In this document: in pieces, positions 1 through 64,000 of the stretch
Numbering within the stretch: the first letter of the stretch is position 1
How the letters are laid out: each line of letters opens with the position of its first letter
NCBI GenBank assembly: GCA_028706745.1
Contig: JAQTVM010000007.1
Span: 7,008 to 71,007, forward strand
From: Candidatus Nanoarchaeia archaeon
Lineage (GTDB): Archaea > Nanobdellota > Nanobdellia > SCGC-AAA011-G17 > GW2011-AR17
Direction: 5' to 3'
Length of the DNA: 64,000 bases
Position numbers and translations under genes: made by a program
The notes under the pieces: model-generated
The model's database searches: none
What the model saw: only the letters and a program-made list of their open reading frames with translations
What the model was told of the DNA's origin: nothing

Positions 1-416
1 TGCTCCCTTGAATACTGCCGGTAAAGCTCAGGGTCAAACCCGTACAGGGCAATTGATTTTTTGTTTATTGATTTTGCCATTGTAATCGCGGCGGGCTCAA
101 AATCAGTCACAATTATGTCCGGATTGAACTTCTTTATCTCTTTCTTAAGCCTAAAAGTCGTGAAAAGCCACACAAACGGCAGCATATAATTGTTTGCAAT
201 GAAAGAGCCGAGCGTAAACCTCATTTCCCTGCCCGGCATCCTGTATCCTGATATCTTGATTGTCCTGTACTTGCCTTTAAAGTAATCTAAAGAACAGTCA
301 TAGCCTGCAATAAGAAACTTTGCTTCAGGCTCCTTCTTAAGTATTTCATCAATGACAGCGTGCACTCTTGTAGCGTCCCCGTATCCGATGCCTGTCACGA
401 AAAATAATATCCTCAC
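1..416 (-). CDS. glycosyltransferase, N-terminal part only (gene runs off window start; GTG start at 414-416)
   Basis: minus-strand translation from 416 reads (M)RILFFVTGIGYGDATRVHAVIDEILKKEPEAKFLIAGYD..., a GT-B-like N-terminal domain; directly abuts the stop of the upstream PIG-L gene (operon-like). Confidence 0.5.
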   Translation of the reverse strand, partial: MRILFFVTGIGYGDATRVHAVIDEILKKEPEAKFLIAGYDCSLDYFKGKYRTIKISGYRMPGREMRFTLGSFIANNYMLPFVWLFTTFRLKKEIKKFNPDIIVTDFEPAAITMAKSINKKSIALYGFDPELYRQYSRE

Positions 417-1058
417 TTATCTCACCTTGTAAAACTTCTCGGCATACTTGCAGCTGTTCTTGCTTCCGTAATATCTTGTCCTGAGCCAAACCGGAATCTT
501 CAAGGCAGAAAGCCACTGCCACTGGCTTGAAAACTGCTTTATGTACTGCATTTTCTTCTTATAATAAGGGGTGATATCGACATACATCACAGGCTTGTTT
601 TCCTTGATAATATTCCATACTTCAAACTCATAAACAGCATATTTTTTCCTTGAAGAATCAATTGCCTTAAGCACATTCCTGTTTACAGCCTGATGGTCAG
701 GATGCGGGTCAATCGAGGAAGTTACAAAAATTCTTTCAGGTACATATTCATTCAAAAGCTGTTTTATTTTATTCACCGCGTTTATCTTTTCAGCATCATC
801 CTTTACTTTTGTGTCGCGCATTCCCCAGAATATTGTCTTTGCAATCCCTATGCTCCTGCTTGCTTTTTCTGTCTCCTCCAGTCTCCTGTTTATGACTATG
901 TGCTCCTGAAAATGCGGATGGCTGCTTTCTCCGAAAGAGAATACCACCTTGATTACCTTAACACCTTCTGCAGCATACTTTGCAATTGCGCCGCCCATTC
1001 CGACTGCCTCATCATCAGAATGCGCGCAAAAAATCAGGATTGTTCTTTCTTTTGGCAT
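417..1058 (-). CDS. PIG-L/LmbE family N-acetylglucosaminyl deacetylase
   Basis: 213-aa ORF; N-terminal motif ILIFCAHSDDEAVGMGG (AHPDDE-like) and His-rich HPDH motif typical of LmbE/PIG-L. Confidence 0.8.
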   Translation of the reverse strand: MPKERTILIFCAHSDDEAVGMGGAIAKYAAEGVKVIKVVFSFGESSHPHFQEHIVINRRLEETEKASRSIGIAKTIFWGMRDTKVKDDAEKINAVNKIKQLLNEYVPERIFVTSSIDPHPDHQAVNRNVLKAIDSSRKKYAVYEFEVWNIIKENKPVMYVDITPYYKKKMQYIKQFSSQWQWLSALKIPVWLRTRYYGSKNSCKYAEKFYKVR

Positions 1059-1100
1059 GCAATAATAAACGAGTTTTATGTTTAAATAGATAACTGCAAC

Positions 1101-2087
1101 CTATGCCAGGATAATATCCTCGCAGCAATAGCCTTTTTTCTGCAATTCATCCCTTATCATGCCCTGCCTTACAATATCTTTCTCAAGAAGCTCTGCCCAA
1201 AGGCAGATATCCGCAAATATTGACGGAAACCCCTTTCTGCTTATTTCCGCAATAGTCGGACCAAGCGAATAAAAAAGAGGAGTAAGAATATCAGGCTCAA
1301 GCCTCTGCTTAAGGTAAAAGCAGGCTTCAATTGTCCTGTCAAGCCCTGCAAAAACAGGCTTCACTGAATTTTTCAGCTTTCTCTTTCTTAATGAAGATGC
1401 AGGCCAGCTATTATTGGCAAAGGAGCATATTGTTTTTATCTCAGCATTCCAGTAATTTGTCTTAAGCGTTTTTTTCAGGGATTCCTTTTCCCAGTTATCT
1501 ATTATGTAAGCGTGCATCTCATCAATAAACGTGTATTCGCATCTTGCCCTTAATTCATCATCAGAATAATTTATTTGCGCGCCATAACTGTCAATAAAAC
1601 AGCAGTTGCTTGAATAAAGCTGCCTGTTTGCATGAATCGCCTCGTGAGCGTATATTCCCTGTCCGCTTCCAAGCGTAAATCCGAATGCGGAATAATCAAG
1701 CTCACGCGGCCAATCCCCTAAAAAATACCCTGCAGGGACAAACATTCCGCAAGCCCACTTTTCCCATTCAAGCTTTTTCAAAAGCGTTTTCCATTTTTTC
1801 TCAGGCAGCACAATGCCGAAAAGAAAGCTCATTATTGCGTGCTTTCTTTCAAACGGCAGATAATTGCTCTCGATGTGCAGGGAAGAATAACCCGAAAAAT
1901 GCCCTGCTTTCAAAACTTTTTTTCCCTTGTACCTGTTCATTGCATCGGCAAACTCCTGAGAGAAATCCTTTGTCAGGGATAATTCGCGCGTGCGATTGAA
2001 CATTTTGCCATAAAGCTGAATAACATCATCCTTATGCTTAAGGTTTTGTTCAATGCAATTGAAAAGCCTTTCTTCAAGCGAAGGCAT
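1101..2087 (-). CDS. hypothetical HEXXH zincin-like protein (tandem paralog 1)
   Basis: 328-aa ORF containing HEAIH; C-terminal ~100 aa alignable by eye with the next ORF (…LRKRKLK…ILTPLFYSLGP…LQKKGYC…). Confidence 0.6.
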   Translation of the reverse strand: MPSLEERLFNCIEQNLKHKDDVIQLYGKMFNRTRELSLTKDFSQEFADAMNRYKGKKVLKAGHFSGYSSLHIESNYLPFERKHAIMSFLFGIVLPEKKWKTLLKKLEWEKWACGMFVPAGYFLGDWPRELDYSAFGFTLGSGQGIYAHEAIHANRQLYSSNCCFIDSYGAQINYSDDELRARCEYTFIDEMHAYIIDNWEKESLKKTLKTNYWNAEIKTICSFANNSWPASSLRKRKLKNSVKPVFAGLDRTIEACFYLKQRLEPDILTPLFYSLGPTIAEISRKGFPSIFADICLWAELLEKDIVRQGMIRDELQKKGYCCEDIILA

Positions 2088-2127
2088 ATAATTTATACGG
2101 GTTAAGCGTATATATACCTTTGCAGGG

Positions 2128-3111
2128 CTAGAACAACGGATTTTCAGGGCAGTAGCCTTTTTTCTGAAGCCTATCCCTTATTGCCGGAATGGATATTCTT
2201 TTTTGCGAAACACACCTTTCCCAAAGCAGGATATCTCCGAAAGGGGAATAGAATCTGCTGTTTTCAATGTCTTCTGAAGCGGGCCCTATTGAAAAAAGCA
2301 AGGGGGCAAGAATATCAGAAGGCAGCTGCTCTTTCAGCTTATAAGCAGAGATGACAGCACATCCAATTGTATTTTTAACAGGCTCAAGAATCTTTTCAAA
2401 CTGCTTTCTTTTTTCAGCTTTCTGCTCATCAGTAATCCCCCTGTAGATTCCTGAAAAAAAATCAAGCTTTGCCTCAAAATAATGCTCTTTTATTGCTTTT
2501 TCAACATTCTCTTTTTTAAAATCCTCGGCAATGAAGCAAAGTATTTCCTCAGTAAAAGAAATCTCTGCCAGTGACTGCCATCTTGAATCAGGATAATCCG
2601 CATCATAGTCAGGCACCAGCCTGTTTCTATAATCCGCAGTGTAAAATCTCCTGTCGCAGTGCATTGCCTCGTGCTTAAACCTGCCTTTCTCCTGCTCAAT
2701 TGCCAGCCCGAATTTGCTTAAGTATAAGCGGTTGTGGTAAAATCCCCTGAAGTTTGAAGGCGTAAAATACAGCCCGCCGTACCATTCCTTGCCGTCAACC
2801 TTGGGCATAAGCGCTGCAAATTTTTCCTTTGGAAGCTCAATGTCAAAAAGGAATGTTTTTATGCCGTGCCTCTGCTCATACTGCTGAACCTCTGTTTTTG
2901 CATGAAGAATTCTCATGCCTTCAAAATCAGACGGAAGAATGCCGTTTCTTTTTTCAGATATGTTAAGCGCAGTGGCAAGCTCATTCTCAAAGTGATTATG
3001 ATATGAATAGTCCCGCATGAAATCTATTGAATTGCCGTATTCCTCAATCACTTCGTCCCTGTGCTTAAGGTTAGCATCAAGGCAGTGCATAAGCTGCTCT
3101 TCAAGGCCCAT
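2128..3111 (-). CDS. hypothetical HEXXH zincin-like protein (tandem paralog 2)
   Basis: 327-aa ORF with HEAMH; N-terminus MGLEEQLMHCLDANLKHRDEV parallels MPSLEERLFNCIEQNLKHKDDV of paralog 1. Confidence 0.6.
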   Translation of the reverse strand: MGLEEQLMHCLDANLKHRDEVIEEYGNSIDFMRDYSYHNHFENELATALNISEKRNGILPSDFEGMRILHAKTEVQQYEQRHGIKTFLFDIELPKEKFAALMPKVDGKEWYGGLYFTPSNFRGFYHNRLYLSKFGLAIEQEKGRFKHEAMHCDRRFYTADYRNRLVPDYDADYPDSRWQSLAEISFTEEILCFIAEDFKKENVEKAIKEHYFEAKLDFFSGIYRGITDEQKAEKRKQFEKILEPVKNTIGCAVISAYKLKEQLPSDILAPLLFSIGPASEDIENSRFYSPFGDILLWERCVSQKRISIPAIRDRLQKKGYCPENPLF

Positions 3112-3161
3112 TTATAGAAAGGTAATGAATTAGAGAATATAAATGTTATTATAAAAAAAAA

Positions 3162-3446
3162 TTATTGCCCTTCAACTTTGGTTTCAAGGCCGCCTAAGGC
3201 AATATCTTTAAGCGCTTTTTGATTTGCGCACAAATTCTTAGAACTTTTGCCGGAAATATATCCACCTATAATCCCGGATGCAGCTGCAACAAATGCCCCT
3301 ACATAGTCCCTATTAGAAACGCACTCCAAAGCCAATACAGTGGAACCGCCAATTATCCCAAATCCGACAGCAAGATAAGTTACTGCAGAGTCAATGGCAT
3401 TGTCTATTTTATAAACCAATTTCATTTTTTCTTCATCCATTTTCAT
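3162..3446 (-). CDS. small membrane protein, glycine-zipper-like
   Basis: 94-aa ORF with two hydrophobic G-rich segments (GFGIIGG, GIIGGYISG). Confidence 0.4.
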   Translation of the reverse strand: MKMDEEKMKLVYKIDNAIDSAVTYLAVGFGIIGGSTVLALECVSNRDYVGAFVAAASGIIGGYISGKSSKNLCANQKALKDIALGGLETKVEGQ

Positions 3447-3451
3447 TCCCC

Positions 3452-4804
3452 CTAATAATATATCCTTTCCTCTATCGGCTCAAGTGGATAATCCTCGCCC
3501 CTTACCCTTCTGAAGGCAATAAGAAGCCCGACAATAATCAGGATTACAACAAGCCCTATGAAGATTATCTTAAGAGTGTCATCCTCAAGCGAAAAGAAGC
3601 TCTTCTTAACCTCAGGCTCTTCAACGCCGAGCGAAAGCGACAATTCCTTGTAAAGCTTGTCTCCGTTCATTACCCTTAGTGTAAACTGGCTGACCTTCAG
3701 CTCTGCATCTGACTTGGGCTTTGCATAAACATAAACATCCGCCTTCTGCCCGCCCTCGATTGTAAGGGTGCTTGGGTCAATCCTTATGTCAGCAAACAAT
3801 TGCGCGCCTGCCGCTGACAATGTAATGTCCCTTGATTCTGATGCGAGGTTTGAAATTGTAAGCTTGTATGCTGTTTCCCTGCCTATTGCAATGTGCTGAG
3901 ACATTGTGTCAAAAGCAAGCGTAAGCTCCTTTGAAGGGTCAACAGGCTTTGTTTCAATTACAGGAATCTGCGCTCCTTCTTCTTCTTCTTCAACAGCCTC
4001 TGCTTTTGCTTCAACGCCTCTTATGTTTATTGTTGTCCTGACAACCTGTGTATCGCGCTCGTTATTGTATGCAATTCCAACCTCAAGCTCGTATTCTCCT
4101 GAAGCTGCATCTTTTGGAATTGGAAGGTATAAAATTGCTGTCTCGCTGTCTTCCTCATCATCGCCCGGAATCTCGGTTTCAACAAGCTCTATCCACTCAA
4201 CATCATAAACCTTCAGCTTGTCAATTGCAGCAACAACCTTTACATTGTTCTCGTCCCTTGCGCCAATATTCTGAAGCCTTACCTTGACAGTCGCTGTCTG
4301 CCCTGCCTCAACATAAGGTGTTGGAACAACAACACCCTTTATTTCAAGAAGGTGTCTTGAAGGTATTACATTCAAGTTAAGCTGTGTCTCGACAGTAGGC
4401 TCGTTAGCGCTTACTACACGAATAGACAATTTGTAATCTCCTTCCTCCAAATCATTTGGAAGCTCAAGTTCAAGCGTTCTTTGGTATCTTGTCCCCGGAA
4501 TTCCGGGCCTGAGGGTAAACATGCCTGAAGAAACGCGGACATCTTCATCCCCTTCATATCCGCCGATTTCAGCCCAAATTTTTACATCGCATTCACTTGT
4601 AAGAGCTTCGTTTGTCAAAAGCTCAACGCTGATATCCAATGTTGTCCCTCTTTCAACAGAGATATAATCATTATATCCTGCGTTTGAAATGTCATTCACA
4701 GTTACATCGCTAATCCAGAAACCGGATGCGCTTGCTGATACTGCGAAAGCAGATACTATCGCGGCTAAACATAATACCATCATGGCTATTTTTGATTTAT
4801 TCAT
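3452..4804 (-). CDS. secreted cell-surface protein with C-terminal membrane anchor (CARDB/Ig-like repeats likely)
   Basis: 450 aa; N-terminal signal peptide MNKSKIAMMVLCLAAIVSAFAVSASA; acidic linker EEEEEG; C-terminal TM IIFIGLVVILIIVGLLIAF followed by RRVRGED. Confidence 0.7.
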   Translation of the reverse strand: MNKSKIAMMVLCLAAIVSAFAVSASASGFWISDVTVNDISNAGYNDYISVERGTTLDISVELLTNEALTSECDVKIWAEIGGYEGDEDVRVSSGMFTLRPGIPGTRYQRTLELELPNDLEEGDYKLSIRVVSANEPTVETQLNLNVIPSRHLLEIKGVVVPTPYVEAGQTATVKVRLQNIGARDENNVKVVAAIDKLKVYDVEWIELVETEIPGDDEEDSETAILYLPIPKDAASGEYELEVGIAYNNERDTQVVRTTINIRGVEAKAEAVEEEEEGAQIPVIETKPVDPSKELTLAFDTMSQHIAIGRETAYKLTISNLASESRDITLSAAGAQLFADIRIDPSTLTIEGGQKADVYVYAKPKSDAELKVSQFTLRVMNGDKLYKELSLSLGVEEPEVKKSFFSLEDDTLKIIFIGLVVILIIVGLLIAFRRVRGEDYPLEPIEERIYY

Positions 4805-4944
4805 TTTTTACCCCCTAAACCCTGTTTGGGGTTCCGAAACAATAGTGCTCGAAACTTATGTTTCGGCACCCCGAGACGTAGTCTCGATGGTTTCGATACC
4901 CGAATTATTGTTTTTAAGGAACTACGACTGGTTTATAAAGCTTT

Positions 4945-5823
4945 CTAAGCAGTAAGTTTCCCGTTGATAAGAATGGGCAGGCAGTAGCTTTTCCATATCT
5001 GTTTTCCGCCCAAATAAGGCAATAATGGGTGCTCTTTCATCAAAGCCCCCATATCGTGCTTATACTGCTTTGCAAGCATGAAACCTGCCAGCGAAGGGAG
5101 GCGGTAAAGTGTTTCCTTAACATCTTTCTGCCTTTCCTCTTTTGATTTGCCCGGCTGAAAATATGCTTTTGCGTTTATTGTTTCTTCAAGGCAAGGCATG
5201 AATTTGTTCAATTCTTTGCCCAAAAAATGGCTCTGCCCGAAGGGAGGAAAGAACTCATCCATTTCAACAGTAAAATTTTCTATTTCAAGGCATTTTAGGG
5301 CTGAATGAATCTTGTGTCCGAAATAGGATGAATATCCGTTAAAAGAGGCAACACTTTCTTTTTCAACTAAAATCTCATCATCTGCTACCTGCACAATGGA
5401 ATGCGTAACCTCCTCAGGCATTGCAAAAGGATACCACCAGTTGGACAAGGCCTGCCTGTTTAATGCAACCAGATTATAATACCGGCTGTAAGCGCCCATT
5501 GTTTCAATTTTCATAAACTCCACAAATAAGTCATTCTTGCATTCAGGGGAAATTCCTGAAGGCATTGATTTAAATCCTGCAAAAAATTTTGCCTTTCGAA
5601 GAATTGAAGAAAAGATTCCTTTTTTGCCGTCATAATTTATATTGAACACAGCCAAAGCAGGCTTTCCCCTTATATCCTGCCTTGAAAACAATTCAGAAAG
5701 AATTTCCCATTTTTCAGACATGTCCTCATACAATTCCTGTACTGATGCTGTCTTTATGTCCATAGGCGCAGAAATTGAATAAGCATATATAAATCTATTT
5801 CTTAAGCTCTGTAAATCCCTCAA
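4945..5823 (-). CDS. hypothetical protein
   Basis: 292-aa ORF with no recognised motif; overlaps the end of the upstream PIN gene by 29 nt (operon-like). Confidence 0.55.
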   Translation of the reverse strand: MRDLQSLRNRFIYAYSISAPMDIKTASVQELYEDMSEKWEILSELFSRQDIRGKPALAVFNINYDGKKGIFSSILRKAKFFAGFKSMPSGISPECKNDLFVEFMKIETMGAYSRYYNLVALNRQALSNWWYPFAMPEEVTHSIVQVADDEILVEKESVASFNGYSSYFGHKIHSALKCLEIENFTVEMDEFFPPFGQSHFLGKELNKFMPCLEETINAKAYFQPGKSKEERQKDVKETLYRLPSLAGFMLAKQYKHDMGALMKEHPLLPYLGGKQIWKSYCLPILINGKLTA

Positions 5824-6550
5824 GCTTCAGTATTGCGTCTATCTCTTCTGTTGATATTGCGCAGCCCCTTAATCTCAAGCCCCAGAGAACGCCGTCAAGA
5901 ACATTCAGCTTCGGGTCAGCAACATACTTTTCCTCTCCTGAAAGAGCATACCTGTCAAAAAGCCCCATTTCGTATGCAATCACGCCAAGCTCTGAAGAGC
6001 GAAGAACAGGAAGATTGTTTACCTTTTCCTGAAATTTTCTAAGGCTGTCCCTGTTTATTGTAATGGGGGTGTGGAGCTTTACCTCAAGCAGGTCGGCAAG
6101 CTTCTGCGGCTCTTCAATAAGCGTTCTTGTTGTCCTTTCATCAATGACAACTGCGTCAGAGTCAAGCAGCCTTGCCATTGCAATCGCGCCTAACTCCCCT
6201 AAATGCGCTATCTTTATATAATTGCCGCGCGCCATGAAAATTGAGTTTGCAGTTGCAGATAATTCGCTTATCTCCTTCTGCACTTCCTCGTTGTGGTCAA
6301 AGATTTCGATATTGTTTTTTGCAACCTCGGAAAGAACCTGCATTGCCTCCAGCTTGAATCTCTTGGACTGAAGGGGCGTGTCAATAATCTCTGCCTTTAC
6401 AGAGCCGGGAATATAAAAATGCCCCTTGAACTGTTTTTTCAGGTCGCCTATAACCCACAAAAGGCTGTTTGAGGCAAGGCTGATTATTGCGCTTGTGTCA
6501 AACACAAGGCTCCTGTCCCTTGCTTTTAATTTTACTTTCTTCTTTGCCAT
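5795..6550 (-). CDS. PIN-domain protein (DUF3368-like, putative toxin)
   Basis: 251 aa; N-terminal LVFDTSAIISL PIN signature; follows a UPF0175-like gene with a 2-nt gap. Confidence 0.65.
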   Translation of the reverse strand: MAKKKVKLKARDRSLVFDTSAIISLASNSLLWVIGDLKKQFKGHFYIPGSVKAEIIDTPLQSKRFKLEAMQVLSEVAKNNIEIFDHNEEVQKEISELSATANSIFMARGNYIKIAHLGELGAIAMARLLDSDAVVIDERTTRTLIEEPQKLADLLEVKLHTPITINRDSLRKFQEKVNNLPVLRSSELGVIAYEMGLFDRYALSGEEKYVADPKLNVLDGVLWGLRLRGCAISTEEIDAILKLEGFTELKK

Positions 6551-6552
6551 TC

Positions 6553-7242
6553 TTAATCCTGCATATTGAATATTTTTCTTGCAGCCGCAAGCCTGTCGCT
6601 TATCGGCTTTGTCAGCATTGGCATTTCGTCAACCAGCTTTGTCTGCCCGAGATAGTCCATAAGCTCCCACGGGCTTACTCCCATCAGCTCTGCAGCCCTG
6701 CCTACTGACAATCCGTGCGCATAAACAGCAAACCCTTTTTTTATTTTTGCCTTTTCTATCGCCTCTGTGACATAAGTGCCGAATGTTGCATCAATTTTTC
6801 CGATGCTTGCAAGAAGCTCTTTAAGTTCTGCAAGATAAATGTCAAGCTTTTCCTTTTCCAAGGCGGCCTTTGCTTCCTTTAGATTCCTTAAGGTTTCTGC
6901 CTTGAACCTTGTCCAGTCCTTGTCAGAACGTATTTTTTTCTTTTCAACAATCTTTGCAAGGGAGTATATTATGATTGCAACTGACACAGAATAAGAATCC
7001 TGGAATATGCCTGCATAATGAAGAGTGTAATCGCTTATTGACTTAAGCTTGTTTGAGTCAATTGCCGCAAAAGCGCCCTGGGCTTCCTCAAGGGATTCAA
7101 GCATTACTTTCTTTAAATCGCTGTCCAAAATATCAACCTCTTTGATTTTATTATGGCTGGAGATTATATAAGTCTTGCTATTGCCTGAAAATGCTCCGGC
7201 AATTACAAAGCTTTTTAACCTGACGCGGCATATCAAGCACAT
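6553..7242 (-). CDS. protein with C-terminal UPF0175-like HTH (putative antitoxin partner of PIN)
   Basis: 229 aa; C-terminal HGLSVGRAAELMGVSPWELMDYL resembles UPF0175 antitoxin HTH. Confidence 0.55.
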   Translation of the reverse strand: MCLICRVRLKSFVIAGAFSGNSKTYIISSHNKIKEVDILDSDLKKVMLESLEEAQGAFAAIDSNKLKSISDYTLHYAGIFQDSYSVSVAIIIYSLAKIVEKKKIRSDKDWTRFKAETLRNLKEAKAALEKEKLDIYLAELKELLASIGKIDATFGTYVTEAIEKAKIKKGFAVYAHGLSVGRAAELMGVSPWELMDYLGQTKLVDEMPMLTKPISDRLAAARKIFNMQD

Positions 7243-7827
7243 ATGGACATCTACATGTTTAACACAGGCGATAAGTACCGCCTTTATTACAATCCGCTGA
7301 AAACCATTGAAGCAAGAGTTATAGAAGAGCCAAAGAAATATGCGGATTTGGGAGACAGGGTTGAGGATGCGCTTAAGAAATTCGGAAAGCAGGTAAAGAT
7401 AGCATCAAAAAAAATCAACCTGAAAATAAGCAGGGGTAATTCAGGCATATTGTCTGAGGCGGCTTATGCAAAAAACGTAACATTGAATTATGCAGACACT
7501 CTTGACGAAGAATCTGCAAGGCATAGATTCGGCAGGATAGTGAAGAAAGAAACCATGAAAAGCTATGTTATTCTCGGGCTGGGAATTGCAAGCCTGATAG
7601 CAACATACATACCTCCCCTGCTGTTTGTGCCAATGACTTCCTGGATAATAGGCCCGATAATCGGATACCAGATAGCAATGAGAAAAAAATTAAAAAAAGG
7701 GCTGAAAGACATTTCATTTGCCCCGAATCCGGAAGTTTCAAAGCTGGAGAGGATAATCTCGGGGGAAAAAGGGCTCGGGCTGGCTAATTCTGACTTGATT
7801 GAGTACAGGCTTGCAAAAGACTTATAA
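7243..7827 (+). CDS. hypothetical membrane protein
   Basis: 194-aa ORF with a central hydrophobic stretch ILGLGIASLIATYIPPLLFVPMTSWIIGPIIGY. Confidence 0.5.
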   Translation: MDIYMFNTGDKYRLYYNPLKTIEARVIEEPKKYADLGDRVEDALKKFGKQVKIASKKINLKISRGNSGILSEAAYAKNVTLNYADTLDEESARHRFGRIVKKETMKSYVILGLGIASLIATYIPPLLFVPMTSWIIGPIIGYQIAMRKKLKKGLKDISFAPNPEVSKLERIISGEKGLGLANSDLIEYRLAKDL

Positions 7828-7860
7828 ATAAGCTTGGAATCCATTTAATGGGGGTAAAAA

Positions 7861-9003
7861 ATGAAAAAATGCGACATACATGTTCATTCTGAAGGTTCTG
7901 ACATGCTGATTGGAATAAATTTCACAAAGATGTGCGGAGTCAGGGAATGTTATTCAAGCCCTGAAGACATATACAATCTTGCCATTAGCAGAGGCATGGA
8001 CTATGTGACCATCACAGACCATAACAGGATTGACAAGTCAATTTATCTTGTTGAAAAGATTGACAAGAAAAAGTGCTTTACAGGCTGCGAATACACAGTA
8101 AGCTATCCTGAAACAGGGCACAAGCTTGATGTAGTATGCCTGGGGCACACTGAAAAACAGCACAATGACTTGCTGATGCTGAGGAAAACAGGGCTGAAAG
8201 AATTTTTAGCATATGTCCAAGAAAACAAGATACCGCATACCCTTGCACATCCTGCTTGGCCTGTTGAAAACAAGCCCAAGCTTTCTCATGAAGTTGTAAT
8301 TGAATGGATAAACATGTTTAATGTAATTGAAGTGATAAACGCGGACTTAGAGCGCGCAAATGACATTGCAAAAAGGCTTGTAAAGGCAAAAGGTTACAAA
8401 ACTATTGATGAAAAAGGCATGCGCATTTTAGGCACAACAGGCGGAAGCGATGCGCACATTCTCAGCGGGATAGCAAGGGGATACACTGTTGCTCCAAATG
8501 CAAGAAGCAAGGATGGGTTTCTTGAAGCTGTATTGAAAGGAGAGGTGTATGGAGAGGGGGAATACAGCTCGCTTGAATTATTCCACAGCCAGATACAAGA
8601 GGGAATTCACGCATTTGTAAGGCATGAATTTCAAAATATAAAACAAGAGGGGCTAAGGAACTATGCAAAAAAGAATCCTACAAAAGCAGCGTATATAACC
8701 CTGGTACCAATACTCCGGCACATTATTCCTGCAGCAATAGCCAGAAATCTTAAAACAAAGCTTGAAGAGCAGGCTTACTCACTTGAAAAAAAATGCATCG
8801 ATTCAATACTTAATAAGGAGTTCAAGGAAGAAATGATGGGAATATACCAAAGAATTTACGCAAGAAAGAGCGAGCTTGAGGAAAACATAAAAGCGCCCGG
8901 TTATTATCTGCCCCCATTAAGCGGCATATGGGCAACAGTAATAGAGAAAATAAGGGAGAAATGGGATTTGACAAACGCAGATTACAGCACAACCAATGAT
9001 TGA
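7861..9003 (+). CDS. PHP-domain metal-dependent phosphoesterase
   Basis: 380 aa; N-terminal CDIHVHSEGSD (PHP motif I) and further His/Asp motifs (TITDHN, GGSDAH). Confidence 0.75.
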   Translation: MKKCDIHVHSEGSDMLIGINFTKMCGVRECYSSPEDIYNLAISRGMDYVTITDHNRIDKSIYLVEKIDKKKCFTGCEYTVSYPETGHKLDVVCLGHTEKQHNDLLMLRKTGLKEFLAYVQENKIPHTLAHPAWPVENKPKLSHEVVIEWINMFNVIEVINADLERANDIAKRLVKAKGYKTIDEKGMRILGTTGGSDAHILSGIARGYTVAPNARSKDGFLEAVLKGEVYGEGEYSSLELFHSQIQEGIHAFVRHEFQNIKQEGLRNYAKKNPTKAAYITLVPILRHIIPAAIARNLKTKLEEQAYSLEKKCIDSILNKEFKEEMMGIYQRIYARKSELEENIKAPGYYLPPLSGIWATVIEKIREKWDLTNADYSTTND

Positions 9004-9580
9004 CAATAATGAGTTTGCGGAAATTAGAAAGGAATTAAAGCAGTCTGAAGAAAAAAGGGAAGACACAATAAGGAAATCAAGGGACATCATAATGCTTTCA
9101 AAGCAGATTATATATTCTGCGCAGAGAGGGGACTTGAATAAGGCTGAAGCGCTTTGCGCTGAGATAAAAAAGGCAGTTGCTCTGCTTCCGAAAGAATACT
9201 GCGGCACTGACATGGAAAGCGTTGCTGTGCAGGAATATGTTGAAGCTGTCTGCTTTTTTGAATTTGTGAAAAACAAGAAACTCATGACAAGAAAAGAGCT
9301 TTCTGCGGACACTGAGAATTATCTGCTTGGCTTGTGCGACTTGACAGGCGAGCTTGTAAGGCAGGCTGTTAATGCCGCAATCAACAAGAGATATGAAGAA
9401 GCGCTCCAGATAAAAGATTTTGTTTCTGAGATTTACGGCGAGTTTTTGCAGTTTGACTTGAGAGGCGGGCAGTTAAGGAACAAGGCTGACTCAATCAAGT
9501 GGAACCTGAAGAAGCTTGAGGACCTGGCTTTGGGAATTTCAATAAAATCTCCGATTGAGCTTCGTTCTGACAAGGATTAG
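8996..9580 (+). CDS. translin-family nucleic-acid-binding protein
   Basis: 194 aa; translin-like motif YLLGLCDLTGELVRQAVN; start overlaps the PHP gene stop by 8 nt. Confidence 0.65.
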   Translation: MIDNNEFAEIRKELKQSEEKREDTIRKSRDIIMLSKQIIYSAQRGDLNKAEALCAEIKKAVALLPKEYCGTDMESVAVQEYVEAVCFFEFVKNKKLMTRKELSADTENYLLGLCDLTGELVRQAVNAAINKRYEEALQIKDFVSEIYGEFLQFDLRGGQLRNKADSIKWNLKKLEDLALGISIKSPIELRSDKD

Positions 9581-10371
9581 AATTCCTGCACTTTCCTGTA
9601 AGGAATGTTGAGATTTGCCAATAATTCTTTAACAATTTCCTTGTGGGCTTTCAATCCTTTCCAGTCGAGCAATACAAATTCTATTTTTTCGACATTCTTT
9701 TCAAGCATTTGCCTGAGCATTGCTTCATCAAGATTAGGTAATTGGTATTCAGGGCACATCTGCCCTATTGCATATTCTGTCCTCAATAAGAATTTGTTGT
9801 ATTCTCTCGGATAATGAGGACCGCCGATTGCAATGACTGCCTTGCATTCTGCTATCGGCTTCTGCAGGACACTCATTATTGTTTTTGCTATGATTTCCCC
9901 TGCTTCCTTTATTCCCCACTCATTTATTGAAGAGCCGATTTCAATGAACATTGCGGGCTTTTCAAGAAGAGGACCGTGATGCACTGTCTCAAGAGTTATT
10001 TCATAGCCTTCCAATTCTTTCCCATTTTCATTCAGCTCCAAGAACATTGCTTTCAGCAAAGAAGCGGGAGCAATGCACAAAGTCTTGTCTTTGCCGCCCA
10101 TCTCCGCATTTCCAAAATTACCGGGAATATGCACTGACAATGATTTTGTGCCTGCCTTTGACTGGTGCTTTGTTGCGAATATGAGAATGTCTGCATTTAT
10201 TTCCTTGTCAATATTTTCGCAATAAATGGTTTCTTCTTCTGTTTCAAACAAAAGAATATTGCCTAAAGCGCGATGGTTTTCCTCTTCCTTAAAATCAAAC
10301 AGCCGGAGGAGGCATTCCCTTATATTCTTTCCCGCCTCGTCTTTCTTCGACGTGATTACTGCGTATTTCAT
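9577..10371 (-). CDS. dtdA: D-aminoacyl-tRNA deacylase, archaeal type
   Basis: 264 aa; VHHGPLLEKPAMFIEIGSS matches the archaeal DtdA signature. Confidence 0.75.
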   Translation of the reverse strand: MKYAVITSKKDEAGKNIRECLLRLFDFKEEENHRALGNILLFETEEETIYCENIDKEINADILIFATKHQSKAGTKSLSVHIPGNFGNAEMGGKDKTLCIAPASLLKAMFLELNENGKELEGYEITLETVHHGPLLEKPAMFIEIGSSINEWGIKEAGEIIAKTIMSVLQKPIAECKAVIAIGGPHYPREYNKFLLRTEYAIGQMCPEYQLPNLDEAMLRQMLEKNVEKIEFVLLDWKGLKAHKEIVKELLANLNIPYRKVQEF

Positions 10372-10388
10372 AAGAACACCTTAAAAAA

Positions 10389-10461
10389 TGGGCCCACCCA
10401 GAATCGAACTGGGGACATTCACCGTGTAAGGGTGACGTCATAACCGCTAGACCATGGGCCC
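10389..10461 (-). tRNA. tRNA-Val (anticodon TAC)
   Basis: minus-strand cloverleaf: acceptor GGGCCCA/TGGGCCC, D-arm GGTCTAGCGGTTATGAC, anticodon stem TCACC/GGTGA with loop CTTACAC, T-arm CCCCAGTTCGATTCTGGGT. Confidence 0.85.
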
Positions 10462-10658
10462 GATTGGTTTTGTTTAGAATTAAATCCTATTTAAAGCTAT
10501 CTAAGGAAAATTCCATGTTAACACTGCTCAGAGATGTCGCAAACTTTAAATATCATTTCGCACATAAAAATCAGAGCGCAAAAGAACCGCAAGGAACGAT
10601 TGCGCAAAAGTGGGAGGGCGTTCTTTGTTCCTGAGGGGCGTTCTCACCCATTTTTTTC

Positions 10659-10886
10659 TCAGTATAAATTCGCAGGATTCATGTCCAGAATAACTTCATT
10701 CTCGTCCAGCGAAGCAATAACACCTCTCAGGCTTCCGAAGGATGTGTTCATCTTCAGCATCATGCCTTGCTTAAGGACAATCCCGTTATGCTCAAACAAT
10801 ACTCGGGGGTATTTTTTCATGAAATTCTGCTTTGGATTAATGTAAGAATGATTTGCCTTTTCTTCCTCTTTTTCAGCAAAAGCCAT
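10659..10886 (-). CDS. hypothetical small protein
   Basis: 75-aa ORF 11 nt downstream of the TrmB gene on the same strand; no motif recognised. Confidence 0.3.
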   Translation of the reverse strand: MAFAEKEEEKANHSYINPKQNFMKKYPRVLFEHNGIVLKQGMMLKMNTSFGSLRGVIASLDENEVILDMNPANLY

Positions 10887-10896
10887 AATATTGCCC

Positions 10897-11721
10897 TCAG
10901 AGCTTTTTCAATGCCTTGTCAGCAGGCTCCATTTCCTTCCACGCAACCCCAAACATATTTGAAATCGCGCCTGCAAAGAAAGGCGAGTTTACCCACACGC
11001 CCGCATCATAATTGGGATGAATCTCAGCGTCATTCATCAGCATGAAAAGCACTTCCTTGTTGTCCACAACGCAGAACCTTGACTCCTGCCTGCTCGCGTG
11101 CCTTATTTCAGCAGAAGACATCAAGTTCTTTACAGCATCTGCTGATTCTTTTGTGACAGGCGCCGCTATCTTCACATCAACGCCCTTCTTGCTGAGCTCC
11201 TGAAGCAAAGGGGCAAAGTTTTCTGATTTTCTTGCAAGCCCTTTTGCGCTTGTAACCAAAACAACGCTTTTCTCGGCATTCTTCAGCATTGTTTCAATCT
11301 GCATATTCAGGTTGCCCCTTCCCTTTACCGAAGTTGAAAGGTCTGCAACATCAACAAACTGAACGCCGTTTTTGTAAAGGGAATCAAGCCCTTTTACCAT
11401 TTCAGCTCCCCTGCTGCTGTCAAGTTTCTTTGCATGCGTAGCAGCCTCAAGATGAACAAACTTCTTTACTCTTTCCACAACCTCCTTTGGCTGGACTGCA
11501 ATATATTTAATTGGTTTTCCTGTCTTAAGCGAGATAAATCCCTTTTTTTCAAGGCTTTCAAGAACATCATACGCCCTTGACCTGGGAACATTGCTTATTT
11601 CCGCAAGCTCGCCTGCAGTCGATATTCCCCTTGAAAGAAGAGCTGTCCACACTTTTGCCTCATATAGATTAAGCTTGAAAAAATGCCTTAAGTTGTTCAG
11701 AAAGTCCTTCTCAACGACCAA
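10897..11721 (-). CDS. TrmB-family transcriptional regulator with C-terminal effector-type domain
   Basis: 274 aa; N-terminal wHTH LYEAKVWTALLSRGISTAGELAEISNVPRSRAYDVLESLEKKGF; paralog of 27842-28627. Confidence 0.8.
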   Translation of the reverse strand: MVVEKDFLNNLRHFFKLNLYEAKVWTALLSRGISTAGELAEISNVPRSRAYDVLESLEKKGFISLKTGKPIKYIAVQPKEVVERVKKFVHLEAATHAKKLDSSRGAEMVKGLDSLYKNGVQFVDVADLSTSVKGRGNLNMQIETMLKNAEKSVVLVTSAKGLARKSENFAPLLQELSKKGVDVKIAAPVTKESADAVKNLMSSAEIRHASRQESRFCVVDNKEVLFMLMNDAEIHPNYDAGVWVNSPFFAGAISNMFGVAWKEMEPADKALKKL

Positions 11722-11834
11722 TTATACCACCTCTCCTCTTTGAATGATAGTGACGCACAGTTACTACTTATGTATTATTGCTTATTTTTTATTGGACTTT
11801 AAGATTTATAAAGCTTTGTGCAATATAATATGGT

Positions 11835-12488
11835 ATGGTGCTGCTGTGCTTTGACATGGATAATACGCTTTTGCGTTCAAACAAGGTTCACATAGAGGCA
11901 TTCAACCTGGCATTTGTAAAATTTGGATTAAAAAAAGTAAAGGCTGAAAAGCTTGTTGAGCATTTCGGAAAAGTGGGTATTCTTGTTGTAATGTCTGTGT
12001 ATCCTTTTTTGCAGGAAAAAGAGGCATTGAAAATACTTCACGAGCATAACAGGCTTGTTGTTAATAAGACTGCAAAGTATGCAAGACAGATTCCCGGCGC
12101 TGATAATGCATTGAAGAAACTGAAGAAAAACGGATTTAAATTGGCTTTATTGACAAACTGCTCGCACGCAGAAATTAAAGCTTTATTGAAGAACGCCAAG
12201 ATTGATGCAAGAGTGTTTGACCTCTTTGTCGGCTCTGATGACGTAAGGCACGGAAAGCCCTGGCCTGACGAGATACTGAAAGCAAAGGCAGTATTGCACG
12301 CTCACACAGTGTATATGGTTGGAGATTCTGTTTATGACGTGATGACAGGGAAGAGGGCGAAAGTGAAAACAATTTCTGTCTTGACAGGGGATTTCTCAAG
12401 AAGGCAGCTGCTTGAAGAGAAGCCGGATTACATTCTTAGGAGCGCTGCTGATGTGCCCAGGCTGATGGAAAAGATATATAAAAAATAA
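11835..12488 (+). CDS. HAD-superfamily hydrolase (phosphatase)
   Basis: 217 aa; motif I CFDMDNTLL near the N-terminus; HAD motif IV-like GDSVYD. Confidence 0.8.
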   Translation: MVLLCFDMDNTLLRSNKVHIEAFNLAFVKFGLKKVKAEKLVEHFGKVGILVVMSVYPFLQEKEALKILHEHNRLVVNKTAKYARQIPGADNALKKLKKNGFKLALLTNCSHAEIKALLKNAKIDARVFDLFVGSDDVRHGKPWPDEILKAKAVLHAHTVYMVGDSVYDVMTGKRAKVKTISVLTGDFSRRQLLEEKPDYILRSAADVPRLMEKIYKK

Positions 12489-12586
12489 AAAAATCATTCT
12501 TAACGCATAAAAACCGAAAATCTTACGGCGACGTCGGAAAAAAGAGTGATTTTCCGGACAAAAGTTTTTATATAAGTTCTGCATGA

Positions 12587-12916
12587 GTGTCCGTCATGAC
12601 AAAAAGAGGCACCAAAAGAAGTGATTGTTTGTTTAGATTAGTTCAAGCAATAGAGAAAAATTTATATAGTCAATTAGACTACATATTTGTAGCAATAACA
12701 GCTTCCCTTGTCTTTTTCAGAAGGATAGTTCCAAGCAGGCATTATCTTGAGGAACATCTTAAGGATGTGCCGTGGGACAAGGTGGTTGAGATTATATTCG
12801 CCACGAAAAATCCGAGAAAGAAAGGCAGCAAGTTTGAGATAGAATCAAACGGCTATTACGTGCTGTTTGAGGCAAAAAAGGGCATCATATATGTGATTAA
12901 TGCCAAAAAGGAATAA
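12587..12916 (+). CDS. hypothetical protein, DUF4258-like putative toxin
   Basis: 109 aa; C-terminal YYVLFEAKKGIIYVINA pattern reminiscent of DUF4258 toxins; weak. Confidence 0.4.
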   Translation: MSVMTKRGTKRSDCLFRLVQAIEKNLYSQLDYIFVAITASLVFFRRIVPSRHYLEEHLKDVPWDKVVEIIFATKNPRKKGSKFEIESNGYYVLFEAKKGIIYVINAKKE

Positions 12917-12918
12917 AA

Positions 12919-13239
12919 ATGGAATGCAAAAACTGTAAAACAAAATTAAAGGAAATCAAAGTTAAAGTCTATGGCGCTAAAAACAAGGTTCTAAGCTACC
13001 AGTGCCCTAAGTGCCATTATTTTGAGTTTGAGCCTGAATCCTCAAAAAAGGTTGTTGAGGAGTTGAGGGAAACTCCCTTGAAAATCAAGCAAAGCATAAT
13101 CAAGCTGTCGCAGGACAGGCTGGGAATTTATTTTAATGCAAATATCGTGCGAAGCCTTGGCTTAAAGAAAGGCGAAGAAGTTCTTTTGTCTGTTCCTGAC
13201 AAAAAGCATATACTTCTAGAATTGCAAAAGGAAAATTAG
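12919..13239 (+). CDS. zinc-ribbon plus AbrB/SpoVT-like small DNA-binding protein
   Basis: 106 aa; CxxC…CxxC (ECKNCK…CPKCH) then LGIYFNANIVRSLGLKKGEEV swapped-hairpin-like segment; 3 nt after the previous ORF. Confidence 0.45.
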   Translation: MECKNCKTKLKEIKVKVYGAKNKVLSYQCPKCHYFEFEPESSKKVVEELRETPLKIKQSIIKLSQDRLGIYFNANIVRSLGLKKGEEVLLSVPDKKHILLELQKEN

Positions 13240-13276
13240 AAATACTAAACTAAAAAAGAATAGATAAAATAAAAAA

Positions 13277-13558
13277 TCAGAAATCCCTGTCTTCATTCCT
13301 TACGAAGAAGATTCCGTTTTCTCCGCCCTGGCCCTGCTGCCACTGCGTGTATCTCTTCTTCACGTGCTTGACTTCAGTCAAGTCAAGGCCGACTCCCCTC
13401 TTTCTCTTTATTCTTGTAAAGAGCTTTGTCCCGTCCGGGTCCTGCTGCATAAACACCTTGTGCAGGAAATTGTATTCCTCTTCTGTGAAGAGCTTCGGAT
13501 TTTTTCTCATTTTTGCCTCCTTACTTCGCCTATCATTGAGCATCCCATTCTTTCGCAA
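13277..13558 (-). CDS. hypothetical basic protein
   Basis: 93-aa ORF with no motif. Confidence 0.35.
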   Translation of the reverse strand: MRKNGMLNDRRSKEAKMRKNPKLFTEEEYNFLHKVFMQQDPDGTKLFTRIKRKRGVGLDLTEVKHVKKRYTQWQQGQGGENGIFFVRNEDRDF

Positions 13559-13821
13559 AAGCTATTATTATCTATAAATAGTTCAATTGTTCCATCACTT
13601 TCTTTGCAAAAAACCACATCATTAAAATGATTATAATACTTTTCAGTGCAAGACTGATAAGGGAAAGACCCATAAGGCAAAGGACCATCTGCAAGCCATA
13701 TTAGTTCCATATGCCCGATAACAGGCAGCTGTTGCTCTGCTGGCTTTTGCTCATTTGTTTGATTGCAGCCAATGCCTGCAGCAAGCGCAAGCGCGACTAA
13801 ACCCTTTGTGATTTTATTCAT
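13507..13821 (-). CDS. putative lipoprotein
   Basis: signal peptide with lipobox MNKITKGLVALALAAGIGC from the internal Met; the track ORF 13507-13848 probably starts at 13821. Confidence 0.5.
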   Translation of the reverse strand: MNKITKGLVALALAAGIGCNQTNEQKPAEQQLPVIGHMELIWLADGPLPYGSFPYQSCTEKYYNHFNDVVFCKESDGTIELFIDNNSFCERMGCSMIGEVRRQK

Positions 13822-14125
13822 TTTGTTCTCCCCTATATTGGTTGTCAATCTTATAAGGCAAATTAAGGCTATAAGGACAAATTGCCATATTAGGAAGAAA
13901 TATTCCTTGTGTGTTCATGGCCCTACAGTTATTTTTATCCTTACCACAGAGATAAGGACACTTTACAATCAAAGAAATCATTGCGCCTCCAGTTAATTGG
14001 CGTGCCGTTACTTCAACAGGCACAGGCGAATCCAAACAAGGATTCTGTCTTCCGTCGCGTCCTTCGCATTCTATTTTAAAAACTTGTTCAACCATTCCTT
14101 CTAGCTTTTTATTTTTTCCTGCCAT
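13814..14125 (-). CDS. hypothetical Cys-rich small protein
   Basis: 103-aa ORF; strong SD GGGGGT 5 nt upstream of ATG on the minus strand; 7 Cys. Confidence 0.4.
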   Translation of the reverse strand: MAGKNKKLEGMVEQVFKIECEGRDGRQNPCLDSPVPVEVTARQLTGGAMISLIVKCPYLCGKDKNNCRAMNTQGIFLPNMAICPYSLNLPYKIDNQYRGEQNE

Positions 14126-14351
14126 TCGATTACCCCCGATGCCATTACGATACTACTTCGTTATGGTTATTACGTGTTGTTATTTAAGAGATACAACACC
14201 TATTTAAGCTTTACTGATGGCTGAAAACAAGGTTTATACAGCAAATAGGGGCAGTTTATGAAGAACCAAAGGTGTTGAACAGGATTTTCAAAAATCAAAA
14301 CAGGAAAAAGGCAGAAACATTTAAATAATACTTAGTCATACTTAGTATAAC

Positions 14352-14618
14352 ATGGAAGCAGTATGCATCAAGATGGATACCAGGATAATGGAAGAGATGG
14401 AATCCTGTATAGAAGAGGAAAATTATTCCACAAAGACAGAATTCATACGCGAGGCGATAAGGGAGAAGATTAAGGCGATAAAGAAAGAGCACGCGCTGAA
14501 AATGCTTGAGGCGAACCTTGGCGCTGCAAAAGTAAGGGTAAGCGATAAAAGGCACGCAGAGATTAGAGAGCAAGTTGGAAGGGAATACGCAAAAAAATAC
14601 GGCATAGAACTAGATTAA
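14352..14618 (+). CDS. ribbon-helix-helix (CopG/RHH) family protein
   Basis: 88 aa; KMDTRIMEEMESCIEEENYSTKTEFIREAIREKI is a typical RHH beta-alpha-alpha N-terminus. Confidence 0.6.
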   Translation: MEAVCIKMDTRIMEEMESCIEEENYSTKTEFIREAIREKIKAIKKEHALKMLEANLGAAKVRVSDKRHAEIREQVGREYAKKYGIELD

Positions 14619-15032
14619 CTCTTCGGGCTTTCTTGATTCCGCAATATCCGTTAGGAGCAAAAAATGCGCATCTCTTGTTACAATAATCGCATTATTATCT
14701 CTTGCAAGAATTGCATAAAGAGCATCGGCAAAAGAAACATTTTTGTTTTTCGCTACTGATTTTGCTTCCCGCGCCTGCACATTCGAAGGCTCAACGTGCA
14801 TTAAAATAACATCCATCCCGTTCAGGATTTTAAATATTAATATCACATTTTCAGGCTTGTAATCTTTTTCAAGCTCCGCAAGAACCATATCGCAGTAAAG
14901 TATAATGCCCCCTTCGCCTGCCGCCTTCCTGAAGAATTCCAGCGCCCACTCTCCTAACGGTCTAAAATTATCGCTCCTGTTCTCATAATAGTCCCTGTAG
15001 ACCAATGTGTCAACGAAGTATTTCTGCCCCAT
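14610..15032 (-). CDS. PIN-like domain protein
   Basis: 140 aa; convergent with the RHH gene, overlapping its end by 9 nt; acidic-residue pattern consistent with PIN; weak. Confidence 0.5.
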   Translation of the reverse strand: MGQKYFVDTLVYRDYYENRSDNFRPLGEWALEFFRKAAGEGGIILYCDMVLAELEKDYKPENVILIFKILNGMDVILMHVEPSNVQAREAKSVAKNKNVSFADALYAILARDNNAIIVTRDAHFLLLTDIAESRKPEELI

Positions 15033-15209
15033 TTTTTAATTCGGATGCATTATAATTTTCCCCTTAATAACACTATGCCTCGATTTTTTGAAAAATTTAC
15101 GGCAAGTCCGGAAATATGTAAAAAATAACCTAAAATCTGCATCTGTCCGCCATAAAAAAGCTTATATATTCACTTGATAACTAATTATGTATAGCAAAGA
15201 GGTGTTACT

Positions 15210-15611
15210 ATGGCAAAACGCTCGCAAGCAAAAGAAACTAACAAAGAGACTATCCCTGTTGAAGAGCATGAAAAACCAGACATGCCAAAATTAAAAGGCA
15301 ATGATGTAACCTTGTCAAAGATGGCAGAGGCGCTGGTTGAGACAAACATTGCATTGCAGCACAAGGTTGCTGATTTAATTCTTAACCTGAAAGACACAAA
15401 CAAGAGCATGAAGGAAATGGTCACCCTGTTCACAGAGGCAGGCGAGCATATAAAGAAGGGAAAATATGAGGACCCTCTGATTGTAAAGCTTGACGAGCTT
15501 CTTGACCAGAACAAGAACATTGCAAAGGGGCTTTTGCTTTTGGAAAAATTCGTGAGGGAAAAGCAGGCGCCAACAGGTTTCCAAAGGCCGTTCCAGAAGA
15601 CAGAGCTTTAG
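15210..15611 (+). CDS. hypothetical coiled-coil protein
   Basis: 133 aa, K/E-rich helical; upstream of the FlaI N-domain-like gene. Confidence 0.5.
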   Translation: MAKRSQAKETNKETIPVEEHEKPDMPKLKGNDVTLSKMAEALVETNIALQHKVADLILNLKDTNKSMKEMVTLFTEAGEHIKKGKYEDPLIVKLDELLDQNKNIAKGLLLLEKFVREKQAPTGFQRPFQKTEL

Positions 15612-15650
15612 GTGGCAATGTGGCTGATAGGCAAGTAGGCGGGTTTTAAA

Positions 15651-16622
15651 ATGCCTGAAACTAAATTTATTTTTGACAGGGCTGAGAAAGAAGCAAGGCA
15701 GACTGTTAAAGACATAATCTCAATTGTGCAAAAAAAACCCTATCCTGACCCGAACACGACAATTCTCGCGGGATTCATTCACGCACTGTTCCAGACAGGC
15801 TCAAAGATAAAGCAGGTTTCTCCTGCAGTGAAAGAGGAAGCGCCTTTAATGCCTTCATCATCTGTCATTCTTCAGAAAGGGCTGCCGCCTGCGCCGAAGT
15901 ATTCTGCGCCAAAGCCCATTCCAATGCCTGTTCCGGTACAGCCAATGGCAGTTCAGCCGGCTCCGGTTGTTCCTCAGACAGGGCTGCTTGCAAAAGAAAA
16001 TAATCTTCTTCCCCCAATGCCTGAAGCGCCTTCAGCTGTTTTCAAAAGAAGGGAATATTCAATAAATTCATTTGACAATCAGATTGGAATTGTTGTTGAC
16101 AAGGACAGCTCCGGAAAAATATTTTACGCAATCACAGAGCCGAAAGCAGACGAAGAAGTGCTGAAGCTCACAAAAGAATCAATTGAAAAGGACTTTGAAA
16201 AAGATTTCAAGATTCTTGACAACAAGGAAATGCTGGACAGGAAAATTGAAAAGGCGTGCAAGAAAAAGAATGCTGTCTTCACAGAAGATTATGCAAAAGC
16301 AGTGACTTATTTGCTGAAGAGGGACCTGCTCGGCTTCAGGAAAATTGATGCGCTGATGTATGACGCCTCTGTTTTGGCAATTTTCTGCGAAGGGATTAAC
16401 AAGCCTGTGCTTGTCGAGCTGAAAGACATCGGGAAAGTTCCAACGAACATAATATTCACTGAAGTTATTGACCTGAATGCCCTGCTGTACAAGATTGCAA
16501 GGGCGACAGGAGAAAAACTAAGCGACGAGAAGCCGATACTTGACACTGAATATCAGGGCTACAAGATACAGGCAGTGCTTGGCATTGGCGGAATGAGCTC
16601 AAAGCTTATAGTGAAGAAGTAG
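15651..16622 (+). CDS. FlaI/GspE-type secretion ATPase N-terminal-domain-only protein with Pro-rich linker
   Basis: 323 aa; YLLKRDLLGFRKIDALMYD…INKPVLVE…ILDTEYQGYKIQAVLG parallels the FlaI/ArlI N-domain up to the domain boundary; no Walker A, no ATPase domain follows. Confidence 0.65.
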   Translation: MPETKFIFDRAEKEARQTVKDIISIVQKKPYPDPNTTILAGFIHALFQTGSKIKQVSPAVKEEAPLMPSSSVILQKGLPPAPKYSAPKPIPMPVPVQPMAVQPAPVVPQTGLLAKENNLLPPMPEAPSAVFKRREYSINSFDNQIGIVVDKDSSGKIFYAITEPKADEEVLKLTKESIEKDFEKDFKILDNKEMLDRKIEKACKKKNAVFTEDYAKAVTYLLKRDLLGFRKIDALMYDASVLAIFCEGINKPVLVELKDIGKVPTNIIFTEVIDLNALLYKIARATGEKLSDEKPILDTEYQGYKIQAVLGIGGMSSKLIVKK

Positions 16623-16638
16623 TTAACTAAGGACTAAA

Positions 16639-16905
16639 ATGGATGAATCATACATTGAAATGAGGTGTTATGTGAAGTTTGCCCTTCACTTCGGATTTTC
16701 CGAGGAAGCCATCAAGAAAGAGTTGATAAAGGCAGGATGGCCATTGGATAAAGTGAATAAGGCAATAATGGAAGTCAAGGGAATAAAGCCTATGCAGAAA
16801 CCGGTTCAGCAGATTCAGGCAATGCCTCCGCCCCAGGCTCCGGCTGAGATTCCGCAGGAAGTTCAGATGCCGCAAGAGCCTCTTCCCCCGCCCGCCCCTC
16901 AGTGA
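16639..16905 (+). CDS. hypothetical protein with Pro/Gln-rich tail
   Basis: 88-aa ORF; tail overlaps the convergent ORF 16790-17131. Confidence 0.4.
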   Translation: MDESYIEMRCYVKFALHFGFSEEAIKKELIKAGWPLDKVNKAIMEVKGIKPMQKPVQQIQAMPPPQAPAEIPQEVQMPQEPLPPPAPQ

Positions 16906-17131
16906 TGTTTGTTTCTGTGATATTAACAGAGGAAATGCTTTCTGCAGGCTCTTTCATCTCTTCATTGAATATTGCTTTCATGTCATCAATGCTTCCGTAC
17001 ATGTAGAACAGACCTGCAATGAAAAGGATTACGATTATAATCCTGAAAGCCCATTTCGTCATTGTCTTCATAATGTAGAAGACAACAAGCCCTGCAATTA
17101 CTGCGAGTATTATCTTGTAAGTCATGTCCAT
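16790..17131 (-). CDS. hypothetical two-TM membrane protein with acidic tail
   Basis: 113 aa; two hydrophobic helices then a PE-rich tail; 3' end overlaps the convergent ORF. Confidence 0.4.
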   Translation of the reverse strand: MDMTYKIILAVIAGLVVFYIMKTMTKWAFRIIIVILFIAGLFYMYGSIDDMKAIFNEEMKEPAESISSVNITETNITEGRAGEEALAASELPAESQPEPGAEALPESAEPVSA

Positions 17132-17270
17132 ATTAAAGAATAGAATATGCTGGATTATATAAATCTAGCTGAAAAAGAGGATGCTGACGAAGAAGATTAT
17201 CATAACATTTATATATAATCCTCATGCTAAAGAAAGACTATGGTTCCCAGAGAACCAGGGGGTAAACAAT

Positions 17271-17615
17271 ATGGCAAAAGAAGTTCGTTATTTTGAGTGC
17301 GACTGCGGTGAAGGCATGCTGGAACAGATAGCAAAAACAGGCGTCAGAATGGGTTTGGAATGCGGTGCAGAGGCTGTAACAACAGACTACTATGAATGCA
17401 GCGGCTGCGCAAAGATTTTTGCGAGACGCGAATCAAGCATAGAATGCAGTCAAAGCACTTATAGTGGCTTTAGAGAATTTCATTCCCCATTAACAAGGCA
17501 GGAAATAATTGATTATGCCTCAACCTGCAGAGGAGAGATTGACGGAAGCGATATGATAAGAATAAGAGCCGAAAGAAAAGAAAGATATCTTAAAAAAGTA
17601 AAAGGCTTAAAATAA
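17271..17615 (+). CDS. hypothetical Cys-rich (zinc-ribbon-like) protein
   Basis: start placed at the internal ATG preceded by CCAGGGGGT SD; MAKEVRYFECDCGEG…CGAEA…CSGCAKIF. Confidence 0.5.
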   Translation: MAKEVRYFECDCGEGMLEQIAKTGVRMGLECGAEAVTTDYYECSGCAKIFARRESSIECSQSTYSGFREFHSPLTRQEIIDYASTCRGEIDGSDMIRIRAERKERYLKKVKGLK

Positions 17616-17689
17616 AACTTTTATTTTTCTTTTTTATATTCTTCAGGGTTTGGGGCTAATAACCAGCCATATGATAAAGAGAAGAGTTC

Positions 17690-17790
17690 CCCAACTGCCT
17701 TCCCTACCACCAGCCACCTACTACCCACTACGTTACTACCAACTACATACTACCAACTACTCACTACCAACCAAGTCCACCAGAACATAT
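17690..17790. repeat. CTAC(C/T)A-type imperfect microsatellite / low-complexity tract
   Basis: ccctaccaccagccacctactacccactacgttactaccaactacatactaccaactactcactaccaacc. Confidence 0.6.
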
Positions 17791-17817
17791 TTAAACAATA
17801 AACTCCTATATACATCC

Positions 17818-18006
17818 ATGGCAGACAAATCATTCGCAATACGCTTCAAGGTAGAGCAGGAAAACATCCAGACAGAGATGCACACGCAAAACGTGAGCCC
17901 GCAGGAAGCAATTGGATTATTGGAAATGGCAAAAAACCAGATTCTCGAGAACATCGCAAAGGGAAGAAAAGAGGTCTTTTCGAGCGTGATAAAGAATGAG
18001 CAGTGA
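17818..18006 (+). CDS. hypothetical small protein
   Basis: 62 aa, MADKSFAIRFKVEQ…; the track ORF 17650-18006 begins in a CTACCA low-complexity stretch, so the downstream ATG is more plausible; a TATA-like TCCTATATA lies just upstream. Confidence 0.35.
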   Translation: MADKSFAIRFKVEQENIQTEMHTQNVSPQEAIGLLEMAKNQILENIAKGRKEVFSSVIKNEQ

Positions 18007-18427
18007 GTGCGTTTTCTGCAGGATAATAAAGGGAGAAATACCCTGCGCAAAATTATACGAGAACAATGACATAATCGCGTTTCTTGACATAATGCCGGCA
18101 GTCAAGAAGGGAGGGCACACATTAGTCGTTCCAAAGAAGCATTACGAATTCATAACAGATATGCCTGACGAATTAATCGCAAAAGCAATGTCTGCCGCAA
18201 AAAGGATTGCGTGCGCGGTAATGAAGGAAGCTGACGGCGTCAATATCCTGCTGAACAACGGAAAGGCGGCAGGGCAGTATGTGCCTCACGTGCATTTCCA
18301 CATTGTGCCAAGGTACAAAGGAGATAAAATCGGATTAGCCCATTGGGAAGCCCTGAAATACCGCAAAGGCGAAATGGAAAAAGTGCAGGAAAGGATAAAA
18401 AAGCTCTTTGAAGAAGGCATCTGCTGA
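17996..18427 (+). CDS. HIT-family nucleotide hydrolase/transferase
   Basis: 143 aa; histidine triad HVHFHIVPR; N-terminal CVFCRI. Confidence 0.85.
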   Translation: MSSECVFCRIIKGEIPCAKLYENNDIIAFLDIMPAVKKGGHTLVVPKKHYEFITDMPDELIAKAMSAAKRIACAVMKEADGVNILLNNGKAAGQYVPHVHFHIVPRYKGDKIGLAHWEALKYRKGEMEKVQERIKKLFEEGIC

Positions 18428-18489
18428 AAAAGCTTAAGAAATCGCCCGAAGGCAAATATTTAAATATCCCCTTATCTAATTTAATACTA

Positions 18490-19944
18490 ATGAAGATAAA
18501 GACAATACTGGCATTTATGGCTGTTTTTGCCCTGATGGCGGCTTTTGCAAGCGCAAGGTTTGAAGATTTGGAAATAACAGGGCCGGGAATTGAGCAGGCA
18601 GCAGCAGGCTCAACAATTAAAGTTATTCTCACAATAAACAACAAGGGAAGCGATAACCTCATTCTTGGAGTTAGCAGGGACCCGTTTGCAACGCTTGAGT
18701 CAAGCTGGTTTGAATCGATAATGTTCAGCCCAAACACGTTCAAGCTTGACGGATTGGATTCAAGAGAGCTTGAAATAAGCATAAAATTCAAGAAAACAGT
18801 CCCGACTGACAGCACATACCAGACTGCAATAACATTCTACCAGCTGGACAAGCCCGAGCTAAAAAAAGATTTTAACCTGATGATAAGGGCTGTATCTCCT
18901 GAAAACATACTTAAGGCAAAGATAGAAGCAGACGAGATGGTAATGCCCGGCAAGAATTACAAGGCAAAAATCACAGTTGAAAACAACCTTAATGCTGTTC
19001 TCCCTGAGTCAGAGATTGTTGTTGCAAGCGAGCTTTTTGAGGAAAGAAGAAGCATAATCCTTACCCCCTGGCAGGAGAGGGCAGAAACATTTGAATTTCC
19101 AATCAAAGACAATGAAAAACCCGGAGCATACACTGCAAGCATCAGGGTTTATTATGACAAGCAGCTTGTGTCAAAAAAAGAAGTTGATTTCACAGTCACC
19201 ACTGTTTCAGACGTGGGCGGAGACGAGCAGATTGAGGAAGGTTTCCTATGGAAAAGAATCAGCGTGACAAGGCAGGGAAGCGGAAACACCCCCACTGAAA
19301 CAACATACAGAAAAACGCTCAGTTCATTTGAAAAATTGTTTGCATCATACAGCCCTGAGCCGACTGAAGATGAAGGCGACTCGCTTAAATGGGCGCTTAC
19401 TGTAAACCCGGGCACAACGCAGAAAGTCATAATCACAATCAATTACAGGCCGGCATTCTGGGCAGCGCTTGCAATAATAGCATTCACAGTGTTCGCGCTT
19501 TTTATATTCAGAAGGGGAGTTTCACTGAAAAAAGAGATTATTTCCCACAAGACAACGCACGACGGCTTTACAGAGATAAAGGCAAGAATCCACATAAAGA
19601 ATCATGACAAGAAGTATTTGCATGATGCAGTATTGATTGAAGTGCTGCCCCACCATATGCACCCAAAGATGGAGTTCTCAACTCTTCATCCGGAGGCGGT
19701 TGAAAAAGGAGAAAAGGGAATAAGGATAAGGTGGCACCTTGACAAGGTTGCAGGGCACGAGGAAAGAATCATAACTTACACTGTCCTTACAAAAATCGGG
19801 ATAATCGGCGACATTGAGATGCAGCCAACATTATTAAGATACAAGTCAAAGGAAGGAAAAGTGATAAGCGTTAAGTCAAACAAGGTTTCTTTTATTTCAG
19901 GGCACAAAGACATTGCGCCAAAGCACAAGATTGAGCATCTCTAA
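18490..19944 (+). CDS. secreted surface protein with TM anchor and C-terminal cytoplasmic domain
   Basis: 484 aa; signal peptide MKIKTILAFMAVFALMAAFASA; TM AFWAALAIIAFTVFALFIF followed by RRG. Confidence 0.7.
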   Translation: MKIKTILAFMAVFALMAAFASARFEDLEITGPGIEQAAAGSTIKVILTINNKGSDNLILGVSRDPFATLESSWFESIMFSPNTFKLDGLDSRELEISIKFKKTVPTDSTYQTAITFYQLDKPELKKDFNLMIRAVSPENILKAKIEADEMVMPGKNYKAKITVENNLNAVLPESEIVVASELFEERRSIILTPWQERAETFEFPIKDNEKPGAYTASIRVYYDKQLVSKKEVDFTVTTVSDVGGDEQIEEGFLWKRISVTRQGSGNTPTETTYRKTLSSFEKLFASYSPEPTEDEGDSLKWALTVNPGTTQKVIITINYRPAFWAALAIIAFTVFALFIFRRGVSLKKEIISHKTTHDGFTEIKARIHIKNHDKKYLHDAVLIEVLPHHMHPKMEFSTLHPEAVEKGEKGIRIRWHLDKVAGHEERIITYTVLTKIGIIGDIEMQPTLLRYKSKEGKVISVKSNKVSFISGHKDIAPKHKIEHL

Positions 19945-19954
19945 TAAAATATTC

Positions 19955-21058
19955 TTAATCCAGTAAGCAGTCGTATTTTCCCTCAAACAAGTCACTGTAA
20001 ATCCTGTTTCCGTGCTTGAACTCAGCTATTTCAACCATTGATGCGCCGCAGAAATAATTGAAGTTGGAGGATTTTTCCATTTTCTCTTTCGACTCATTCA
20101 TATCAAGGGCAAAAGGGTGATAAGCCCATAATTGCAGGTCCTGTCCAAAGCACCTGCAGAGCATTGCAAATGATTTAAGAGAACGGCGGTATCTTTCCAT
20201 GGAGGCGTATGCTGCAAGCTCCGTGTGCTGAGTTATTTCGTGCATTTTCATTATTTTTGCAGCAGCAGCGGTTGCAATGCCTTCTTCAAGAAAAGATACA
20301 TCCGTGGAAAATCCTGACTTGAATCGCATGTTATGAGTGTATTCGTGAAACACTATGGATACTGCGCTCGCGCTCCATTCAGGAGAAACATATATCTTGT
20401 CTGAAATATCAGGAGGAATTGCAAATCCGGCTGTATTTCTCAAACGCAGGTAAGAAGCAGCGAATGCAGCGGCTGAAAATGCAGCTGCAGGTATTGCGCC
20501 GGCCGCAGCTGATAATGCAATGCCGGCGCCTGCGGCAAGTGAAAAGCCCGAAACTATTGCACCTAGAACAAAAGCAGCGCCAATGACAGGCTTTACAAGC
20601 TCGTATGCAACCATTGGTTTTGATTCCATAACCTTAATCTCAGGCTCTTTCAAAAGAGAGATTCCTGTTAACTCATTGAAAAAAGGCTTTGCATTGGAAA
20701 GAATGCCTGCATATTCCTCTTTTGTTCTTACCATATAAGCCGGAAGAGAAGAATAAAGCATTCTTTCAAGGCGATTATAATTCTTCAATGTGCCTATTAA
20801 CGATTCCCCTGCGTTTTGGTAAGGCTCATTGTTTCTTGCTCCTGAAAGCAAGTATCCGGCATCATTGAACTCATCAAAAGCAAACCTTGCGAGATACTCG
20901 AGGTTATTTGGATTTTTAACAAAATTTTGCTTCAGAAGCTTTGCTTTTTTTTCGCATTCTTTCAGGCGCTTCTTAAGAGCCCTCAATTCCCCTTTTTCCA
21001 TGCAATAAGGTATTGATTCGGATATTATAAATGCTTCTAAAATTGCCATATTCCGCAA
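19955..21058 (-). CDS. membrane-associated HEXXH zincin-like protein
   Basis: 367 aa; poly-Ala/Gly TM region then IVFHEYTHNMRF (HEXXH). Confidence 0.6.
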   Translation of the reverse strand: MRNMAILEAFIISESIPYCMEKGELRALKKRLKECEKKAKLLKQNFVKNPNNLEYLARFAFDEFNDAGYLLSGARNNEPYQNAGESLIGTLKNYNRLERMLYSSLPAYMVRTKEEYAGILSNAKPFFNELTGISLLKEPEIKVMESKPMVAYELVKPVIGAAFVLGAIVSGFSLAAGAGIALSAAAGAIPAAAFSAAAFAASYLRLRNTAGFAIPPDISDKIYVSPEWSASAVSIVFHEYTHNMRFKSGFSTDVSFLEEGIATAAAAKIMKMHEITQHTELAAYASMERYRRSLKSFAMLCRCFGQDLQLWAYHPFALDMNESKEKMEKSSNFNYFCGASMVEIAEFKHGNRIYSDLFEGKYDCLLD

Positions 21059-21120
21059 TTATTTCCACAATAATCAATAAAAACCTATATAAATGGGTTG
21101 CTATTACAATAAACCATTAA

Positions 21121-21243
21121 CCCGCCTTAGCTCAGTGGTGGAGCACACGGCTGTAGAAAATGTGCGACAAGGCAATGATTGCCATGGATGATACACATTC
21201 AGCCGAACCCGTGAGGTCGCCGGTTCGAGTCCGGCAGGCGGGA
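21121..21243 (+). tRNA. tRNA-Tyr (anticodon GTA) with an ~50-nt anticodon-loop intron
   Basis: CCCGCCT acceptor with C1:G72 (archaeal Tyr identity), D-arm TAGCTCAGTGGTGGAGCA, anticodon stem CACGG…CCGTG with CTGTAG then inserted sequence before CCGTG, T-arm GCCGGTTCGAGTCCGGC, 3' AGGCGGGA. Confidence 0.7.
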
Positions 21244-21259
21244 TTCATTTTTATTTCTT

Positions 21260-22216
21260 TTAAATCATCTTTTCAATATTAGAAATCCTGTACGGAAGCC
21301 TTGCTGATTCCTGCTCAACAACCCTTGCGGCGTAATAAGAGCCTGCCTGAAGCATCCTTGTAATGCTGAATTCCTTTGCAAATCCGTATAAGAATCCTGC
21401 TGCAAACGCGTCCCCTGCGCCGTTTGTGTTCTTCACTTCAGAAACAGAGTAAGCAGCGCAAATTCCATTTCCCAAAAATCCTTTTGCCATTGCTCCTTTT
21501 GAGCCCATCTTTACAACAGCTGTCTTGCCGTCAGCAGCCAGCCTGTCCAATGCAAGATAAGGATTGTCAGCGCCTGTATAAGCCATTGCCTCTTCCTCGT
21601 TTGCAAACACAATGTCAACGTAATTCTCAAGCAAGTGCCTTATTCTTCTCTTGTGCCTTTGTATAAAAGTGACAGATGCAAGGTCAAAGCTGGTAATAAC
21701 CTTGTTCTTCCTTGCTATCTTCATTGCCCTCTTAACTGTCCAGTACATTGAATCCAATGCATAGGCGGTTGTGTGGAAAATGTCAGTGGAAGCTATCTGC
21801 CATTTGTCAAAATCCCAAGGCAATAATGAAGATGACTTGCCCATGTTCATTGCAAATGTCCTTTCCTTGTCATACGAAATTAATGTAAGGCATTTGCCTG
21901 TGGGTCCTTTTTTCGCATCAATATAAGGGATAACTCCTGCTTTCCTCAATTCTTCTGCATAATACTCTCCTGCCTCGTCATTTCCTGTTGAACCGATAAA
22001 CACAGCCTCCATTCCAAGGTTTGCAAACCCGTGGCAGACATTTGCGGCAGAGCCGCCCGGGCTTCTTGTTGCTTTCAATACTTCCTCAAAGAATCTCATC
22101 TGCTCTGCGCCAATTGAATTAAACTGCCCCTTGCTCAAGCCGTGAATGTGTATAAAATCGTCCTTTACTTCTGCTGTGTAATCCACAGGCGTGTTTTCAA
22201 GCGCTGTAAGCCTCAT
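21260..22216 (-). CDS. PfkB-family carbohydrate/nucleoside kinase (ribokinase-like)
   Basis: 318 aa; GG di-glycine region and C-terminal NTNGAGDAFAAGFLYG motif. Confidence 0.85.
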   Translation of the reverse strand: MRLTALENTPVDYTAEVKDDFIHIHGLSKGQFNSIGAEQMRFFEEVLKATRSPGGSAANVCHGFANLGMEAVFIGSTGNDEAGEYYAEELRKAGVIPYIDAKKGPTGKCLTLISYDKERTFAMNMGKSSSLLPWDFDKWQIASTDIFHTTAYALDSMYWTVKRAMKIARKNKVITSFDLASVTFIQRHKRRIRHLLENYVDIVFANEEEAMAYTGADNPYLALDRLAADGKTAVVKMGSKGAMAKGFLGNGICAAYSVSEVKNTNGAGDAFAAGFLYGFAKEFSITRMLQAGSYYAARVVEQESARLPYRISNIEKMI

Positions 22217-22228
22217 CTTGTTCCTCCC

Positions 22229-22495
22229 TTACGGCTCATACCTTCTTGCTGTCCATTCAGGAATATTTACAAATTTGGTGTAAATAGTCAAAATATTTTT
22301 GTCATCCCTGCAGTAAATTCTTTCTATATCCGCATTTACGAATTCGTGCTTTTCAAGAGTATTGCATCCTGCCGGAAGCTTTATGACCTGGTCTCCCTGC
22401 GGCGGAGGTTCCATCCTAAAAACAGGCTTTTCTTCCTCTTCGCATCCGATAGCTATTGCCGCCAATCCTGCCAATAAAACTGATTTTAATTTCAT
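22229..22495 (-). CDS. putative lipoprotein
   Basis: MKLKSVLLAGLAAIAIGCEEEEK signal with lipobox. Confidence 0.5.
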   Translation of the reverse strand: MKLKSVLLAGLAAIAIGCEEEEKPVFRMEPPPQGDQVIKLPAGCNTLEKHEFVNADIERIYCRDDKNILTIYTKFVNIPEWTARRYEP

Positions 22496-22599
22496 GATAT
22501 TGCCTCCATTATTGATAGGAGAAATCTTTTGGTAACTTATAAAGGTTTCTCCGAAATTTGCGAAATATAACCAAAGAACAAAGTGAACACGATTTTTTA

Positions 22600-22950
22600 T
22601 TACATCAATTTAAGCTTGCCTATGACTTCATCTATCTTCTCATCCTCATCAGGTCCTATTCCAAGGCAGGTTGTTGTCGGCTCATTGAAGAAAGTCCTTC
22701 CTGCATCCGTGATTAAAGCTGTTGTCATGCCTGAATCCTCTGCCATCTGCTTGTATTTGAAAAGCTCTTTTAGCCCTGACACCTTGAGCGCAATCTTGGT
22801 CATCCCTTCTGAACGCCATTTTGAAACAATTTTCCTGTCTGACTTCAATACTGCCTCTACAGACGCGTGCGCTGCCTGCACAGACATTTTTCCTTTGTCC
22901 ATTTTCAGGTCTTCACGTATAAGGATGGCTTGTTTCATATTATCCCTCAC
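22600..22950 (-). CDS. pth: peptidyl-tRNA hydrolase, archaeal Pth2 type
   Basis: 116 aa; MKQAILIREDLKMDKGKMSVQAAHASV…GLKELF…TCLGIGP typical of PTH2. Confidence 0.85.
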   Translation of the reverse strand: MRDNMKQAILIREDLKMDKGKMSVQAAHASVEAVLKSDRKIVSKWRSEGMTKIALKVSGLKELFKYKQMAEDSGMTTALITDAGRTFFNEPTTTCLGIGPDEDEKIDEVIGKLKLM

Positions 22951-23420
22951 TTTGCAAGATTCTCGAACACCTTGCGATACCTGCTTATTACATGCCCTGC
23001 ATAGAACAGAATATCAGAATCCACTCTCCCCTTTATCGCATATGCGCTTTTCGGCACTTTTCTTGTCATATTTCTTCTCCGGACTTTGAAACTTTTTTAA
23101 GCCTGCTGAAAATCCAATATTCTATTTCATCAAGCTCAGTAACTTCACCTTTTGCTATCTTAAAGGTAAAACTTTCTATGTCTTTATCAGTTGTTTTAAG
23201 CTTATATCTGTTTCGCTCAAGCAAAACCAGCACCGCTGCCAGAGCAGTCCTATCAAATAAGATGTTGTAAAGATATTTAAACCATTCTGCCCAATAGATG
23301 CATATGGAAAACAGGAAAGGCGAGATTATGCAGGTTGACAATCATAAGGAGCTTATACGCAGGAAAGGAGAATACAAAAAGCTGTGGAATTTACAGAAAG
23401 GAGGGTATATAAGATAAGGC

Positions 23421-23615
23421 TTATTTCTCAAATATAAACAGCTCTTCAACAGTGGATTTCAAGGCCACTGCAACATCATGAGCCAATTGAAGAGAGGGAT
23501 TGTATTTTCCTTTTTCAAGAAAAACAATTGTTTCCCTCCTGACTCCAACCTTCTTTGCAAGGTCTTCCTGCGTAAGATTGTGCCTTGCCCTGAATTCCTT
23601 GATTCTTGTTTTCAT
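23421..23615 (-). CDS. XRE/Cro-C1 family HTH transcriptional regulator
   Basis: 64 aa; [32 protein letters not shown]. Confidence 0.8.
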
Positions 23616-24040
23616 ATCTCTTTCCTGTTATAGTAAGCCCAGAATGCCAAAAACAGCAAAGCCATTCCGCCGACTGCAACGCCTGTTGCCTGGCTGACAT
23701 CCCTGAACTTGATTAAATCCTCTGAAAAAAAGCCAATTGCCAGCAGAAGGTAAAGAGAGACATAAAACGCTTTTGAGCTTGCTTTTTCAATCACTTTCCT
23801 GCTTCTTTCGTCATGGATTGGATAGCCCTCTTTAAGCGCCTTATTGTTTCTCCTGAAAGTGAAAATGGCAAGCCCAACTATGAAAATTGTGATTAGCAAT
23901 CCGACAATGCCTCCGGAAATATCGCCTTTCCTGAATATGGTTACTGCAAACAAAATGCCTGTTAAACTTACAAGCACGCATAATATCATAATTGCCAGCA
24001 TTCTTAGCTTGTCTATCTTGCGGTTTGTTTTTGGTTTCAT
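23612..24040 (-). CDS. membrane protein (DUF2178-like partner of the XRE regulator)
   Basis: 142 aa with four hydrophobic helices; stop overlaps the XRE gene start by 4 nt. Confidence 0.6.
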
Positions 24041-24293
24041 TTGTCCTCCTGTTGCTTATTTAGCATATTTTGTTATATTGATATAACTTTATGTTAGATA
24101 TAAATAACATTTAGTATATAAACCTTGCGGTTCGAATAACCCCAAGGTTAAGAACACAGAGACCAAATATTTCGGATTTCAAATGCTGAAAAAGCTTCTT
24201 TAAAGCATAGAAAACATACTCACTTCGTTCGAGGCTTTCTGCCCGCTTCGGCTCACAGAAAGCATTAAAAGACTAGCCTCCTTTTATTTATGT

Positions 24294-24761
24294 ATGAATG
24301 ACGAAGATTTCATGAGGCTTGCAATAGCAAAGACAAAAGAGGGCATTAAAAAATGCCAAACGCCGTTTGGCGCCTGCATTGTCAAGAAGGGCAGAGTAGT
24401 TGCCTGCGAACATAATGTTGTCTGGAAAGAGGGAAATCCTGTGATGCATGCAGAGGTTCACGCAATACGGCAGGCATGCAGGAAGCTGAAGACAATTGAC
24501 TTATCAGGATGTATCATTTATTCAACAACAGAGCCGTGCCCAATGTGCTATTCCGCAATACATTGGGCAAGAATAAAAAGAATCGTGTATGGCGCTTCTA
24601 TCGCAGATGCCAAAAAAGCAGGATTTAATGAGCTGGCCATTTCTAACAGCACAATGAAGAAAATTGGAAAAAACAAAATCAAGATAGAAAGCGGCTTGCT
24701 GAAGAAGGAATGCGTTGAATTGTTTAAAACCTGGAAGAAACATAAGGGAAAAGCGTATTGA
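24294..24761 (+). CDS. CMP/dCMP-type zinc deaminase (TadA/guanine deaminase-like)
   Basis: 155 aa; HAEVHAI and TEPCPMC zinc-binding motifs. Confidence 0.85.
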   Translation: MNDEDFMRLAIAKTKEGIKKCQTPFGACIVKKGRVVACEHNVVWKEGNPVMHAEVHAIRQACRKLKTIDLSGCIIYSTTEPCPMCYSAIHWARIKRIVYGASIADAKKAGFNELAISNSTMKKIGKNKIKIESGLLKKECVELFKTWKKHKGKAY

Positions 24762-24796
24762 TTAGATTTATAAATACAAAAAACAGATAGTAATAT

Positions 24797-25393
24797 ATGG
24801 ATTTCACAGCTCTTCTTGCATCTCCGTGGTACAACTGGCTGATACTCCCATTATTGATATTCTTCGCAAGAATACTTGATGTCAGCATTGGAACAATCAG
24901 GGTTATTTTCATTTCAAGGGGATTGAAGTTTCTGGCTCCAATGCTTGGTTTTTTTGAGGTATTGATATGGCTTTTGGCAATCAGGCAGGTGATGGCAAAT
25001 CTTTCAAGCCCGCTTTACTTCATTGCATACGCTGCAGGGTTTGCAACAGGCACATTTGTGGGCATTGTATTGGAGGACAAGATAAGCATTGGCAAGGTAA
25101 TAATCAGGATAATTGCAAGGGACCATGCAAAAGATTTAATCAAGGAGCTGCAAAAAAGGAATTACCATATAACAACATCAAATGCAAAAGGCTCTTATGG
25201 AAAAGTCAAGATAGTGTTTACCATAACACAAAGGCACAATATTCCCCGGGTGGCTGAAATAATAAATCAATTCCAGCCTCATGCGTTTTACTCCATTGAG
25301 GACATAAGGTACTCAAGCGATGTGGAAGCCAGCCTGCCGTGGTACAAGAAGATTTATCTGAACAGGTTCGGTTTCTTCAGAAAAGGGAAGTAA
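24797..25393 (+). CDS. DUF2179/YitT-like membrane protein
   Basis: 198 aa; three N-terminal TM helices then a conserved soluble domain. Confidence 0.6.
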   Translation: MDFTALLASPWYNWLILPLLIFFARILDVSIGTIRVIFISRGLKFLAPMLGFFEVLIWLLAIRQVMANLSSPLYFIAYAAGFATGTFVGIVLEDKISIGKVIIRIIARDHAKDLIKELQKRNYHITTSNAKGSYGKVKIVFTITQRHNIPRVAEIINQFQPHAFYSIEDIRYSSDVEASLPWYKKIYLNRFGFFRKGK

Positions 25394-25516
25394 TTTATTC
25401 CATTTGAAGAAAGAATTTTTGCAAAAAATCAACTGAAGGATTTCCGCCTTTATGGTGCGCCGCAGATGATTGCAATAAACCAAAAGCCTTATATATGATG
25501 GCATTTTATACATCAA

Positions 25517-26140
25517 TTGATGGTAAATAATACATCAATAACAAAAGCGGAATGCAATATAATCGCCTTTTTCTTAAGCAATATACAAAAAGAGTTTGGG
25601 ATAAGGGAGATTTCAAGGAATACGAAGACTGACTACAAAAACACATACTCAATAGTGCAAAAGCTGGTTAAGAAAGGCGTGCTGCTAAAACGAAGGCAGG
25701 CAAACCTTGATTTATGCTCTTTAAACTTAAAGGGAGATTTTGGGGAGATTTGCTTTGTTGAGGCAATGAGAGCAAGAATCTTTAGGGCAAAACACAGAAT
25801 GATAAATGAATTTTTCAATGCAGCCATGGAAAAAGCAAGGTATATGCATTACAGCATTGTTGTCTTCGGATCGTTTGCAAAAGGAAAGGAAACAAAAAGC
25901 TCGGACCTGGACATATTGGTGATAGCGCCTGAAAAAAGCGCCGCAGAAGAAATAGTCCGCATATTAAATGCAGAGTCTGTTACAATAGCGGCAGGAATTC
26001 ATGCAATGGCAATAAGCACATCTGACTTCATCTCAAACCTCGCAGACAAAAAGCCCAATGTCATAACCGAAGCATTTAAAAGCCATATTATTATTACAGG
26101 TGCTGAATCATTTTACAAGGGGGGAAAATTTGCCTTATGA
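25517..26140 (+). CDS. minimal nucleotidyltransferase (MNT) with N-terminal wHTH
   Basis: 207 aa; GSFAKGKETKSSDLDILVIAP (GS…D.D nucleotidyltransferase motif). Confidence 0.8.
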   Translation: MMVNNTSITKAECNIIAFFLSNIQKEFGIREISRNTKTDYKNTYSIVQKLVKKGVLLKRRQANLDLCSLNLKGDFGEICFVEAMRARIFRAKHRMINEFFNAAMEKARYMHYSIVVFGSFAKGKETKSSDLDILVIAPEKSAAEEIVRILNAESVTIAAGIHAMAISTSDFISNLADKKPNVITEAFKSHIIITGAESFYKGGKFAL

Positions 26141-26763
26141 AATTTGATGCGGATGAAGTGAAAAAAGCGGAAAATAATGTCGCACAATACTTAAAGGACG
26201 GGCTGCTGAAAAAAGATGCGGGAAATTCCCAATTTTCCGGATTTTACATGGAAAATGCAAAGAAGGCGCTGCTTATCGCCAGGCACCTTCAAAAGCTTTC
26301 AACAGAGGCAGAAACAAGAAAAAATAACGGATTCCCTGAAGGATTTGAATGCTTCTTGTGGGTGATTGTATTGTCGTATTACAGCATGTTTTATACTGCA
26401 AATGCCGCGCTGGCTAAAATAAAGATTAAGGTAGGAGATAAAATTGCGCATAAGGTAACGCAGGATGCGCTTGTTGTTTATTTCATCAAGAATAAAAAGC
26501 TCGCAAAATATCTGCTTGAAGATTATGAATCCACTAAAAATGAGGTGCTTTCCCTTATGGGGGTTAGTGAAGAGGAGCTGCTTAAGGAATTTCAGGTAAA
26601 AGCAGAGGCGCTTATTGCAACATTCGACTACCAGCGCAGGAAAAGAGGGGAATTCCAGTATGAAATTAAGATGCCTGCGAAAGAGAATATGGCAAATCTC
26701 GCACTGGAAAGGACTGAAAGATTTATTCAGGAAATGGCAAAAGCCATAGGCAGGATGAATTAA
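26137..26763 (+). CDS. HEPN-domain protein, partner of the upstream MNT
   Basis: 208 aa; 4-nt ATGA overlap with the MNT gene; paralog of 59600-60199 (YYSMFY…ALL motif shared). Confidence 0.65.
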   Translation: MKFDADEVKKAENNVAQYLKDGLLKKDAGNSQFSGFYMENAKKALLIARHLQKLSTEAETRKNNGFPEGFECFLWVIVLSYYSMFYTANAALAKIKIKVGDKIAHKVTQDALVVYFIKNKKLAKYLLEDYESTKNEVLSLMGVSEEELLKEFQVKAEALIATFDYQRRKRGEFQYEIKMPAKENMANLALERTERFIQEMAKAIGRMN

Positions 26764-27209
26764 TGACCACAATCGCAAAAGACACTCCTCTTGCTGAAAT
26801 CACGCTAAGAAAATACGAAAAGCTTTCCCCTGAATGCACAAGAAGGGAAATCGTGAGAAAGGTATGCCTTTCAATGGGGCTTTTGCAGCCGGGCGATTCA
26901 AGGGACATTGTTGTTGACGTATTGCAGGCAGTGATTGACAATAAAAAAGAGATGAGTTCTGAAGAGATTATAGAGAAGGCAATTGCGTTAAGGAAAGAAT
27001 CCAATCTGCCGATGAACGGCATTGCTTCTTCAAACATAAGAAGACAGATAAAAAGACTTAAAGACATTTACTTCATTGAAAAGGCAGGAGAAGGCTACAG
27101 GCTTACTGAGAATGAAGAATTAGTGTCAATATTCGAGCATAAGATACAAAAATTCATTCTTCCTTCAATAACTGAGAGGATTAAAGAGTATTTGAATGCG
27201 TTGAAGTAG
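26763..27209 (+). CDS. hypothetical winged-helix-like protein
   Basis: 148 aa; overlaps the previous stop by 1 nt. Confidence 0.45.
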   Translation: MTTIAKDTPLAEITLRKYEKLSPECTRREIVRKVCLSMGLLQPGDSRDIVVDVLQAVIDNKKEMSSEEIIEKAIALRKESNLPMNGIASSNIRRQIKRLKDIYFIEKAGEGYRLTENEELVSIFEHKIQKFILPSITERIKEYLNALK

Positions 27210-27218
27210 GCTGATTTT

Positions 27219-27740
27219 ATGCACAAGTCCATTTACGAACCTTCAGATGATTCTTACCTATTGGAAAAGCACGTGAATAAATACGCAAAAGGAAAAGTAT
27301 TGGAGGTAGGAACCGGCTCCGGCATTCTTGCAAAAGCGGCTTTTAAGAAAACAAAAGATGTTCTTGCTGTTGACATAAACCCTGAATCTGTGAAACACGT
27401 GAAATCACTTGGGATAAAAGCCATTTGCTCTGACTTGTTTGCAAATGTTGAAGGGAAGTTTGACTTGATTATTTTCAACCCGCCGTACCTGCCTTTTGAA
27501 AGGAAAGAAGACAGGGAAACCGCCTTGCAGGTGGCAGGCGGAAAAAAAGGGCACGAAATTATTAAAAAATTCCTGAAGCAGGCGAAGAAGCATCTGGAGA
27601 AAAACGGAAAAATACTTCTCCTGTTCAGCTCATTGTCAGGGGATATTGAGGGAATAATGGCAAAAGAGGAATATAAATTCAGGAAGATTGACGAGAAGCC
27701 GCTGTTCTTTGAAAAACTGCTTGTTTATGAGTTGAGATAA
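27219..27740 (+). CDS. class I SAM-dependent methyltransferase, HemK/Mtq2-like (N5-glutamine)
   Basis: 173 aa; VLEVGTGSG motif I and IIFNPPYLP (NPPY) motif IV. Confidence 0.8.
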   Translation: MHKSIYEPSDDSYLLEKHVNKYAKGKVLEVGTGSGILAKAAFKKTKDVLAVDINPESVKHVKSLGIKAICSDLFANVEGKFDLIIFNPPYLPFERKEDRETALQVAGGKKGHEIIKKFLKQAKKHLEKNGKILLLFSSLSGDIEGIMAKEEYKFRKIDEKPLFFEKLLVYELR

Positions 27741-27841
27741 ATTCCCTTTTCTTGTTTTGTAACCACTCTATAAATGACAAAAAACCGAAACCTTTATAAA
27801 GGAGCTGTTGATTATGCGTATCAACAAGAACTACATCGGAG

Positions 27842-28627
27842 TTGATAATAATGATAGTAAGCGAAGAATTTTTAGGAAAGGCACGCTCGGCATTTGACTT
27901 GAATGAGTACGAGATAAAAACCTGGACAGCCCTTCTCTCAAGAGGAGAGTCAACAGCAGGCGAATTAGCCGAGATAAGCACAGTGCCAAGATCAAGAGTT
28001 TATGATATTCTGGAAAGCTTGACTTCAAAGGGATATGTCTTAAAAAAGAACGCAACCCCGATAAGATACAAGACAGTAAGCCCCGAGGAAGCATTGAAGG
28101 CTGCAAAGAAAAATGCATTCAGGAATGCAGACACAAAGTCAGCAGAGCTTGAAAAGATAAAATCATCTGACGCATTCAGGGACCTTGACAAGTTTTACAA
28201 GCAGGGCTCTGAGCAGATAAAAACCGAAGTTGTCGGATTAATCAAGGGAAGAAAGAACCTGCACGCGCAGCTGAAGGCAATGGTTTCCGAAGCAAAGAAA
28301 ACAGTCGTGATTGTCTCAACTTCAAACGGGCTTGCAAGAAAGGGAAGAGTTTTGCAGGCTGAACTGAAAAAAGCAAAGGACAAGGGAGTTTCAGTTAAGG
28401 TTTTATCTTCAGCTGAATCACTGCCTGAAGAGCTGAAAGGCATGGCAGAGCTGAGAAAGCACAAGTCAAGCACAAGGTTCGTGATTGTTGATGACAAGGC
28501 AGTATTGTTCATGATGGATGATGACAAGGACGTGCACGAGGCATATGACACAGGCATCGTAGTCAATTCAGGCTTCTTTGCAAAGGGCTTTGAGCACCTG
28601 TTCAGCAACCACTGGGAAAAGATGTAA
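27842..28627 (+). CDS. TrmB-family transcriptional regulator (paralog of 10897-11721)
   Basis: 261 aa; EYEIKTWTALLSRGESTAGELAEISTVPRSRVYDILESL; C-terminal domain alignable with the other TrmB paralog. Confidence 0.8.
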   Translation: MIIMIVSEEFLGKARSAFDLNEYEIKTWTALLSRGESTAGELAEISTVPRSRVYDILESLTSKGYVLKKNATPIRYKTVSPEEALKAAKKNAFRNADTKSAELEKIKSSDAFRDLDKFYKQGSEQIKTEVVGLIKGRKNLHAQLKAMVSEAKKTVVIVSTSNGLARKGRVLQAELKKAKDKGVSVKVLSSAESLPEELKGMAELRKHKSSTRFVIVDDKAVLFMMDDDKDVHEAYDTGIVVNSGFFAKGFEHLFSNHWEKM

Positions 28628-28640
28628 GGGGAAAGGAAAA

Positions 28641-29024
28641 ATGAAAAGAAGCACATTGGCAGGAATTTTAATGGGGATTGGCGTCGCAGGCATGGCTCCG
28701 ACACTTATCGTGAGATCTATTGCTGAAACGGATGTATTGCAGCAGGCACAAGTATATCAAAGAGTGCAGCAGCTTGAAGAAGAGTTGGCAGAATGCAGAG
28801 ACAATAATTATATGGACAGCGAGAAGTGCACAATTATGCAAACTTCTTATAATTCGCTAATGGACGACACTAATACAAGCAAGGCATTATATGATTATGC
28901 AAAAGAAAATAGACGCAACGCGGATTTTAATGCGCTGCAGGAAATATTTGCCATACCGTTTTGGTTGGGCATTGGCTTGAGCATAAAACCAAAGAAAGAA
29001 GAAACCAAGGAAGAGAAGAAATAG
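28641..29024 (+). CDS. hypothetical secreted/membrane-anchored protein
   Basis: start at the internal ATG preceded by GAAAGG; MKRSTLAGILMGIGVAGMAPTLIVRS signal/TM; C-terminal TM then KKEETKEEKK. Confidence 0.45.
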   Translation: MKRSTLAGILMGIGVAGMAPTLIVRSIAETDVLQQAQVYQRVQQLEEELAECRDNNYMDSEKCTIMQTSYNSLMDDTNTSKALYDYAKENRRNADFNALQEIFAIPFWLGIGLSIKPKKEETKEEKK

Positions 29025-29149
29025 AAGCAGTAATTCTCTTTTGTTCTTATTTTTAATTTTATTGGCATTTTCGTTTTTAGCTTTCATATCTAGAATATCT
29101 AGAATCTCTTGGGATTAACGTTAAATAGCCTTATTATTGAAAAATTCGT

Positions 29150-29359
29150 ATGCAGCATCCAAAAGCACAAGGTTTAAATATGCACACTGATTTCAGTGTA
29201 GACATGGGAACATTAACTGTATCTGTGCCGGAAGAATTTCTTGAAGCAAAGAAGAAGTACCCGCACATAAACTGGAACGAAGTGCTGAAGCAGGGCATAC
29301 TGAAAAGGCTCAATGAGCTTAAGAAGTTCGAGGAGCTGAAAAGGAAGGGTGTAATCTAA
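29150..29359 (+). CDS. antitoxin-like small protein (paralog of the next ORF)
   Basis: shares the …INWNEV… motif with 29361-29663 (…VNWSEA…) and 46486-46707 (…INWSAV…). Confidence 0.45.
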   Translation: MQHPKAQGLNMHTDFSVDMGTLTVSVPEEFLEAKKKYPHINWNEVLKQGILKRLNELKKFEELKRKGVI

Positions 29360-29360
29360 G

Positions 29361-29663
29361 ATGCCAAGCGCAACACTTACAATGCAGGAGGATACTTTGG
29401 CAGAGCTGGAGGCATTCCCGTGGGTAAACTGGTCAGAGGCTGCAAGGGAGGAATTCATTAAAAAGCTGATTTTCGAGGAATACATGAAGACAGGAAAGCT
29501 CAGCAGGGAGCACGAGGAGTTCTGCGAAGAGATTGACTGGCACCCCGTGGACGAACTTCCGCTGAAGAAGGAATTCGTCGCAAAACTGCAAAAAACGATT
29601 AAAGGCCCGCACACGCCCCAAATGGACAAAGGCGAATTCATAAAGTGGCTTAACAAACTATGA
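29361..29663 (+). CDS. putative antitoxin of the RelE/ParE-like toxin
   Basis: 100 aa; 4-nt overlap with the downstream toxin gene. Confidence 0.5.
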   Translation: MPSATLTMQEDTLAELEAFPWVNWSEAAREEFIKKLIFEEYMKTGKLSREHEEFCEEIDWHPVDELPLKKEFVAKLQKTIKGPHTPQMDKGEFIKWLNKL

Positions 29664-29932
29664 GCCTAAAAGCAATTGTTTCTGAAGAGTTGGAATCAGC
29701 CCTGAAAACCCTCAAAAAGAAAGACAGGGCAATGTATAATGCGGTTGAAAAAAAGATGATACAGATAGTTTCAGGAGGCATGGAAAGCATCAGGCATTTT
29801 AAGAACCTTAAAGGAGGGCTGTCTGATTTCAAAAGAGTACACATAGGGCATTTTGTGCTTAAATTCCGTGTAGAACAAGAGAATGTAATCTTTGAATCAT
29901 TCGAGCACCACGACGACGCCTATGAGAAATAG
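29660..29932 (+). CDS. RelE/ParE-family type II toxin
   Basis: 90 aa; KRVHIGHFVLKFRVEQENVIFESFEHHDDAY resembles the RelE/ParE core. Confidence 0.65.
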   Translation: MSLKAIVSEELESALKTLKKKDRAMYNAVEKKMIQIVSGGMESIRHFKNLKGGLSDFKRVHIGHFVLKFRVEQENVIFESFEHHDDAYEK

Positions 29933-29950
29933 CCCTGAAGAAGTTTGAAT

Positions 29951-30589
29951 TTACCAAAATCTTCTCTTGTATAACTCTATCGTATCCCTCGTATCTTCGT
30001 CAAAATCCTGAAAATCAGAGCAGAAAACCTCCGGAAACATTATTGAAGAGGGTTTTTCAGAATGCCCTGCATAAAACATGTGCGCAATCTCGTGAATAAG
30101 AAGATATTGCGTGCAGTCGCCCCAAAAGGGATTTACCCTTACAATCCTTGCAACAAGATTTGAGTCAGCGTCGTTAATGCGCCCGTTGCTGTATGCCTTG
30201 TGCGTAAAGACAAGCTCAAAATCATCAGCATCTGAAATCCTGTCAGCAAGCGCCCCGCTTTCTGTCAATTCAGGAATTTCCACATTGCCCCTGCAGTATG
30301 GAACAAGATTAATGCCGAATTCTCCCCTATATTTTTCTTTTGCAAATTCAAAAGCTGCAAGTGATTCCCTTCTTTCATTTTCAGGTATCTCATTGCCGAA
30401 ATAAATCCCTATGCTTACATCCCTTATCTCATTCCTGTCAAACGGAAAATTAATGCCTGAGGCATTGCAGTAAACAGAGTTTGTCAGGATTTGATTGCCG
30501 TAATAAGAATTGTCAAATGCAAAAACACCGGCGGCAGCCATAGAACCGGCAAGAGCAATACAAAGCCCAAGCCTTGGTTTTTTAGCCAT
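29951..30589 (-). CDS. secreted zinc metallopeptidase (HEXXH…H)
   Basis: start at the internal Met MAKKPRLGLCIALAGSMAAAGVFA (signal peptide); LIHEIAHMFYAGH zinc motif. Confidence 0.65.
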   Translation of the reverse strand: MAKKPRLGLCIALAGSMAAAGVFAFDNSYYGNQILTNSVYCNASGINFPFDRNEIRDVSIGIYFGNEIPENERRESLAAFEFAKEKYRGEFGINLVPYCRGNVEIPELTESGALADRISDADDFELVFTHKAYSNGRINDADSNLVARIVRVNPFWGDCTQYLLIHEIAHMFYAGHSEKPSSIMFPEVFCSDFQDFDEDTRDTIELYKRRFW

Positions 30590-30707
30590 ACCTCTCAATG
30601 AGAGGTTATATCTGTGCAGTATATAAATATTTGTTAAAAAAGGGGCTGAATGCAAAAAGACAGCATAAGGCAAAAGGTATAAAAGCAAAGAAATGGCTTA
30701 AATTACC

Positions 30708-31355
30708 ATGGCATTGATAGCAGGCATTGATGAAGCCGGAAGAGGCCCTTGTGTTGGTCCGCTTGTGATATGCGCTTACATGATAAACGAGAAAGACATG
30801 GGGATTCTTGCAAACATAGGGGCAAAGGATTCAAAGCTTCTTTCTCCTGTAAAAAGGCAGAAGATGTTTGCCGAGCTGCAAAAAGCTGCAAAGGGCTATG
30901 AAATTATTGAGATTTCTCCTGCTGAAATTGATGAAGCAGTTGAAAGCGAAAATACCAACCTTAACTGGCTCGAGGCGCAGAAAGCAGCAATAATGCTTAA
31001 CAGGCTGAATCCTGACATTGCAATCATTGACTGCCCTTCCCCAAACTTAAAGGCATACAAGGAGTTTGTTTACACGTGCCTGAAAAAAAAGGATATGGAG
31101 CTGATTATAGAACACAAGGCTGAGAAGCATCTTCCTGTAGCTGCAGCAAGCATTCTTGCAAAGGTTACAAGAGACAAGAGAATTGAGGAAATAAAGCAGA
31201 AAATTGGATTGGATTTCGGCTCAGGCTATCCTGCTGACCCCCTGACAAAGGCATTCATAGAGAAGTATTGGAAGAATTATCCTGATATCATAAGAAAATC
31301 GTGGGGCACGTATAAGGCTGTTGCGAACAAGCAGAAAACTATCGGGGAGTTCTAG
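30708..31355 (+). CDS. rnhB: ribonuclease HII
   Basis: 215 aa; GIDEAGRGPCVGPLV N-terminal catalytic motif. Confidence 0.9.
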   Translation: MALIAGIDEAGRGPCVGPLVICAYMINEKDMGILANIGAKDSKLLSPVKRQKMFAELQKAAKGYEIIEISPAEIDEAVESENTNLNWLEAQKAAIMLNRLNPDIAIIDCPSPNLKAYKEFVYTCLKKKDMELIIEHKAEKHLPVAAASILAKVTRDKRIEEIKQKIGLDFGSGYPADPLTKAFIEKYWKNYPDIIRKSWGTYKAVANKQKTIGEF

Positions 31356-31864
31356 AATCCCCAGTGCCTTTGATAAGGTTTTTCCTTTATCTTGTTCTTT
31401 TCAGCTTCGTCGTATTTTCTTGCAAGCCTGTGAATCTCAGCCCTGTGCGCCAAGTAAGTGAAAGGTATTTCCTTCTTGTCTGTGCTTAATCCTTCTCCTC
31501 TTCTTACTGCCTTTTCCAAATCCTCATCGCTTTCAATAAGCATGCACGGCAAATAGATTCCCACTTCTTTTGCAGCAGCAAGCCTGTGGTGCCCGTTGTA
31601 GATAATATGAGAGCCTTTTTCCTTCAAATCCTCAGGCGCTTCCATAACAGGAACAAGAGGAACGTAAAACCATCCTTCCCCTACATCCTGGTTTGCCTTT
31701 GTAGGATGCCTTATAACCCTTACAGCTTCTTCAGCGTCCCTTAGAATCTCGTCTAATGAGCGGCTCATTGCCTTCTCTTCCCTCGCCCTTTTCAGCAGGG
31801 ACATTTCAGCTATTCCGTGCTCCCAAGGCAATACCAATTCCGGCTTTAAGACTAGCGGTTTCAT
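31352..31864 (-). CDS. ParB/sulfiredoxin-like nuclease-domain protein
   Basis: 170 aa; IIYNGHHRLAAAKEVG motif. Confidence 0.5.
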   Translation of the reverse strand: MKPLVLKPELVLPWEHGIAEMSLLKRAREEKAMSRSLDEILRDAEEAVRVIRHPTKANQDVGEGWFYVPLVPVMEAPEDLKEKGSHIIYNGHHRLAAAKEVGIYLPCMLIESDEDLEKAVRRGEGLSTDKKEIPFTYLAHRAEIHRLARKYDEAEKNKIKEKPYQRHWGF

Positions 31865-32040
31865 AGGGATTTTAGGCTATTTTCAGGTTTATAAATCTTT
31901 TGTAAGTTGTTATTTATTAGTGGTGTTTATAAAAGCGGAGAAAGCCAGCCTCCGGCATAAAAGAAATGCCTTCTTAGTTTTAGCATTAATAATTTCAAAA
32001 ATTAACCGAAACTCATAAATAGATGCTTCCTTGACATATT

Positions 32041-33534
32041 ATGATGAAAATTTTATTTATTTACCCGAAATACCCTGAAACCTTCTGGAGCTTCAGGCAT
32101 GCTTTGAAGTTTGTCGCCAAGAAATCAGCATTTCCACCCCTTGGAGCCCTGACAGTTGCCGCAATGCTGCCCGGAGAATGGGAAAAAAGGCTTGTTGACG
32201 AGAATGTATCAAAGCTGAAAGACAAGGATATTGAATGGGCTGACATGGTTTTCATAAGCGCAATGCTTGCGCAGGGAGAGAGGGCAAAGGAGATTATTCA
32301 AAGATGCAAGGAAAAAGCAAAAATAGTTGTTGCAGGCGGGCCTGCATTCACTTCACAGCCTGAAAAATTCGAAAATGTTGACCATTTTGTTTTGAATGAA
32401 GCTGAAACCACGCTCCCTATGTTTTTAGAAGATTTTGAGAATGGAAAGCTAAAACATATATACACTTCAGAGGAAAGGCCGGACATTTCAAAAACCCCGC
32501 TTCCCTTATGGGAGATTCTTAATTTCAAGAAATACTCCTCAATGGCAATCCAGTATTCAAGGGGGTGTCCTTTTAACTGCGAATTCTGCGACATAATAAT
32601 ACTGAACGGAAGAATTCCAAGGACAAAAACAGCAGAACAAATGGTGGGCGAGTTCCAGCATTTGTATGACGCAGGATGGCGCGGCTCAATATTTGTGGTG
32701 GATGATAATTTCATCGGCAATAAGGCGAATGTAAAACAGATGCTGCCTGAATTAATCCAATGGCAGCAGGCGCATAAATACCCTTTTATGCTTTTGACAG
32801 AGGCAAGCGTCAATCTGGCAGAAGACGAGGAGCTTATGCAGATGATGAGCAGGGCAAATTTCCACAAGGTTTTCCTCGGCATTGAAACGCCGGATTCTGA
32901 AAGCCTGAAGGAATGCGGCAAAGTCCAAAATACAAACAAAAACCTCGCTGAATCCGTAAGATTAATACACAACCACGGAATGCAGGTAATGGGCGGGTTT
33001 ATAGTCGGATTTGACAATGACAACGAGCTGATTTTTGACAGGCAGATAGGATTCATACAAAAGGCAGGCGTTGTAACTGCAATGATAGGGACATTGACTG
33101 CACTGCCTCACACACAATTATGGAACCGGCTGAAAACAGAAGGCAGGCTCAAGGGAGACAGCACAGGGGAAAACACAGAAGCAAGCGTGAACTTTGAGCC
33201 AAAGATGGGAAGGAAAAAGCTTGCAGAAGGCTACAAAAACCTTGTCCTGAAAGCATATTCATACAAGAATTATTACAAAAGAGTCAACACGTTTATCAAG
33301 GACTACAAGCCGACTGCTGTCTCGAGGCTTAAAAAGCAGGACATAAGGGCTTTTTTAATGAGCATTTGGAGAATAGGAATATTTTCAAAAGCAAGCCCGA
33401 GATACTGGAAACTTCTTATAAAAACAAGCATTACCAAAAGAAAGGCGGTTCCTGTTGCAGTGGAGCTTGCAATCTGCGGACTGCATTTCAGGAAGTTCGC
33501 AAAAAGGACTGCAAGGGCAGTGCAGAACATTTAG
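32041..33534 (+). CDS. B12-binding-domain radical SAM protein
   Basis: 497 aa; N-terminal cobalamin-binding-like domain; CPFNCEFC (CxxxCxxC) radical SAM cluster motif. Confidence 0.85.
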   Translation: MMKILFIYPKYPETFWSFRHALKFVAKKSAFPPLGALTVAAMLPGEWEKRLVDENVSKLKDKDIEWADMVFISAMLAQGERAKEIIQRCKEKAKIVVAGGPAFTSQPEKFENVDHFVLNEAETTLPMFLEDFENGKLKHIYTSEERPDISKTPLPLWEILNFKKYSSMAIQYSRGCPFNCEFCDIIILNGRIPRTKTAEQMVGEFQHLYDAGWRGSIFVVDDNFIGNKANVKQMLPELIQWQQAHKYPFMLLTEASVNLAEDEELMQMMSRANFHKVFLGIETPDSESLKECGKVQNTNKNLAESVRLIHNHGMQVMGGFIVGFDNDNELIFDRQIGFIQKAGVVTAMIGTLTALPHTQLWNRLKTEGRLKGDSTGENTEASVNFEPKMGRKKLAEGYKNLVLKAYSYKNYYKRVNTFIKDYKPTAVSRLKKQDIRAFLMSIWRIGIFSKASPRYWKLLIKTSITKRKAVPVAVELAICGLHFRKFAKRTARAVQNI

Positions 33535-33630
33535 TCACTGATGTTTCGCAAACGCAAAACTTTTAAATACTATCTTTCTCTACATATCATCTATAATCAG
33601 AGGTAAAAGGGGAGACAATAGCAATATAAT

Positions 33631-36600
33631 ATGCCTGCAATAAAAAAGCTGGTAATGAAAGGTTTTAAGTCTTTTGCAAAAAGGACAGAGCTCGACTTTA
33701 ACAGCAATTTTGCTGTTGTTTTGGGGCCCAACGGCTCGGGCAAATCAAATGTCACTGACGCAATCTGCTTTGCATTGGGCACAAGCTCTGCAAAAACATT
33801 AAGGGCTGAAAGCTCTGCAAAGCTCATCTACCACGGCGGCGAAAAAGGAAGCCCTGCAAAAGAGGCGGAAGTCAGCATTGTTTTTGCAAACGAGGGAAAG
33901 GCATTTCCGTTTGAAGGCGAGGAATTCACAGTATCAAGAATTCTTAAGCACAACGGGCAGAGCACTTACAAGCTTAACGGAAAAACAGTCACAAGACAGC
34001 AGATACTTGACCTGCTTGCAGCAGGGAGAATCAACCCCGACGGACATAACATAATTCTACAGGGCGAAATAACCCACTTCTCAGAGATGAGGCCAAATGA
34101 GAGAAGGCAGATTATAGAAGAGATAGCGGGAATTTCTGTTTACGAGGACAAGAAAACAAAAGCGCTTCTTGAATTGCAGCACGTGCAGGAAAAGCTGAAC
34201 GAAGCGGAAATAATTCTTGCAGAAAGGCAGAAGACGCTGAATGAATTAAAGGCAGACAGGGACTCTGCAATGCAATTCAGGGAAAAAGAGGATGTTCTCA
34301 CGAGAAACAAGGCAACAAGAGTCAGCCTGCAAATCAATGAGATGAACGAAAAAAAGGAAAAAGCAGAGAAATCAAAGGCAGGCATTCAAAAAGAAGTTGA
34401 CAAGCTCAAGCTCGACATTGAAGATATGAAGAAAGAGGTTGAGGCAAAGAAAGCAAGGATAAAAGAAATCATAAGCCACATTGAAGAAAGGTCAGGAGTT
34501 GAGCAGAAGGACATTTCAGGCAAGGTTGAAAATTCAAAGGGCGAAATCGCAAGAAAGCAGGCAAGGAAGGAGGTTTGCGAAGGAGAGGTTGGAAAACTCA
34601 CGCAGAGGAAGAAATCCCTTGAAAGCGAAATAAAGGCAATCGAAGGGCAGATAAAAGAGTTTGAGGGAAAAAAACAGCTTGCTGCAAACAGGATTGGAAT
34701 ATTTGATTCAGACGAAAAATCAATACAGCAGAAGATTGACGCCTGGAAAAAGAAGCACGGCGTTTCTGATGCAGAGGAATGCGGCAAAAGAATAGCAGAG
34801 ATAGAAGCGGAAGAAGAAGGGCTTAACAAAACCGCATTTGAACTGAACCAGAAAAAGATGGATGCGCAAAGGAAAAAGGAAGTTGCGCAGATTGAGCTTA
34901 ACGGAGTCAATGCAAAAATAAAGGAAATAGAGGATGAGATTCACAAGGACAAGGAAAAATTCGCGCAATTGAAATTGAAAAGGGAAGAATTCAAGAACGT
35001 AACGCAGAAGCTTGCAAAAGCCCTTAATGAAAATTCTGTTTTTGCGTCCCAGCTTGCAGATGCGAGAAAAGAATATGATGAAGAGAATGAAAAGCTTGCA
35101 AAACTGAAAGCGCGGGCAATAGGCATAAGGGAAAATGCAGCCGCGGATATTGCACTGCAGAAGATAAGGGAAGCAAAGATTGACGGAGTCATCGGGCTTG
35201 TCAGCGAATTGGGGACAGTAAGCTCAAAATATGCATTGGCTTTGGAAGTTGCCGCTGCGCAAAGGATGAAAAGCGTTGTTGTAAACACAGACTCTACAGC
35301 TGCAAAATGCATTTCTTATCTTAGAGAGAATAAATTGGGAATTGTCACTTTTTTGCCAATGAACAAGATACAGGAAGCGCTTGTTGAACAAGAAGCTGAG
35401 AAAGCTGCAAAAGAAAAAGGAGTCATAGGATTTGCAGCAAGCCTTGTTTCTTTTGAGCCAAAATACAAAAATATTTTCAGGTATGTGTTCGGCTCCACGC
35501 TGATTGTGGAGGACATGGCAACAGCGAGAAGAATAGGAATCGGAAGGGCAAGAATGGCCACTCTTGAAGGCGACATTGCAGAAAGAAGCGGGGCAATGAC
35601 AGGCGGATTCAGGATGAGAAAGACAGGCATGGGATTCAGGGAAAAAGAGCTTGAGCATGACCTGGAGAATTCAGAGAAAGACGCGGGAAGCCTTGTCCAG
35701 ATGGTTAACATGCTTGAGGAGAAAAAAACAAAAAATGAGGAGGAAATATCTCAGTTAAGGGAAAGAAAAGTGGCTTTGGAAACAGAGCTGAAGCTTGCAG
35801 GAGATTCTGAAGAAGTTTCATCTGACCTGAAAAAACTCAATGAGCAGAAAGACGGCTTTGAAAAGCAACTGCAGGAATTCCTGAAAGAGTTTGAGGAGTC
35901 AGGCAAGAGCCTTCTTGCAGTAAATGAATCTGTTGAAAAGCTGAAAACAGAAAAGAATGCATTAAGGGAAAAGGTTACAAAAGCCGGAAAGGCAAGCATG
36001 GAAGAGCTTTCTGCTTTGGAAGACGAGCTCAGGCTTGCAAAAGAAAACAAGATGAAAGAGCAGGGCGGCTCTGAAACTGTTGATATGCAGATAGGGATAC
36101 AAAAGCAGGAGCTTCAGAAGGTAAAAGATATCATAGGGCAGAATGAAAGAGCAAAAGAGGGATTCTACAGCGAGATAAAGCAGCTTGCAGAAGAGCTTTC
36201 AAAGGAAAAGGATTCTCTTAAAGAGCTTGAGTCAACTCAAAGAAAAGTTGCTTCAGAGTTCCAGAAGATGTTCAAGGAAAAAGATGAATTAAAGGACAAG
36301 GTTGCAGCCATTGAAGGAAGAATAATCGGAAAAGAGGAAAACCTCAGGCATAGGGAAGAGAAAGAAAACGAGTTTTCAGTCAAGATTGCAGAGATTTTAG
36401 GAGGCGTTGCAGGGCTTGAAAAAGAGTTTGAGCAGTATGCAAGCGTGCAGTTGAGAAGAGGGCTTACAATAGAGCAGCTGAATACAGAGGTTTCAGCCAT
36501 TGAAAGAGAGCTTAAGGCAATGGGAAATATCAATATGCGCGCCTTGGAAGTTTATGAGAAGGCAAACGAAGAATGCAAAAACCTGCTTGAAAAGCACGAA

Positions 36601-37116
36601 AAGCTCAAGCTTGAGAAGGAAGATGTGCTTAACATGATGCTGAGCATTGAAGAGAAGAAGAAAGGGGCTTTCATGGAGGTGTTTGACAAGCTGAAAGGCA
36701 ACTTCCAAAAGATATTCGCATCATTGTCAACAAAAGGCGAGGTTAATCTGGTAATCGAAAATGCAGAAAATCCTTTTGAAGGCGGAATTGACATAACAGT
36801 AAGGGTTGGGAGCAACAAGTTTGTTGATATCATAGGATTCTCAGGCGGAGAAAAAACCCTGGCTGCTTTGGCATTCCTGTTTGCAATACAGGAATTCAAT
36901 CCCGCCCCTTTCTATGTAATGGACGAGGTTGATGCAGCCCTTGATAAAATGAATTCAGACATGCTTTCAAGGCTTCTTGCAGCATATTCAGGCAAGTCAC
37001 AGTATATAGTCATTTCTCACAATGACGGAGTCATATCAGCCGCTGATTCTGTTTATGGCGTTTCTTTGCCAAAAGACGGACACGGCATGTCAAAAGTAGT
37101 AAGCCTTAAAATTTAA
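33631..37116 (+). CDS. smc: chromosome segregation protein SMC
   Basis: 1161 aa; N-terminal Walker A GPNGSGKSN, long coiled coils, hinge, C-terminal LSGGEKTLAALAFLFAI…YVMDEVDAALD. Confidence 0.9.
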   Translation: MPAIKKLVMKGFKSFAKRTELDFNSNFAVVLGPNGSGKSNVTDAICFALGTSSAKTLRAESSAKLIYHGGEKGSPAKEAEVSIVFANEGKAFPFEGEEFTVSRILKHNGQSTYKLNGKTVTRQQILDLLAAGRINPDGHNIILQGEITHFSEMRPNERRQIIEEIAGISVYEDKKTKALLELQHVQEKLNEAEIILAERQKTLNELKADRDSAMQFREKEDVLTRNKATRVSLQINEMNEKKEKAEKSKAGIQKEVDKLKLDIEDMKKEVEAKKARIKEIISHIEERSGVEQKDISGKVENSKGEIARKQARKEVCEGEVGKLTQRKKSLESEIKAIEGQIKEFEGKKQLAANRIGIFDSDEKSIQQKIDAWKKKHGVSDAEECGKRIAEIEAEEEGLNKTAFELNQKKMDAQRKKEVAQIELNGVNAKIKEIEDEIHKDKEKFAQLKLKREEFKNVTQKLAKALNENSVFASQLADARKEYDEENEKLAKLKARAIGIRENAAADIALQKIREAKIDGVIGLVSELGTVSSKYALALEVAAAQRMKSVVVNTDSTAAKCISYLRENKLGIVTFLPMNKIQEALVEQEAEKAAKEKGVIGFAASLVSFEPKYKNIFRYVFGSTLIVEDMATARRIGIGRARMATLEGDIAERSGAMTGGFRMRKTGMGFREKELEHDLENSEKDAGSLVQMVNMLEEKKTKNEEEISQLRERKVALETELKLAGDSEEVSSDLKKLNEQKDGFEKQLQEFLKEFEESGKSLLAVNESVEKLKTEKNALREKVTKAGKASMEELSALEDELRLAKENKMKEQGGSETVDMQIGIQKQELQKVKDIIGQNERAKEGFYSEIKQLAEELSKEKDSLKELESTQRKVASEFQKMFKEKDELKDKVAAIEGRIIGKEENLRHREEKENEFSVKIAEILGGVAGLEKEFEQYASVQLRRGLTIEQLNTEVSAIERELKAMGNINMRALEVYEKANEECKNLLEKHEKLKLEKEDVLNMMLSIEEKKKGAFMEVFDKLKGNFQKIFASLSTKGEVNLVIENAENPFEGGIDITVRVGSNKFVDIIGFSGGEKTLAALAFLFAIQEFNPAPFYVMDEVDAALDKMNSDMLSRLLAAYSGKSQYIVISHNDGVISAADSVYGVSLPKDGHGMSKVVSLKI

Positions 37117-37473
37117 GGGCTATACCCTGTTTAAATGCAAATATCTAAAAAAGTATATATTGCAACATATATCTTGAATCACAATAGTGTTTATATAGAA
37201 GTTATGCCTAATATACATTGCTCGAAAGAGCGGACGGGACAATTCGGTTGCCCTGGAAAGGGTGTGACCATACAAGCCTCTGTCAGGTGTTCAGCCATGT
37301 ACACGATGCCTGGACTATAACTCATCGTGGAACCCTGCACTTGTTAAGCTTCCTTATGGCGCGCAGAAGATAACCTTTAAAGCATTGCGGAAGGCTAAGT
37401 TCAGATCCGCAGAGGTGCTTGAGGCACTTTTGCACCGAGTCCAGCTGTCCATTTCTAACGAGGTGATAAACTA

Positions 37474-37599
37474 ATGGCTAAAAAGAAAGCTAAAGCTGCA
37501 AAATTCAAGGGAAGAAAGCCGAGCAAGAAAGGCAAGGCTTCAAAAGTAAAGAAGATTATAAAAGCCTTGAAAAGCCCAAAGAAAAAAAAGAAAAGATAA
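37474..37599 (+). CDS. 41-aa lysine-rich small basic protein (not in ORF track)
   Basis: GAGGTGA SD 7 nt upstream of ATG; MAKKKAKAAKFKGRKPSKKGKASKVKKIIKALKSPKKKKKR. Confidence 0.45.
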   Translation: MAKKKAKAAKFKGRKPSKKGKASKVKKIIKALKSPKKKKKR

Positions 37600-37621
37600 T
37601 TATTTTTCTTAATTTTTTATT

Positions 37622-38161
37622 CTACATTATTTTCACTAATATCAAAGCAATAGCGCAATATTTCAACAGCAGCCCCATAAAGCTGTATGCTAAAACTTTC
37701 TTAAGCTTATATCCGAGCATTCCTGCTATTAGCACAGCAATCGGAGAAGATAAGGGGGACAGGTTAAATAAAAATATTATTAATTCATTATATTTGTCAA
37801 TCTTTCTTTTTGTTTTCTTATACCTCTTTTCTCCGATAAGGCTTATAAGAATCTTGTCGCTGACAAAATACCCAATAAGGTAATCAATGGATTGGGCAGC
37901 TATGGCTGTCACTAATGCAAGAAAAATAAGCAGGGGGATATTGGTTCCAATGCCGACAAAATACATGAATAACAGCTCCACAGGCGACAATATGAAAAAA
38001 AGATATCCTAAAAAATGGACAATTACAAAGGAAATAATGCTTGGCTTGTACATTCCAATCCATGAGCCGGCAATTACAGCAGAAAGCATGTAAATTCCAA
38101 CTCCAAGCCCTATCAAAAGCGCAAGCATGCTTAGCTTTAGTTTATAGTTTCTAAATTGCAT
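37622..38161 (-). CDS. DedA/TVP38-like membrane protein
   Basis: start placed at the internal Met MQFRNYKLKL; multiple TM helices; …SIDYLIGY…RYKKTKRKIDKYNELIIFLFNLSP…. Confidence 0.55.
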   Translation of the reverse strand: MQFRNYKLKLSMLALLIGLGVGIYMLSAVIAGSWIGMYKPSIISFVIVHFLGYLFFILSPVELLFMYFVGIGTNIPLLIFLALVTAIAAQSIDYLIGYFVSDKILISLIGEKRYKKTKRKIDKYNELIIFLFNLSPLSSPIAVLIAGMLGYKLKKVLAYSFMGLLLKYCAIALILVKIM

Positions 38162-38233
38162 TTTATCACTTCTATTCCATAGGTTATAAGGGCAATATCT
38201 GCTTATAAGATTTATGCTGACGTTGTTATTCGC

Positions 38234-38330
38234 AGCGCAGAGTATTCTCACTTCGTTAGAAGTTCCACGCTACTCGTAGCGGAGAGTATTCTCACTTCGT
38301 TCGAAGCTCCACGCTATTCGTAGCGCAGAG
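38234..38330. repeat. ~44-bp tandem direct repeat x2 (AGAGTATTCTCACTTCGTT[A/C]GAAG[T/C]TCCACGCTA[C/T]TCGTAGCG), each unit ending in a 6-2-6 palindrome
   Basis: read directly; lies between the DedA-like gene start and the ABC permease stop. Confidence 0.7.
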
Positions 38331-39591
38331 CATCCACGGGCTTTAACCTTGAAGCCCTGAATGCAGGTATTGCACCGGCCACCATTCCTATTGCAACAGA
38401 AACCAATAAAGCGCCGATTATCAGTTCAGGCGTTACTGCAGCATTGCCCAAGAAACCCATTGCTCCTCCTCTGCCCGGCATTGAAGCGCCTGTGCCTGCC
38501 ATTGAGCTTATGAATCCGGAGCCAAACCATCCAAGAATAATCCCGCCAATGCCGCCGACAAAACCAATAAGCCCTGAATTAAAGAGGAATATCAGCATTA
38601 TGTCCCTGTTTTTTGAGCCGATTGCCTTCATTATGCCAATTTCCCTTGTTTTTTCCAAAACAGAAGTAAACATTGTGTTTGCAATGCCGATTGCCCCTAC
38701 AATAAGCGAAATGACTGCTATGGCGCCAAGGAACAATGTCATTGCGCTCATTGTCTCCTGCATTGTTTCCTGCATTGCCTTCATGGAGCTAACGCTGAAA
38801 TCCTTGTCTTTTTCCTTTAATATTCCCCTTGAAAGCATAAGCTTCCTGTTTATCTCATCAATAGTGGAATCTGTAAGCGAAACATCATTTACCTTAACTG
38901 TTATTGAATCAAGCTTTTTATCGCCTATGCCTTCGACAACTTCCCTTGCCATATCAATGGGCATATAAACATTAGAGCCTTCCTGAAGTATGCCAACAAC
39001 CTTAAAAGCCGTGCCTTCAATGATAACTTTTGAATTAAGAGGGATTCCGTCTTCAAAAATTGATTCCACTATTCTTCCGCCAAGAACAACTGAGAATGTG
39101 TCTGCTTTTGAAAGGAGCCTGCCTGAAGCAAGCTTGTCTGTTGTAATCTCTTTCCATACAGCAGTATCCACTCCCTGCACTGAAAGAGTTGAGCTTTTGC
39201 TTCCGTAAGTTACTGAAGCCCTGCCTGAGACAGTGCCCATTGCATATTTTACATTTGGAATTGCATTAATGACAAGCACGTCTGATTTTGTAAGATTTTT
39301 TGATTTTGAAGATGAAGCGCTCGAGCTTCCAAACCCGCCAGGTCCGCCTTCAGGCATACGGAATTCACCCATTCTGCCTGATGCCCGTGAAGCGCCGGGC
39401 GAGACAGTAAGAATGTCAGCCCCAAGGCTTCCCAGCCTGTCCTCAAGCTGCTGTTTTGCACCTTCGCTGATTGAAACAATTGAAACAACAGCGGCAACGC
39501 CGATGACTATGCCCAATATGGTAAGCCAGCTGCGAAGCTTGCTGTGAAACAATATGTTCAATGCAAGCGAAAGGGATTTCCTTATTTTCAT
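38314..39591 (-). CDS. ABC transporter permease, FtsX/MacB family
   Basis: 425 aa; N-terminal TM, large extracytoplasmic domain, C-terminal FtsX-like 3-TM bundle ending …RLKPVDALRYE. Confidence 0.85.
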   Translation of the reverse strand: MKIRKSLSLALNILFHSKLRSWLTILGIVIGVAAVVSIVSISEGAKQQLEDRLGSLGADILTVSPGASRASGRMGEFRMPEGGPGGFGSSSASSSKSKNLTKSDVLVINAIPNVKYAMGTVSGRASVTYGSKSSTLSVQGVDTAVWKEITTDKLASGRLLSKADTFSVVLGGRIVESIFEDGIPLNSKVIIEGTAFKVVGILQEGSNVYMPIDMAREVVEGIGDKKLDSITVKVNDVSLTDSTIDEINRKLMLSRGILKEKDKDFSVSSMKAMQETMQETMSAMTLFLGAIAVISLIVGAIGIANTMFTSVLEKTREIGIMKAIGSKNRDIMLIFLFNSGLIGFVGGIGGIILGWFGSGFISSMAGTGASMPGRGGAMGFLGNAAVTPELIIGALLVSVAIGMVAGAIPAFRASRLKPVDALRYE

Positions 39592-39600
39592 TTTAAGCCC

Positions 39601-40632
39601 TTATTTTTTTCTCTCCTTTGCCCAGTCAGGAACTTCAGAGGGAGAAACGTGCGCCTTCTTTCCCGCATACCTTTTTTTTGCAAAGAAAAACGCAGCAATA
39701 AGCCCTATAAGCAGAGCAGCGCCAGCCTGCCAGGTAAATAATGAAGACAATGAAAATGCGCTTTGAGCCTGCGTTGTTCTTCTTGCCCCTAAATTTCCAA
39801 AGCCTGTCATATTTATTGCGCCATTCATGTTCAAAGGCAGCGCAGTATTTATTACCCTTCTAACGCCAAGGCTGTCTGTGTAATAAATGTCAAACTTCAG
39901 CTCTTTCGCAGATTCCGCAGGCGCTTTTAAATTTTCAAAAGGCATCTGCTGAAAATCTCCTGTCCTGTTCTGCCTGCCCGTCTGCATTGCTTGTGAAATG
40001 CTGAACCCCACAACAGTGTAATCACCGCTTTCAAGATTTCCCACCATCTGCCCGTCAGTGCCTGTAACCCTGAAATTTTCCTGCTCAGGAATCCTTACAA
40101 CAACCGAGTTTGCAATGTTTTTCCCTGTGTTTGCAAGGGCAATTGTCACTTCTGTGCCGCTGACTTCCTGAATAAGCGCATCAAAGCTTGTTCTTGAGTC
40201 CTCCAGAGTAACATTAAAAAATTCAATATGGTATGAGCCTGTTGGCGAGGAAATGCCGTTTGCGCCATAATGGGCTTCAATGTCATATTCTCCTTCAAGC
40301 GCATCCTTGTCAACCCTCAACTTGTAAGGGACCATCCAGTTGCTGTTCTGATTTGAGATAAAGGTATTGCTTTCAAGAGTTTTCAGGGATTCATCGCCAT
40401 CCAAGGAAAAAGGATATGTTGGAATCAGCTTAATCCACACCCCTTTATCGCAGTTTGAGCCTGCAACTCCTGTCACCATAAATACAAGCTTTACATAGCT
40501 GTCAGGCATTCCGGGATAAGGGTCCTGGTTAAGCAGCGTTACGCTTGGACTGCAAGCAGCATCCCCTATGGCAGAAACCGCACCGGCAAAAGCCAATGCA
40601 AACAGCATTACTAATACTATTGTCTTATTCAT
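39601..40632 (-). CDS. secreted surface protein with C-terminal TM anchor, embedded in the ABC operon
   Basis: 343 aa; signal MNKTIVLVMLFALAFAGAVSA; C-terminal ALLIGLIAAFFFAKKRYAGKK. Confidence 0.65.
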   Translation of the reverse strand: MNKTIVLVMLFALAFAGAVSAIGDAACSPSVTLLNQDPYPGMPDSYVKLVFMVTGVAGSNCDKGVWIKLIPTYPFSLDGDESLKTLESNTFISNQNSNWMVPYKLRVDKDALEGEYDIEAHYGANGISSPTGSYHIEFFNVTLEDSRTSFDALIQEVSGTEVTIALANTGKNIANSVVVRIPEQENFRVTGTDGQMVGNLESGDYTVVGFSISQAMQTGRQNRTGDFQQMPFENLKAPAESAKELKFDIYYTDSLGVRRVINTALPLNMNGAINMTGFGNLGARRTTQAQSAFSLSSLFTWQAGAALLIGLIAAFFFAKKRYAGKKAHVSPSEVPDWAKERKK

Positions 40633-40636
40633 TTTT

Positions 40637-41332
40637 CTATCCTCCTCTCGATGTTTCTTTCTCTATCATACCGTCTTTCAGGTAAATGATTCTCTGTGCG
40701 CATTTAACAAGCTCTGTGTCGTGAGTGATAAGCACTACTGTCTTCCCGCCCTTGTGCATTCTTCCCAAAAAGTCAACTACAAATCTTCCTGTTTTTGAAT
40801 CCAGGTTGCCTGTAGGCTCGTCTGCAAGAATTACCTCCGGATCATTTGAAAGGGCTCTTGCAATTGCAACCCTCTGCTGCTGCCCTCCGCTAAGCTCATT
40901 CGGCTTGTGATGCAGCCTGTTGCCCAAATCAAGAAGCCCAAGAAGCCACTCTGCCCTTTTTCTTGCCTCTTTTTCAGAAACACCTATTACTTCCATCGGC
41001 AGCATCACGTTCTGCAATGCGCTTAATGTCGGAAGAAGATTGAACTGCTGGAATATAAATCCCACCTTTTTTCCGCGCAGGAATGCAAGAGAAGACTCGC
41101 GCATACTTGCTATGTTCTTCCCGTCAAGGTAAACAGAGCCCCACGAAGGCTTGTCAAGAGCGCCGACAATGTTCATCATTGTTGACTTTCCGCTTCCTGA
41201 AGGTCCTGTAATTGCAAGAAACTCCCCTCTTTGGATGTCAATGCTTATTGATTTCAAGACAACAAGAGGCCCTGCCTTGCCCATGTCATACTTTTTCCAG
41301 ACATTATCTATTTTTATTATGGGGTCTTTCAT
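40637..41332 (-). CDS. ABC transporter ATP-binding protein (MacB/LolD type)
   Basis: 231 aa; Walker [10 protein letters not shown], signature [15 protein letters not shown], Walker [12 protein letters not shown]. Confidence 0.9.
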
Positions 41333-41378
41333 TTCATATTCACCATTAAACCTTTAAGTCAAGCTGTTCCTTCGGCAT

Positions 41379-41795
41379 TTACAGGGCATCATCAGACGGC
41401 ATTCTTGGCATTCCATCCTGAAGCATCTGCTTTTTTTCCATTTGGCAAAGCAGCTTATCATCATTCATTTTACAAGTTGCAGTGATTTCCCCTCTCGGAG
41501 TTTGCATTAAACAGCTTTCTCCTTCTGATTTTCCAATGCAGGATTCGCTCATAAGCTTTTCCATTTCAACGGAACGCTCTCTCATCTCTGTTTCATTGAA
41601 ACCTGTCCTGTTAAATCCGCCCTGCCCTCTCATTGCTTCCCGCAATTCTTCTCTCGGATACATTCCCTTAAAATCATCTCTTTTTTGCGAACAACCGGAT
41701 ATAGACAGCAGGATTAGTATGATAAGAAAGATACCGCCTGCAATAATAGGCAGCGTCTGCAATATTGTTTTTTTTCTAACTGATTTCATTTGCAA
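41379..41795 (-). CDS. putative lipoprotein
   Basis: TM/signal LPIIAGGIFLIILILLSISGCS with lipobox. Confidence 0.5.
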   Translation of the reverse strand: MQMKSVRKKTILQTLPIIAGGIFLIILILLSISGCSQKRDDFKGMYPREELREAMRGQGGFNRTGFNETEMRERSVEMEKLMSESCIGKSEGESCLMQTPRGEITATCKMNDDKLLCQMEKKQMLQDGMPRMPSDDAL

Positions 41796-41870
41796 TTATA
41801 ATTGCCGAAATAGTTTATAAGCAGGGTGGACTGAAAATCCACCATGCTTAAAAGATTTAAATAGCAGATA

Positions 41871-42566
41871 ATGCTTATGATTGACATGATACCGCGCGGA
41901 ATGTTTGCTTCAAGCATGGGCATTGAGATGGTTTATTCTTTTATCATAATAGTCTGCAGCCTTATGATTTATTTCGGAACAAAGGAATTGTATGAACTGA
42001 GCTCTTACAAAGGCATCAAGTATTTCAGGCAGTCTTTCCTTTTCTTTGCCATAGCATATTTTTTCAGGTCATTCATAATGATGCTTTTGTTCCTGTTTGC
42101 AAGCCCGATGGTGCTTGACATATCGCCAAGGATTTTTGGCAGGATTACGCTGTTCCTGTTCATGTATTTCAGCGCAATGGCTGTATTTTATCTTGTTTAC
42201 AGCATAATGTGGAAGGAGTGGAGCAGGAAGAAATGGATTATGTATGTTATCCAAGGCACTGCGCTTTTTATCGGGCTTGTGAGCATGCAGTCAAGAGAGC
42301 CTGCTTTTCAGCTTTTGATAAATGTTTTCCTGCTTGCGTTTGCCGCTTTTGGCTTTTGCAGGGCTTACAGGGATTCCAAAAAAAAGAAACAGAAGCACGG
42401 GCTTTACTTTGCATACAGTCTCTTGCTTGTTTTCTGGATTTTAAATGTTCTCAGCGCCGTAATTCCCAGATTTCTTCAGCAGTACCATATGATAATCTAC
42501 CTTGCGTCAATATTCATATTTCTTATGATTCTTTACAGGGTTTTAAGAAGAGTGGGTCCTGAGTGA
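41871..42566 (+). CDS. hypothetical polytopic membrane protein
   Basis: 231 aa, ~7 hydrophobic helices. Confidence 0.55.
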   Translation: MLMIDMIPRGMFASSMGIEMVYSFIIIVCSLMIYFGTKELYELSSYKGIKYFRQSFLFFAIAYFFRSFIMMLLFLFASPMVLDISPRIFGRITLFLFMYFSAMAVFYLVYSIMWKEWSRKKWIMYVIQGTALFIGLVSMQSREPAFQLLINVFLLAFAAFGFCRAYRDSKKKKQKHGLYFAYSLLLVFWILNVLSAVIPRFLQQYHMIIYLASIFIFLMILYRVLRRVGPE

Positions 42567-42841
42567 GAATGGCAAAAAGGGGCAGGCTTGAGATAATCAG
42601 GGGGATTCTTGATACTATAAATGAAAGCCATAATTCAATAAAGATTACGCCTCTCTTAAGAAAAACAGGGCTTTCTTCAAGCAGGTTCAGAGAATATTAC
42701 AATGAGCTTCTTGCAAAAAGGCTTGTGATTGAATCAATTGACAAAAAAGGCGGAAAGCATGTCAGCCTATCTGAAAAAGGATTCAGGTTCCTCGAAAAAT
42801 ACAGGGTTATTGTTGATTTTATCGATGAGTTTGAGCTTTGA
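42563..42841 (+). CDS. winged-helix DNA-binding protein
   Basis: 92 aa; 4-nt overlap with the membrane protein gene. Confidence 0.55.
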   Translation: MRMAKRGRLEIIRGILDTINESHNSIKITPLLRKTGLSSSRFREYYNELLAKRLVIESIDKKGGKHVSLSEKGFRFLEKYRVIVDFIDEFEL

Positions 42842-42904
42842 TTGCCTTTGCGATAGTTGTTTTGCATAACAATAAAGCTTATTAATGACTACTTCATATA
42901 GAAT

Positions 42905-44551
42905 TTGATTTTAAAAAAAAGGTGTTATGATTTGGCGCAGACAAAACTTGTTGATGACAAAGGCGAAGTGAAGCAGGGCAGGATAATAGCTGACGAGCTT
43001 GCAACAAAGCAGAGGGAAATTTCTGTTTCAGAGTTCTTTTTGAAAAACAGGCACCTTCTCGGCTTTGACAATCCGAAGAAAGCGCTCCTTACTGCAGTGA
43101 AAGAGGCTGTTGACAATTCACTTGACGCCTGCGAAGAGGCAAAAATAGCGCCGGAGCTTAAGATAATTATAGAGAGTTCAGGAGAAGACAGATACAAGGT
43201 AATGATTGAGGACAACGGTCCGGGCATTGTAAAGGAGCAGGTTGGAAGGGTGTTTGGAAAACTTCTTTACGGAAGCAAGTTCCACAGATTAAAATGCTCA
43301 AGAGGACAGCAGGGAATCGGAATTTCCGCGGCTGCAATGTACGGACAGCTGACAACAGGAAAGCCCATTAAAATATGGACTAAAATTTCCCCGAAAAGGC
43401 CTGCAATGTATTTTGAGCTTTTCATTGACACAAGAAAAAACGAGCCGAACATCACAAAGCATGAAGATGCCGAATGGAACGAGAAAGAGCACGGAGTAAA
43501 GCTTGAGATTGAGCTTGAGGCAAAGTATGCAAAGGGAAAGCAGAGCGTTGATGATTACCTTAAGCAGGTTGCAATTGCAAACCCGCACTGCCATATTCTT
43601 TACATTAATCCTGAAAAAGAGATAATGGAATTCCCATCAGTTACAAAGCAGGCACCGAAAGAGCCTAAGGAAATCAAGCCGCACCCTTACGGAGTGGAGC
43701 TTGGAATGCTGATGAAGATGCTGAAAGACACGAAAGCAAGCAGGGTTTCAAGCTTTTTGCAGACAGAGTTCTGCAGGGTAAGCCCTGCCGTGTCAAAGGA
43801 AATATGCACAAAAGCAATGGTTGATGAGGGGATTAAACCAATGAAGGTTGAGCCCCATGAGGTTGAAGCATTATACAAGGCAATACAAGGCACAAAGATA
43901 ATGTCTCCGCCGACAGACTGCCTTGTGCCAATCGGCGAGGATGCTTTGGTAAAAGGGCTTAAGAAAGAGGTTGCTGCCGAGTTTTACACTGCAATCACAA
44001 GACCGCCCGCGGTTTACAGGGGCAATCCGTTCCAGATTGAGGTTGGGCTTGCTTTCGGCGGCTCGCTTGAAACAGATGAATTGGTAAAAGTAATGAGATT
44101 TGCAAACAGAGTTCCTTTATTGTACCAGCAGGGCGCGTGCGCAAGCTACGGCGCAACAGTCGGCACAATGTGGAGAAACTACGGATTAAGCCAAAGCAAG
44201 GGAGCTCTTCCGGCAGGACCTGCTTTGATTCTTGTCCATATGTCATCAGTATGGGTGCCTTTCACTTCAGAGGCAAAAGAGGCAATCGCATCATACCCGG
44301 AAATAATGCACGAAATGAAGCTTGCTTTGCAGGAAGTCGGAAGGCAGCTCGGGATTTACATAAGAAAGAACATACGCGCAAAAGAGCAGAAGGAAAGGGC
44401 AAGCCTTTTTGAGAATTACATACCGGAGCTTGCTGACTCGGTTGCAAGGCTTTCAGGCGAGAAGAAAACAGAGCTTATTGCATCACTGCAGAAAATGCTT
44501 AAGAAAAGCATGCCTGAAATTTTGCGAGAGGCGGCGGGAGAGCAGAAATGA
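42905..44551 (+). CDS. top6B: DNA topoisomerase VI subunit B
   Basis: GHKL ATPase motifs (KEAVDNSLDA, IEDNGPGI, GQQGIG), transducer domain; start uncertain (TTG at 42905 per track; alternative TTG at 42932 with AGGTG 7 nt upstream). Confidence 0.9.
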   Translation: MILKKRCYDLAQTKLVDDKGEVKQGRIIADELATKQREISVSEFFLKNRHLLGFDNPKKALLTAVKEAVDNSLDACEEAKIAPELKIIIESSGEDRYKVMIEDNGPGIVKEQVGRVFGKLLYGSKFHRLKCSRGQQGIGISAAAMYGQLTTGKPIKIWTKISPKRPAMYFELFIDTRKNEPNITKHEDAEWNEKEHGVKLEIELEAKYAKGKQSVDDYLKQVAIANPHCHILYINPEKEIMEFPSVTKQAPKEPKEIKPHPYGVELGMLMKMLKDTKASRVSSFLQTEFCRVSPAVSKEICTKAMVDEGIKPMKVEPHEVEALYKAIQGTKIMSPPTDCLVPIGEDALVKGLKKEVAAEFYTAITRPPAVYRGNPFQIEVGLAFGGSLETDELVKVMRFANRVPLLYQQGACASYGATVGTMWRNYGLSQSKGALPAGPALILVHMSSVWVPFTSEAKEAIASYPEIMHEMKLALQEVGRQLGIYIRKNIRAKEQKERASLFENYIPELADSVARLSGEKKTELIASLQKMLKKSMPEILREAAGEQK

Positions 44552-45624
44552 GCAGCCCAAAACAGGAGCTTCAGAAGCTCGGCAAAAAGATTGCAGATGA
44601 CATAAATAAAGGAAAAAATCCTTCAATAGACATTCCTGTAAGGGCATTGTCAAATATTGTGTATGACCAGAAGAAATGCACAATAAGCATGGGAAATGCA
44701 AAGGCAACAAGATATTTCTTCAATGTAGCCCATTCAAAGAAGTTCATGCAGACTGCAGAAGTTGCAGCAATAAGCAAGGACCTTGTGGATTTGGGCAAGC
44801 ACGCAAGCTTAAGGGATGTTTTTTACATGGCAAAAAGAACCATTCCAAATACAAAAGTAAACCTTGTTGACGAACAGAGTGAAACAGACAAGGCAATAGA
44901 GGACCTTGAGCTTGTGACTGAATGCGCAAGGGAGCAGCTTAACATAAATGCAAACAAGATGGGCTCTGTTGCAGGAAGAGTCATTGTTGAGGACCACGGA
45001 GACAAGATTGACTGGAGCAAGCTTGGCTCAGGCGGATGGTCAATACCCTCAAATGTCGAGGATGTGAAATTTCTCAAAAGCGATGCAAAGTATATCATAT
45101 ACATGGAAAAAGCAGCAGTTTGGGAGAGACTGCACGAGGACAAGTACTGGGAAAAACAGCACTGCATAATAATGTGCTCGCAGGGGCAGGCTACAAGGGG
45201 AATAAGAAGATTATTGCAAAGAATGCAGGATGAGCTGAAATTGCCTGTGTATGTCCTTACTGACTTTGACCCATGGGGAATTTACATTTATTCTGTCTTG
45301 AAGTACGGCTCAATAAGCTTGGCGCACATTACTGAAAAATTGTCTGTAGGCGGATGCAAGTTCCTTGGAATTACCGCAGATGACATCATAAAGTATGACC
45401 TGAAAAAGCATTTCATAAAGTTTGAGGAAAATGACGCCAAGAGGCTTGCCCAGATTACGAAGTACGACTGGTTCAAGGACAACAAGGCGTGGCAGAGGCA
45501 GTTCAAGATGATGAAGGAATTCAAGGCAAAAGCGGAAATCCAGGCAATGAGTGCCCGCGGGATTTCATTTATTTCTGAGAAGTACCTTCCTGACAAGATA
45601 AAGAATCAGGACTGGATTGAGTAA
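44548..45624 (+). CDS. top6A: DNA topoisomerase VI subunit A (Spo11-like)
   Basis: 358 aa; 4-nt overlap with top6B; winged-helix/5Y-CAP region and Toprim DxD (VLTDFDPWG). Confidence 0.9.
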   Translation: MSSPKQELQKLGKKIADDINKGKNPSIDIPVRALSNIVYDQKKCTISMGNAKATRYFFNVAHSKKFMQTAEVAAISKDLVDLGKHASLRDVFYMAKRTIPNTKVNLVDEQSETDKAIEDLELVTECAREQLNINANKMGSVAGRVIVEDHGDKIDWSKLGSGGWSIPSNVEDVKFLKSDAKYIIYMEKAAVWERLHEDKYWEKQHCIIMCSQGQATRGIRRLLQRMQDELKLPVYVLTDFDPWGIYIYSVLKYGSISLAHITEKLSVGGCKFLGITADDIIKYDLKKHFIKFEENDAKRLAQITKYDWFKDNKAWQRQFKMMKEFKAKAEIQAMSARGISFISEKYLPDKIKNQDWIE

Positions 45625-45681
45625 GGCTTATATAGAGGGAGTTTATCCTAATTTCTATCAGTTTATAGGGAGGAATTCAAA

Positions 45682-46248
45682 ATGGTAGTCGGACCGAGCG
45701 GGCTTGGAAGCAAGGCGTATGAAATATCATGCAAAGACAAGCAGGATGTTGCGCAAGTTTTGGAAGAGGAACTGGACAGGCTTCTTGCGGCAATAGGCAA
45801 GTGCAGTACTGAAACCCGTGACGGAATAAATGTGTATGACCCTGCAAAGCTCGTGTCAAAAAGGCTTCCGCACATACCCCGCATAGAAAAATTAGTTGAA
45901 GAGGTTTTTGAAAAAACACTGAAGGCAGAATATGAAAGAGCAGGGTGGCATGCCCAGTATAATGCCGCATCCACTAATAGCTATACAGCACAAATCATGA
46001 TTTATACGGATTTAAAACTGGCAAGACTAACACCAAAACAGTTCAACGAAAACAAAAACTTATTCTCTAAAGTAGGTCAAGCAAGAATAAGGGAAGCGCC
46101 GATGCAATTGAACTGGGATATGTTAAGAGATATAGACAGAATGGCTCCTAAAAGCGCAACGCACTATTTTGTCAACACAAATTCCGACGGCGAAATATGG
46201 GCTGATTATGACGGCGACGCCTTAGTAGACTATTACAGGAAGAAGTAA
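45682..46248 (+). CDS. hypothetical protein
   Basis: 188-aa ORF downstream of top6A, GGGAGG SD upstream. Confidence 0.55.
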   Translation: MVVGPSGLGSKAYEISCKDKQDVAQVLEEELDRLLAAIGKCSTETRDGINVYDPAKLVSKRLPHIPRIEKLVEEVFEKTLKAEYERAGWHAQYNAASTNSYTAQIMIYTDLKLARLTPKQFNENKNLFSKVGQARIREAPMQLNWDMLRDIDRMAPKSATHYFVNTNSDGEIWADYDGDALVDYYRKK

Positions 46249-46485
46249 GCTTTTTATTTTCTTATCCCTTTAAACCTATTAACTATTATTTGCTATTTTT
46301 CCTAAATATCTATAATATCTTGGGATTAGGCTTAAAAACTAACAAAGGTGCCTCTTTCTTAAATGGTTGCCATTGACTTTCCGATAGATTTTGTCACTGT
46401 GTTCCAAACCTCACGAAGCTGCGCTTCGAAAGGTTTAAATATATAAACGTATTACACGTAATATACGTAAATTACAGGAGGGTAA

Positions 46486-46707
46486 ATGGTAAGCATAACA
46501 CTGGCTGTGCCTGCAGAGATAAAGCAAGACATGGACAGCTTTCCGGAGATAAACTGGAGCGCAGTGGCAAGAGAGGCCATAACGCGCAAGATTGAAATGC
46601 TGAAGAAGTTTCAGGAGTTTTCAAGGAAAAGCGAAATTACGGAAGCAGAAGCCATGCAGCTTGGGAAGCAGGTAAGCGCAAAAACAATGAAGAAACACAA
46701 GGGCTAA
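46486..46707 (+). CDS. VapB-like antitoxin
   Basis: 73 aa; …EINWSAVAREAI… family shared with 29150/29361; AGGAGG SD. Confidence 0.55.
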   Translation: MVSITLAVPAEIKQDMDSFPEINWSAVAREAITRKIEMLKKFQEFSRKSEITEAEAMQLGKQVSAKTMKKHKG

Positions 46708-46711
46708 AAAA

Positions 46712-47113
46712 ATGAATCTGGTTGTTGACGCAAATATTCTTTTTTCCGCGCTTATAAAAGACAACCTGACAGCCCGCCTTCTTTTTGATGAAAGATTTAC
46801 ATTTTACACTCCTGAATATATATTAGAGGAGTTTGCAAGGCACGAAAAGGATATACTTGAAAAAACTCACCGCAGCAAACCTGACTTTATTGAGATAATG
46901 AAAATTCTGAAAGAGCTGATAATAGTTTTCCCTAAAGAATATTACAGGGAATTTATGGCAGAAGCTGAAAAAATATGCCCTGACAAAGATGACACAATGT
47001 ATTTTGCGCTTGCAATAAAACTGAAGTGCGGCATCTGGAGCAATGACAAGAAACTTAAAGAGCAGGAGAAAGTCAGGGTTTATTCGACGCAGGAAATTCT
47101 CCTCATTGCGTAA
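46712..47113 (+). CDS. PIN-domain ribonuclease (VapC-like toxin)
   Basis: 133 aa; N-terminal VVDANILFSALIKD PIN signature; 4 nt after the antitoxin. Confidence 0.75.
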   Translation: MNLVVDANILFSALIKDNLTARLLFDERFTFYTPEYILEEFARHEKDILEKTHRSKPDFIEIMKILKELIIVFPKEYYREFMAEAEKICPDKDDTMYFALAIKLKCGIWSNDKKLKEQEKVRVYSTQEILLIA

Positions 47114-47145
47114 AGGTTATATACCATTCCCCTTACTAATTCATT

Positions 47146-48279
47146 ATGAACGGAAATGTCCATATTGGAAAATTGTTCGGCATTAAGATAAACCTGCATT
47201 ACACATGGTTCCTTGTGTTCTTTTTGCTTGCGTGGGCTCTTTCCTCAGGATATTTTCCAGAAAGATTGCCTGGCAAAGAGGCTTATGTCTACGGCATATT
47301 AGGGGCTCTTGCATCACTGCTTCTTTTTGCGTCTGTCCTGCTACACGAATTAAGCCACAGCCTTGTTGCATTGAAGAACAAGATAAAGGTAAGCAGCATT
47401 ACCCTGTTTTTCTTTGGAGGCGTTGCGCAGGTAAATGAGGACAATTTTACCCCGAATAAAGAGCTGAAGGTTGCAATTGCAGGGCCCATTATGAGCTTAT
47501 TCCTTGGAGGATTGTTTTTTGCGCTTTCAAAATTTTCAGGAGTTTACATCGGGGCTGTTTTTGGATATTTGGCGTTTGTTAATCTTATCCTTGGCGGATT
47601 TAACCTCGTTCCGGGATTTCCATTGGACGGCGGACGGGTGCTAAGAGCGATATTATGGAAGAAGTGGGGCGACATAAACAGGGCAACCTATGTTGCTGCA
47701 GAAGGCGGCAAGATGTTTGCAATATTCCTCATTATAATAGGCGTATTAGGAATATTTTTCGGAAGAATTGACCTCTGGTACATACTGCTTGGATTATTCC
47801 TTTATTCAATCGCAAAAAACAGCTACAAGCAGACTGTTGTAAGCAACATTCTGAAAGAATCAAAAGTCAAGGAATACATGCAGACAAAGTACAAGGCGCT
47901 TGACGCTTCAATGCCTGTTTCAGGGTTTGATTTCAAGAAATTAATGAGCTATGACCAGTGGGTTTATCCTGTATTGTCAGGCAAGAAGGTTATCGGCGTT
48001 GCACTGCAGCAGCAGATTGAAAAAGCAAAGGCTGCTGACGGAACAAGGAAGATTCTTGAGGTCACAATACCCATCCACAAGATAAAATCAGTTTCTCCCG
48101 AGGACACCTGCATAAAAGCATATGAGCTTATGATTATGCAGAGGATTGAGTTATTGCCTGTAATTGCAAATGGCAAAGTGGCGGGCGTAATAAAGGCAGC
48201 CACGCTGAATGAGCTTTTCAGCATGGCGGCTGTGAAGGCAGACGCTGAAAACAAGGCAAAAAGAAAGATTAAGCAATAG
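47146..48279 (+). CDS. site-2 protease (M50) with C-terminal CBS domains
   Basis: 377 aa; HELSHS zinc motif in a TM helix, LDGG motif, tandem CBS-like C-terminus. Confidence 0.8.
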   Translation: MNGNVHIGKLFGIKINLHYTWFLVFFLLAWALSSGYFPERLPGKEAYVYGILGALASLLLFASVLLHELSHSLVALKNKIKVSSITLFFFGGVAQVNEDNFTPNKELKVAIAGPIMSLFLGGLFFALSKFSGVYIGAVFGYLAFVNLILGGFNLVPGFPLDGGRVLRAILWKKWGDINRATYVAAEGGKMFAIFLIIIGVLGIFFGRIDLWYILLGLFLYSIAKNSYKQTVVSNILKESKVKEYMQTKYKALDASMPVSGFDFKKLMSYDQWVYPVLSGKKVIGVALQQQIEKAKAADGTRKILEVTIPIHKIKSVSPEDTCIKAYELMIMQRIELLPVIANGKVAGVIKAATLNELFSMAAVKADAENKAKRKIKQ

Positions 48280-48317
48280 AAAAGCTTTTAAAAGAGGTGT
48301 CTTTATAATTTCTGAAT

Positions 48318-48390
48318 GCTCCGGTAGCTCAGTCGGTAGAGCGCACGGCTGTTAACCGTGCGGTCACAGGTTCGAGTCCTGTCCGGGGCG
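48318..48390 (+). tRNA. tRNA-Asn (anticodon GTT)
   Basis: GCTCCGG acceptor, D-arm TAGCTCAGTCGGTAGAGC, anticodon stem CACGG/CCGTG loop CTGTTAA, T-arm ACAGGTTCGAGTCCTGT. Confidence 0.85.
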
Positions 48391-48397
48391 TTTTAAT

Positions 48398-48492
48398 GGG
48401 CCTTTAGCTTAGCCTGGCTAGAGCACTCGACTGATATCAAGCATGGCTTGGAAGAAATCGAGAGGTCGCGGGTTCGAATCCCGTAGGGCCCA
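48398..48492 (+). tRNA. tRNA-Ile (anticodon GAT) with an ~20-nt anticodon-loop intron
   Basis: GGGCCTT acceptor, anticodon stem CTCGA…TCGAG with CTGATA then inserted sequence, T-arm GCGGGTTCGAATCCCGT, 3' AGGGCCCA. Confidence 0.7.
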
Positions 48493-48572
48493 TTTCTTAA
48501 TTTTAATTGCTTGAAATAAAAATAGAGATTAGCAAACAGGATAGCCCTGCGGGTATGAACGCAGTGAATACA

Positions 48573-48640
48573 CCCGTAGGGCCCATCAGGGGACTGCGGT
48601 CGCAAACATAGTGACTCCGACCGTAGGACCCATTTTTTTC
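48573..48640 (+). repeat. two tandem degenerate copies of the tRNA-Ile T-arm plus 3' acceptor half (…CCCGTAGGGCCCA / …CCGTAGGACCCA) ending in a T7 run
   Basis: exact 13-mer CCCGTAGGGCCCA of the tRNA-Ile 3' end recurs at 48573-48586 and a 2-mismatch version at 48621-48633; each is preceded by a T-stem-like complement. Confidence 0.5.
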
Positions 48641-48957
48641 GTCCTATATTCTGCAGTATACAAATGCTTTTAAAACAACAATCCATTCCTTACTTGAAAA
48701 AAGGTGTGAAAAGCCCGAACTATAAACCATGTATTCTAGAAAGGCAAGAACTAATCGAGCCAAAGAATACCCCCAAGTTTGGGCTCACAAATCCTTGAGG
48801 CGCGAAAAGCCCAGCCAGACCTGAGTCTCGCCATTGAAATGGAAAGAGGCAAAGAGCTTCGGCTCAATCAGTTTTGTTTGGGCTCGCAGGGCCATTATGG
48901 GCGCGCAGGAGTTTTAAGCATAATTCTTATAAAGAGATGAAAGATTACAAAAGTGCC

Positions 48958-49992
48958 ATGAAAACAGCAATATATTACAATAACAGTGATGTTAGAAACG
49001 AGGAAATGCCTGTTCCTGACATTTCAGATGATGAGATTCTTTTCAAGACAATAGCTTCAGGCATCTGCGGAAGCGACTTGATGGAATGGTACAGGATTAA
49101 GAAAGCGCCCTTAGTTTTGGGGCACGAGGTTGCGGGCATAGTTGAAAAAAAAGGAAAGAATGTTACTGATTTTGATGAAGGCGAGAAAGTTTTCGTGACG
49201 CATCACGTGCCTTGCGGCTCCTGCAAGTACTGTAAAAATGGCAATGACACTGCGTGCGACACTTTAAGAAAAACAAACTTCTATCCGGGCGGATTCTCTG
49301 AATACATCCGGATTCCTGCAATTAACATTGAAAAGGGGATGCTTAATCTCCCCTCAAACGTGGGATTTGAGGAAGGAACATTTATTGAGCCATTGGGATG
49401 TGCTGTAAGGGGGCAAAAGAGGCTGGGAATAAAACAGGATGATTCGCTTCTTGTAATGGGATGCGGGCCTGCAGGAATACTTCACATAAAACTGGCAAAG
49501 GCAAAAGGTGTAAAAAAAATAATGGCAACTGACATAAATCCTTACAGGATCCAATTGGCAAGGCTAAACAGCGCAATACCCATTCATGCGCTTGACGATG
49601 TGCATTCAATACTAAAATACAGGCTTAACGGAGAGCTTGCTGACAAGGTAATTGTATGCACAGGAGCCCTTCCTGCAGCAAAGCAGGCATTCAATTGCGT
49701 TGACAGGGGAGGAACTGTATTGTATTTTGCAGTTCCGCGCCCTGACGAGGATGTTGTTGCGCCTTTGAACGAATTCTGGAAAGACGAAAAGACGATTGCA
49801 TTTTCATACGGCGCAGGAATGCGAGACAATAAGGAAGCCTTGGAATTGATTGCCTCAGGCTCAGTTGACATAAGGGACATGATTACGCACAGGCTGCCTT
49901 TGGAAAAAGCAAAGGAAGGGTTCAGAATTGCTTCAAAAGAAATGGATGCAATGAAAGTCATATTTTACCCGCACGGAATTACAAAGGATTGA
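48958..49992 (+). CDS. zinc-dependent alcohol/threonine dehydrogenase family (MDR)
   Basis: GHEVAG catalytic-zinc motif, structural-zinc Cys cluster CGSCKYCKNGNDTAC, Rossmann GCGPAG; start chosen at the internal MKTAIYY (track ORF starts 48874). Confidence 0.8.
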   Translation: MKTAIYYNNSDVRNEEMPVPDISDDEILFKTIASGICGSDLMEWYRIKKAPLVLGHEVAGIVEKKGKNVTDFDEGEKVFVTHHVPCGSCKYCKNGNDTACDTLRKTNFYPGGFSEYIRIPAINIEKGMLNLPSNVGFEEGTFIEPLGCAVRGQKRLGIKQDDSLLVMGCGPAGILHIKLAKAKGVKKIMATDINPYRIQLARLNSAIPIHALDDVHSILKYRLNGELADKVIVCTGALPAAKQAFNCVDRGGTVLYFAVPRPDEDVVAPLNEFWKDEKTIAFSYGAGMRDNKEALELIASGSVDIRDMITHRLPLEKAKEGFRIASKEMDAMKVIFYPHGITKD

Positions 49993-50022
49993 CAAAAAGA
50001 AAGGAGAATACAGGAGGCTAAA

Positions 50023-50883
50023 ATGGAAACAAGGCAATGGTGGGCGAACATTGATGACATGTTTGGGTTTGCGGCAAGAGCTGCAAAAAAACATAAGGGA
50101 AACAGCATTACTGCAAGTTACCGCTCGCTGAATGACAAAAATTCAACAATAATCATTGAAGCTGACAGAAAGGGATTTGAAAAAGGCAGTTATGATTTTA
50201 TCTCATTTGAAACAGAATTTCCGTTTGGAAAAAAGGTTGATTCTGAAAAGCTGATAAGAAATGCGCTTGACAGCTTTGGAGGATATAATATTTATTTTTC
50301 AGCAAGCAAATTGCACAACAACGAAATAAAGGGGCTTGAAATGGAAATAAGGAAGGCAGACTGGATTGAATGCATCTTTCCTTACACTTCAGTTGCGCTT
50401 GACTGCTCAATTTCAGCAGACGGCGAAGTCACGAAAGATGATTTAAGGCATTACAAGGACATTGCGATGCTTCTTGGAGCAAGCGTGGAGCTTGGAGACA
50501 GTGAAACAGAGTTCAGCATAGCAGGGCAGATGAAAATCCCTTATGGAATGATTGCCTTTGATAGAGGAAAAATTTGGCAGCCTGTTGATGCTTTTAACGC
50601 AGCATACGGAAGAGGTATGGATGTTGAGATAAACTCTTGGAAAAAGGATACTGAGATATGCCTCAAGTTCGGAAAATACGGGCTTGAGAGAATTGCAGGA
50701 AGCATTTCAGCAAGGAAAAACCTTATTTTTGGCGTAAATAAGGGGCAAGCTGATGCAATGTACAGGCTTTTTTCAGGCGTAAGCGAGTTCTGCGCAAGGG
50801 AATGGATTGTTGAGCCGCATATTGAAAAAAAAGCAACTTATGAAACCCCTGAACCGAAATTAAAGATAAAGGTGAATGCATGA
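50023..50883 (+). CDS. hypothetical protein
   Basis: 286-aa ORF; 4-nt overlap with the downstream isomerase gene. Confidence 0.55.
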   Translation: METRQWWANIDDMFGFAARAAKKHKGNSITASYRSLNDKNSTIIIEADRKGFEKGSYDFISFETEFPFGKKVDSEKLIRNALDSFGGYNIYFSASKLHNNEIKGLEMEIRKADWIECIFPYTSVALDCSISADGEVTKDDLRHYKDIAMLLGASVELGDSETEFSIAGQMKIPYGMIAFDRGKIWQPVDAFNAAYGRGMDVEINSWKKDTEICLKFGKYGLERIAGSISARKNLIFGVNKGQADAMYRLFSGVSEFCAREWIVEPHIEKKATYETPEPKLKIKVNA

Positions 50884-51962
50884 ATGTAAAAATCAACGGC
50901 ATTAAAAAGCACTTCCGCACTGTTTGGATGAAAGGGAATAATGTGTTTATGATAAACCAGCCGTTATTGCCTCACAAATTCAAGATATTCAAGTGCAAGA
51001 CTTATCTTGACACTGTGGAAGCAATCAAGGATATGACTGTTCGGGGAGCAGGGGCTATTGGGGCAACTGCGGGTTATGCAATGTGCCAAGCTGCTCTGGA
51101 ATCAGCCAAACTGAGAAAGCCAATGAAATATCTTTTCAAGGCTGCAAACACAATAAAAGATTCGCGCCCAACTGCGCAGAACTTGTTTTATGCAGTTGAC
51201 AGGGTTTGCGATGCAATGCTCGGAAAAGAAACGCTTGAATCTGCTGTTGAGGCTGCTGTTCTTGAGGCAAACGCAATTGCTGACGATGATGCAGAAGCCT
51301 GCAAGAAGATTGGAGAGTTGGGGAATACGCTGTTGGGTTCCAAGGATTCTGTTTTAACGCACTGCAATGCAGGATGGCTTGCTTTTGTTGATTATGGTTC
51401 TGCTTTGTCTCCTGTGTACGCTGCAAAGGCAGCCGGAAAAAAGATTATTGTTTACTCTGACGAGACAAGACCCAGATTGCAGGGAGCTAATTTAACAGCT
51501 TGGGAATTGTTGAACGAAGGGATAGAGCATTACGTGATTCCTGACAACGCAGCAGGCGCTTTCATGAAAAACGGAAGAATAGGGATTGTAATTGTGGGCG
51601 CTGACAGGATTGCAAACAACGGGGACACTGCAAACAAGATAGGGACTTATGAGAAAGCAATCTGCGCAAGGGCTGCCGGAATTCCGTTTTATGTCGCTGC
51701 TCCGAGTTCAACATTTGATGTGAAATGTCGCAGTGGAAGGGACATCCCCATTGAATACAGAAGCGAGGATGAAGTTCATTGGGTTTATGGAATTACGGAA
51801 AAAAGAAGGAGAAGCAAAGTGCGAGTGACTCCTGAAGGCTCAAGAGCATTGAACCCTGCGTTTGACGTGACTCCTGCTGAGTATATTTCAGGTTTTATCA
51901 CGGAGAAAGGCATTATCTTCAACGAGAACAAGGGATTTGACTTTGAGAAGCTGTGGAAGTAA
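50880..51962 (+). CDS. eIF-2B alpha/beta/delta-like sugar-phosphate isomerase (ribose-1,5-bisphosphate or 5-methylthioribose-1-phosphate isomerase)
   Basis: 360 aa; VRGAGAIGATAGYAM… and …GADRIANNGDTANKIGTY typical of the eIF2B-related isomerase family. Confidence 0.75.
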   Translation: MNVKINGIKKHFRTVWMKGNNVFMINQPLLPHKFKIFKCKTYLDTVEAIKDMTVRGAGAIGATAGYAMCQAALESAKLRKPMKYLFKAANTIKDSRPTAQNLFYAVDRVCDAMLGKETLESAVEAAVLEANAIADDDAEACKKIGELGNTLLGSKDSVLTHCNAGWLAFVDYGSALSPVYAAKAAGKKIIVYSDETRPRLQGANLTAWELLNEGIEHYVIPDNAAGAFMKNGRIGIVIVGADRIANNGDTANKIGTYEKAICARAAGIPFYVAAPSSTFDVKCRSGRDIPIEYRSEDEVHWVYGITEKRRRSKVRVTPEGSRALNPAFDVTPAEYISGFITEKGIIFNENKGFDFEKLWK

Positions 51963-51963
51963 A

Positions 51964-52764
51964 ATGCAAAGAAGGGATTTTCTTAAAATACTTGGAATGG
52001 GGGCTGCTGCTTCATTAGTTCCTTCTGTGTTAAAAGCTGATGATAGAGACGAGAATAAAACAACGCCTTTGGAAGTTCCTGTCCTGATGTACCACGCAGT
52101 TGACAGGAAAGACAGCATTTATTCAAGAACTCCCGAGAGATTCAGGCAGGATTTGGAATGCCTTTATGAAAAAGGATACAAGCTGAGCACAATTGAAGAA
52201 TTGGTTAGCGGAAGCTTCAGCGCTGAAAAGCCTGTTGTAATCACATTTGATGATGCAAGGGGCTCGCAGTTCAGGCTGGAAGAAGAAGGGATTATTACCC
52301 ATAATTGCGCTGTGGGAATTATGGAAGATTTCTGCGGTTCCCATCCTGATTTTGGCAAGACAGCAATGTTTTATATTTCATTTTCAGCAAATGCCGCATT
52401 CGGGCAGAGAAACTCTGTTGAATACAAGCTTAACTGGCTTTTGGACAATGGATATGAAATCGGGAACCATACAATGAGGCACACCAATATGTCAAGGTGC
52501 AGTATTCAGGAATTCAGGGACACGATAACTGAATGCCAGGATAAGCTCGAGGATTACATTGGAGAAAGGATTTCGCTTGTAAAATCATTCTGCTTTCCGT
52601 ACTGCGCAGTCCCGTCTGATGAGAACAGATGGGAATTCCTGAGAAGTTATTTCACTTCTGCCACTATAGGCGGAGGAAGAAGCTATTGCAATGATGACTT
52701 GTTCAGGATTCCAAGGTACGGGATTGTCAGCTCCACAAGGATAGAACGGATAGCGGGATTATAA
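51964..52764 (+). CDS. polysaccharide deacetylase (CE4) with Tat signal
   Basis: MQRRDFLKILGMGAAASLVPSV twin-arginine signal; CE4 motifs VITFDDA and HTMRH. Confidence 0.75.
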   Translation: MQRRDFLKILGMGAAASLVPSVLKADDRDENKTTPLEVPVLMYHAVDRKDSIYSRTPERFRQDLECLYEKGYKLSTIEELVSGSFSAEKPVVITFDDARGSQFRLEEEGIITHNCAVGIMEDFCGSHPDFGKTAMFYISFSANAAFGQRNSVEYKLNWLLDNGYEIGNHTMRHTNMSRCSIQEFRDTITECQDKLEDYIGERISLVKSFCFPYCAVPSDENRWEFLRSYFTSATIGGGRSYCNDDLFRIPRYGIVSSTRIERIAGL

Positions 52765-52968
52765 AGCCAGCCTCCGGCGTTAATTCTCTTAATTTCAATT
52801 TATTAACCCTAATTCAGGATTTGGGACGTTTATCCGGACTATTGTTTCTTTTTGCAGAAGTTATGAAAAGTTTCCTGAATTTTTGAAGGATTTGCAAAAC
52901 AGCAGGCAAGGCTTAAAAAGGGCAGATTAAGTTATTGTCTTGACATTTTTAAAATAAGGGGTGATAAA

Positions 52969-53238
52969 ATGAAAAGGAAAATATCTTCAAAAGAATTTGA
53001 GATTCCGTGGTGGGACGACTGGTATAATGCGGACTGCATTGAAAGGCTCGAGCTTGTAAAAAAGCTGCTTATAACACGGGAGCTAACTGGCGCGTTTGTA
53101 AAGATGGGCATAAAGAAAAAATATGCTGAAACAGCTGCAGCGAGCAATGTAAACGGCTACTTTGAGGATTTTGAGAGCTATCTGGCAGAAAGGGAAAGGA
53201 TTGACGGACAAGGCAGAAAGAGGAGGCATAAAGCTTAA
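52969..53238 (+). CDS. hypothetical small protein
   Basis: 89-aa ORF with a GGGGTGA SD-like sequence upstream. Confidence 0.35.
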   Translation: MKRKISSKEFEIPWWDDWYNADCIERLELVKKLLITRELTGAFVKMGIKKKYAETAAASNVNGYFEDFESYLAERERIDGQGRKRRHKA

Positions 53239-53285
53239 ATACAACCTTGTTCCTCATTATTAACATATTGTTAATTTAAAGGAAC

Positions 53286-53774
53286 ATGAAAGGAATAAGC
53301 GGAAAGGAAATGGAAATCGTGTCGGAATTGGAATTCAAGAATCAGTACTTTTTTACCAGAGAGGAGATTAAAAGGCACTTTACAAGCGCAAATGAGATGA
53401 ATGTTTACCTTCACAGGATGCGGAAGAAAGGGAGGATAATAAAGCTGAACAAACATACGTATTACCTGATTCCTGTAAGGGCAATTGGCGGAAAGTGGTC
53501 AGAGCATCCATATGCCATTATAGATGAGATAATGGACGGCAAAGGATATTGCATTGCCGGCAAGGCCGCCGCTTATTACTGGAAGCACATGGAGCAAATC
53601 CCGTTCCAGTATGAGGTATTTAATACAAGAATGCAAAAAAAGATGGAAATTTTTCATGCCAAGATTAATTTTATAAAAAAAAGGAAGGAAAACCTGCCAA
53701 AAATTACAGAACGTGAAATTCGCGGGCACAGGTTCCTGATAGCAACAAAAGGAGAAAGCAGGAAATGGTCATAA
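53286..53774 (+). CDS. AbiEi-like putative antitoxin/regulator
   Basis: 162 aa directly upstream of, and overlapping, the AbiEii-like gene. Confidence 0.45.
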   Translation: MKGISGKEMEIVSELEFKNQYFFTREEIKRHFTSANEMNVYLHRMRKKGRIIKLNKHTYYLIPVRAIGGKWSEHPYAIIDEIMDGKGYCIAGKAAAYYWKHMEQIPFQYEVFNTRMQKKMEIFHAKINFIKKRKENLPKITEREIRGHRFLIATKGESRKWS

Positions 53775-54505
53775 CAATTGACGAGCTAACAATTATAGCA
53801 GGCAGTAAAGGGTTTGATATTGCAATAATCGAAAAAGATTATCTCCTCACTTACCTCCTTTACACAATCAAGGACGTTGAAGGGATATACTTTAAAGGCG
53901 GGACAGCGTTAAACAAGATATTCCTCAAGCACCAGAGAATTTCAGAAGACCTTGACTTTACATTATCAAGAAGCCTGCCTTCTGTTGAAAAAGACATAAG
54001 GGACAGGCTTAAAGGCACAATATTCAGCAACATAGAAGAAGGCAATAAAGTTGAAGGATTCACAAGACTCATTGTTCATTACAAACTGTTCCATGAGGCA
54101 GGCACAATATTCATTGACCTGAACGAAAGGGGAAAAATGCTTCTGAAACCTAAAAGATTCATGGTGCCTCATTTTTACGGCAGGCACATCCCTCGTTTTG
54201 AAGTAAGATGCATACATCAAAATGAGATAATTGCGGAAAAAGTAATGGCAGCCTGCCAGAGATACAAGCCAAGAGATTATTTTGACTTGTATTATATCAT
54301 CAAGCGCAATTTGCCGCTCTCAATCGGGCTTGTAAGGAAGAAATTCAGGGCAAATAATGAAAAGTTCAGCTCTTATCTGCTGTTCAAGAACACAAACAGG
54401 ATATTCAACAAATGGGAAGATGACTTGTCAAGCCTAACAAAAACACTGCCCTCTTTCAATAAAGTGATGCCTGTAATAAAAAAGAAAGTTAAGTACAGGG
54501 AGTAA
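53765..54505 (+). CDS. AbiEii/DUF1814-family nucleotidyltransferase toxin
   Basis: 246 aa; YFKGGTALNKIFLKHQRISEDLDF signature of the AbiEii nucleotidyltransferase family. Confidence 0.7.
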   Translation: MVITIDELTIIAGSKGFDIAIIEKDYLLTYLLYTIKDVEGIYFKGGTALNKIFLKHQRISEDLDFTLSRSLPSVEKDIRDRLKGTIFSNIEEGNKVEGFTRLIVHYKLFHEAGTIFIDLNERGKMLLKPKRFMVPHFYGRHIPRFEVRCIHQNEIIAEKVMAACQRYKPRDYFDLYYIIKRNLPLSIGLVRKKFRANNEKFSSYLLFKNTNRIFNKWEDDLSSLTKTLPSFNKVMPVIKKKVKYRE

Positions 54506-54546
54506 CCTTGTTATTAACAAAATGCTAAGATTGCTGTAACAGGGTA

Positions 54547-56694
54547 TCAGCTTACCTTGCTTCCCTCAGCAATGTCATTCTCCACTGTTAATAGCCCTAA
54601 CTTTTCATTCTCTGAAGCGGCTAGCAGCATTCCGTTGCTTTCAATGCCTCTCAGGACTACTGGTTGCAAGTTTGTTATGACTATAATCTTCTTTCCCAGA
54701 ATCTTTTCAATAGGATAATGCTTTCTTATGCCTGCGACAATCTGCCTTTCTTCCATGCATTTCCCGAAGTTGACTAATAAGACGACTAATTTGTCTGCGT
54801 TCGGATGAGGCTGTGCTTTCACGACTTTCCCGACTCTTATGTCCATTTTTGCGAATTCGTCATAGCTGACGTGGTTGCATGCAGGGCATGCTTTTAACTG
54901 CACTGACGCCGGTTCCTTGTGTTCTTTAGGATGTTCTTGTTTCATCTTATTTTCCTCCTTGTTCATCATGCTTCTTTCTTCAAGCGGATGTCCGCTTTGC
55001 TTGTCAATTGGCTTGACTTCCTTTGTTAATCGCTCTTTGAAGTATTCAGTGACTTTTGAAGTTTTTGTTTTAAGCTCTTCCATTTCCTTGTCTTCTAATT
55101 TATGGAAGAGAAGCTCTATTTTGTTTAATTTCTGGTTTGGCTTGACTTGCAGTTTATTTATTTTTTTCCAGTCCTTGTCTTTGGCGTTAAGCATCTTAAG
55201 TATTTTTTCTGAAGTTTGGGGCAGGAACGGCTGGACTAGCAAGGCTATCATTCTTGACATGTTTGCGCAGACGTACAAGACGTTCTTTGACTTTTCCGGC
55301 ACTTTCCACGGCTCGTTGTCCTGGAAATACTTGTTTGCCATTGCTGACAGTCTCATTGTTTCTTCCAAAGCGCTTCTTAACTCAACTCTTTCAAAGGCGG
55401 CTTTTATGACTTCTATTTGCTTTTCAACCTGCTTTAGGAAGGTTTTGTCTGCTTTTGTTAAAACTGCCTTGGGGACTTTGTTGCCGTATTTGCTTACTAT
55501 GAATGTCAGTGAGCGGTTGACGAAGTTCCCAAGATTGCCTACCAGCTCGTTGTTTATCTTGTCCTGGAAGTCTTTCCAGTAGAACTCAGTGTCTTTTGTC
55601 TCCGGTATGAGGAATGTCAGATAATATCTCCAGTAGTCAGGGCTTAAGCCGGTGGATGCAAGGTTTTCGCAGAAAACTCCCCATTTTTGGCTTTTTGAAA
55701 ACTTGCGCCCCTCAAAGTTAAGGTACTGCTGCCCGACTACATTATATGGCAGATTAAATTTTCCGTTAGCCATAATCATGGCCGGAAAAAATATTGTATG
55801 GAAAGGTATGTTATCCTTGCCCAGAAAATTATATATCCTTGCATTCTTGTCCTGCCAGAAGAGCTTCCACTTTGTCTTGTTCCACTCCTTTGTTGATGAA
55901 ATATAGCCAATCGGGGCATCAACCCAGACGTAATAGACTAAGTCTTCAAAGCCCTTAAACTGCACAGGCACTCCCCACTTGAGGTTTCTTGTAATGCACC
56001 TTGGCTTTAATCCCTCATTAATCCAGCCCAAAGCCAGGCTTCTTACCTGCTGCCTCCAGTGCTTGTTGCCTTTAATCCACTTCTCCAGCTTTGGAGAAAG
56101 CTTTTCAAAGTCCAGGAAGAGGTGCTTTTTTTCCCTGAATTCAATGTTTTTTGAATTGCAGATTGCACAGTAAGGGTTCTTCAGCTTTTCAGGGTCAAGC
56201 ATTGTGCTGCAGCTCTCGCACTGGTCGCCCCTTGCCTTATCGTATCCGCAGTTTGGGCAGGTTCCTTCTATGTAACGGTCGGAAAGTTGTCTCCTGCATT
56301 CGTTGCAGAAGGGCAGTGAAATGGTTTTTTCTATTATATAGCCATTCTTGTATATCTGGGCCATGAAGTCCTGGGTTGTCTTGTAGTGTATCGGCTTGCT
56401 TGTTCTTGAGAAGTTGTCATAGCTGATGTTAAACCAGTCGTATATACCCTTATGAAGCTTAAAGTAGAAGTCGCAGAGCTCCTTGGGGGTAATGCCATAC
56501 TTGCTTGCAGCTATTTCACTTGCTGTCCCGTGCTCGTCTGTGCCGCCAATGAAGACAGTTTGAAAGCCTTGTAATCTGCAGTATCTTGCGAAGATGTCAG
56601 CCGGCAGCTGAGAGCCCGCTATATGCCCCAGATGGGGAAGATTATTCGTATAGGGCAGTGCACATGTTATGAGACGCCTTTCCTTATTTTTCAT
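54547..56694 (-). CDS. metG: methionyl-tRNA synthetase with C-terminal tRNA-binding (EMAP/Trbp111-like) domain
   Basis: 715 aa; HIGH motif PYTNNLPHLGH, KMSKS motif KFSKS, zinc knuckles CPNC…CESC, C-terminal OB-fold tRNA-binding domain. Confidence 0.9.
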   Translation of the reverse strand: MKNKERRLITCALPYTNNLPHLGHIAGSQLPADIFARYCRLQGFQTVFIGGTDEHGTASEIAASKYGITPKELCDFYFKLHKGIYDWFNISYDNFSRTSKPIHYKTTQDFMAQIYKNGYIIEKTISLPFCNECRRQLSDRYIEGTCPNCGYDKARGDQCESCSTMLDPEKLKNPYCAICNSKNIEFREKKHLFLDFEKLSPKLEKWIKGNKHWRQQVRSLALGWINEGLKPRCITRNLKWGVPVQFKGFEDLVYYVWVDAPIGYISSTKEWNKTKWKLFWQDKNARIYNFLGKDNIPFHTIFFPAMIMANGKFNLPYNVVGQQYLNFEGRKFSKSQKWGVFCENLASTGLSPDYWRYYLTFLIPETKDTEFYWKDFQDKINNELVGNLGNFVNRSLTFIVSKYGNKVPKAVLTKADKTFLKQVEKQIEVIKAAFERVELRSALEETMRLSAMANKYFQDNEPWKVPEKSKNVLYVCANMSRMIALLVQPFLPQTSEKILKMLNAKDKDWKKINKLQVKPNQKLNKIELLFHKLEDKEMEELKTKTSKVTEYFKERLTKEVKPIDKQSGHPLEERSMMNKEENKMKQEHPKEHKEPASVQLKACPACNHVSYDEFAKMDIRVGKVVKAQPHPNADKLVVLLVNFGKCMEERQIVAGIRKHYPIEKILGKKIIVITNLQPVVLRGIESNGMLLAASENEKLGLLTVENDIAEGSKVS
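56375..56446. repeat. 72-nt core shared 71/72 with 59200-59271 (inside metG codons ~84-107)
   Basis: direct comparison of the two metG 5' copies: flanks ~75-80% identical with many synonymous differences, core essentially identical. Confidence 0.7.
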
Positions 56695-56783
56695 AGGAAT
56701 ATAAAATGCTGATTGTGTTTATATTCTTTGCGCAGAGAATAAGTGCAATCCAAATACATTGCCCTAGGCTGCACACCAAGGCA

Positions 56784-56795
56784 TATATTTATATA
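56784..56795 (+). promoter_or_regulatory. TATA-like element in the divergent metG / radical-SAM intergenic region
   Basis: TATATTTATATA about 58 nt upstream of the rSAM ATG; GGGGAGTGA SD 7 nt before ATG. Confidence 0.3.
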
Positions 56796-56852
56796 GAAAT
56801 GAGATATTAGCATATAAGAATTAATTAGTTTCAAATAGGGGAGTGATTAAAG

Positions 56853-58199
56853 ATGGGATACTTGGCCTTGCCAAAAAACTGTAAAATTGCCGGCACAAAA
56901 TCGCATATTATGATACATAATATCAAGACAAACGAAACAATTAGGATTTACCCGGAATTATACGATTTTATCAGAAAAGCGCAGCACAGGAATATTCAAA
57001 AAATAGATGAATTGGCTTCAGGCGCGAATATCAGCAAGGCACTGCAATTCCTGTTTAAAGAAAAGGGCTTATGCCTGTCAGAGCAGGAATATGCCTTCCC
57101 TGAATTAAAAGAAGGGGTGTATCTCAAGGAAGCAATGATAGAGATAACAGGGCATTGCAATCTTGCCTGCAGGCACTGCTATATGGTGGACTACCAGAAG
57201 TATGAATTATCTAAAGAAGAAATGTACGACATCATAGACCAGCTGCATAAAATGGGCGCTACAGGCATGGCATTGTCAGGTGGCGAGCCCCTGACGCATC
57301 CTTATTTTGATGATATTGTCAATTATGCCATACTTAAGGGGATAAGGGTAGGCGAGATATACACAAACGGGACGCTAATCTCAAAAAAGTTTGACATATT
57401 AAAGAAGATAGCTGATAATTTCGGCAGAATAGAGGTTTATGTCAGCCTTGACGGAATAGGGAAAACGCACGATTCTTTCCGCGGGCAGCCCGGGGCATTT
57501 GAAAAGACAATAGAAGGGATAAAGCTCCTGAAAAAATTAGGGGTTCAGATTAATATAACGTCCACGCTGTCAAGGCATAATATAGGGGAAATATTCGAAT
57601 TCTATGAGTTTGTCAAAACGCTAGGCATTTATAACTGGCACGTATCCCAGCCTTTCGGCATTGGCAGATGGACAACCATAGAAGAGGACATGCGCATCAG
57701 CCCAGGCGAGGAATGCGGCATATATATTGAGATAATAAAACGCTATCTGCGCGACAAGCCTGAAATGCACATTAACTTTTCGGAATTTTTTAACAGCATA
57801 ATCCTTGAGAAAGGGCTCCGCTTTTTTTCATGCGACAGCCATGTCTGCCCGTATGCCAGGAACAGGTGCGGCATCAAGCCCAACAAGGACATAACATGGT
57901 GCACTTCACTTAATGAGCAGATTGTCGGGAACCTAGGCAATAACAGCCTGTCAGGGATTTGGAATTCGGAAAGCATGCGCAAAATGAAGGACTTAAAAGT
58001 TGAAAATCTCAAATCCTGCAAGAACTGCAGGTACATGCACATCTGCGGAGGCGGCTGCCGCGTTTATTCCCAGCTGTACAACAAGGACGTCCTAAGCGAA
58101 GATCCAAGAAAATGCTTTTTTGTAAGGGAATTTTATGCAAAAGTGGTGCCAATGCTACCCAAAGATTTAAAAGCTAGCATTCTTAATAAGGTAGAATAA
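56853..58199 (+). CDS. radical SAM/SPASM-domain peptide-modifying enzyme with N-terminal RRE-like extension
   Basis: 448 aa; CNLACRHC (Cx3Cx2C); C-terminal SPASM Cys motifs (CDSHVCPY…C…CKNCRYMHICGGGCR); ~95-aa N-terminal domain before the rSAM core. Confidence 0.85.
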   Translation: MGYLALPKNCKIAGTKSHIMIHNIKTNETIRIYPELYDFIRKAQHRNIQKIDELASGANISKALQFLFKEKGLCLSEQEYAFPELKEGVYLKEAMIEITGHCNLACRHCYMVDYQKYELSKEEMYDIIDQLHKMGATGMALSGGEPLTHPYFDDIVNYAILKGIRVGEIYTNGTLISKKFDILKKIADNFGRIEVYVSLDGIGKTHDSFRGQPGAFEKTIEGIKLLKKLGVQINITSTLSRHNIGEIFEFYEFVKTLGIYNWHVSQPFGIGRWTTIEEDMRISPGEECGIYIEIIKRYLRDKPEMHINFSEFFNSIILEKGLRFFSCDSHVCPYARNRCGIKPNKDITWCTSLNEQIVGNLGNNSLSGIWNSESMRKMKDLKVENLKSCKNCRYMHICGGGCRVYSQLYNKDVLSEDPRKCFFVREFYAKVVPMLPKDLKASILNKVE

Positions 58200-58211
58200 G
58201 GAGGTTATGAA

Positions 58212-58355
58212 ATGAAAGCCAACAAGAAGACAGAAAAGAAAGTAGCCAAGGACGCAGCTGAAGTTCCGGAAGAAAAAGAGGAAAAGCTTGCGGAAAAAGA
58301 GGAAATGCTGCCGACATTGAAAGGCTCCATGAACTCTTACAACGCGAATTGCTAG
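58212..58355 (+). CDS. 47-aa putative RiPP precursor peptide (not in ORF track)
   Basis: AAGGAGG SD then ATG 12 nt after the rSAM stop; MKANKKTEKKVAKDAAEVPEEKEEKLAEKEEMLPTLKGSMNSYNANC, a K/E-rich leader-like region followed by a short C-terminal core ending in Cys. Confidence 0.5.
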   Translation: MKANKKTEKKVAKDAAEVPEEKEEKLAEKEEMLPTLKGSMNSYNANC

Positions 58356-58356
58356 A

Positions 58357-59067
58357 ATGTGCACATTTGGCATCAAGCTAACTGATAAAAGAAGGTATAT
58401 TTTTAAGAACTTAGATGTTCATAAAGTTATTTTCAGCTATTCTTTGCCTATAATAGACAAGAATGTATTGAAATTCTACATCCCGGGAAAAAATGGCATC
58501 TGGACAGGCATAAACCGGAAAGGCCTGCTTATCCAGACTGCAGAGCATACTGGCAATTTAATCTCAAAATGCAAGATTAACACATGGCCTATTTTTGAAA
58601 GAATGCTTGAGCATTGCAATGATACATATTCAGGTTTGGCATTTCTTATGAGCCGGTTTAAAGAGGCCAAAATGGACCTGCCTGGAAGCATCCTGCTGTC
58701 TGACAGGAATACGTCCATCATAGCAGAGTACTATCCCTCTGTATGGGGCATTAAAATAATAGATGATTGTGATGCAAGAGCAGGGATTTTTGGAGTATTA
58801 ACATCCTTCAATAAAAAGCCCAAGCCTGACAGGGCGCATCTTGCTGTCCGATTAATGTCCAAAATAAAAGATAAAAATGCAGTTGACAGCTTAAAGGCAT
58901 TATGCAGAAAGCATAACATGAAGAATTCTATTTGCCGGCATAAAGGTCCTAATACCAATGGTTCTATCATAATGGATATTTCAGAAAAAGCTGCAATAAT
59001 ACATTATGTTCTTAACAGCCATCCCTGTAAATCTGAGTATAAAAGAATAGTATTTGAATTATACTAG
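58357..59067 (+). CDS. Ntn-hydrolase (C45/choloylglycine-hydrolase-like) with N-terminal Cys nucleophile
   Basis: 236 aa beginning MCTFG… (Cys2 exposed after Met removal, as in Ntn acyl/peptide hydrolases); starts 1 nt after the peptide stop. Confidence 0.55.
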   Translation: MCTFGIKLTDKRRYIFKNLDVHKVIFSYSLPIIDKNVLKFYIPGKNGIWTGINRKGLLIQTAEHTGNLISKCKINTWPIFERMLEHCNDTYSGLAFLMSRFKEAKMDLPGSILLSDRNTSIIAEYYPSVWGIKIIDDCDARAGIFGVLTSFNKKPKPDRAHLAVRLMSKIKDKNAVDSLKALCRKHNMKNSICRHKGPNTNGSIIMDISEKAAIIHYVLNSHPCKSEYKRIVFELY

Positions 59068-59516
59068 TTATTGCAGTTGGGGCAGGTTCCTTCTATGTAC
59101 CTGTCTGATAACTGCCTTTTGCATTCATTGCAGAAGGGAAGGGAGATGCTTTTTTCTATTATATAGCCGTTTTTGTGTATTTTTGCTATTACTTCCTGTG
59201 TTGTCTTGTAGTGTATTGGCTTGCTTGTTCTTGAGAAGTTGTCATAGCTGATGTTAAACCAGTCGTATATATCTTTATGTATCTTGTAGTAGAAATCACA
59301 TAATTCTCTGGGAGTAATGCCGTATTTCTGCGCAGCTATCTCGCTTGCAGTGCCATGCTCATCTGTTCCGCCTATGAAGATGGTTTGATATCCTTGCAGT
59401 CTGTTGTATCTGGCGAAGATGTCAGCTGGGAGATGAGAGCCTACGATGTTTCCTAAGTGTGGTACGTTGTTAGTGTAAGGAAGTGCGGATGTGATTAATC
59501 TTCTTTCCTTAGTCAT
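59064..59516 (-). pseudogene. 5'-terminal 150-codon duplicate of metG (truncated MetRS fragment)
   Basis: MTKERRLITSALPYTNNVPHLGN… about 80% identical to MetRS aa 1-148, ends TCPNCNN*, abutting the convergent hydrolase stop. Confidence 0.7.
59200..59271. repeat. second copy of the 72-nt metG core (see 56375-56446)
   Basis: 71/72 identity. Confidence 0.7.
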
Positions 59517-59599
59517 AAGTGTAGGAAAGAGAGAATAGAGTTTATAAGGTTTATTGGTGGGTTGGGAAAGCCACAGGGCTTGCAGCCCTGAACCCGCCG

Positions 59600-60199
59600 T
59601 TAGCTTTTCTTCAGCATCAGCTCTTTAACCAATGTCAAAAATTCCCTTGCTCTTTTCTCTGATGTTTCTGCCTTTGATTTTATTGCTATCATTCCCATCT
59701 CATATGTGAAATCCCTTCTCTTTCCCATTTCCAGCCTTACTGATTCTATGCTGTTTCTTGCCTCTTCTTCAGCTGTCCTTAAAAGTTCTGACGATTCCCT
59801 TTCGGCAATGCTGTACTGCTCAAGAATGTGCTTTGTGAGCTTCTTGTCGCAGTCAAGAAAATAATACACCAATGCGTGGCAAGTTAATGCGTGGATTCCG
59901 TAATCTGTCTTGATTTTATGGTTATATGCTGCAAGCAATGCTGTTGCTGCATAGAACATTGAATAATATCCTGTGTTAATTGCCCACATGTAGGATTCAT
60001 ATGCCTGCGGAAGATTCAGGAGTTTCTTTGCTTCGCTGCTTTTTGAAAGTTTTATCAATGCAGAGCAGGTTTGCAGCGAAGATTCTGATTTGCTGAGAAA
60101 GAATTCTGCAAATCCGGATTCGGGCTTTACTATTGCGCCTTTCTGGATGAGCCCTGTAATAACTGCCCTTGATTTTTTTATATCCTTGTCTGTCATCAT
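59600..60199 (-). CDS. HEPN-domain protein (paralog of 26137-26763)
   Basis: 199 aa; GYYSMFYAATALLAAYNHKIKTDYGIHALTCHALVYYF parallels the first HEPN. Confidence 0.6.
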   Translation of the reverse strand: MMTDKDIKKSRAVITGLIQKGAIVKPESGFAEFFLSKSESSLQTCSALIKLSKSSEAKKLLNLPQAYESYMWAINTGYYSMFYAATALLAAYNHKIKTDYGIHALTCHALVYYFLDCDKKLTKHILEQYSIAERESSELLRTAEEEARNSIESVRLEMGKRRDFTYEMGMIAIKSKAETSEKRAREFLTLVKELMLKKS

Positions 60200-60786
60200 T
60201 TTGCCATCAGCCTGCAGTAATCCTCAAAGCCTGCAAGAATTATGTGATTGCCTTCAAGCTCATTCACCACGTTCAATCCTTTCTTTTGCCTCATTTCATT
60301 GAAGCTTTCCTCCGAGACTGAACTTATGTGCGTGTTGTATGACAGTGTGCTTAAAGCTGAGTTTGCTTCCTGCTCTGTTTCTTCGGGGTTTTTGGAAACA
60401 AGAAGTATGTCAATGTCGCTGTCTTTTGTTGCTTTTCCTTTTGCATGGCTTCCGAAGAGGATTGCTGTGCAGAATGAAGTGCTTATCTTTTCAAGCTCTT
60501 TTGCAACGAGCTGTATCTTATTGCTGTTTTTGATGAAATCTCTTGTTCTGAGGCTTTCCACGTATGCGTAAAGCGCTGTGTCTGTTTGCAGGTTTATGCT
60601 GCATATGCTGCTGTTGCCCTGCTTTGCTATTGAGAGGATATTTTCTTTTTGCATCTTAATCGCCTCCTCGTAGGCCTGCCTGTAGTTTATTTTTGCGTTT
60701 TTTGAAAGCGCTCTTATTGTATGCGTTTCTTTCGGGCTTGCGAGCATTGTCTTCAGGATTGATATTCTTGAGTTTGTTATTACCAT
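60196..60786 (-). CDS. minimal nucleotidyltransferase with N-terminal wHTH (paralog of 25517-26140)
   Basis: 196 aa; FGSHAKGKATKDSDIDILLVS; 4-nt overlap with the downstream HEPN gene. Confidence 0.8.
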   Translation of the reverse strand: MVITNSRISILKTMLASPKETHTIRALSKNAKINYRQAYEEAIKMQKENILSIAKQGNSSICSINLQTDTALYAYVESLRTRDFIKNSNKIQLVAKELEKISTSFCTAILFGSHAKGKATKDSDIDILLVSKNPEETEQEANSALSTLSYNTHISSVSEESFNEMRQKKGLNVVNELEGNHIILAGFEDYCRLMAK

Positions 60787-61213
60787 TTGTAATAGTATTA
60801 TTACTTTTAGGAATATATAAGCCTTTCGCTCTTTTGCGTTTCTTCTTTATTCCTGTCTCGGCCATTTGCCTTATTATTTCCCTGCTGTATCCGCCTGTAA
60901 GCTCGCCTATGAATTCCTCCGCAGTTATTACCTCTGTTTGCCCCTGTTCCATAAATATCACCTCAATGAAGGCTGAATCTAGTTTGCTATATAAGCCGTG
61001 CGCGTGTGTTTGACGAGTGGCAAGTCGTATGCATATTTCCGGTTAGTGTATGCAGATTTTCAAAGAATTGTTTATTCTTCCGGATTATTCTCGGAGAGAA
61101 ATCCCTGTTTTTTATAGAATTTTTGGAAACCACTTGACACGCGTTCGTGGCAAGTGGAAGGAGGTTGGGGAACTAAGATTGGTTATTAGCTTTCCTTTCT
61201 GCCCAAGCCCGCT

Positions 61214-61861
61214 TTAAGCTCTTGCCAGTGCAATCTCTTTCATGGGGTTTGCAAACGGCGTTTCCGGTGAAATATCCTCAAATCCCATATTCGTGAATCT
61301 TGAATGCAATTCCTGCATTGCCTTTGGCCTTGAATTTGCAGCTTTTTCCATGTCGCACAAAAGGCTGTAAGTGACAAGGCTTTCATTAAAACCCCTGTAA
61401 CCCTTCTTGCTTATGCATCTCTTGCACATGCTGATAAGCCTCAATGCTGACTTCCTGCTGTTTGACAATAGGAGAAAAGCCCTTTTCAAAAGCGCATCAA
61501 ATTCGCTTAAATCCGCTTCTGTTACGCATTTGAGCATGAAATATCCCCTGCCTGCTGTCATTACCTCAAAACCCGGCAGGAAATCGTTTATTGTCTGCTG
61601 CAATTCATCAGGGCTTACTTTTCCAGTAACTTTTATCTCGTCATAGCCGAGCTGGTATGCCTTTATGAGCTTCTCCTTGCTGTATTCCACTGATAATGCC
61701 CTGTCTTCAGGCTTAAGGTTTCCGGCGGTGATTACTACCCTTCCAATGTCCTCACTCATGTCAATCTCCTGACCTTTTTCCAGACCGTGATTCTTTACCC
61801 ATCCAGCAGGCAAAGAAATGACGTATGTCTTCCCGCCCATGAGCATTATGCTTCGTTTCAT
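61214..61861 (-). CDS. AbrB/MazE/SpoVT-type swapped-hairpin regulator with uncharacterised C-terminal domain
   Basis: start at the internal Met with GGGAGA SD; MKRSIMLMGGKTYVISLPAGWVKNHGLEKGQEIDM is an AbrB-like N-terminus. Confidence 0.55.
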   Translation of the reverse strand: MKRSIMLMGGKTYVISLPAGWVKNHGLEKGQEIDMSEDIGRVVITAGNLKPEDRALSVEYSKEKLIKAYQLGYDEIKVTGKVSPDELQQTINDFLPGFEVMTAGRGYFMLKCVTEADLSEFDALLKRAFLLLSNSRKSALRLISMCKRCISKKGYRGFNESLVTYSLLCDMEKAANSRPKAMQELHSRFTNMGFEDISPETPFANPMKEIALARA

Positions 61862-61885
61862 GTTTGTTCTCCCGAGGTATAGAAC

Positions 61886-61902
61886 CTCTAGATGTTCTAG
61901 AG
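61886..61902. promoter_or_regulatory. perfect 7-3-7 palindrome CTCTAGA-TGT-TCTAGAG upstream of the AbrB-like gene
   Basis: seen directly about 25 nt upstream of the start at 61861. Confidence 0.35.
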
Positions 61903-61962
61903 TTGGGGCGGGAAGTATATATTTAAAGGTAAGTTGTAGCAATGAATACTACACAAGAATGG

Positions 61963-62691
61963 CTATTTGGGAACTTTGGCTATTCTCCAAAGGAGATTAA
62001 AATAAGTTCTGTAAGAATCTGCTACATCTTTATCAACAATCTGAATAACTTTTGGGTTTTCTGCCCATATTATCAATGCAACTTCATCGCCGCAGATATG
62101 TGTTGCTACGAGAGATTCGACTTCGATAGGGGCATACTTTGCTTGTGTGTAAGGTAAGCTATTTAGATATTTAATCCTCTCTTTCGCATTAAAATTATAT
62201 ATATGCTTCATTACAACTTTCTGTTTGATCCTAATTTTATGAAAATTCATAATAAAATATTTTGCCATTTCTGGAGCCACTTTTGGGACGCCATAAACTA
62301 AGATCTCATCATTATGCTTCAAAAGCCCATAGAGTATCTTTGGTATTGCATTAATACCCTCAAATATATTTGCAAAGCTTCTTCTTTTTGCCATATCAAA
62401 CCTAGAGTTAAGGCAGGGTAATATGCTCTTTAACTTTAATTCTTTTTCTTTCCAAAAAAGTTCAAGGAATGCCGGATTAGATGCTTGGTAAATCTTTGTA
62501 TCATCTGTTGAAATAACAGATACGATTCCTTTTTCCATGAGTTTTTGTAAAGAATCATATATGTTGGGTCTGTGTATCTTGCATTTTTTGGATATTCCAA
62601 CTACAGATGAAGACCCTATCTCCAATAAGGCTATATAAACCTTAGCTTCGTTTAATGTCATTCCTAAATCCATTAATATATGCTCTTCCAT
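61963..62691 (-). CDS. TrmB-family transcriptional regulator
   Basis: 242 aa; LNEAKVYIALLEIGSSSVVGISKKCKIHRPNIYDSLQKLMEKGIV. Confidence 0.75.
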   Translation of the reverse strand: MEEHILMDLGMTLNEAKVYIALLEIGSSSVVGISKKCKIHRPNIYDSLQKLMEKGIVSVISTDDTKIYQASNPAFLELFWKEKELKLKSILPCLNSRFDMAKRRSFANIFEGINAIPKILYGLLKHNDEILVYGVPKVAPEMAKYFIMNFHKIRIKQKVVMKHIYNFNAKERIKYLNSLPYTQAKYAPIEVESLVATHICGDEVALIIWAENPKVIQIVDKDVADSYRTYFNLLWRIAKVPK

Positions 62692-63989
62692 ATCTCGTAT
62701 TCTCCTTTTAAATCTCTTACTACTTCATCACAAGACATATATCTTTTACTGACATCTTCTTCTACACATTTTGATAGTATCCGGCTTATCTGTTTTGATA
62801 GCCTTTGTTCAATATCTCTTGCAGAACATCCTTTTACAGAGTAATAAGGTGCATTTGTCAATATCTCAAAAGCAACAGCACCCGCTGAATAAATGTCAGA
62901 ACTGACTGTTGTGTTGCTTCCTACTGCTTCTGGTGCTGTATATCCTGGAGGACCACTAAATCCTTTGTCGTTTGCATTTTTACTTTTCGCTAATGAAAAA
63001 TCAATAATCTTCAATTCAAAACCACCGAAAGGAGGATTCCTATAGCCCAATAAGATGTTCTCAGGCTTTATGTCTCTATGAATTAGGTCATTCCTATGAA
63101 TATATGATACCCCATTAAATAGTTCATAAACACGCCATAACCTCATTTCCATCGACTCTTCTAGTATCTCCGCAAATCCGCGCGGGGCATATTCCATTAC
63201 CAAAAATCCTTCTTTGTCGATATTAACCAAGAAATCCTTTACCCCGATTATATTTTGATAAAACATGCTTTTAAGTATATTAGCTTCCTTTTCCAGAAGT
63301 TTTATGTTTCTTGATTTTTTTACAGCAACTATCTCTCCTGTAATGACGTCTTCGGCTTGATATATATCTCCGTGTGCACCAGCGCCCAATTTCCTACATA
63401 AGAGATAGGGATTTAAATGGCAAATAGAATCGGGAGAAATAACTTTCTCTTCTTTTTCAATTTTTTCTTTTGCCGGCAATAATCTTATATCTTCTTTTTG
63501 CTCGAAACCAGATAATGTAAGCTGTGCATCGTCCAACACATCCCCTGAGAATCCTGCTTCATGCAAGGAATCTAATATAGACTTATACCCCTCTTTGAAT
63601 AATGCAATCTCTTCTTTAGATAAATCTATGCTCGGATTTAAAATAACCCGTGCTCGCCTTTCTTTAATCTGTATGGGTAACCCAATAAATAAACCGCCAA
63701 AATAAGCAGAACTGGTTACTGTTTTTCCCTCTTCAGAGATAGAATCTATTACATCTAATATTGCGTCAACAGTTGTTCTTGTTGTAGAAATTCCCCCATC
63801 AATTTGCCTTTTTGCATAATCTGATACTTCTTCCCTCAATTCCCTATATCTATTTATAACAAATTGGGCTTCTTTTCCTTTAATCCGCAACTTACTTATC
63901 AAAGGGAAAGCAGATTCGTTATGAGGTCCGATAGAATAATATCCTGTTATGTCTTCTAAATCAACGATATCGCCCATCTCTTCGTACAA
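62673..63989 (-). CDS. eukaryotic-like (Hanks-type) Ser/Thr protein kinase with N-terminal uncharacterised domain
   Basis: 438 aa; G-loop GAGAHGDIY, VAVK, catalytic loop HRDIKPENILL, DFS (DFG-variant), TAPE; overlaps the TrmB gene start by 19 nt. Confidence 0.8.
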   Translation of the reverse strand: MYEEMGDIVDLEDITGYYSIGPHNESAFPLISKLRIKGKEAQFVINRYRELREEVSDYAKRQIDGGISTTRTTVDAILDVIDSISEEGKTVTSSAYFGGLFIGLPIQIKERRARVILNPSIDLSKEEIALFKEGYKSILDSLHEAGFSGDVLDDAQLTLSGFEQKEDIRLLPAKEKIEKEEKVISPDSICHLNPYLLCRKLGAGAHGDIYQAEDVITGEIVAVKKSRNIKLLEKEANILKSMFYQNIIGVKDFLVNIDKEGFLVMEYAPRGFAEILEESMEMRLWRVYELFNGVSYIHRNDLIHRDIKPENILLGYRNPPFGGFELKIIDFSLAKSKNANDKGFSGPPGYTAPEAVGSNTTVSSDIYSAGAVAFEILTNAPYYSVKGCSARDIEQRLSKQISRILSKCVEEDVSKRYMSCDEVVRDLKGEYEIWKSIY

Positions 63990-64000
63990 ATCCTGGATTA

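Follow-up and report, generated by a model that had tools for sequence, protein, structure and literature searches.

Three adjacent genes on a contig from the metagenome-assembled genome of a DPANN archaeon, Candidatus Nanoarchaeia, are the only genes carried by a 2.35-kb insert, at about 56724-59072, lying between diverged direct copies of the 5' end of the methionyl-tRNA synthetase gene (metRS). They encode a radical SAM (rSAM) enzyme with a SPASM domain, a 47-aa candidate precursor peptide and a divergent Ntn hydrolase. Being the exact cargo of a flanked insert, the three genes were acquired as one unit, and hence arrived together. We put the chances at about even that the cassette represents a RiPP-like module, orphan and acquired by horizontal transfer. 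It is best regarded as a plausible lead rather than a demonstrated new system, and nothing comparable was found in public data.

Organization of the cassette

All positions refer to the window, that is, the whole 64,000-nt stretch of DNA analysed. An earlier note on this DNA had proposed the three ORFs as a co-transcribed cassette. The ORFs were confirmed, all on the forward strand: 56853-58199 (448 aa, the rSAM/SPASM enzyme), 58212-58355 (47 aa, the candidate precursor) and 58357-59067 (236 aa, the hydrolase). The gaps between them are 12 nt (rSAM to peptide) and 1 nt (peptide to hydrolase), as the note had given them, but as an argument for co-transcription this tight spacing is weak: close packing is common in the window, where 37% of same-strand gene pairs lie 15 nt or less apart. 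The insert-specific region upstream of the cassette (56724-56852, forward strand) contains, as read from the sequence, a TATA-like element TTTATATA at 56788-56795 that may serve as promoter, and an SD-like element GGGGAGTGA at 56838-56846, 6 nt upstream of the rSAM ATG; both lie on the forward strand. Rfam returned no match within or near the cassette. Taken as a whole, the earlier observation holds for the ORFs, the motifs and the Shine-Dalgarno (SD) sequence, fails in calling the peptide ORF unannotated, and is weaker than it was stated for the spacing and the hydrolase.

The insert and its flanking repeats

To the left of the insert lies the full-length metRS gene (54547-56694, reverse strand, 715 aa), whose first ~450 nt (56248-56694) constitute the left-hand repeat. 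To the right, similarity to metRS identifies a 5' fragment of 150 codons (59064-59516, reverse strand) as the right-hand repeat. The direct repeats (56248-56547 and 59073-59372), spaced 2825 nt apart, show 82% identity. Between the fragment and the full copy, DNA identity is 78%, dN/dS is 0.03 and dS is about 2.9, values which indicate that the fragment and the full copy come from two lineages. The metRS similarity of the fragment ends at 59073, 6 nt past the stop codon of the hydrolase gene, and upstream of the intact metRS the resemblance to relatives extends no further than 56723. It is the fragment that has retained the relatives' upstream sequence and N-terminal motifs, while the intact metRS deviates from them: around the conserved PHLG(N/H)I motif it reads ITCALPYTNNLPHLGHIAGSQLP, where the five closest relatives compared (L012-L016) and the fragment have a stretch beginning I-T-[SA]. 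On the 3' side of metRS the relatives share a common IF2B-metRS synteny, and none of them carries the cassette. Only the three cassette ORFs are found between the repeats; the 2.35-kb insert contains no integrase or recombinase, and no transporter or second protease.

The radical SAM/SPASM enzyme

The 448-aa protein was assigned from profile matches, PDB matches and conserved cysteine columns. It matches the Pfam Radical_SAM family PF04055 with 78.7 bits (cut-off 29.5, E 7e-22) and possesses the Cx3Cx2C cluster motif described earlier, C102-x3-C106-x2-C109, whose three cysteines are kept in all 120 of 120 homologues, together with an SGGEPL motif. The SPASM domain is likewise borne out, by PF13186 at 31.6 bits (cut-off 21.5, E 2e-7). 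Eight C-terminal cysteines (C332, C339, C350, C389, C392, C398, C402 and C421), which include the pattern C389-x2-C-x5-C-x3-C402, occupy columns conserved in 57-99% of the 120 homologues.

The N-terminal extension of about 95 aa noted previously is also present, with 95 aa (residues 1-95) ahead of the cluster motif. The PqqD model PF05402 gave no match to the rSAM enzyme itself up to E 10. A profile built from the query and its four nearest N-termini, when aligned by hhalign with a profile of nine PF05402-positive N-termini of related rSAM enzymes, nevertheless matched at 93% with an E of 2.9e-7 over residues 3-54. An iterative profile search also connects this N-terminus with N-termini of the PqqD/RRE type. 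These profile-level comparisons link the domain to PqqD/RRE, and it is probably RRE-like. They bear also on the start of the gene: we prefer 56853 to the GenBank start (M20, 429 aa), because residues 3-19 align with RRE strands of the relatives and because an SD sequence is found only at 56853.

The solved structure that matches best is the sactisynthase SkfB, in which the core is located at the same offset, and PqqE is a weak match. Both emerged from the PDB comparison, where they match the rSAM core, and neither is among the 25 NCBIfam families listed. No curated NCBIfam peptide maturase is reached: the scores are 116 bits for StsB (cut-off 625), 116 for DynA (450), 104 for MftC (265), 98 for SbtM (350), 81 for PapB (340) and 80 for AlbA (850). 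The claim of a maturase-type architecture thus stands as far as it concerns a SPASM enzyme with an RRE-linked N-terminus and SkfB as closest PDB relative, but does not extend to membership in any curated family. The highest NCBIfam scores, 137-141 bits, are those of AhbD and NirJ2, again well under their cut-off of 500; across the AhbD/NirJ heme-pathway models the scores are 135-141 bits, with cut-offs of 500-515. With these tetrapyrrole enzymes the cassette enzyme shares the rSAM and SPASM core and its top NCBIfam scores; yet in the heme b synthase P0093 (349 aa), the only one of these enzymes named among the homologues, the cluster motif begins at residue 19 and no N-terminal extension precedes it, whereas the cassette enzyme has one. 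An anaerobic sulfatase-maturating enzyme, which had been named beforehand as the sort of match that tells against a peptide maturase, can be set aside, with 82.6 bits against a cut-off of 349 and no sulfatase among ten surrounding genes that were scanned (48874-54505 and 59600-62691).

The 47-aa peptide ORF

The ORF encodes MKANKKTEKKVAKDAAEVPEEKEEKLAEKEEMLPTLKGSMNSYNANC, a peptide with a basic/acidic, leader-like N-terminus and the C-terminal sequence GSMNSYNANC, in which the single cysteine forms the pattern N44-x-x-C47. It had been described as unannotated, which is wrong: it is MDD4878062.1 in GenBank (locus tag PHO02_03440), called by PGAP and present also in a Logan assembly. The SD sequence GGAGGT (58200-58205, forward strand), 6 nt ahead of the ATG, is as reported; within the window 12 of 53 long ORFs have an SD-like site ahead of them, compared with 3% of random positions. 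The ORF fills the gap between the rSAM and hydrolase genes, the other two frames of which are closed. Its codon score of 0.548 per codon is higher than that of any of the window's 82 spurious overlapping ORFs. Most of this score is derived from the Lys and Glu codons of the leader, the core having 0.04 per codon, and since the Lys/Glu-rich half is purine-rich, an open frame there is partly trivial. The leader also contains a 21-nt in-frame repeat (58272-58288 and 58293-58309).

The earlier statement that the core matches no known SCIFF, sactipeptide or mycofactocin precursor agrees with our searches, in which Pfam and NCBIfam, including their RiPP precursor models, gave no match. A search of 5.8 billion protein clusters retrieved no homologue besides the peptide itself, and nothing was found when viral contigs were scanned with a degenerate DNA pattern for the core KGSMNSYNANC. 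A resemblance of the terminal NAN-C to microcin C precursors (MRTGNAN) was weighed and dropped, as no MccB-like gene is present.

The 236-aa Ntn hydrolase

Distant homology and the predicted fold agree with the earlier assignment of an Ntn hydrolase with an N-terminal cysteine, the protein beginning with M-C. An alignment-based AF2 model has a pLDDT of 92.6 (36 for a single-sequence model), and its top Foldseek matches are 3gvz, IAT, TANGO2, NAAA and BSH, with TM-scores of 0.71-0.75 against IAT and CV2077. The protein itself gives no direct Pfam match to PF03417, which is matched by 24 of 31 aligned homologues (best 5.6e-18); the family profile matches IAT at 9e-9 and CV2077 at 3e-15. The protein is, to judge from the model and these distant matches, a divergent Ntn hydrolase of the C45/AAT type. 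It shares with Peptidase C45/AAT (PF03417), which belongs to the Cys-Ntn hydrolases along with bile-salt hydrolase (C59), the fold, the aligned nucleophile cysteine and the kept motifs, and differs in the missing direct Pfam match, in an identity of 25-37% to its nearest homologues and in Gly143.

The nucleophile Cys2 is invariant in the family and aligns with Cys103 of IAT; because it directly follows the initiator Met, autoprocessing of a propeptide is not needed. The motifs FKN.D, G.W.G.N, R159 and H186...CRH...T200 are retained. At position 143 (R141-A-G143-I-F) the protein has Gly where 30 of 30 homologues, IAT and BSH have Asn, in an R-T-N-h-F motif whose counterparts in the alignment are HTNHC in IAT and LTNNP in BSH. 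We take this Asn to be a conserved active-site residue of the oxyanion hole in bile-salt hydrolases. Its replacement renders catalytic competence doubtful.

The hydrolase had also been put forward as a candidate leader peptidase, and this is the weakest part of the earlier proposal: besides the Gly in place of the invariant Asn, the solved and named relatives, IAT, bile-salt hydrolase, NAAA and C69 dipeptidase, cleave small amides, and the genes of homologues adjoin those of aminopeptidases rather than rSAM enzymes. Five nearest homologues were examined for their neighbours; four adjoin aminopeptidases of the M28, M42 or M29 families, and the fifth lies on a 1.1-kb contig with no other gene. 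A scan of metagenomes with a degenerate DNA pattern yielded 120 loci, 82 of them verified family members and 69 with usable flanks, and an rSAM gene was found within 3 kb at one of these 69 loci (L167). That locus was rejected as a parallel, for its rSAM gene is convergent, 1.6 kb away, and encodes no N-terminal extension. A full-text literature search found no paper on an Ntn hydrolase in a RiPP pathway; the single paper containing both terms has a title on molecular networking.

Relatives of the cassette

The nearest relatives of the rSAM enzyme are 27-37% identical to it, and the best relative, at 35%, is without the cassette. Small precursor-like ORFs adjoin the genes of these nearest relatives. 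Those next to P0002 and P0007 are homologous to each other (E(F/I)VIE.LE..PKHP.C, E 2e-8); P0022 neighbours a Cys/Gly-rich 61-aa ORF and P0041 a K-rich 48-aa ORF, the latter ruled out as a homologue of the 47-aa peptide (E 1.2). In NCBIfam, AhbD/NirJ2 are the best-scoring models for P0002 and P0007 too, and since these RRE-bearing relatives are accompanied by precursor-like ORFs, such a generic best match is uninformative about the substrate of the cassette enzyme.

Eight contexts of rSAM homologues contained neither a C45 hydrolase nor a peptide resembling the 47-mer. Neither the peptide nor the cassette as a whole has a homologue among the 5.8 billion protein clusters, the viral contigs and the related Nanoarchaeota genomes, and scans of viral contigs for the rSAM enzyme and for the hydrolase found none. 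The missing co-occurrence is uninformative rather than negative, because close relatives of the rSAM enzyme are absent as well. One further Nanoarchaeota locus (L037), with three rSAM genes upstream of metRS, was rejected as a parallel; its cluster is different and larger and has no enzyme of the RRE type.

Proposed pathway and alternatives

In the RiPP-like reading, the AT-rich sequence ahead of 56853 would drive transcription of the cassette as one unit. The rSAM enzyme would bind the charged leader of the 47-mer through its RRE-like N-terminus, and the rSAM/SPASM portion would then introduce a radical-mediated modification into the core GSMNSYNANC. The most likely chemistry would be a thioether from the sulfur of Cys47 to a carbon of an upstream residue: NxxcB forms a Cys-Asn beta-thioether within an NxxC pattern (PMC9389541), to which N44-x-x-C47 conforms; as a specific prediction this is unlikely to be right. 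The hydrolase gene, which has no SD sequence of its own and an ATG 1 nt past the peptide stop, is probably translationally coupled to the peptide ORF. Its product, if active, would more probably cut a terminal or small amide bond than perform endoproteolytic leader cleavage, for example in trimming or releasing the modified C-terminal part. Its participation in the pathway is on balance doubtful.

The known systems closest to this scheme are the RRE-dependent thioether synthases, namely the sactisynthases SkfB, AlbA and StsB and the ranthipeptide enzymes PapB and NxxcB. The order of RRE-like N-terminus, rSAM core and Cys-rich C-terminus is shared, as is an adjacent short peptide with a core cysteine, and the motif of NxxcA fits the C-terminal N-x-x-C (PMC9389541). 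The cassette differs from them in an rSAM enzyme that falls far under every curated cut-off, in a precursor unrelated to known families and encoded downstream of the enzyme gene rather than upstream, in the lone cysteine at the extreme C-terminus of the 47-mer, and in the absence of the usual protease or transporter.

The three genes may instead be neighbours with no common pathway, the rSAM enzyme acting on another protein or a non-peptide substrate, the 47-aa ORF being an unrelated small protein or an upstream ORF that feeds ribosomes to the SD-less hydrolase gene, and the hydrolase a decaying housekeeping C45 amidase or peptidase. The orphan status of the 47-mer, the loss of the invariant Asn and the association of hydrolase homologues with aminopeptidases instead of rSAM genes are all consistent with this, as are the spacing of the genes (37% of same-strand pairs at 15 nt or less) and the tetrapyrrole enzymes NirJ2 and AhbD as best curated matches, far under cut-off as these are. 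The last point is offset by the relatives with precursor-like ORFs, which likewise match AhbD/NirJ2 best, and the RRE-like domain, the strong SD and coding signals of the peptide ORF and an insert whose cargo is precisely these three genes argue against a chance assembly. We consider such unrelated neighbours somewhat improbable. A path to a small molecule or cofactor, of the PQQ/mycofactocin kind, would retain the pairing of enzyme and peptide but make the latter a scaffold that is sacrificed instead of a RiPP that is exported, with the rSAM enzyme modifying Tyr43-Cys47 and the Ntn amidase excising a small product. The position of the core at the extreme C-terminus, with Tyr and Cys, would suit it, as would the small-amide specificity of the hydrolase relatives (IAT, bile-salt hydrolase, NAAA and C69 dipeptidase), the lack of a transporter or second protease in the insert, and the occurrence of MftC and PqqE among the weaker NCBIfam and PDB matches. 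This alternative is unlikely: MftC reaches 104 bits against a cut-off of 265 and PqqE is a weak PDB match, Gly143 makes the competence of the hydrolase doubtful, and the module is not conserved, which is unusual for a cofactor pathway.

The surroundings of the cassette raise the further question of whether it is cargo of a defence island that acts against viruses or in conflicts by means of the rSAM enzyme. On one side lie AbiEi/AbiEii (53286-54505) and on the other a PDC-M05-like nucleotidyltransferase pair (59600-60786), the metRS hotspot of a related genome holds toxin-antitoxin-like genes, and PADLOC pVip models match the core of the rSAM enzyme with 63-71 bits. The pVip match is not full-length; it covers residues 98-271 and model positions 9-179 of 262, the C-terminus being SPASM, and SPASM families give the stronger matches. 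An identity as viperin or defence gene was rejected, the match being confined to the shared rSAM core, and no viperin known to us carries an RRE or a SPASM domain. Neither the peptide nor the hydrolase has a PADLOC or PHROG match, and a defence role appears very unlikely.

The RiPP-like module, if correct, would mean that a DPANN archaeon with a reduced genome has a RiPP-type pathway, with a precursor outside every known family and a C45 Ntn hydrolase as an accessory enzyme not reported for RiPPs. Were these points true, the cassette would offer a compact three-gene target for new radical peptide chemistry. An rSAM/SPASM gene with an adjacent peptide ORF is a very common result of genome mining, and the present cassette is a singleton without comparative support, so that its value is that of a lead and not of a discovery.

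The metRS 5' end as an insertion hotspot

The same topology is found at metRS in a related genome, where the cargo is the different, toxin-antitoxin-like one. The end-points of the repeats also differ, lying at about codon 148 here and at codon 89 in L015. The context shows that the 5' end of metRS, an essential gene, is a small cargo-carrying insertion hotspot in Nanoarchaeota. With integrative elements that rebuild their target via a surrogate end, the insert shares the arrangement of 5' target fragment, cargo and intact gene; it differs from such elements in having no integrase or other recombinase and in end-points that vary between genomes. One might also imagine that the cassette is a minimal RiPP module that is mobile and, on inserting, exchanges the 5' catalytic segment of the essential metRS gene, the exchanged segment serving as an addiction device or as self-resistance to a MetRS-targeting product made by new rSAM and Ntn-hydrolase chemistry on the C-terminal Cys core, a conjecture that we hold to be extremely improbable. 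The metRS hotspot bears on how the tiny genomes of Nanoarchaeota acquire accessory genes.

Gene organization of the cassette

The contig to which the window belongs measures 72 kb and is part of a metagenome-assembled genome assigned to Candidatus Nanoarchaeia (DPANN). The cassette consists of three plus-strand ORFs that encode a radical SAM (rSAM)/SPASM enzyme of 448 aa (56853-58199), a peptide of 47 aa (58212-58355) and an Ntn hydrolase of 236 aa (58357-59067), separated by gaps of 12 and 1 nt. These positions, proposed in the earlier note, agree with the sequence as re-read here; the peptide ORF, described there as unannotated, has a GenBank entry, MDD4878062.1 (locus tag PHO02_03440). Tight spacing alone is weak evidence of gene association, since 37% of same-strand gene pairs in the window lie no more than 15 nt apart.

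The rSAM/SPASM enzyme and its relatives

The architecture first read from the sequence, a Cx3Cx2C motif, a Cys-rich SPASM C-terminus and a 95-aa N-terminal domain, was found in full. The cluster motif is C102-x3-C106-x2-C109, Pfam Radical_SAM is matched at 7e-22, and the SPASM match lies above the family cut-off. Across 120 aligned homologues, the columns of eight C-terminal cysteines, among them C389-x2-C-x5-C-x3-C402 and C421, are conserved in 57-99% of sequences, and the SPASM domain is therefore complete. Membership of a curated rSAM family was not reached at the cut-offs of the NCBIfam models: NirJ2/AhbD scored 137-141 bits (cut-offs of 500), StsB 116 (625), MftC 104 (265) and anSME, the non-peptide assignment raised in the earlier note, 83 (349). 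The best match, AhbD/NirJ, is generic, because it is shared by two distant homologues with adjoining peptide-like ORFs, P0002 and P0007. Among enzymes of known structure the sactisynthase SkfB is the nearest, and its core aligns at an equal offset from the N-terminus.

The N-terminal domain gave no direct PqqD match. A profile of this domain with those of the four nearest relatives was nevertheless aligned by hhalign to one built from the PF05402-positive N-termini of nine related rSAM enzymes (93%, E 2.9e-7, residues 3-54), and an iterative search makes the same connection. These links suggest, and do not prove, an RRE-like (PqqD-like peptide-recognition) domain. The start giving 448 aa is favoured since this alignment begins at residue 3 and an SD sequence, GGGGAGTGA, is found only at ATG 56853; the GenBank model, 429 aa from M20 (56910), is probably 19 codons too short.

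The best relative is 35% identical, and no locus homologous to the cassette was found for comparing the co-occurrence of peptide and rSAM enzyme. RRE-bearing distant relatives usually have an adjoining small ORF. P0002 and P0007, 37% identical to each other, are accompanied by homologous small ORFs, EIVIEELEDINPKHPFC and EFVIEALEEVAPKHPIC (E 2e-8), located at 3652-3774 of contig L197 and 6298-6402 of contig L001 (minus strand in L001). These ORFs, with the leader E(F/I)VIE.LE..PKHP.C, have no NCBIfam match and probably constitute a separate RiPP precursor family. Other distant homologues adjoin a 61-aa Cys/Gly-rich ORF (P0022), a 48-aa K-rich ORF (P0041), or a second rSAM gene and a 51-aa ORF (P0020). 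Such neighbours support a peptide substrate for this class of rSAM enzyme and have no bearing on the peptide of the cassette itself.

The 47-aa peptide ORF

The good SD noticed earlier was confirmed as GGAGGT, 6 nt upstream of the peptide ATG; in the window, 12 of 53 long ORFs have an SD-like site before them, compared with 3% of random positions. Both other frames are closed in the 157-nt gap between the rSAM and hydrolase genes. The ORF has a codon score of 0.548 per codon, which exceeds that of each of the 82 spurious overlapping ORFs and lies high in the range of real genes; the leader scores 0.68, mostly through its Lys and Glu codons, and the core 0.04. The leader contains an in-frame repeat of 17 nt with a spacing of 21 nt (58272-58288 and 58293-58309, EKEEKLA and EKEEMLP). 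The HMM searches proposed in the earlier note recovered SPASM in the enzyme and, for the peptide, no match to any Pfam or NCBIfam model. No homologue was found in 5.8 billion protein clusters, nor a paralogue within the window.

The C45-type hydrolase

A word-indexed search with the hydrolase returned only the query. Exhaustive phmmer found 38 distant homologues of 25-37% identity, aligned from residue 1 or 2, with C2, G5, K17, D20 and T200 invariant; 24 of the 31 aligned sequences match Pfam AAT/C45. The family profile matches CV2077 (3e-15) and isopenicillin N acyltransferase (IAT, 9e-9), and Cys2 aligns with Cys103 of IAT. An AlphaFold model built from the alignment (pLDDT 92.6) returned CV2077, IAT, TANGO2, NAAA and bile-salt hydrolases in Foldseek. 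Distant homology and predicted fold therefore identify a C45-type Ntn hydrolase, in keeping with the N-terminal-Cys assignment made at the outset.

The R-T-N-h-F motif of the family corresponds in alignment to HTNHC in IAT and LTNNP in bile-salt hydrolase. Its Asn, an oxyanion-hole residue in bile-salt hydrolase, is present in 30 of 30 homologues and replaced by Gly143 in the cassette. To reach the GGG codon (58783-58785) from one for Asn takes two base changes, which makes a sequencing error improbable; the hydrolase looks catalytically compromised.

In four of five look-ups (L004, L008, L009/L010 and L011) the nearest homologues adjoin M28, M42/M20 or M29 aminopeptidases; the fifth contig, L003, carries no neighbouring gene. 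In L009 and L010 metRS (methionyl-tRNA synthetase) is the next gene. This arrangement suggests a role in peptide breakdown for short C45/AAT-like proteins. Of the 69 metagenomic members of the family whose flanks could be used, one has an rSAM gene within 3 kb; being convergent and unrelated in type, it was rejected as a parallel. Of the functions suggested in the earlier note, that of leader peptidase is weakened by Gly143 and by a family that is not rSAM-associated. A full-text literature search gave no description of a RiPP pathway that includes an Ntn hydrolase; its one matching article is, to judge by the title, about molecular networking.

No SD precedes the hydrolase ORF, whose start codon follows the peptide stop by 1 nt, which argues for coupled translation; translation of the hydrolase would thus probably depend on that of the small ORF.

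metRS duplication and acquisition of the cassette

The cassette is flanked by a full-length metRS (54547-56694) and a 150-codon metRS 5' fragment (59064-59516), both on the minus strand, so that parts of the metRS 5' 450 nt form direct repeats around it (56248-56547 and 59073-59372). Between the two copies identity is 78% at the DNA level and 85% in protein, dN/dS is 0.03 and dS about 2.9; each diverged as a functional gene within a separate lineage. Similarity stops at 59073, 6 nt past the hydrolase stop. In related Nanoarchaeota genomes IF2B, AbiE and metRS are likewise found on the metRS 3' side, and the cassette is absent.

The fragment retains 40-60 nt of upstream sequence and the 23-residue N-terminal motif of relatives, whereas the intact metRS deviates there (ITCALPYTNNLPHLGHIAGSQLP); identity to the comparison locus L012 is 92% for the fragment and 87% for the intact N-terminus. 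Since the fragment resembles relatives more closely, the 5' end of the intact gene appears to have come in with the insert, which would make that gene a chimera. Most simply, incoming DNA made up of a surrogate metRS 5' end and the three genes would have recombined into the resident metRS. On this reading the insert spans about 56724-59072 (2.35 kb), comprises only the upstream region and three ORFs, and contains no integrase. The strongest available case for linking the three genes is that they were acquired as a unit.

The same topology occurs in L015 (a related Nanoarchaeota, UBA9640), where 3.2 kb of partly N-masked toxin-antitoxin-like cargo, with nucleotidyltransferase-like and antirepressor-like genes, separates a metRS 5' piece (4708-4810) from an intact metRS (8007-10139); the break-point, however, differs. 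This points to the metRS 5' end as a recurrent insertion hotspot. Two intergenic blocks of 37-47 nt at 60996-61156, without an Rfam match, are 85-92% identical to L015 6591-6837 (partly masked).

Proposed mechanism and alternatives

Most likely, one transcript would start in the AT-rich sequence that precedes 56853, the RRE-like domain would bind the charged peptide leader, and the rSAM/SPASM enzyme would modify the C-terminal core. Architecture and co-acquisition are the whole of the support for this functional reading. That the three genes are unrelated neighbours, as the prevalence of short gaps in the window would allow and arrival in one insert would not predict, is unlikely; a PQQ- or mycofactocin-like pathway, with the peptide as scaffold for a small released product, is less likely again. 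With an AbiEi/AbiEii pair (53286-54505) on one side of the cassette and a PDC-M05-like nucleotidyltransferase and partner gene (59600-60786) on the other, the surroundings look like a small defence or toxin-antitoxin island. Carriage of the cassette as defence cargo is nonetheless quite improbable, the pVip match being restricted to the shared rSAM core.

Within the leader-binding and core-modification mechanism, a single thioether ring at the peptide C-terminus is favoured, very tentatively, because candidate substrates of the relatives contain Cys, the closest solved enzyme makes thioethers, and N44-A-N-C47 fits the NxxC motif, in which NxxcB joins Cys and the Asn beta-carbon (PMC9389541). 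The hydrolase, if it participates, would more probably cut a small or terminal amide than act as an endopeptidase.

An rSAM/SPASM gene with an adjoining peptide ORF is a common result of genome mining; this case is set apart by its DPANN host, an orphan precursor, a C45 partner and a mobile setting.

Other features

In L037, from a marine Nanoarchaeota genome, three rSAM genes and a B12-type rSAM gene (1477-6392) lie 1.3 kb upstream of metRS; this cluster bears no relation to the cassette and was rejected as a parallel. Two long tRNAs lie elsewhere in the window, one at 21121-21243, probably intron-bearing, matched by Rfam and missed by ARAGORN, and one at 48397-48493, which ARAGORN reports without an assignment.

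Follow-up and report, generated by a model that had tools for sequence, protein, structure and literature searches.

What is encoded in the short gap between a radical SAM enzyme gene and an Ntn hydrolase gene in a Candidatus Nanoarchaeia archaeon? An ORF of 47 codons followed by TAG occupies positions 58212..58355 on the + strand of the window, by which we mean the whole 64-kb stretch of DNA that was analyzed. Its translated product is MKANKKTEKKVAKDAAEVPEEKEEKLAEKEEMLPTLKGSMNSYNANC, identical to the sequence given for it in an earlier note on this DNA. We consider it probable that this micro-ORF is a true gene, that it is translated, and that its product is the substrate or precursor of the adjacent RRE-radical SAM-SPASM enzyme. 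We infer the precursor function solely from the architecture of that enzyme and from the adjacency of the two genes.

Position and Composition of the Micro-ORF

The radical SAM and hydrolase genes are separated by 157 nt, of which the micro-ORF covers 144. Its ATG lies 12 nt 3′ of the radical SAM stop codon on the same strand, and thus the ORF does immediately follow that gene, as the earlier note had stated. At the other end, the TAG of the micro-ORF and the ATG of the hydrolase gene (58357) are separated by a single nucleotide. The Shine–Dalgarno (SD)-like sequence AAGGAGG that had been reported ahead of the start codon is present at 58198..58204 (+), 7 nt 5′ of the ATG, where it overlaps the TAA stop of the radical SAM gene (58197-58199). 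The + strand of the 64-kb window has six instances of AAGGAGG, and a strong SD (at least 5 bases) is found for 9 of the 53 long ORFs. Because strong SDs are infrequent in the window, one located at ideal spacing is informative.

The peptide changes abruptly in composition along its length. Charged residues make up 21 of the first 31 amino acids (68%) versus 1 of the last 16, which agrees with the shift from a charged region to a hydrophobic or polar tail that had been described. On composition only, this divides the peptide into a putative K/E-rich leader (amino acids 1-31; 58212..58304, +) and a putative core that reads MLPTLKGSMNSYNANC in translation (amino acids 32-47; 58305..58352, +). The earlier note also took this shift to be typical of RiPP precursors; a charged-to-polar change alone does not identify one. 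The sole Cys of the peptide is its final residue, Cys47. The C-terminal sequence NANC (N44-A45-N46-C47; 58341-58352) matches an NxxC pattern, which is weak evidence in that Asn accounts for 3 of the 16 tail residues and the match is therefore near chance. Motifs of the GVY or E...Y type are absent from the peptide.

Evidence That the Micro-ORF Is a Gene

The earlier description of the micro-ORF as unannotated is correct for the six-frame list of ORFs from which that description was made, but not for the public record. There, the ORF carries NCBI locus tag PHO02_03440 and the product name “hypothetical protein,” in a MAG of a Candidatus Nanoarchaeia archaeon. PGAP called it as a gene, as did the gene caller applied to two Logan contigs, which carry the same sequence as the window with no differences.

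ORFs of this length are rarely expected by chance in such a gap. When the + strand of the 157-nt gap was shuffled by dinucleotides, 45 of 5000 trials yielded an ORF of 47 codons or more, as did 33 of 5000 random sequences of window composition, which corresponds to p ~0.007-0.009 (<1% of shuffles). We also scored the micro-ORF with a codon log-odds model, for which 50 long ORFs from outside the three-gene cassette served as the training set. In frame, the ORF scores 0.49 bits/codon, which we treat as supporting evidence only because the K/E-rich composition of the peptide inflates the score. The other sense frames score -0.90 and -0.39, and the antisense frames score about 0.1. The mean for real genes is 0.36, and of 111 spurious ORFs that are 35-70 amino acids long, only 0.9% reach 0.49. 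The possibility that an RNA element occupies this region in place of a gene was rejected, as Rfam models yielded no match at E ≤1 across positions 56600-59600.

Searches for relatives of the peptide returned only the peptide itself. This was the outcome when 5.8 billion proteins were searched with a word index, and the sequence otherwise occurs only on the two Logan contigs noted above, both identical to the window. Among JGI metagenome contigs, six 8-mer peptide patterns produced 600 pattern matches, none of which was confirmed by tblastn, and no Pfam or NCBIfam model matches the peptide. Likewise, no homologue of the three-gene cassette was detected by way of the peptide, the radical SAM enzyme, or the hydrolase. 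Because the peptide has no detected homologues, there is no sign of selection acting on its reading frame or core, and we count this against its assignment as a substrate.

The Upstream Enzyme Resembles Leader-Dependent RiPP Maturases

The gene upstream of the micro-ORF (56853..58199, +) codes for a 448-amino-acid RRE-radical SAM-SPASM enzyme, as established from Pfam matches, alignment, an AF2 model, Foldseek, and hhalign. Its Pfam domains are PF04055 (Radical_SAM), PF13186 (SPASM), and PF13353 (Fer4_12). The CxxxCxxC motif for the SAM cluster is formed by C102, C106, and C109 (57156-57179, +), and the SPASM cysteines are C332, C350, C389, C392, C398, C402, and C421 (~57828-58115, +). In an alignment with 42 homologues, C102, C106, C109, C350, C389, C392, C398, C402, and C421 are invariant, and C332 is nearly so.

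The earlier note proposed that an RRE-type domain binds the leader, and the presence of such a domain on the adjacent enzyme is borne out by our analyses. It spans approximately amino acids 1-76 (56853-57080, +), as judged from hhalign and AF2. Pfam reports no match of PF05402 (PqqD) to the enzyme itself; amino acids 1-93 can be aligned to the N-terminal domains of PF05402-positive homologues, and hhalign scores the RRE region against these N termini at 96.2% probability (E 2e-9). The AF2 model of the enzyme (pLDDT 88.3) places strands at residues 10-15, 19-23, and 28-32, followed by helices at 34-43, 48-54, and 58-71, which is the RRE topology (amino acids 3-71). Foldseek comparison with the PDB ranks SuiB first, including the SuiA-bound structure 5v1t, followed by SkfB and CteB, all of which are RiPP maturases. 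These alignments extend over ~450-460 columns and so include the N-terminal domain. The enzyme anSME is also among the structural matches, and the best PDB match by sequence is SkfB.

No equivalog or maturase model of NCBIfam reaches its cut-off with this enzyme, and we therefore place it in no named maturase family. The top scorers are generic NirJ/AhbD-type models, led by NirJ2 (141 bits versus a cut-off of 500). Scores below cut-off were also obtained with StsB (116 bits; cut-off 625), DynA (116 bits), MftC TIGR03962 (104 bits; cut-off 265), PapB (80.6 bits; cut-off 340), AlbA (80 bits), and the anSME model. PADLOC matches of the protein to pVip are confined to the generic radical SAM core. 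Taken together, the RRE, the radical SAM and SPASM domains, and the structural matches indicate that the enzyme is built like a leader-dependent RiPP maturase.

Relatives of the Enzyme Adjoin Other Small Peptides

The closest match to the radical SAM enzyme other than itself, among 5.8 billion proteins, shares 35% identity, and its distant homologues fall in the range of 27-35%. Small Cys-containing ORFs also adjoin the genes for these distant homologues. At several loci (L003, L005/L006, and L008/L009), the small ORF beside the radical SAM gene encodes the common motif (I/V)xE(E/A)(L/V)E(E/D)(V/I)xPKHPxC. These PKHPxC cassettes contain the closest relatives of our enzyme (27-35% identity), with an RRE-type N terminus, and they share with our locus a small Cys-containing ORF next to the radical SAM gene. 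However, the PKHPxC peptides have an acidic leader along with the shared motif, and the micro-ORF product is dissimilar to them (hmmsearch score <0). Moreover, no Ntn hydrolase is present at any of those loci, and no peptide of the PKHP type is encoded in the window.

Other relatives reveal further variety. At L007, the small ORF is a divergent one of 61 amino acids that is rich in Cys and Gly. The homologue whose N-terminal domain is most like that of the cassette enzyme is found at L014, where two tandem radical SAM/SPASM genes are followed downstream by a 51-amino-acid ORF with a single Cys. In all, the contexts of seven homologues (P0002, P0003, P0004, P0007, P0020, P0022, and P0044) contain small ORFs, and none of them resembles the micro-ORF. 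The theme that enzymes of this radical SAM clade act on adjacent small Cys peptides thus holds. However, the identity of the substrate is not transferable by homology, because the nearest radical SAM relatives pair with unrelated peptides.

Within the locus itself, the one other small ORF, of 34 amino acids at 56706..56810, was considered as a substrate and rejected, as it has no SD, spans the promoter region, and has a codon score of 0.15. In this compact, co-directional three-gene cassette, no small gene other than the micro-ORF is credible.

A Divergent Ntn Hydrolase Completes the Cassette

The gene downstream of the micro-ORF (58357..59067, +) codes for a protein of 236 amino acids that may serve the cassette as a peptidase or amidase. 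Its N terminus reads MCTFG..., with Cys2 as the nucleophile. Neither Pfam nor NCBIfam models (including PF03417 and NF040521) match the protein itself, and a word-indexed search returned the hydrolase only. An exhaustive phmmer search identified 38 relatives (E <1e-3), and of the 31 family members that were aligned, 23 match PF03417 (AAT, peptidase C45). Residues C2, G5, K17, D20, and T200 are invariant in this alignment, and SICRHG is near-invariant. The hydrolase retains all conserved residues except Asn143, which is present in at least 90% of the family and is replaced by Gly (N143G). The AF2 model (pLDDT 92.7) matches isopenicillin-N acyltransferase (IAT 2x1d), 3gvz, TANGO2, NAAA, and BSH with a Foldseek probability of 1.00. 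On the basis of transitive homology and predicted fold, we classify the protein as a divergent Cys-Ntn member of the C45/AAT group.

For the three hydrolase relatives with usable contigs, the neighboring genes are M28/M42 aminopeptidases and never a radical SAM gene. The pairing of a radical SAM enzyme with this hydrolase is thus peculiar to this locus as far as these three relatives are concerned. The association of the relatives with M28/M42 aminopeptidases, along with the N143G change, was counted against the reading of the peptide as a substrate. The title and abstract of the single paper returned by a full-text search describe no Ntn hydrolase in a RiPP cassette, which was likewise counted against this reading.

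Comparison with Known Radical SAM Systems

Streptide involves a Lys-Trp C-C cross-link. SuiB, the enzyme that acts on the precursor SuiA, is the top full-length Foldseek match to our enzyme, with an alignment that includes the RRE (E ~2e-18, ~455 columns), and in that system too a small precursor gene adjoins the maturase gene. In contrast, the core examined herein has no Trp and no KxxxW motif, and identity in the structural alignment is 16-17%. CteA/CteB (SCIFF) and SkfA/SkfB (sactipeptide) share the RRE-radical SAM-SPASM (or twitch) architecture, and CteB and SkfB are among the top structural matches. In both systems a thioether is formed from a Cys donor, as may by analogy be the case here. 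However, SCIFF peptides of the CteA/PapA type have six Cys within ~45 residues, compared to one in our peptide. The score with the PapB model (80.6 versus 340 bits) and the absence of an NCBIfam match to the peptide likewise place the locus outside the SCIFF group. The StsB model is also far from its cut-off (116 versus 625 bits).

The mycofactocin (MftA/MftB/MftC/MftE) and PQQ (PqqA/D/E) pathways offer a different comparison. In these, an RRE and a radical SAM/SPASM enzyme act on the extreme C terminus of a peptide, a hydrolase then frees the modified end, and an exporter is not needed. Our locus differs from mycofactocin loci in that the RRE is fused to the enzyme, the C terminus is NANC rather than GVY, and the hydrolase is of the Cys-Ntn C45 type instead of the creatininase-family MftE. 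The NANC terminus and the MftC score (104 versus 265 bits) place the cassette outside the mycofactocin group.

With regard to chemistry, our leading guess draws on NxxcA/NxxcB, a ranthipeptide system of Streptococcus orisratti, in which NxxcB forms a thioether between Cys23 and the Asn20 beta-carbon (PMC8326336, PMC9389541). NxxcA is a short precursor whose one Cys belongs to an N-x-x-C motif close to the C terminus, comparable to the tail N44-A-N-C47 of our peptide, and each system has one radical SAM/SPASM enzyme. The two differ in that our locus has an archaeal host, no shp/rgg quorum-sensing context, a Cys in the terminal position, and an Ntn hydrolase as partner, and the likeness is one of motif. 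We would file the locus with the RRE-dependent radical SAM/SPASM RiPP systems, as a sequence orphan that has an unusual Ntn hydrolase for a partner.

A Proposed Route from Precursor to Product

We propose that the radical SAM, peptide, and hydrolase genes are expressed as a single transcript that starts in the divergent metG/radical SAM intergenic region, and that translation of the peptide is driven by its own strong SD. The N-terminal RRE of the enzyme would bind the leader, through its charged stretch and/or the MLPTL segment. The radical SAM core would then take a hydrogen atom from the C-terminal core MLPTLKGSMNSYNANC, with the SPASM auxiliary cluster aiding in cross-linking. Our leading guess for the product is a thioether that connects the Cys47 sulfur to a carbon of Asn44, by analogy with the NxxC cross-link of NxxcA/NxxcB. 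The fit of the NANC end to this arrangement is no more than a lead, and other chemistries are possible, including cyclophane formation at Tyr43, an oxidative change to the C-terminal Cys, or decarboxylation. The Cys-Ntn hydrolase may subsequently cleave an amide bond, either to remove the leader or to trim the product. Both the type of cross-link and the role assigned to the hydrolase are predictions, as are the co-transcription of the three genes, the boundary between leader and core, and the identity of the substrate.

Alternative Explanations for the Locus

The micro-ORF might encode a real small, K/E-rich protein that is not the substrate of the radical SAM enzyme, whose target would instead be encoded elsewhere or be the neighboring hydrolase. 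The coding signals of the micro-ORF are good, yet adjacency is the only tie between peptide and enzyme, and the closest radical SAM homologues have different peptides. Furthermore, certain radical SAM/SPASM enzymes have proteins as their substrates for maturation, among them anSME, one of the structural matches noted above. We nevertheless regard this explanation as unlikely. The three genes were apparently gained together as a ~2.8-kb unit, and relatives of the hydrolase work without a radical SAM partner, such that a need for maturation of this protein is unlikely. In addition, RRE-bearing radical SAM/SPASM enzymes characteristically target an adjacent small peptide (PMC8326336), as do SuiB and CteB. 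A chance ORF, in which a purine-rich spacer has one frame open by coincidence and yields no functional product, is also conceivable. In its favor, there are no homologues and hence no sign of purifying selection, the low-complexity K/E-coding sequence raises the codon score, and ~0.7-0.9% of shuffled gaps contain an ORF this long. However, a spacer open by accident would not be expected to carry a strong SD of an infrequent kind at ideal spacing, to be filled over 144 of its 157 nt with stop/start junctions on both sides, or to have a codon score above 99% of spurious ORFs. It would also leave the RRE-containing maturase of an isolated cassette with no substrate gene. We therefore judge a chance ORF to be decidedly improbable.

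The downstream gene suggests two further explanations. In many Ntn hydrolases, the Cys is exposed by auto-cleavage of an N-terminal pro-segment, and a few members of this hydrolase family have 3-10 amino acids before the Cys. The micro-ORF could thus be a detached pro-peptide of a hydrolase gene that was split by a frameshift or a sequencing error. This is exceedingly improbable and was rejected, as the two reading frames differ (58212 versus 58357) and a TAG lies between them, two independent Logan assemblies have the identical sequence, and most of the 31 family members start with M-C, the longest extension being ~10 amino acids rather than 47. Another proposal is that the peptide does not become a peptide product and acts as a scaffold, whose Cys47 or NANC end would be modified by the radical SAM enzyme and then clipped off by the Cys-Ntn amidohydrolase, with release of a small molecule or cofactor. 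This logic is analogous to that of the mycofactocin, PQQ, or 3-thiaglutamate pathways. It agrees with the location of the sole Cys at the very last residue and with a cassette that has no transporter or immunity gene, and MftC and anSME are among the NCBIfam models matched, though below their cut-offs. Ntn hydrolases of the C45, BSH, and NAAA types usually target small amide conjugates and not long leaders, and the fold matches of our hydrolase are to such enzymes, namely IAT, NAAA, and BSH. Against this, the proposal is based on analogy alone, the MftC score is 104 bits versus a cut-off of 265, a motif of the GVY or E...Y type is missing, and the hydrolase family elsewhere looks like one of general peptide catabolism, located beside M28/M42 peptidases. 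On balance, the scaffold proposal seems rather improbable to us, and we retain the assignment of the peptide as a precursor.

Implications of an Archaeal Radical SAM Cassette

Nanoarchaeia are a DPANN lineage that has reduced genomes and relies on hosts. If the peptide is the substrate of the radical SAM enzyme, then the locus is a sequence-orphan radical SAM RiPP cassette in Nanoarchaeia, and the titles and abstracts retrieved from the literature describe no radical SAM RiPP from a DPANN archaeon. The chemistry or the processing may differ from that of known ranthipeptides and sactipeptides, because the peptide has a single terminal Cys and because an Ntn hydrolase is present rather than the usual leader protease or transporter. 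If the scaffold proposal is true, the locus would be a pathway for a RiPP-derived metabolite that pairs an RRE-radical SAM-SPASM enzyme with a C45 Ntn hydrolase, a combination of which a single full-text literature search turned up no described case. If the peptide is not a substrate, the micro-ORF is merely an annotated hypothetical small gene. With three genes and ~2.2 kb of coding sequence, the cassette is a cheap target for heterologous co-expression.

The Cassette Appears to Be Inserted into metG

The three genes of the cassette, all on the + strand, are flanked by two copies of metG sequence on the opposite strand. To the left is an intact metG gene (54547..56694, -), whose 5′ end (56248..56686, -) constitutes one copy of a direct repeat. 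To the right is a 150-amino-acid metG 5′ fragment (59064..59516, -) that constitutes the other. The two copies share 86% amino acid identity and ~79% nucleotide identity (56248-56686 versus 59073-59511). Between the intact metG gene and the radical SAM gene, a TATA-box-like sequence, TTTATATA (56788..56795, +), is located 58 nt 5′ of the radical SAM ATG, and from its sequence it is a possible promoter of the operon. A scan for sigma-70-type promoters and terminators gave counts not above those for shuffled sequences, and bacterial signals of this kind are not informative in an archaeon.

Comparison with the closest metG relatives (L016-L018; 80-86% amino acid identity) is informative with regard to which copy is ancestral in appearance. 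The fragment together with 40-60 nt upstream of it aligns with the gene start and upstream region of these relatives. Its identities to the three relatives are 83.2, 82.8, and 74.4%, versus 80.2, 77.0, and 73.2% for the 5′ end of the intact gene. This difference sits mainly in the first ~75 nt, and also in the upstream region when L017 is compared. Thus, judging by these alignments, the metG fragment looks more native than does the 5′ end of the intact gene. The 1016 nt upstream of the L017 metG gene contain no similarity to the radical SAM or hydrolase genes, and both genes are absent from all eight related loci examined. The codon scores of the radical SAM and hydrolase genes are in the bottom 4-6% of genes in the window.

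These features suggest that the cassette was inserted into metG. The arrangement fits a Campbell-type insertion of a ~2.8-kb element that consisted of a surrogate metG 5′ end and the three genes, such that the original 5′ end of metG would have been replaced, and the apparent acquisition of these genes as a unit argues for their joint function. The fuller scenario, in which such a Campbell-inserted cassette encodes a radical SAM enzyme that modifies the Cys47/NANC end and a hydrolase that releases a small molecule or cofactor, strikes us as distinctly doubtful. No integrase is present, and a viral or mobile origin was rejected, as IMG/VR contains no viral relatives of either the radical SAM enzyme or the hydrolase. 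The cassette also has no transporter or immunity gene, which we counted against the substrate assignment. To the right of the cassette, the genes at 59600-60786 correspond to PDC-M05A/B, an MNT/HEPN-like candidate pair of PADLOC.

Duplicated metG sequences flank the rSAM cassette

The rSAM/peptide/hydrolase cassette is flanked on either side by copies of metG (window 54547-59516), an intact gene and a 150-aa 5′ fragment that share 86% amino acid and about 79% nucleotide identity (repeats at 56248-56686 and 59073-59511). The metG genes of relatives are closer to the fragment and its upstream region than to the 5′ end of the intact gene. Given this flanking arrangement and the relative-like character of the fragment, the sequences suggest that an element of about 2.8 kb, lacking an integrase, was inserted here by a Campbell-type event and supplied a replacement 5′ end and promoter to metG, an essential gene.

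Immediately adjoining the displaced metG fragment is an overlapping gene pair (59600-60786, minus strand) encoding a 199-aa protein without a family match and a 196-aa nucleotidyltransferase. The pair matches PDC-M05A/B, one of PADLOC's candidate systems, with a weak match to the MntA antitoxin as well, and is a predicted MNT/HEPN-like toxin-antitoxin or defence pair.

Start sites and candidate precursor peptides

The public rSAM annotation (P0001) covers 429 aa, or 96% of the 448-aa ORF, and starts 19 codons downstream of position 56853. Because the extra residues of the 448-aa ORF contribute N-terminal beta strands to the predicted RRE, and GGGGAG lies 10-15 nt upstream of this longer ORF, the NCBI-annotated start may truncate the domain. 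Within the micro-ORF, an internal ATG (Met32, 58305) is preceded by GAGGAA, and initiation there would yield a leaderless 16-aa peptide, MLPTLKGSMNSYNANC. However, GAGGAA lies only about 2-3 nt from the ATG, closer than a typical SD would be, and thus this start is probably not used.

The nearest RRE-type homologues of the window enzyme (27-35% identity) adjoin small ORFs at L003 (7298-7402, minus strand), L005/L006 (2643-2774, plus strand) and L008/L009 (about 1827-2018, plus strand), which have in common the motif (I/V)xE(E/A)(L/V)E(E/D)(V/I)xPKHPxC. Since these peptides have no matches in Pfam or NCBIfam, they look like an undescribed precursor family. The micro-ORF is unrelated to them. 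The N-terminal domain closest to that of the window enzyme belongs to the first of two tandem rSAM/SPASM genes at L014 (141-2971), where a 51-aa ORF with a single Cys, MRKLELHVSPENAIKLDMPVVTVKSHINYHGAACTEMEIRSVNNITMNKWE, comes after the pair.

Genomic context of the Ntn hydrolase

Relatives of the 236-aa Ntn hydrolase consistently adjoin M28/M42/M20 aminopeptidase genes (L011, 3883-7256; L012, 1006-5798; L013, 1036-2798), which suggests a peptide-catabolism module. At L011, a MetRS gene lies directly downstream of the hydrolase relative, an adjacency that is probably coincidental.
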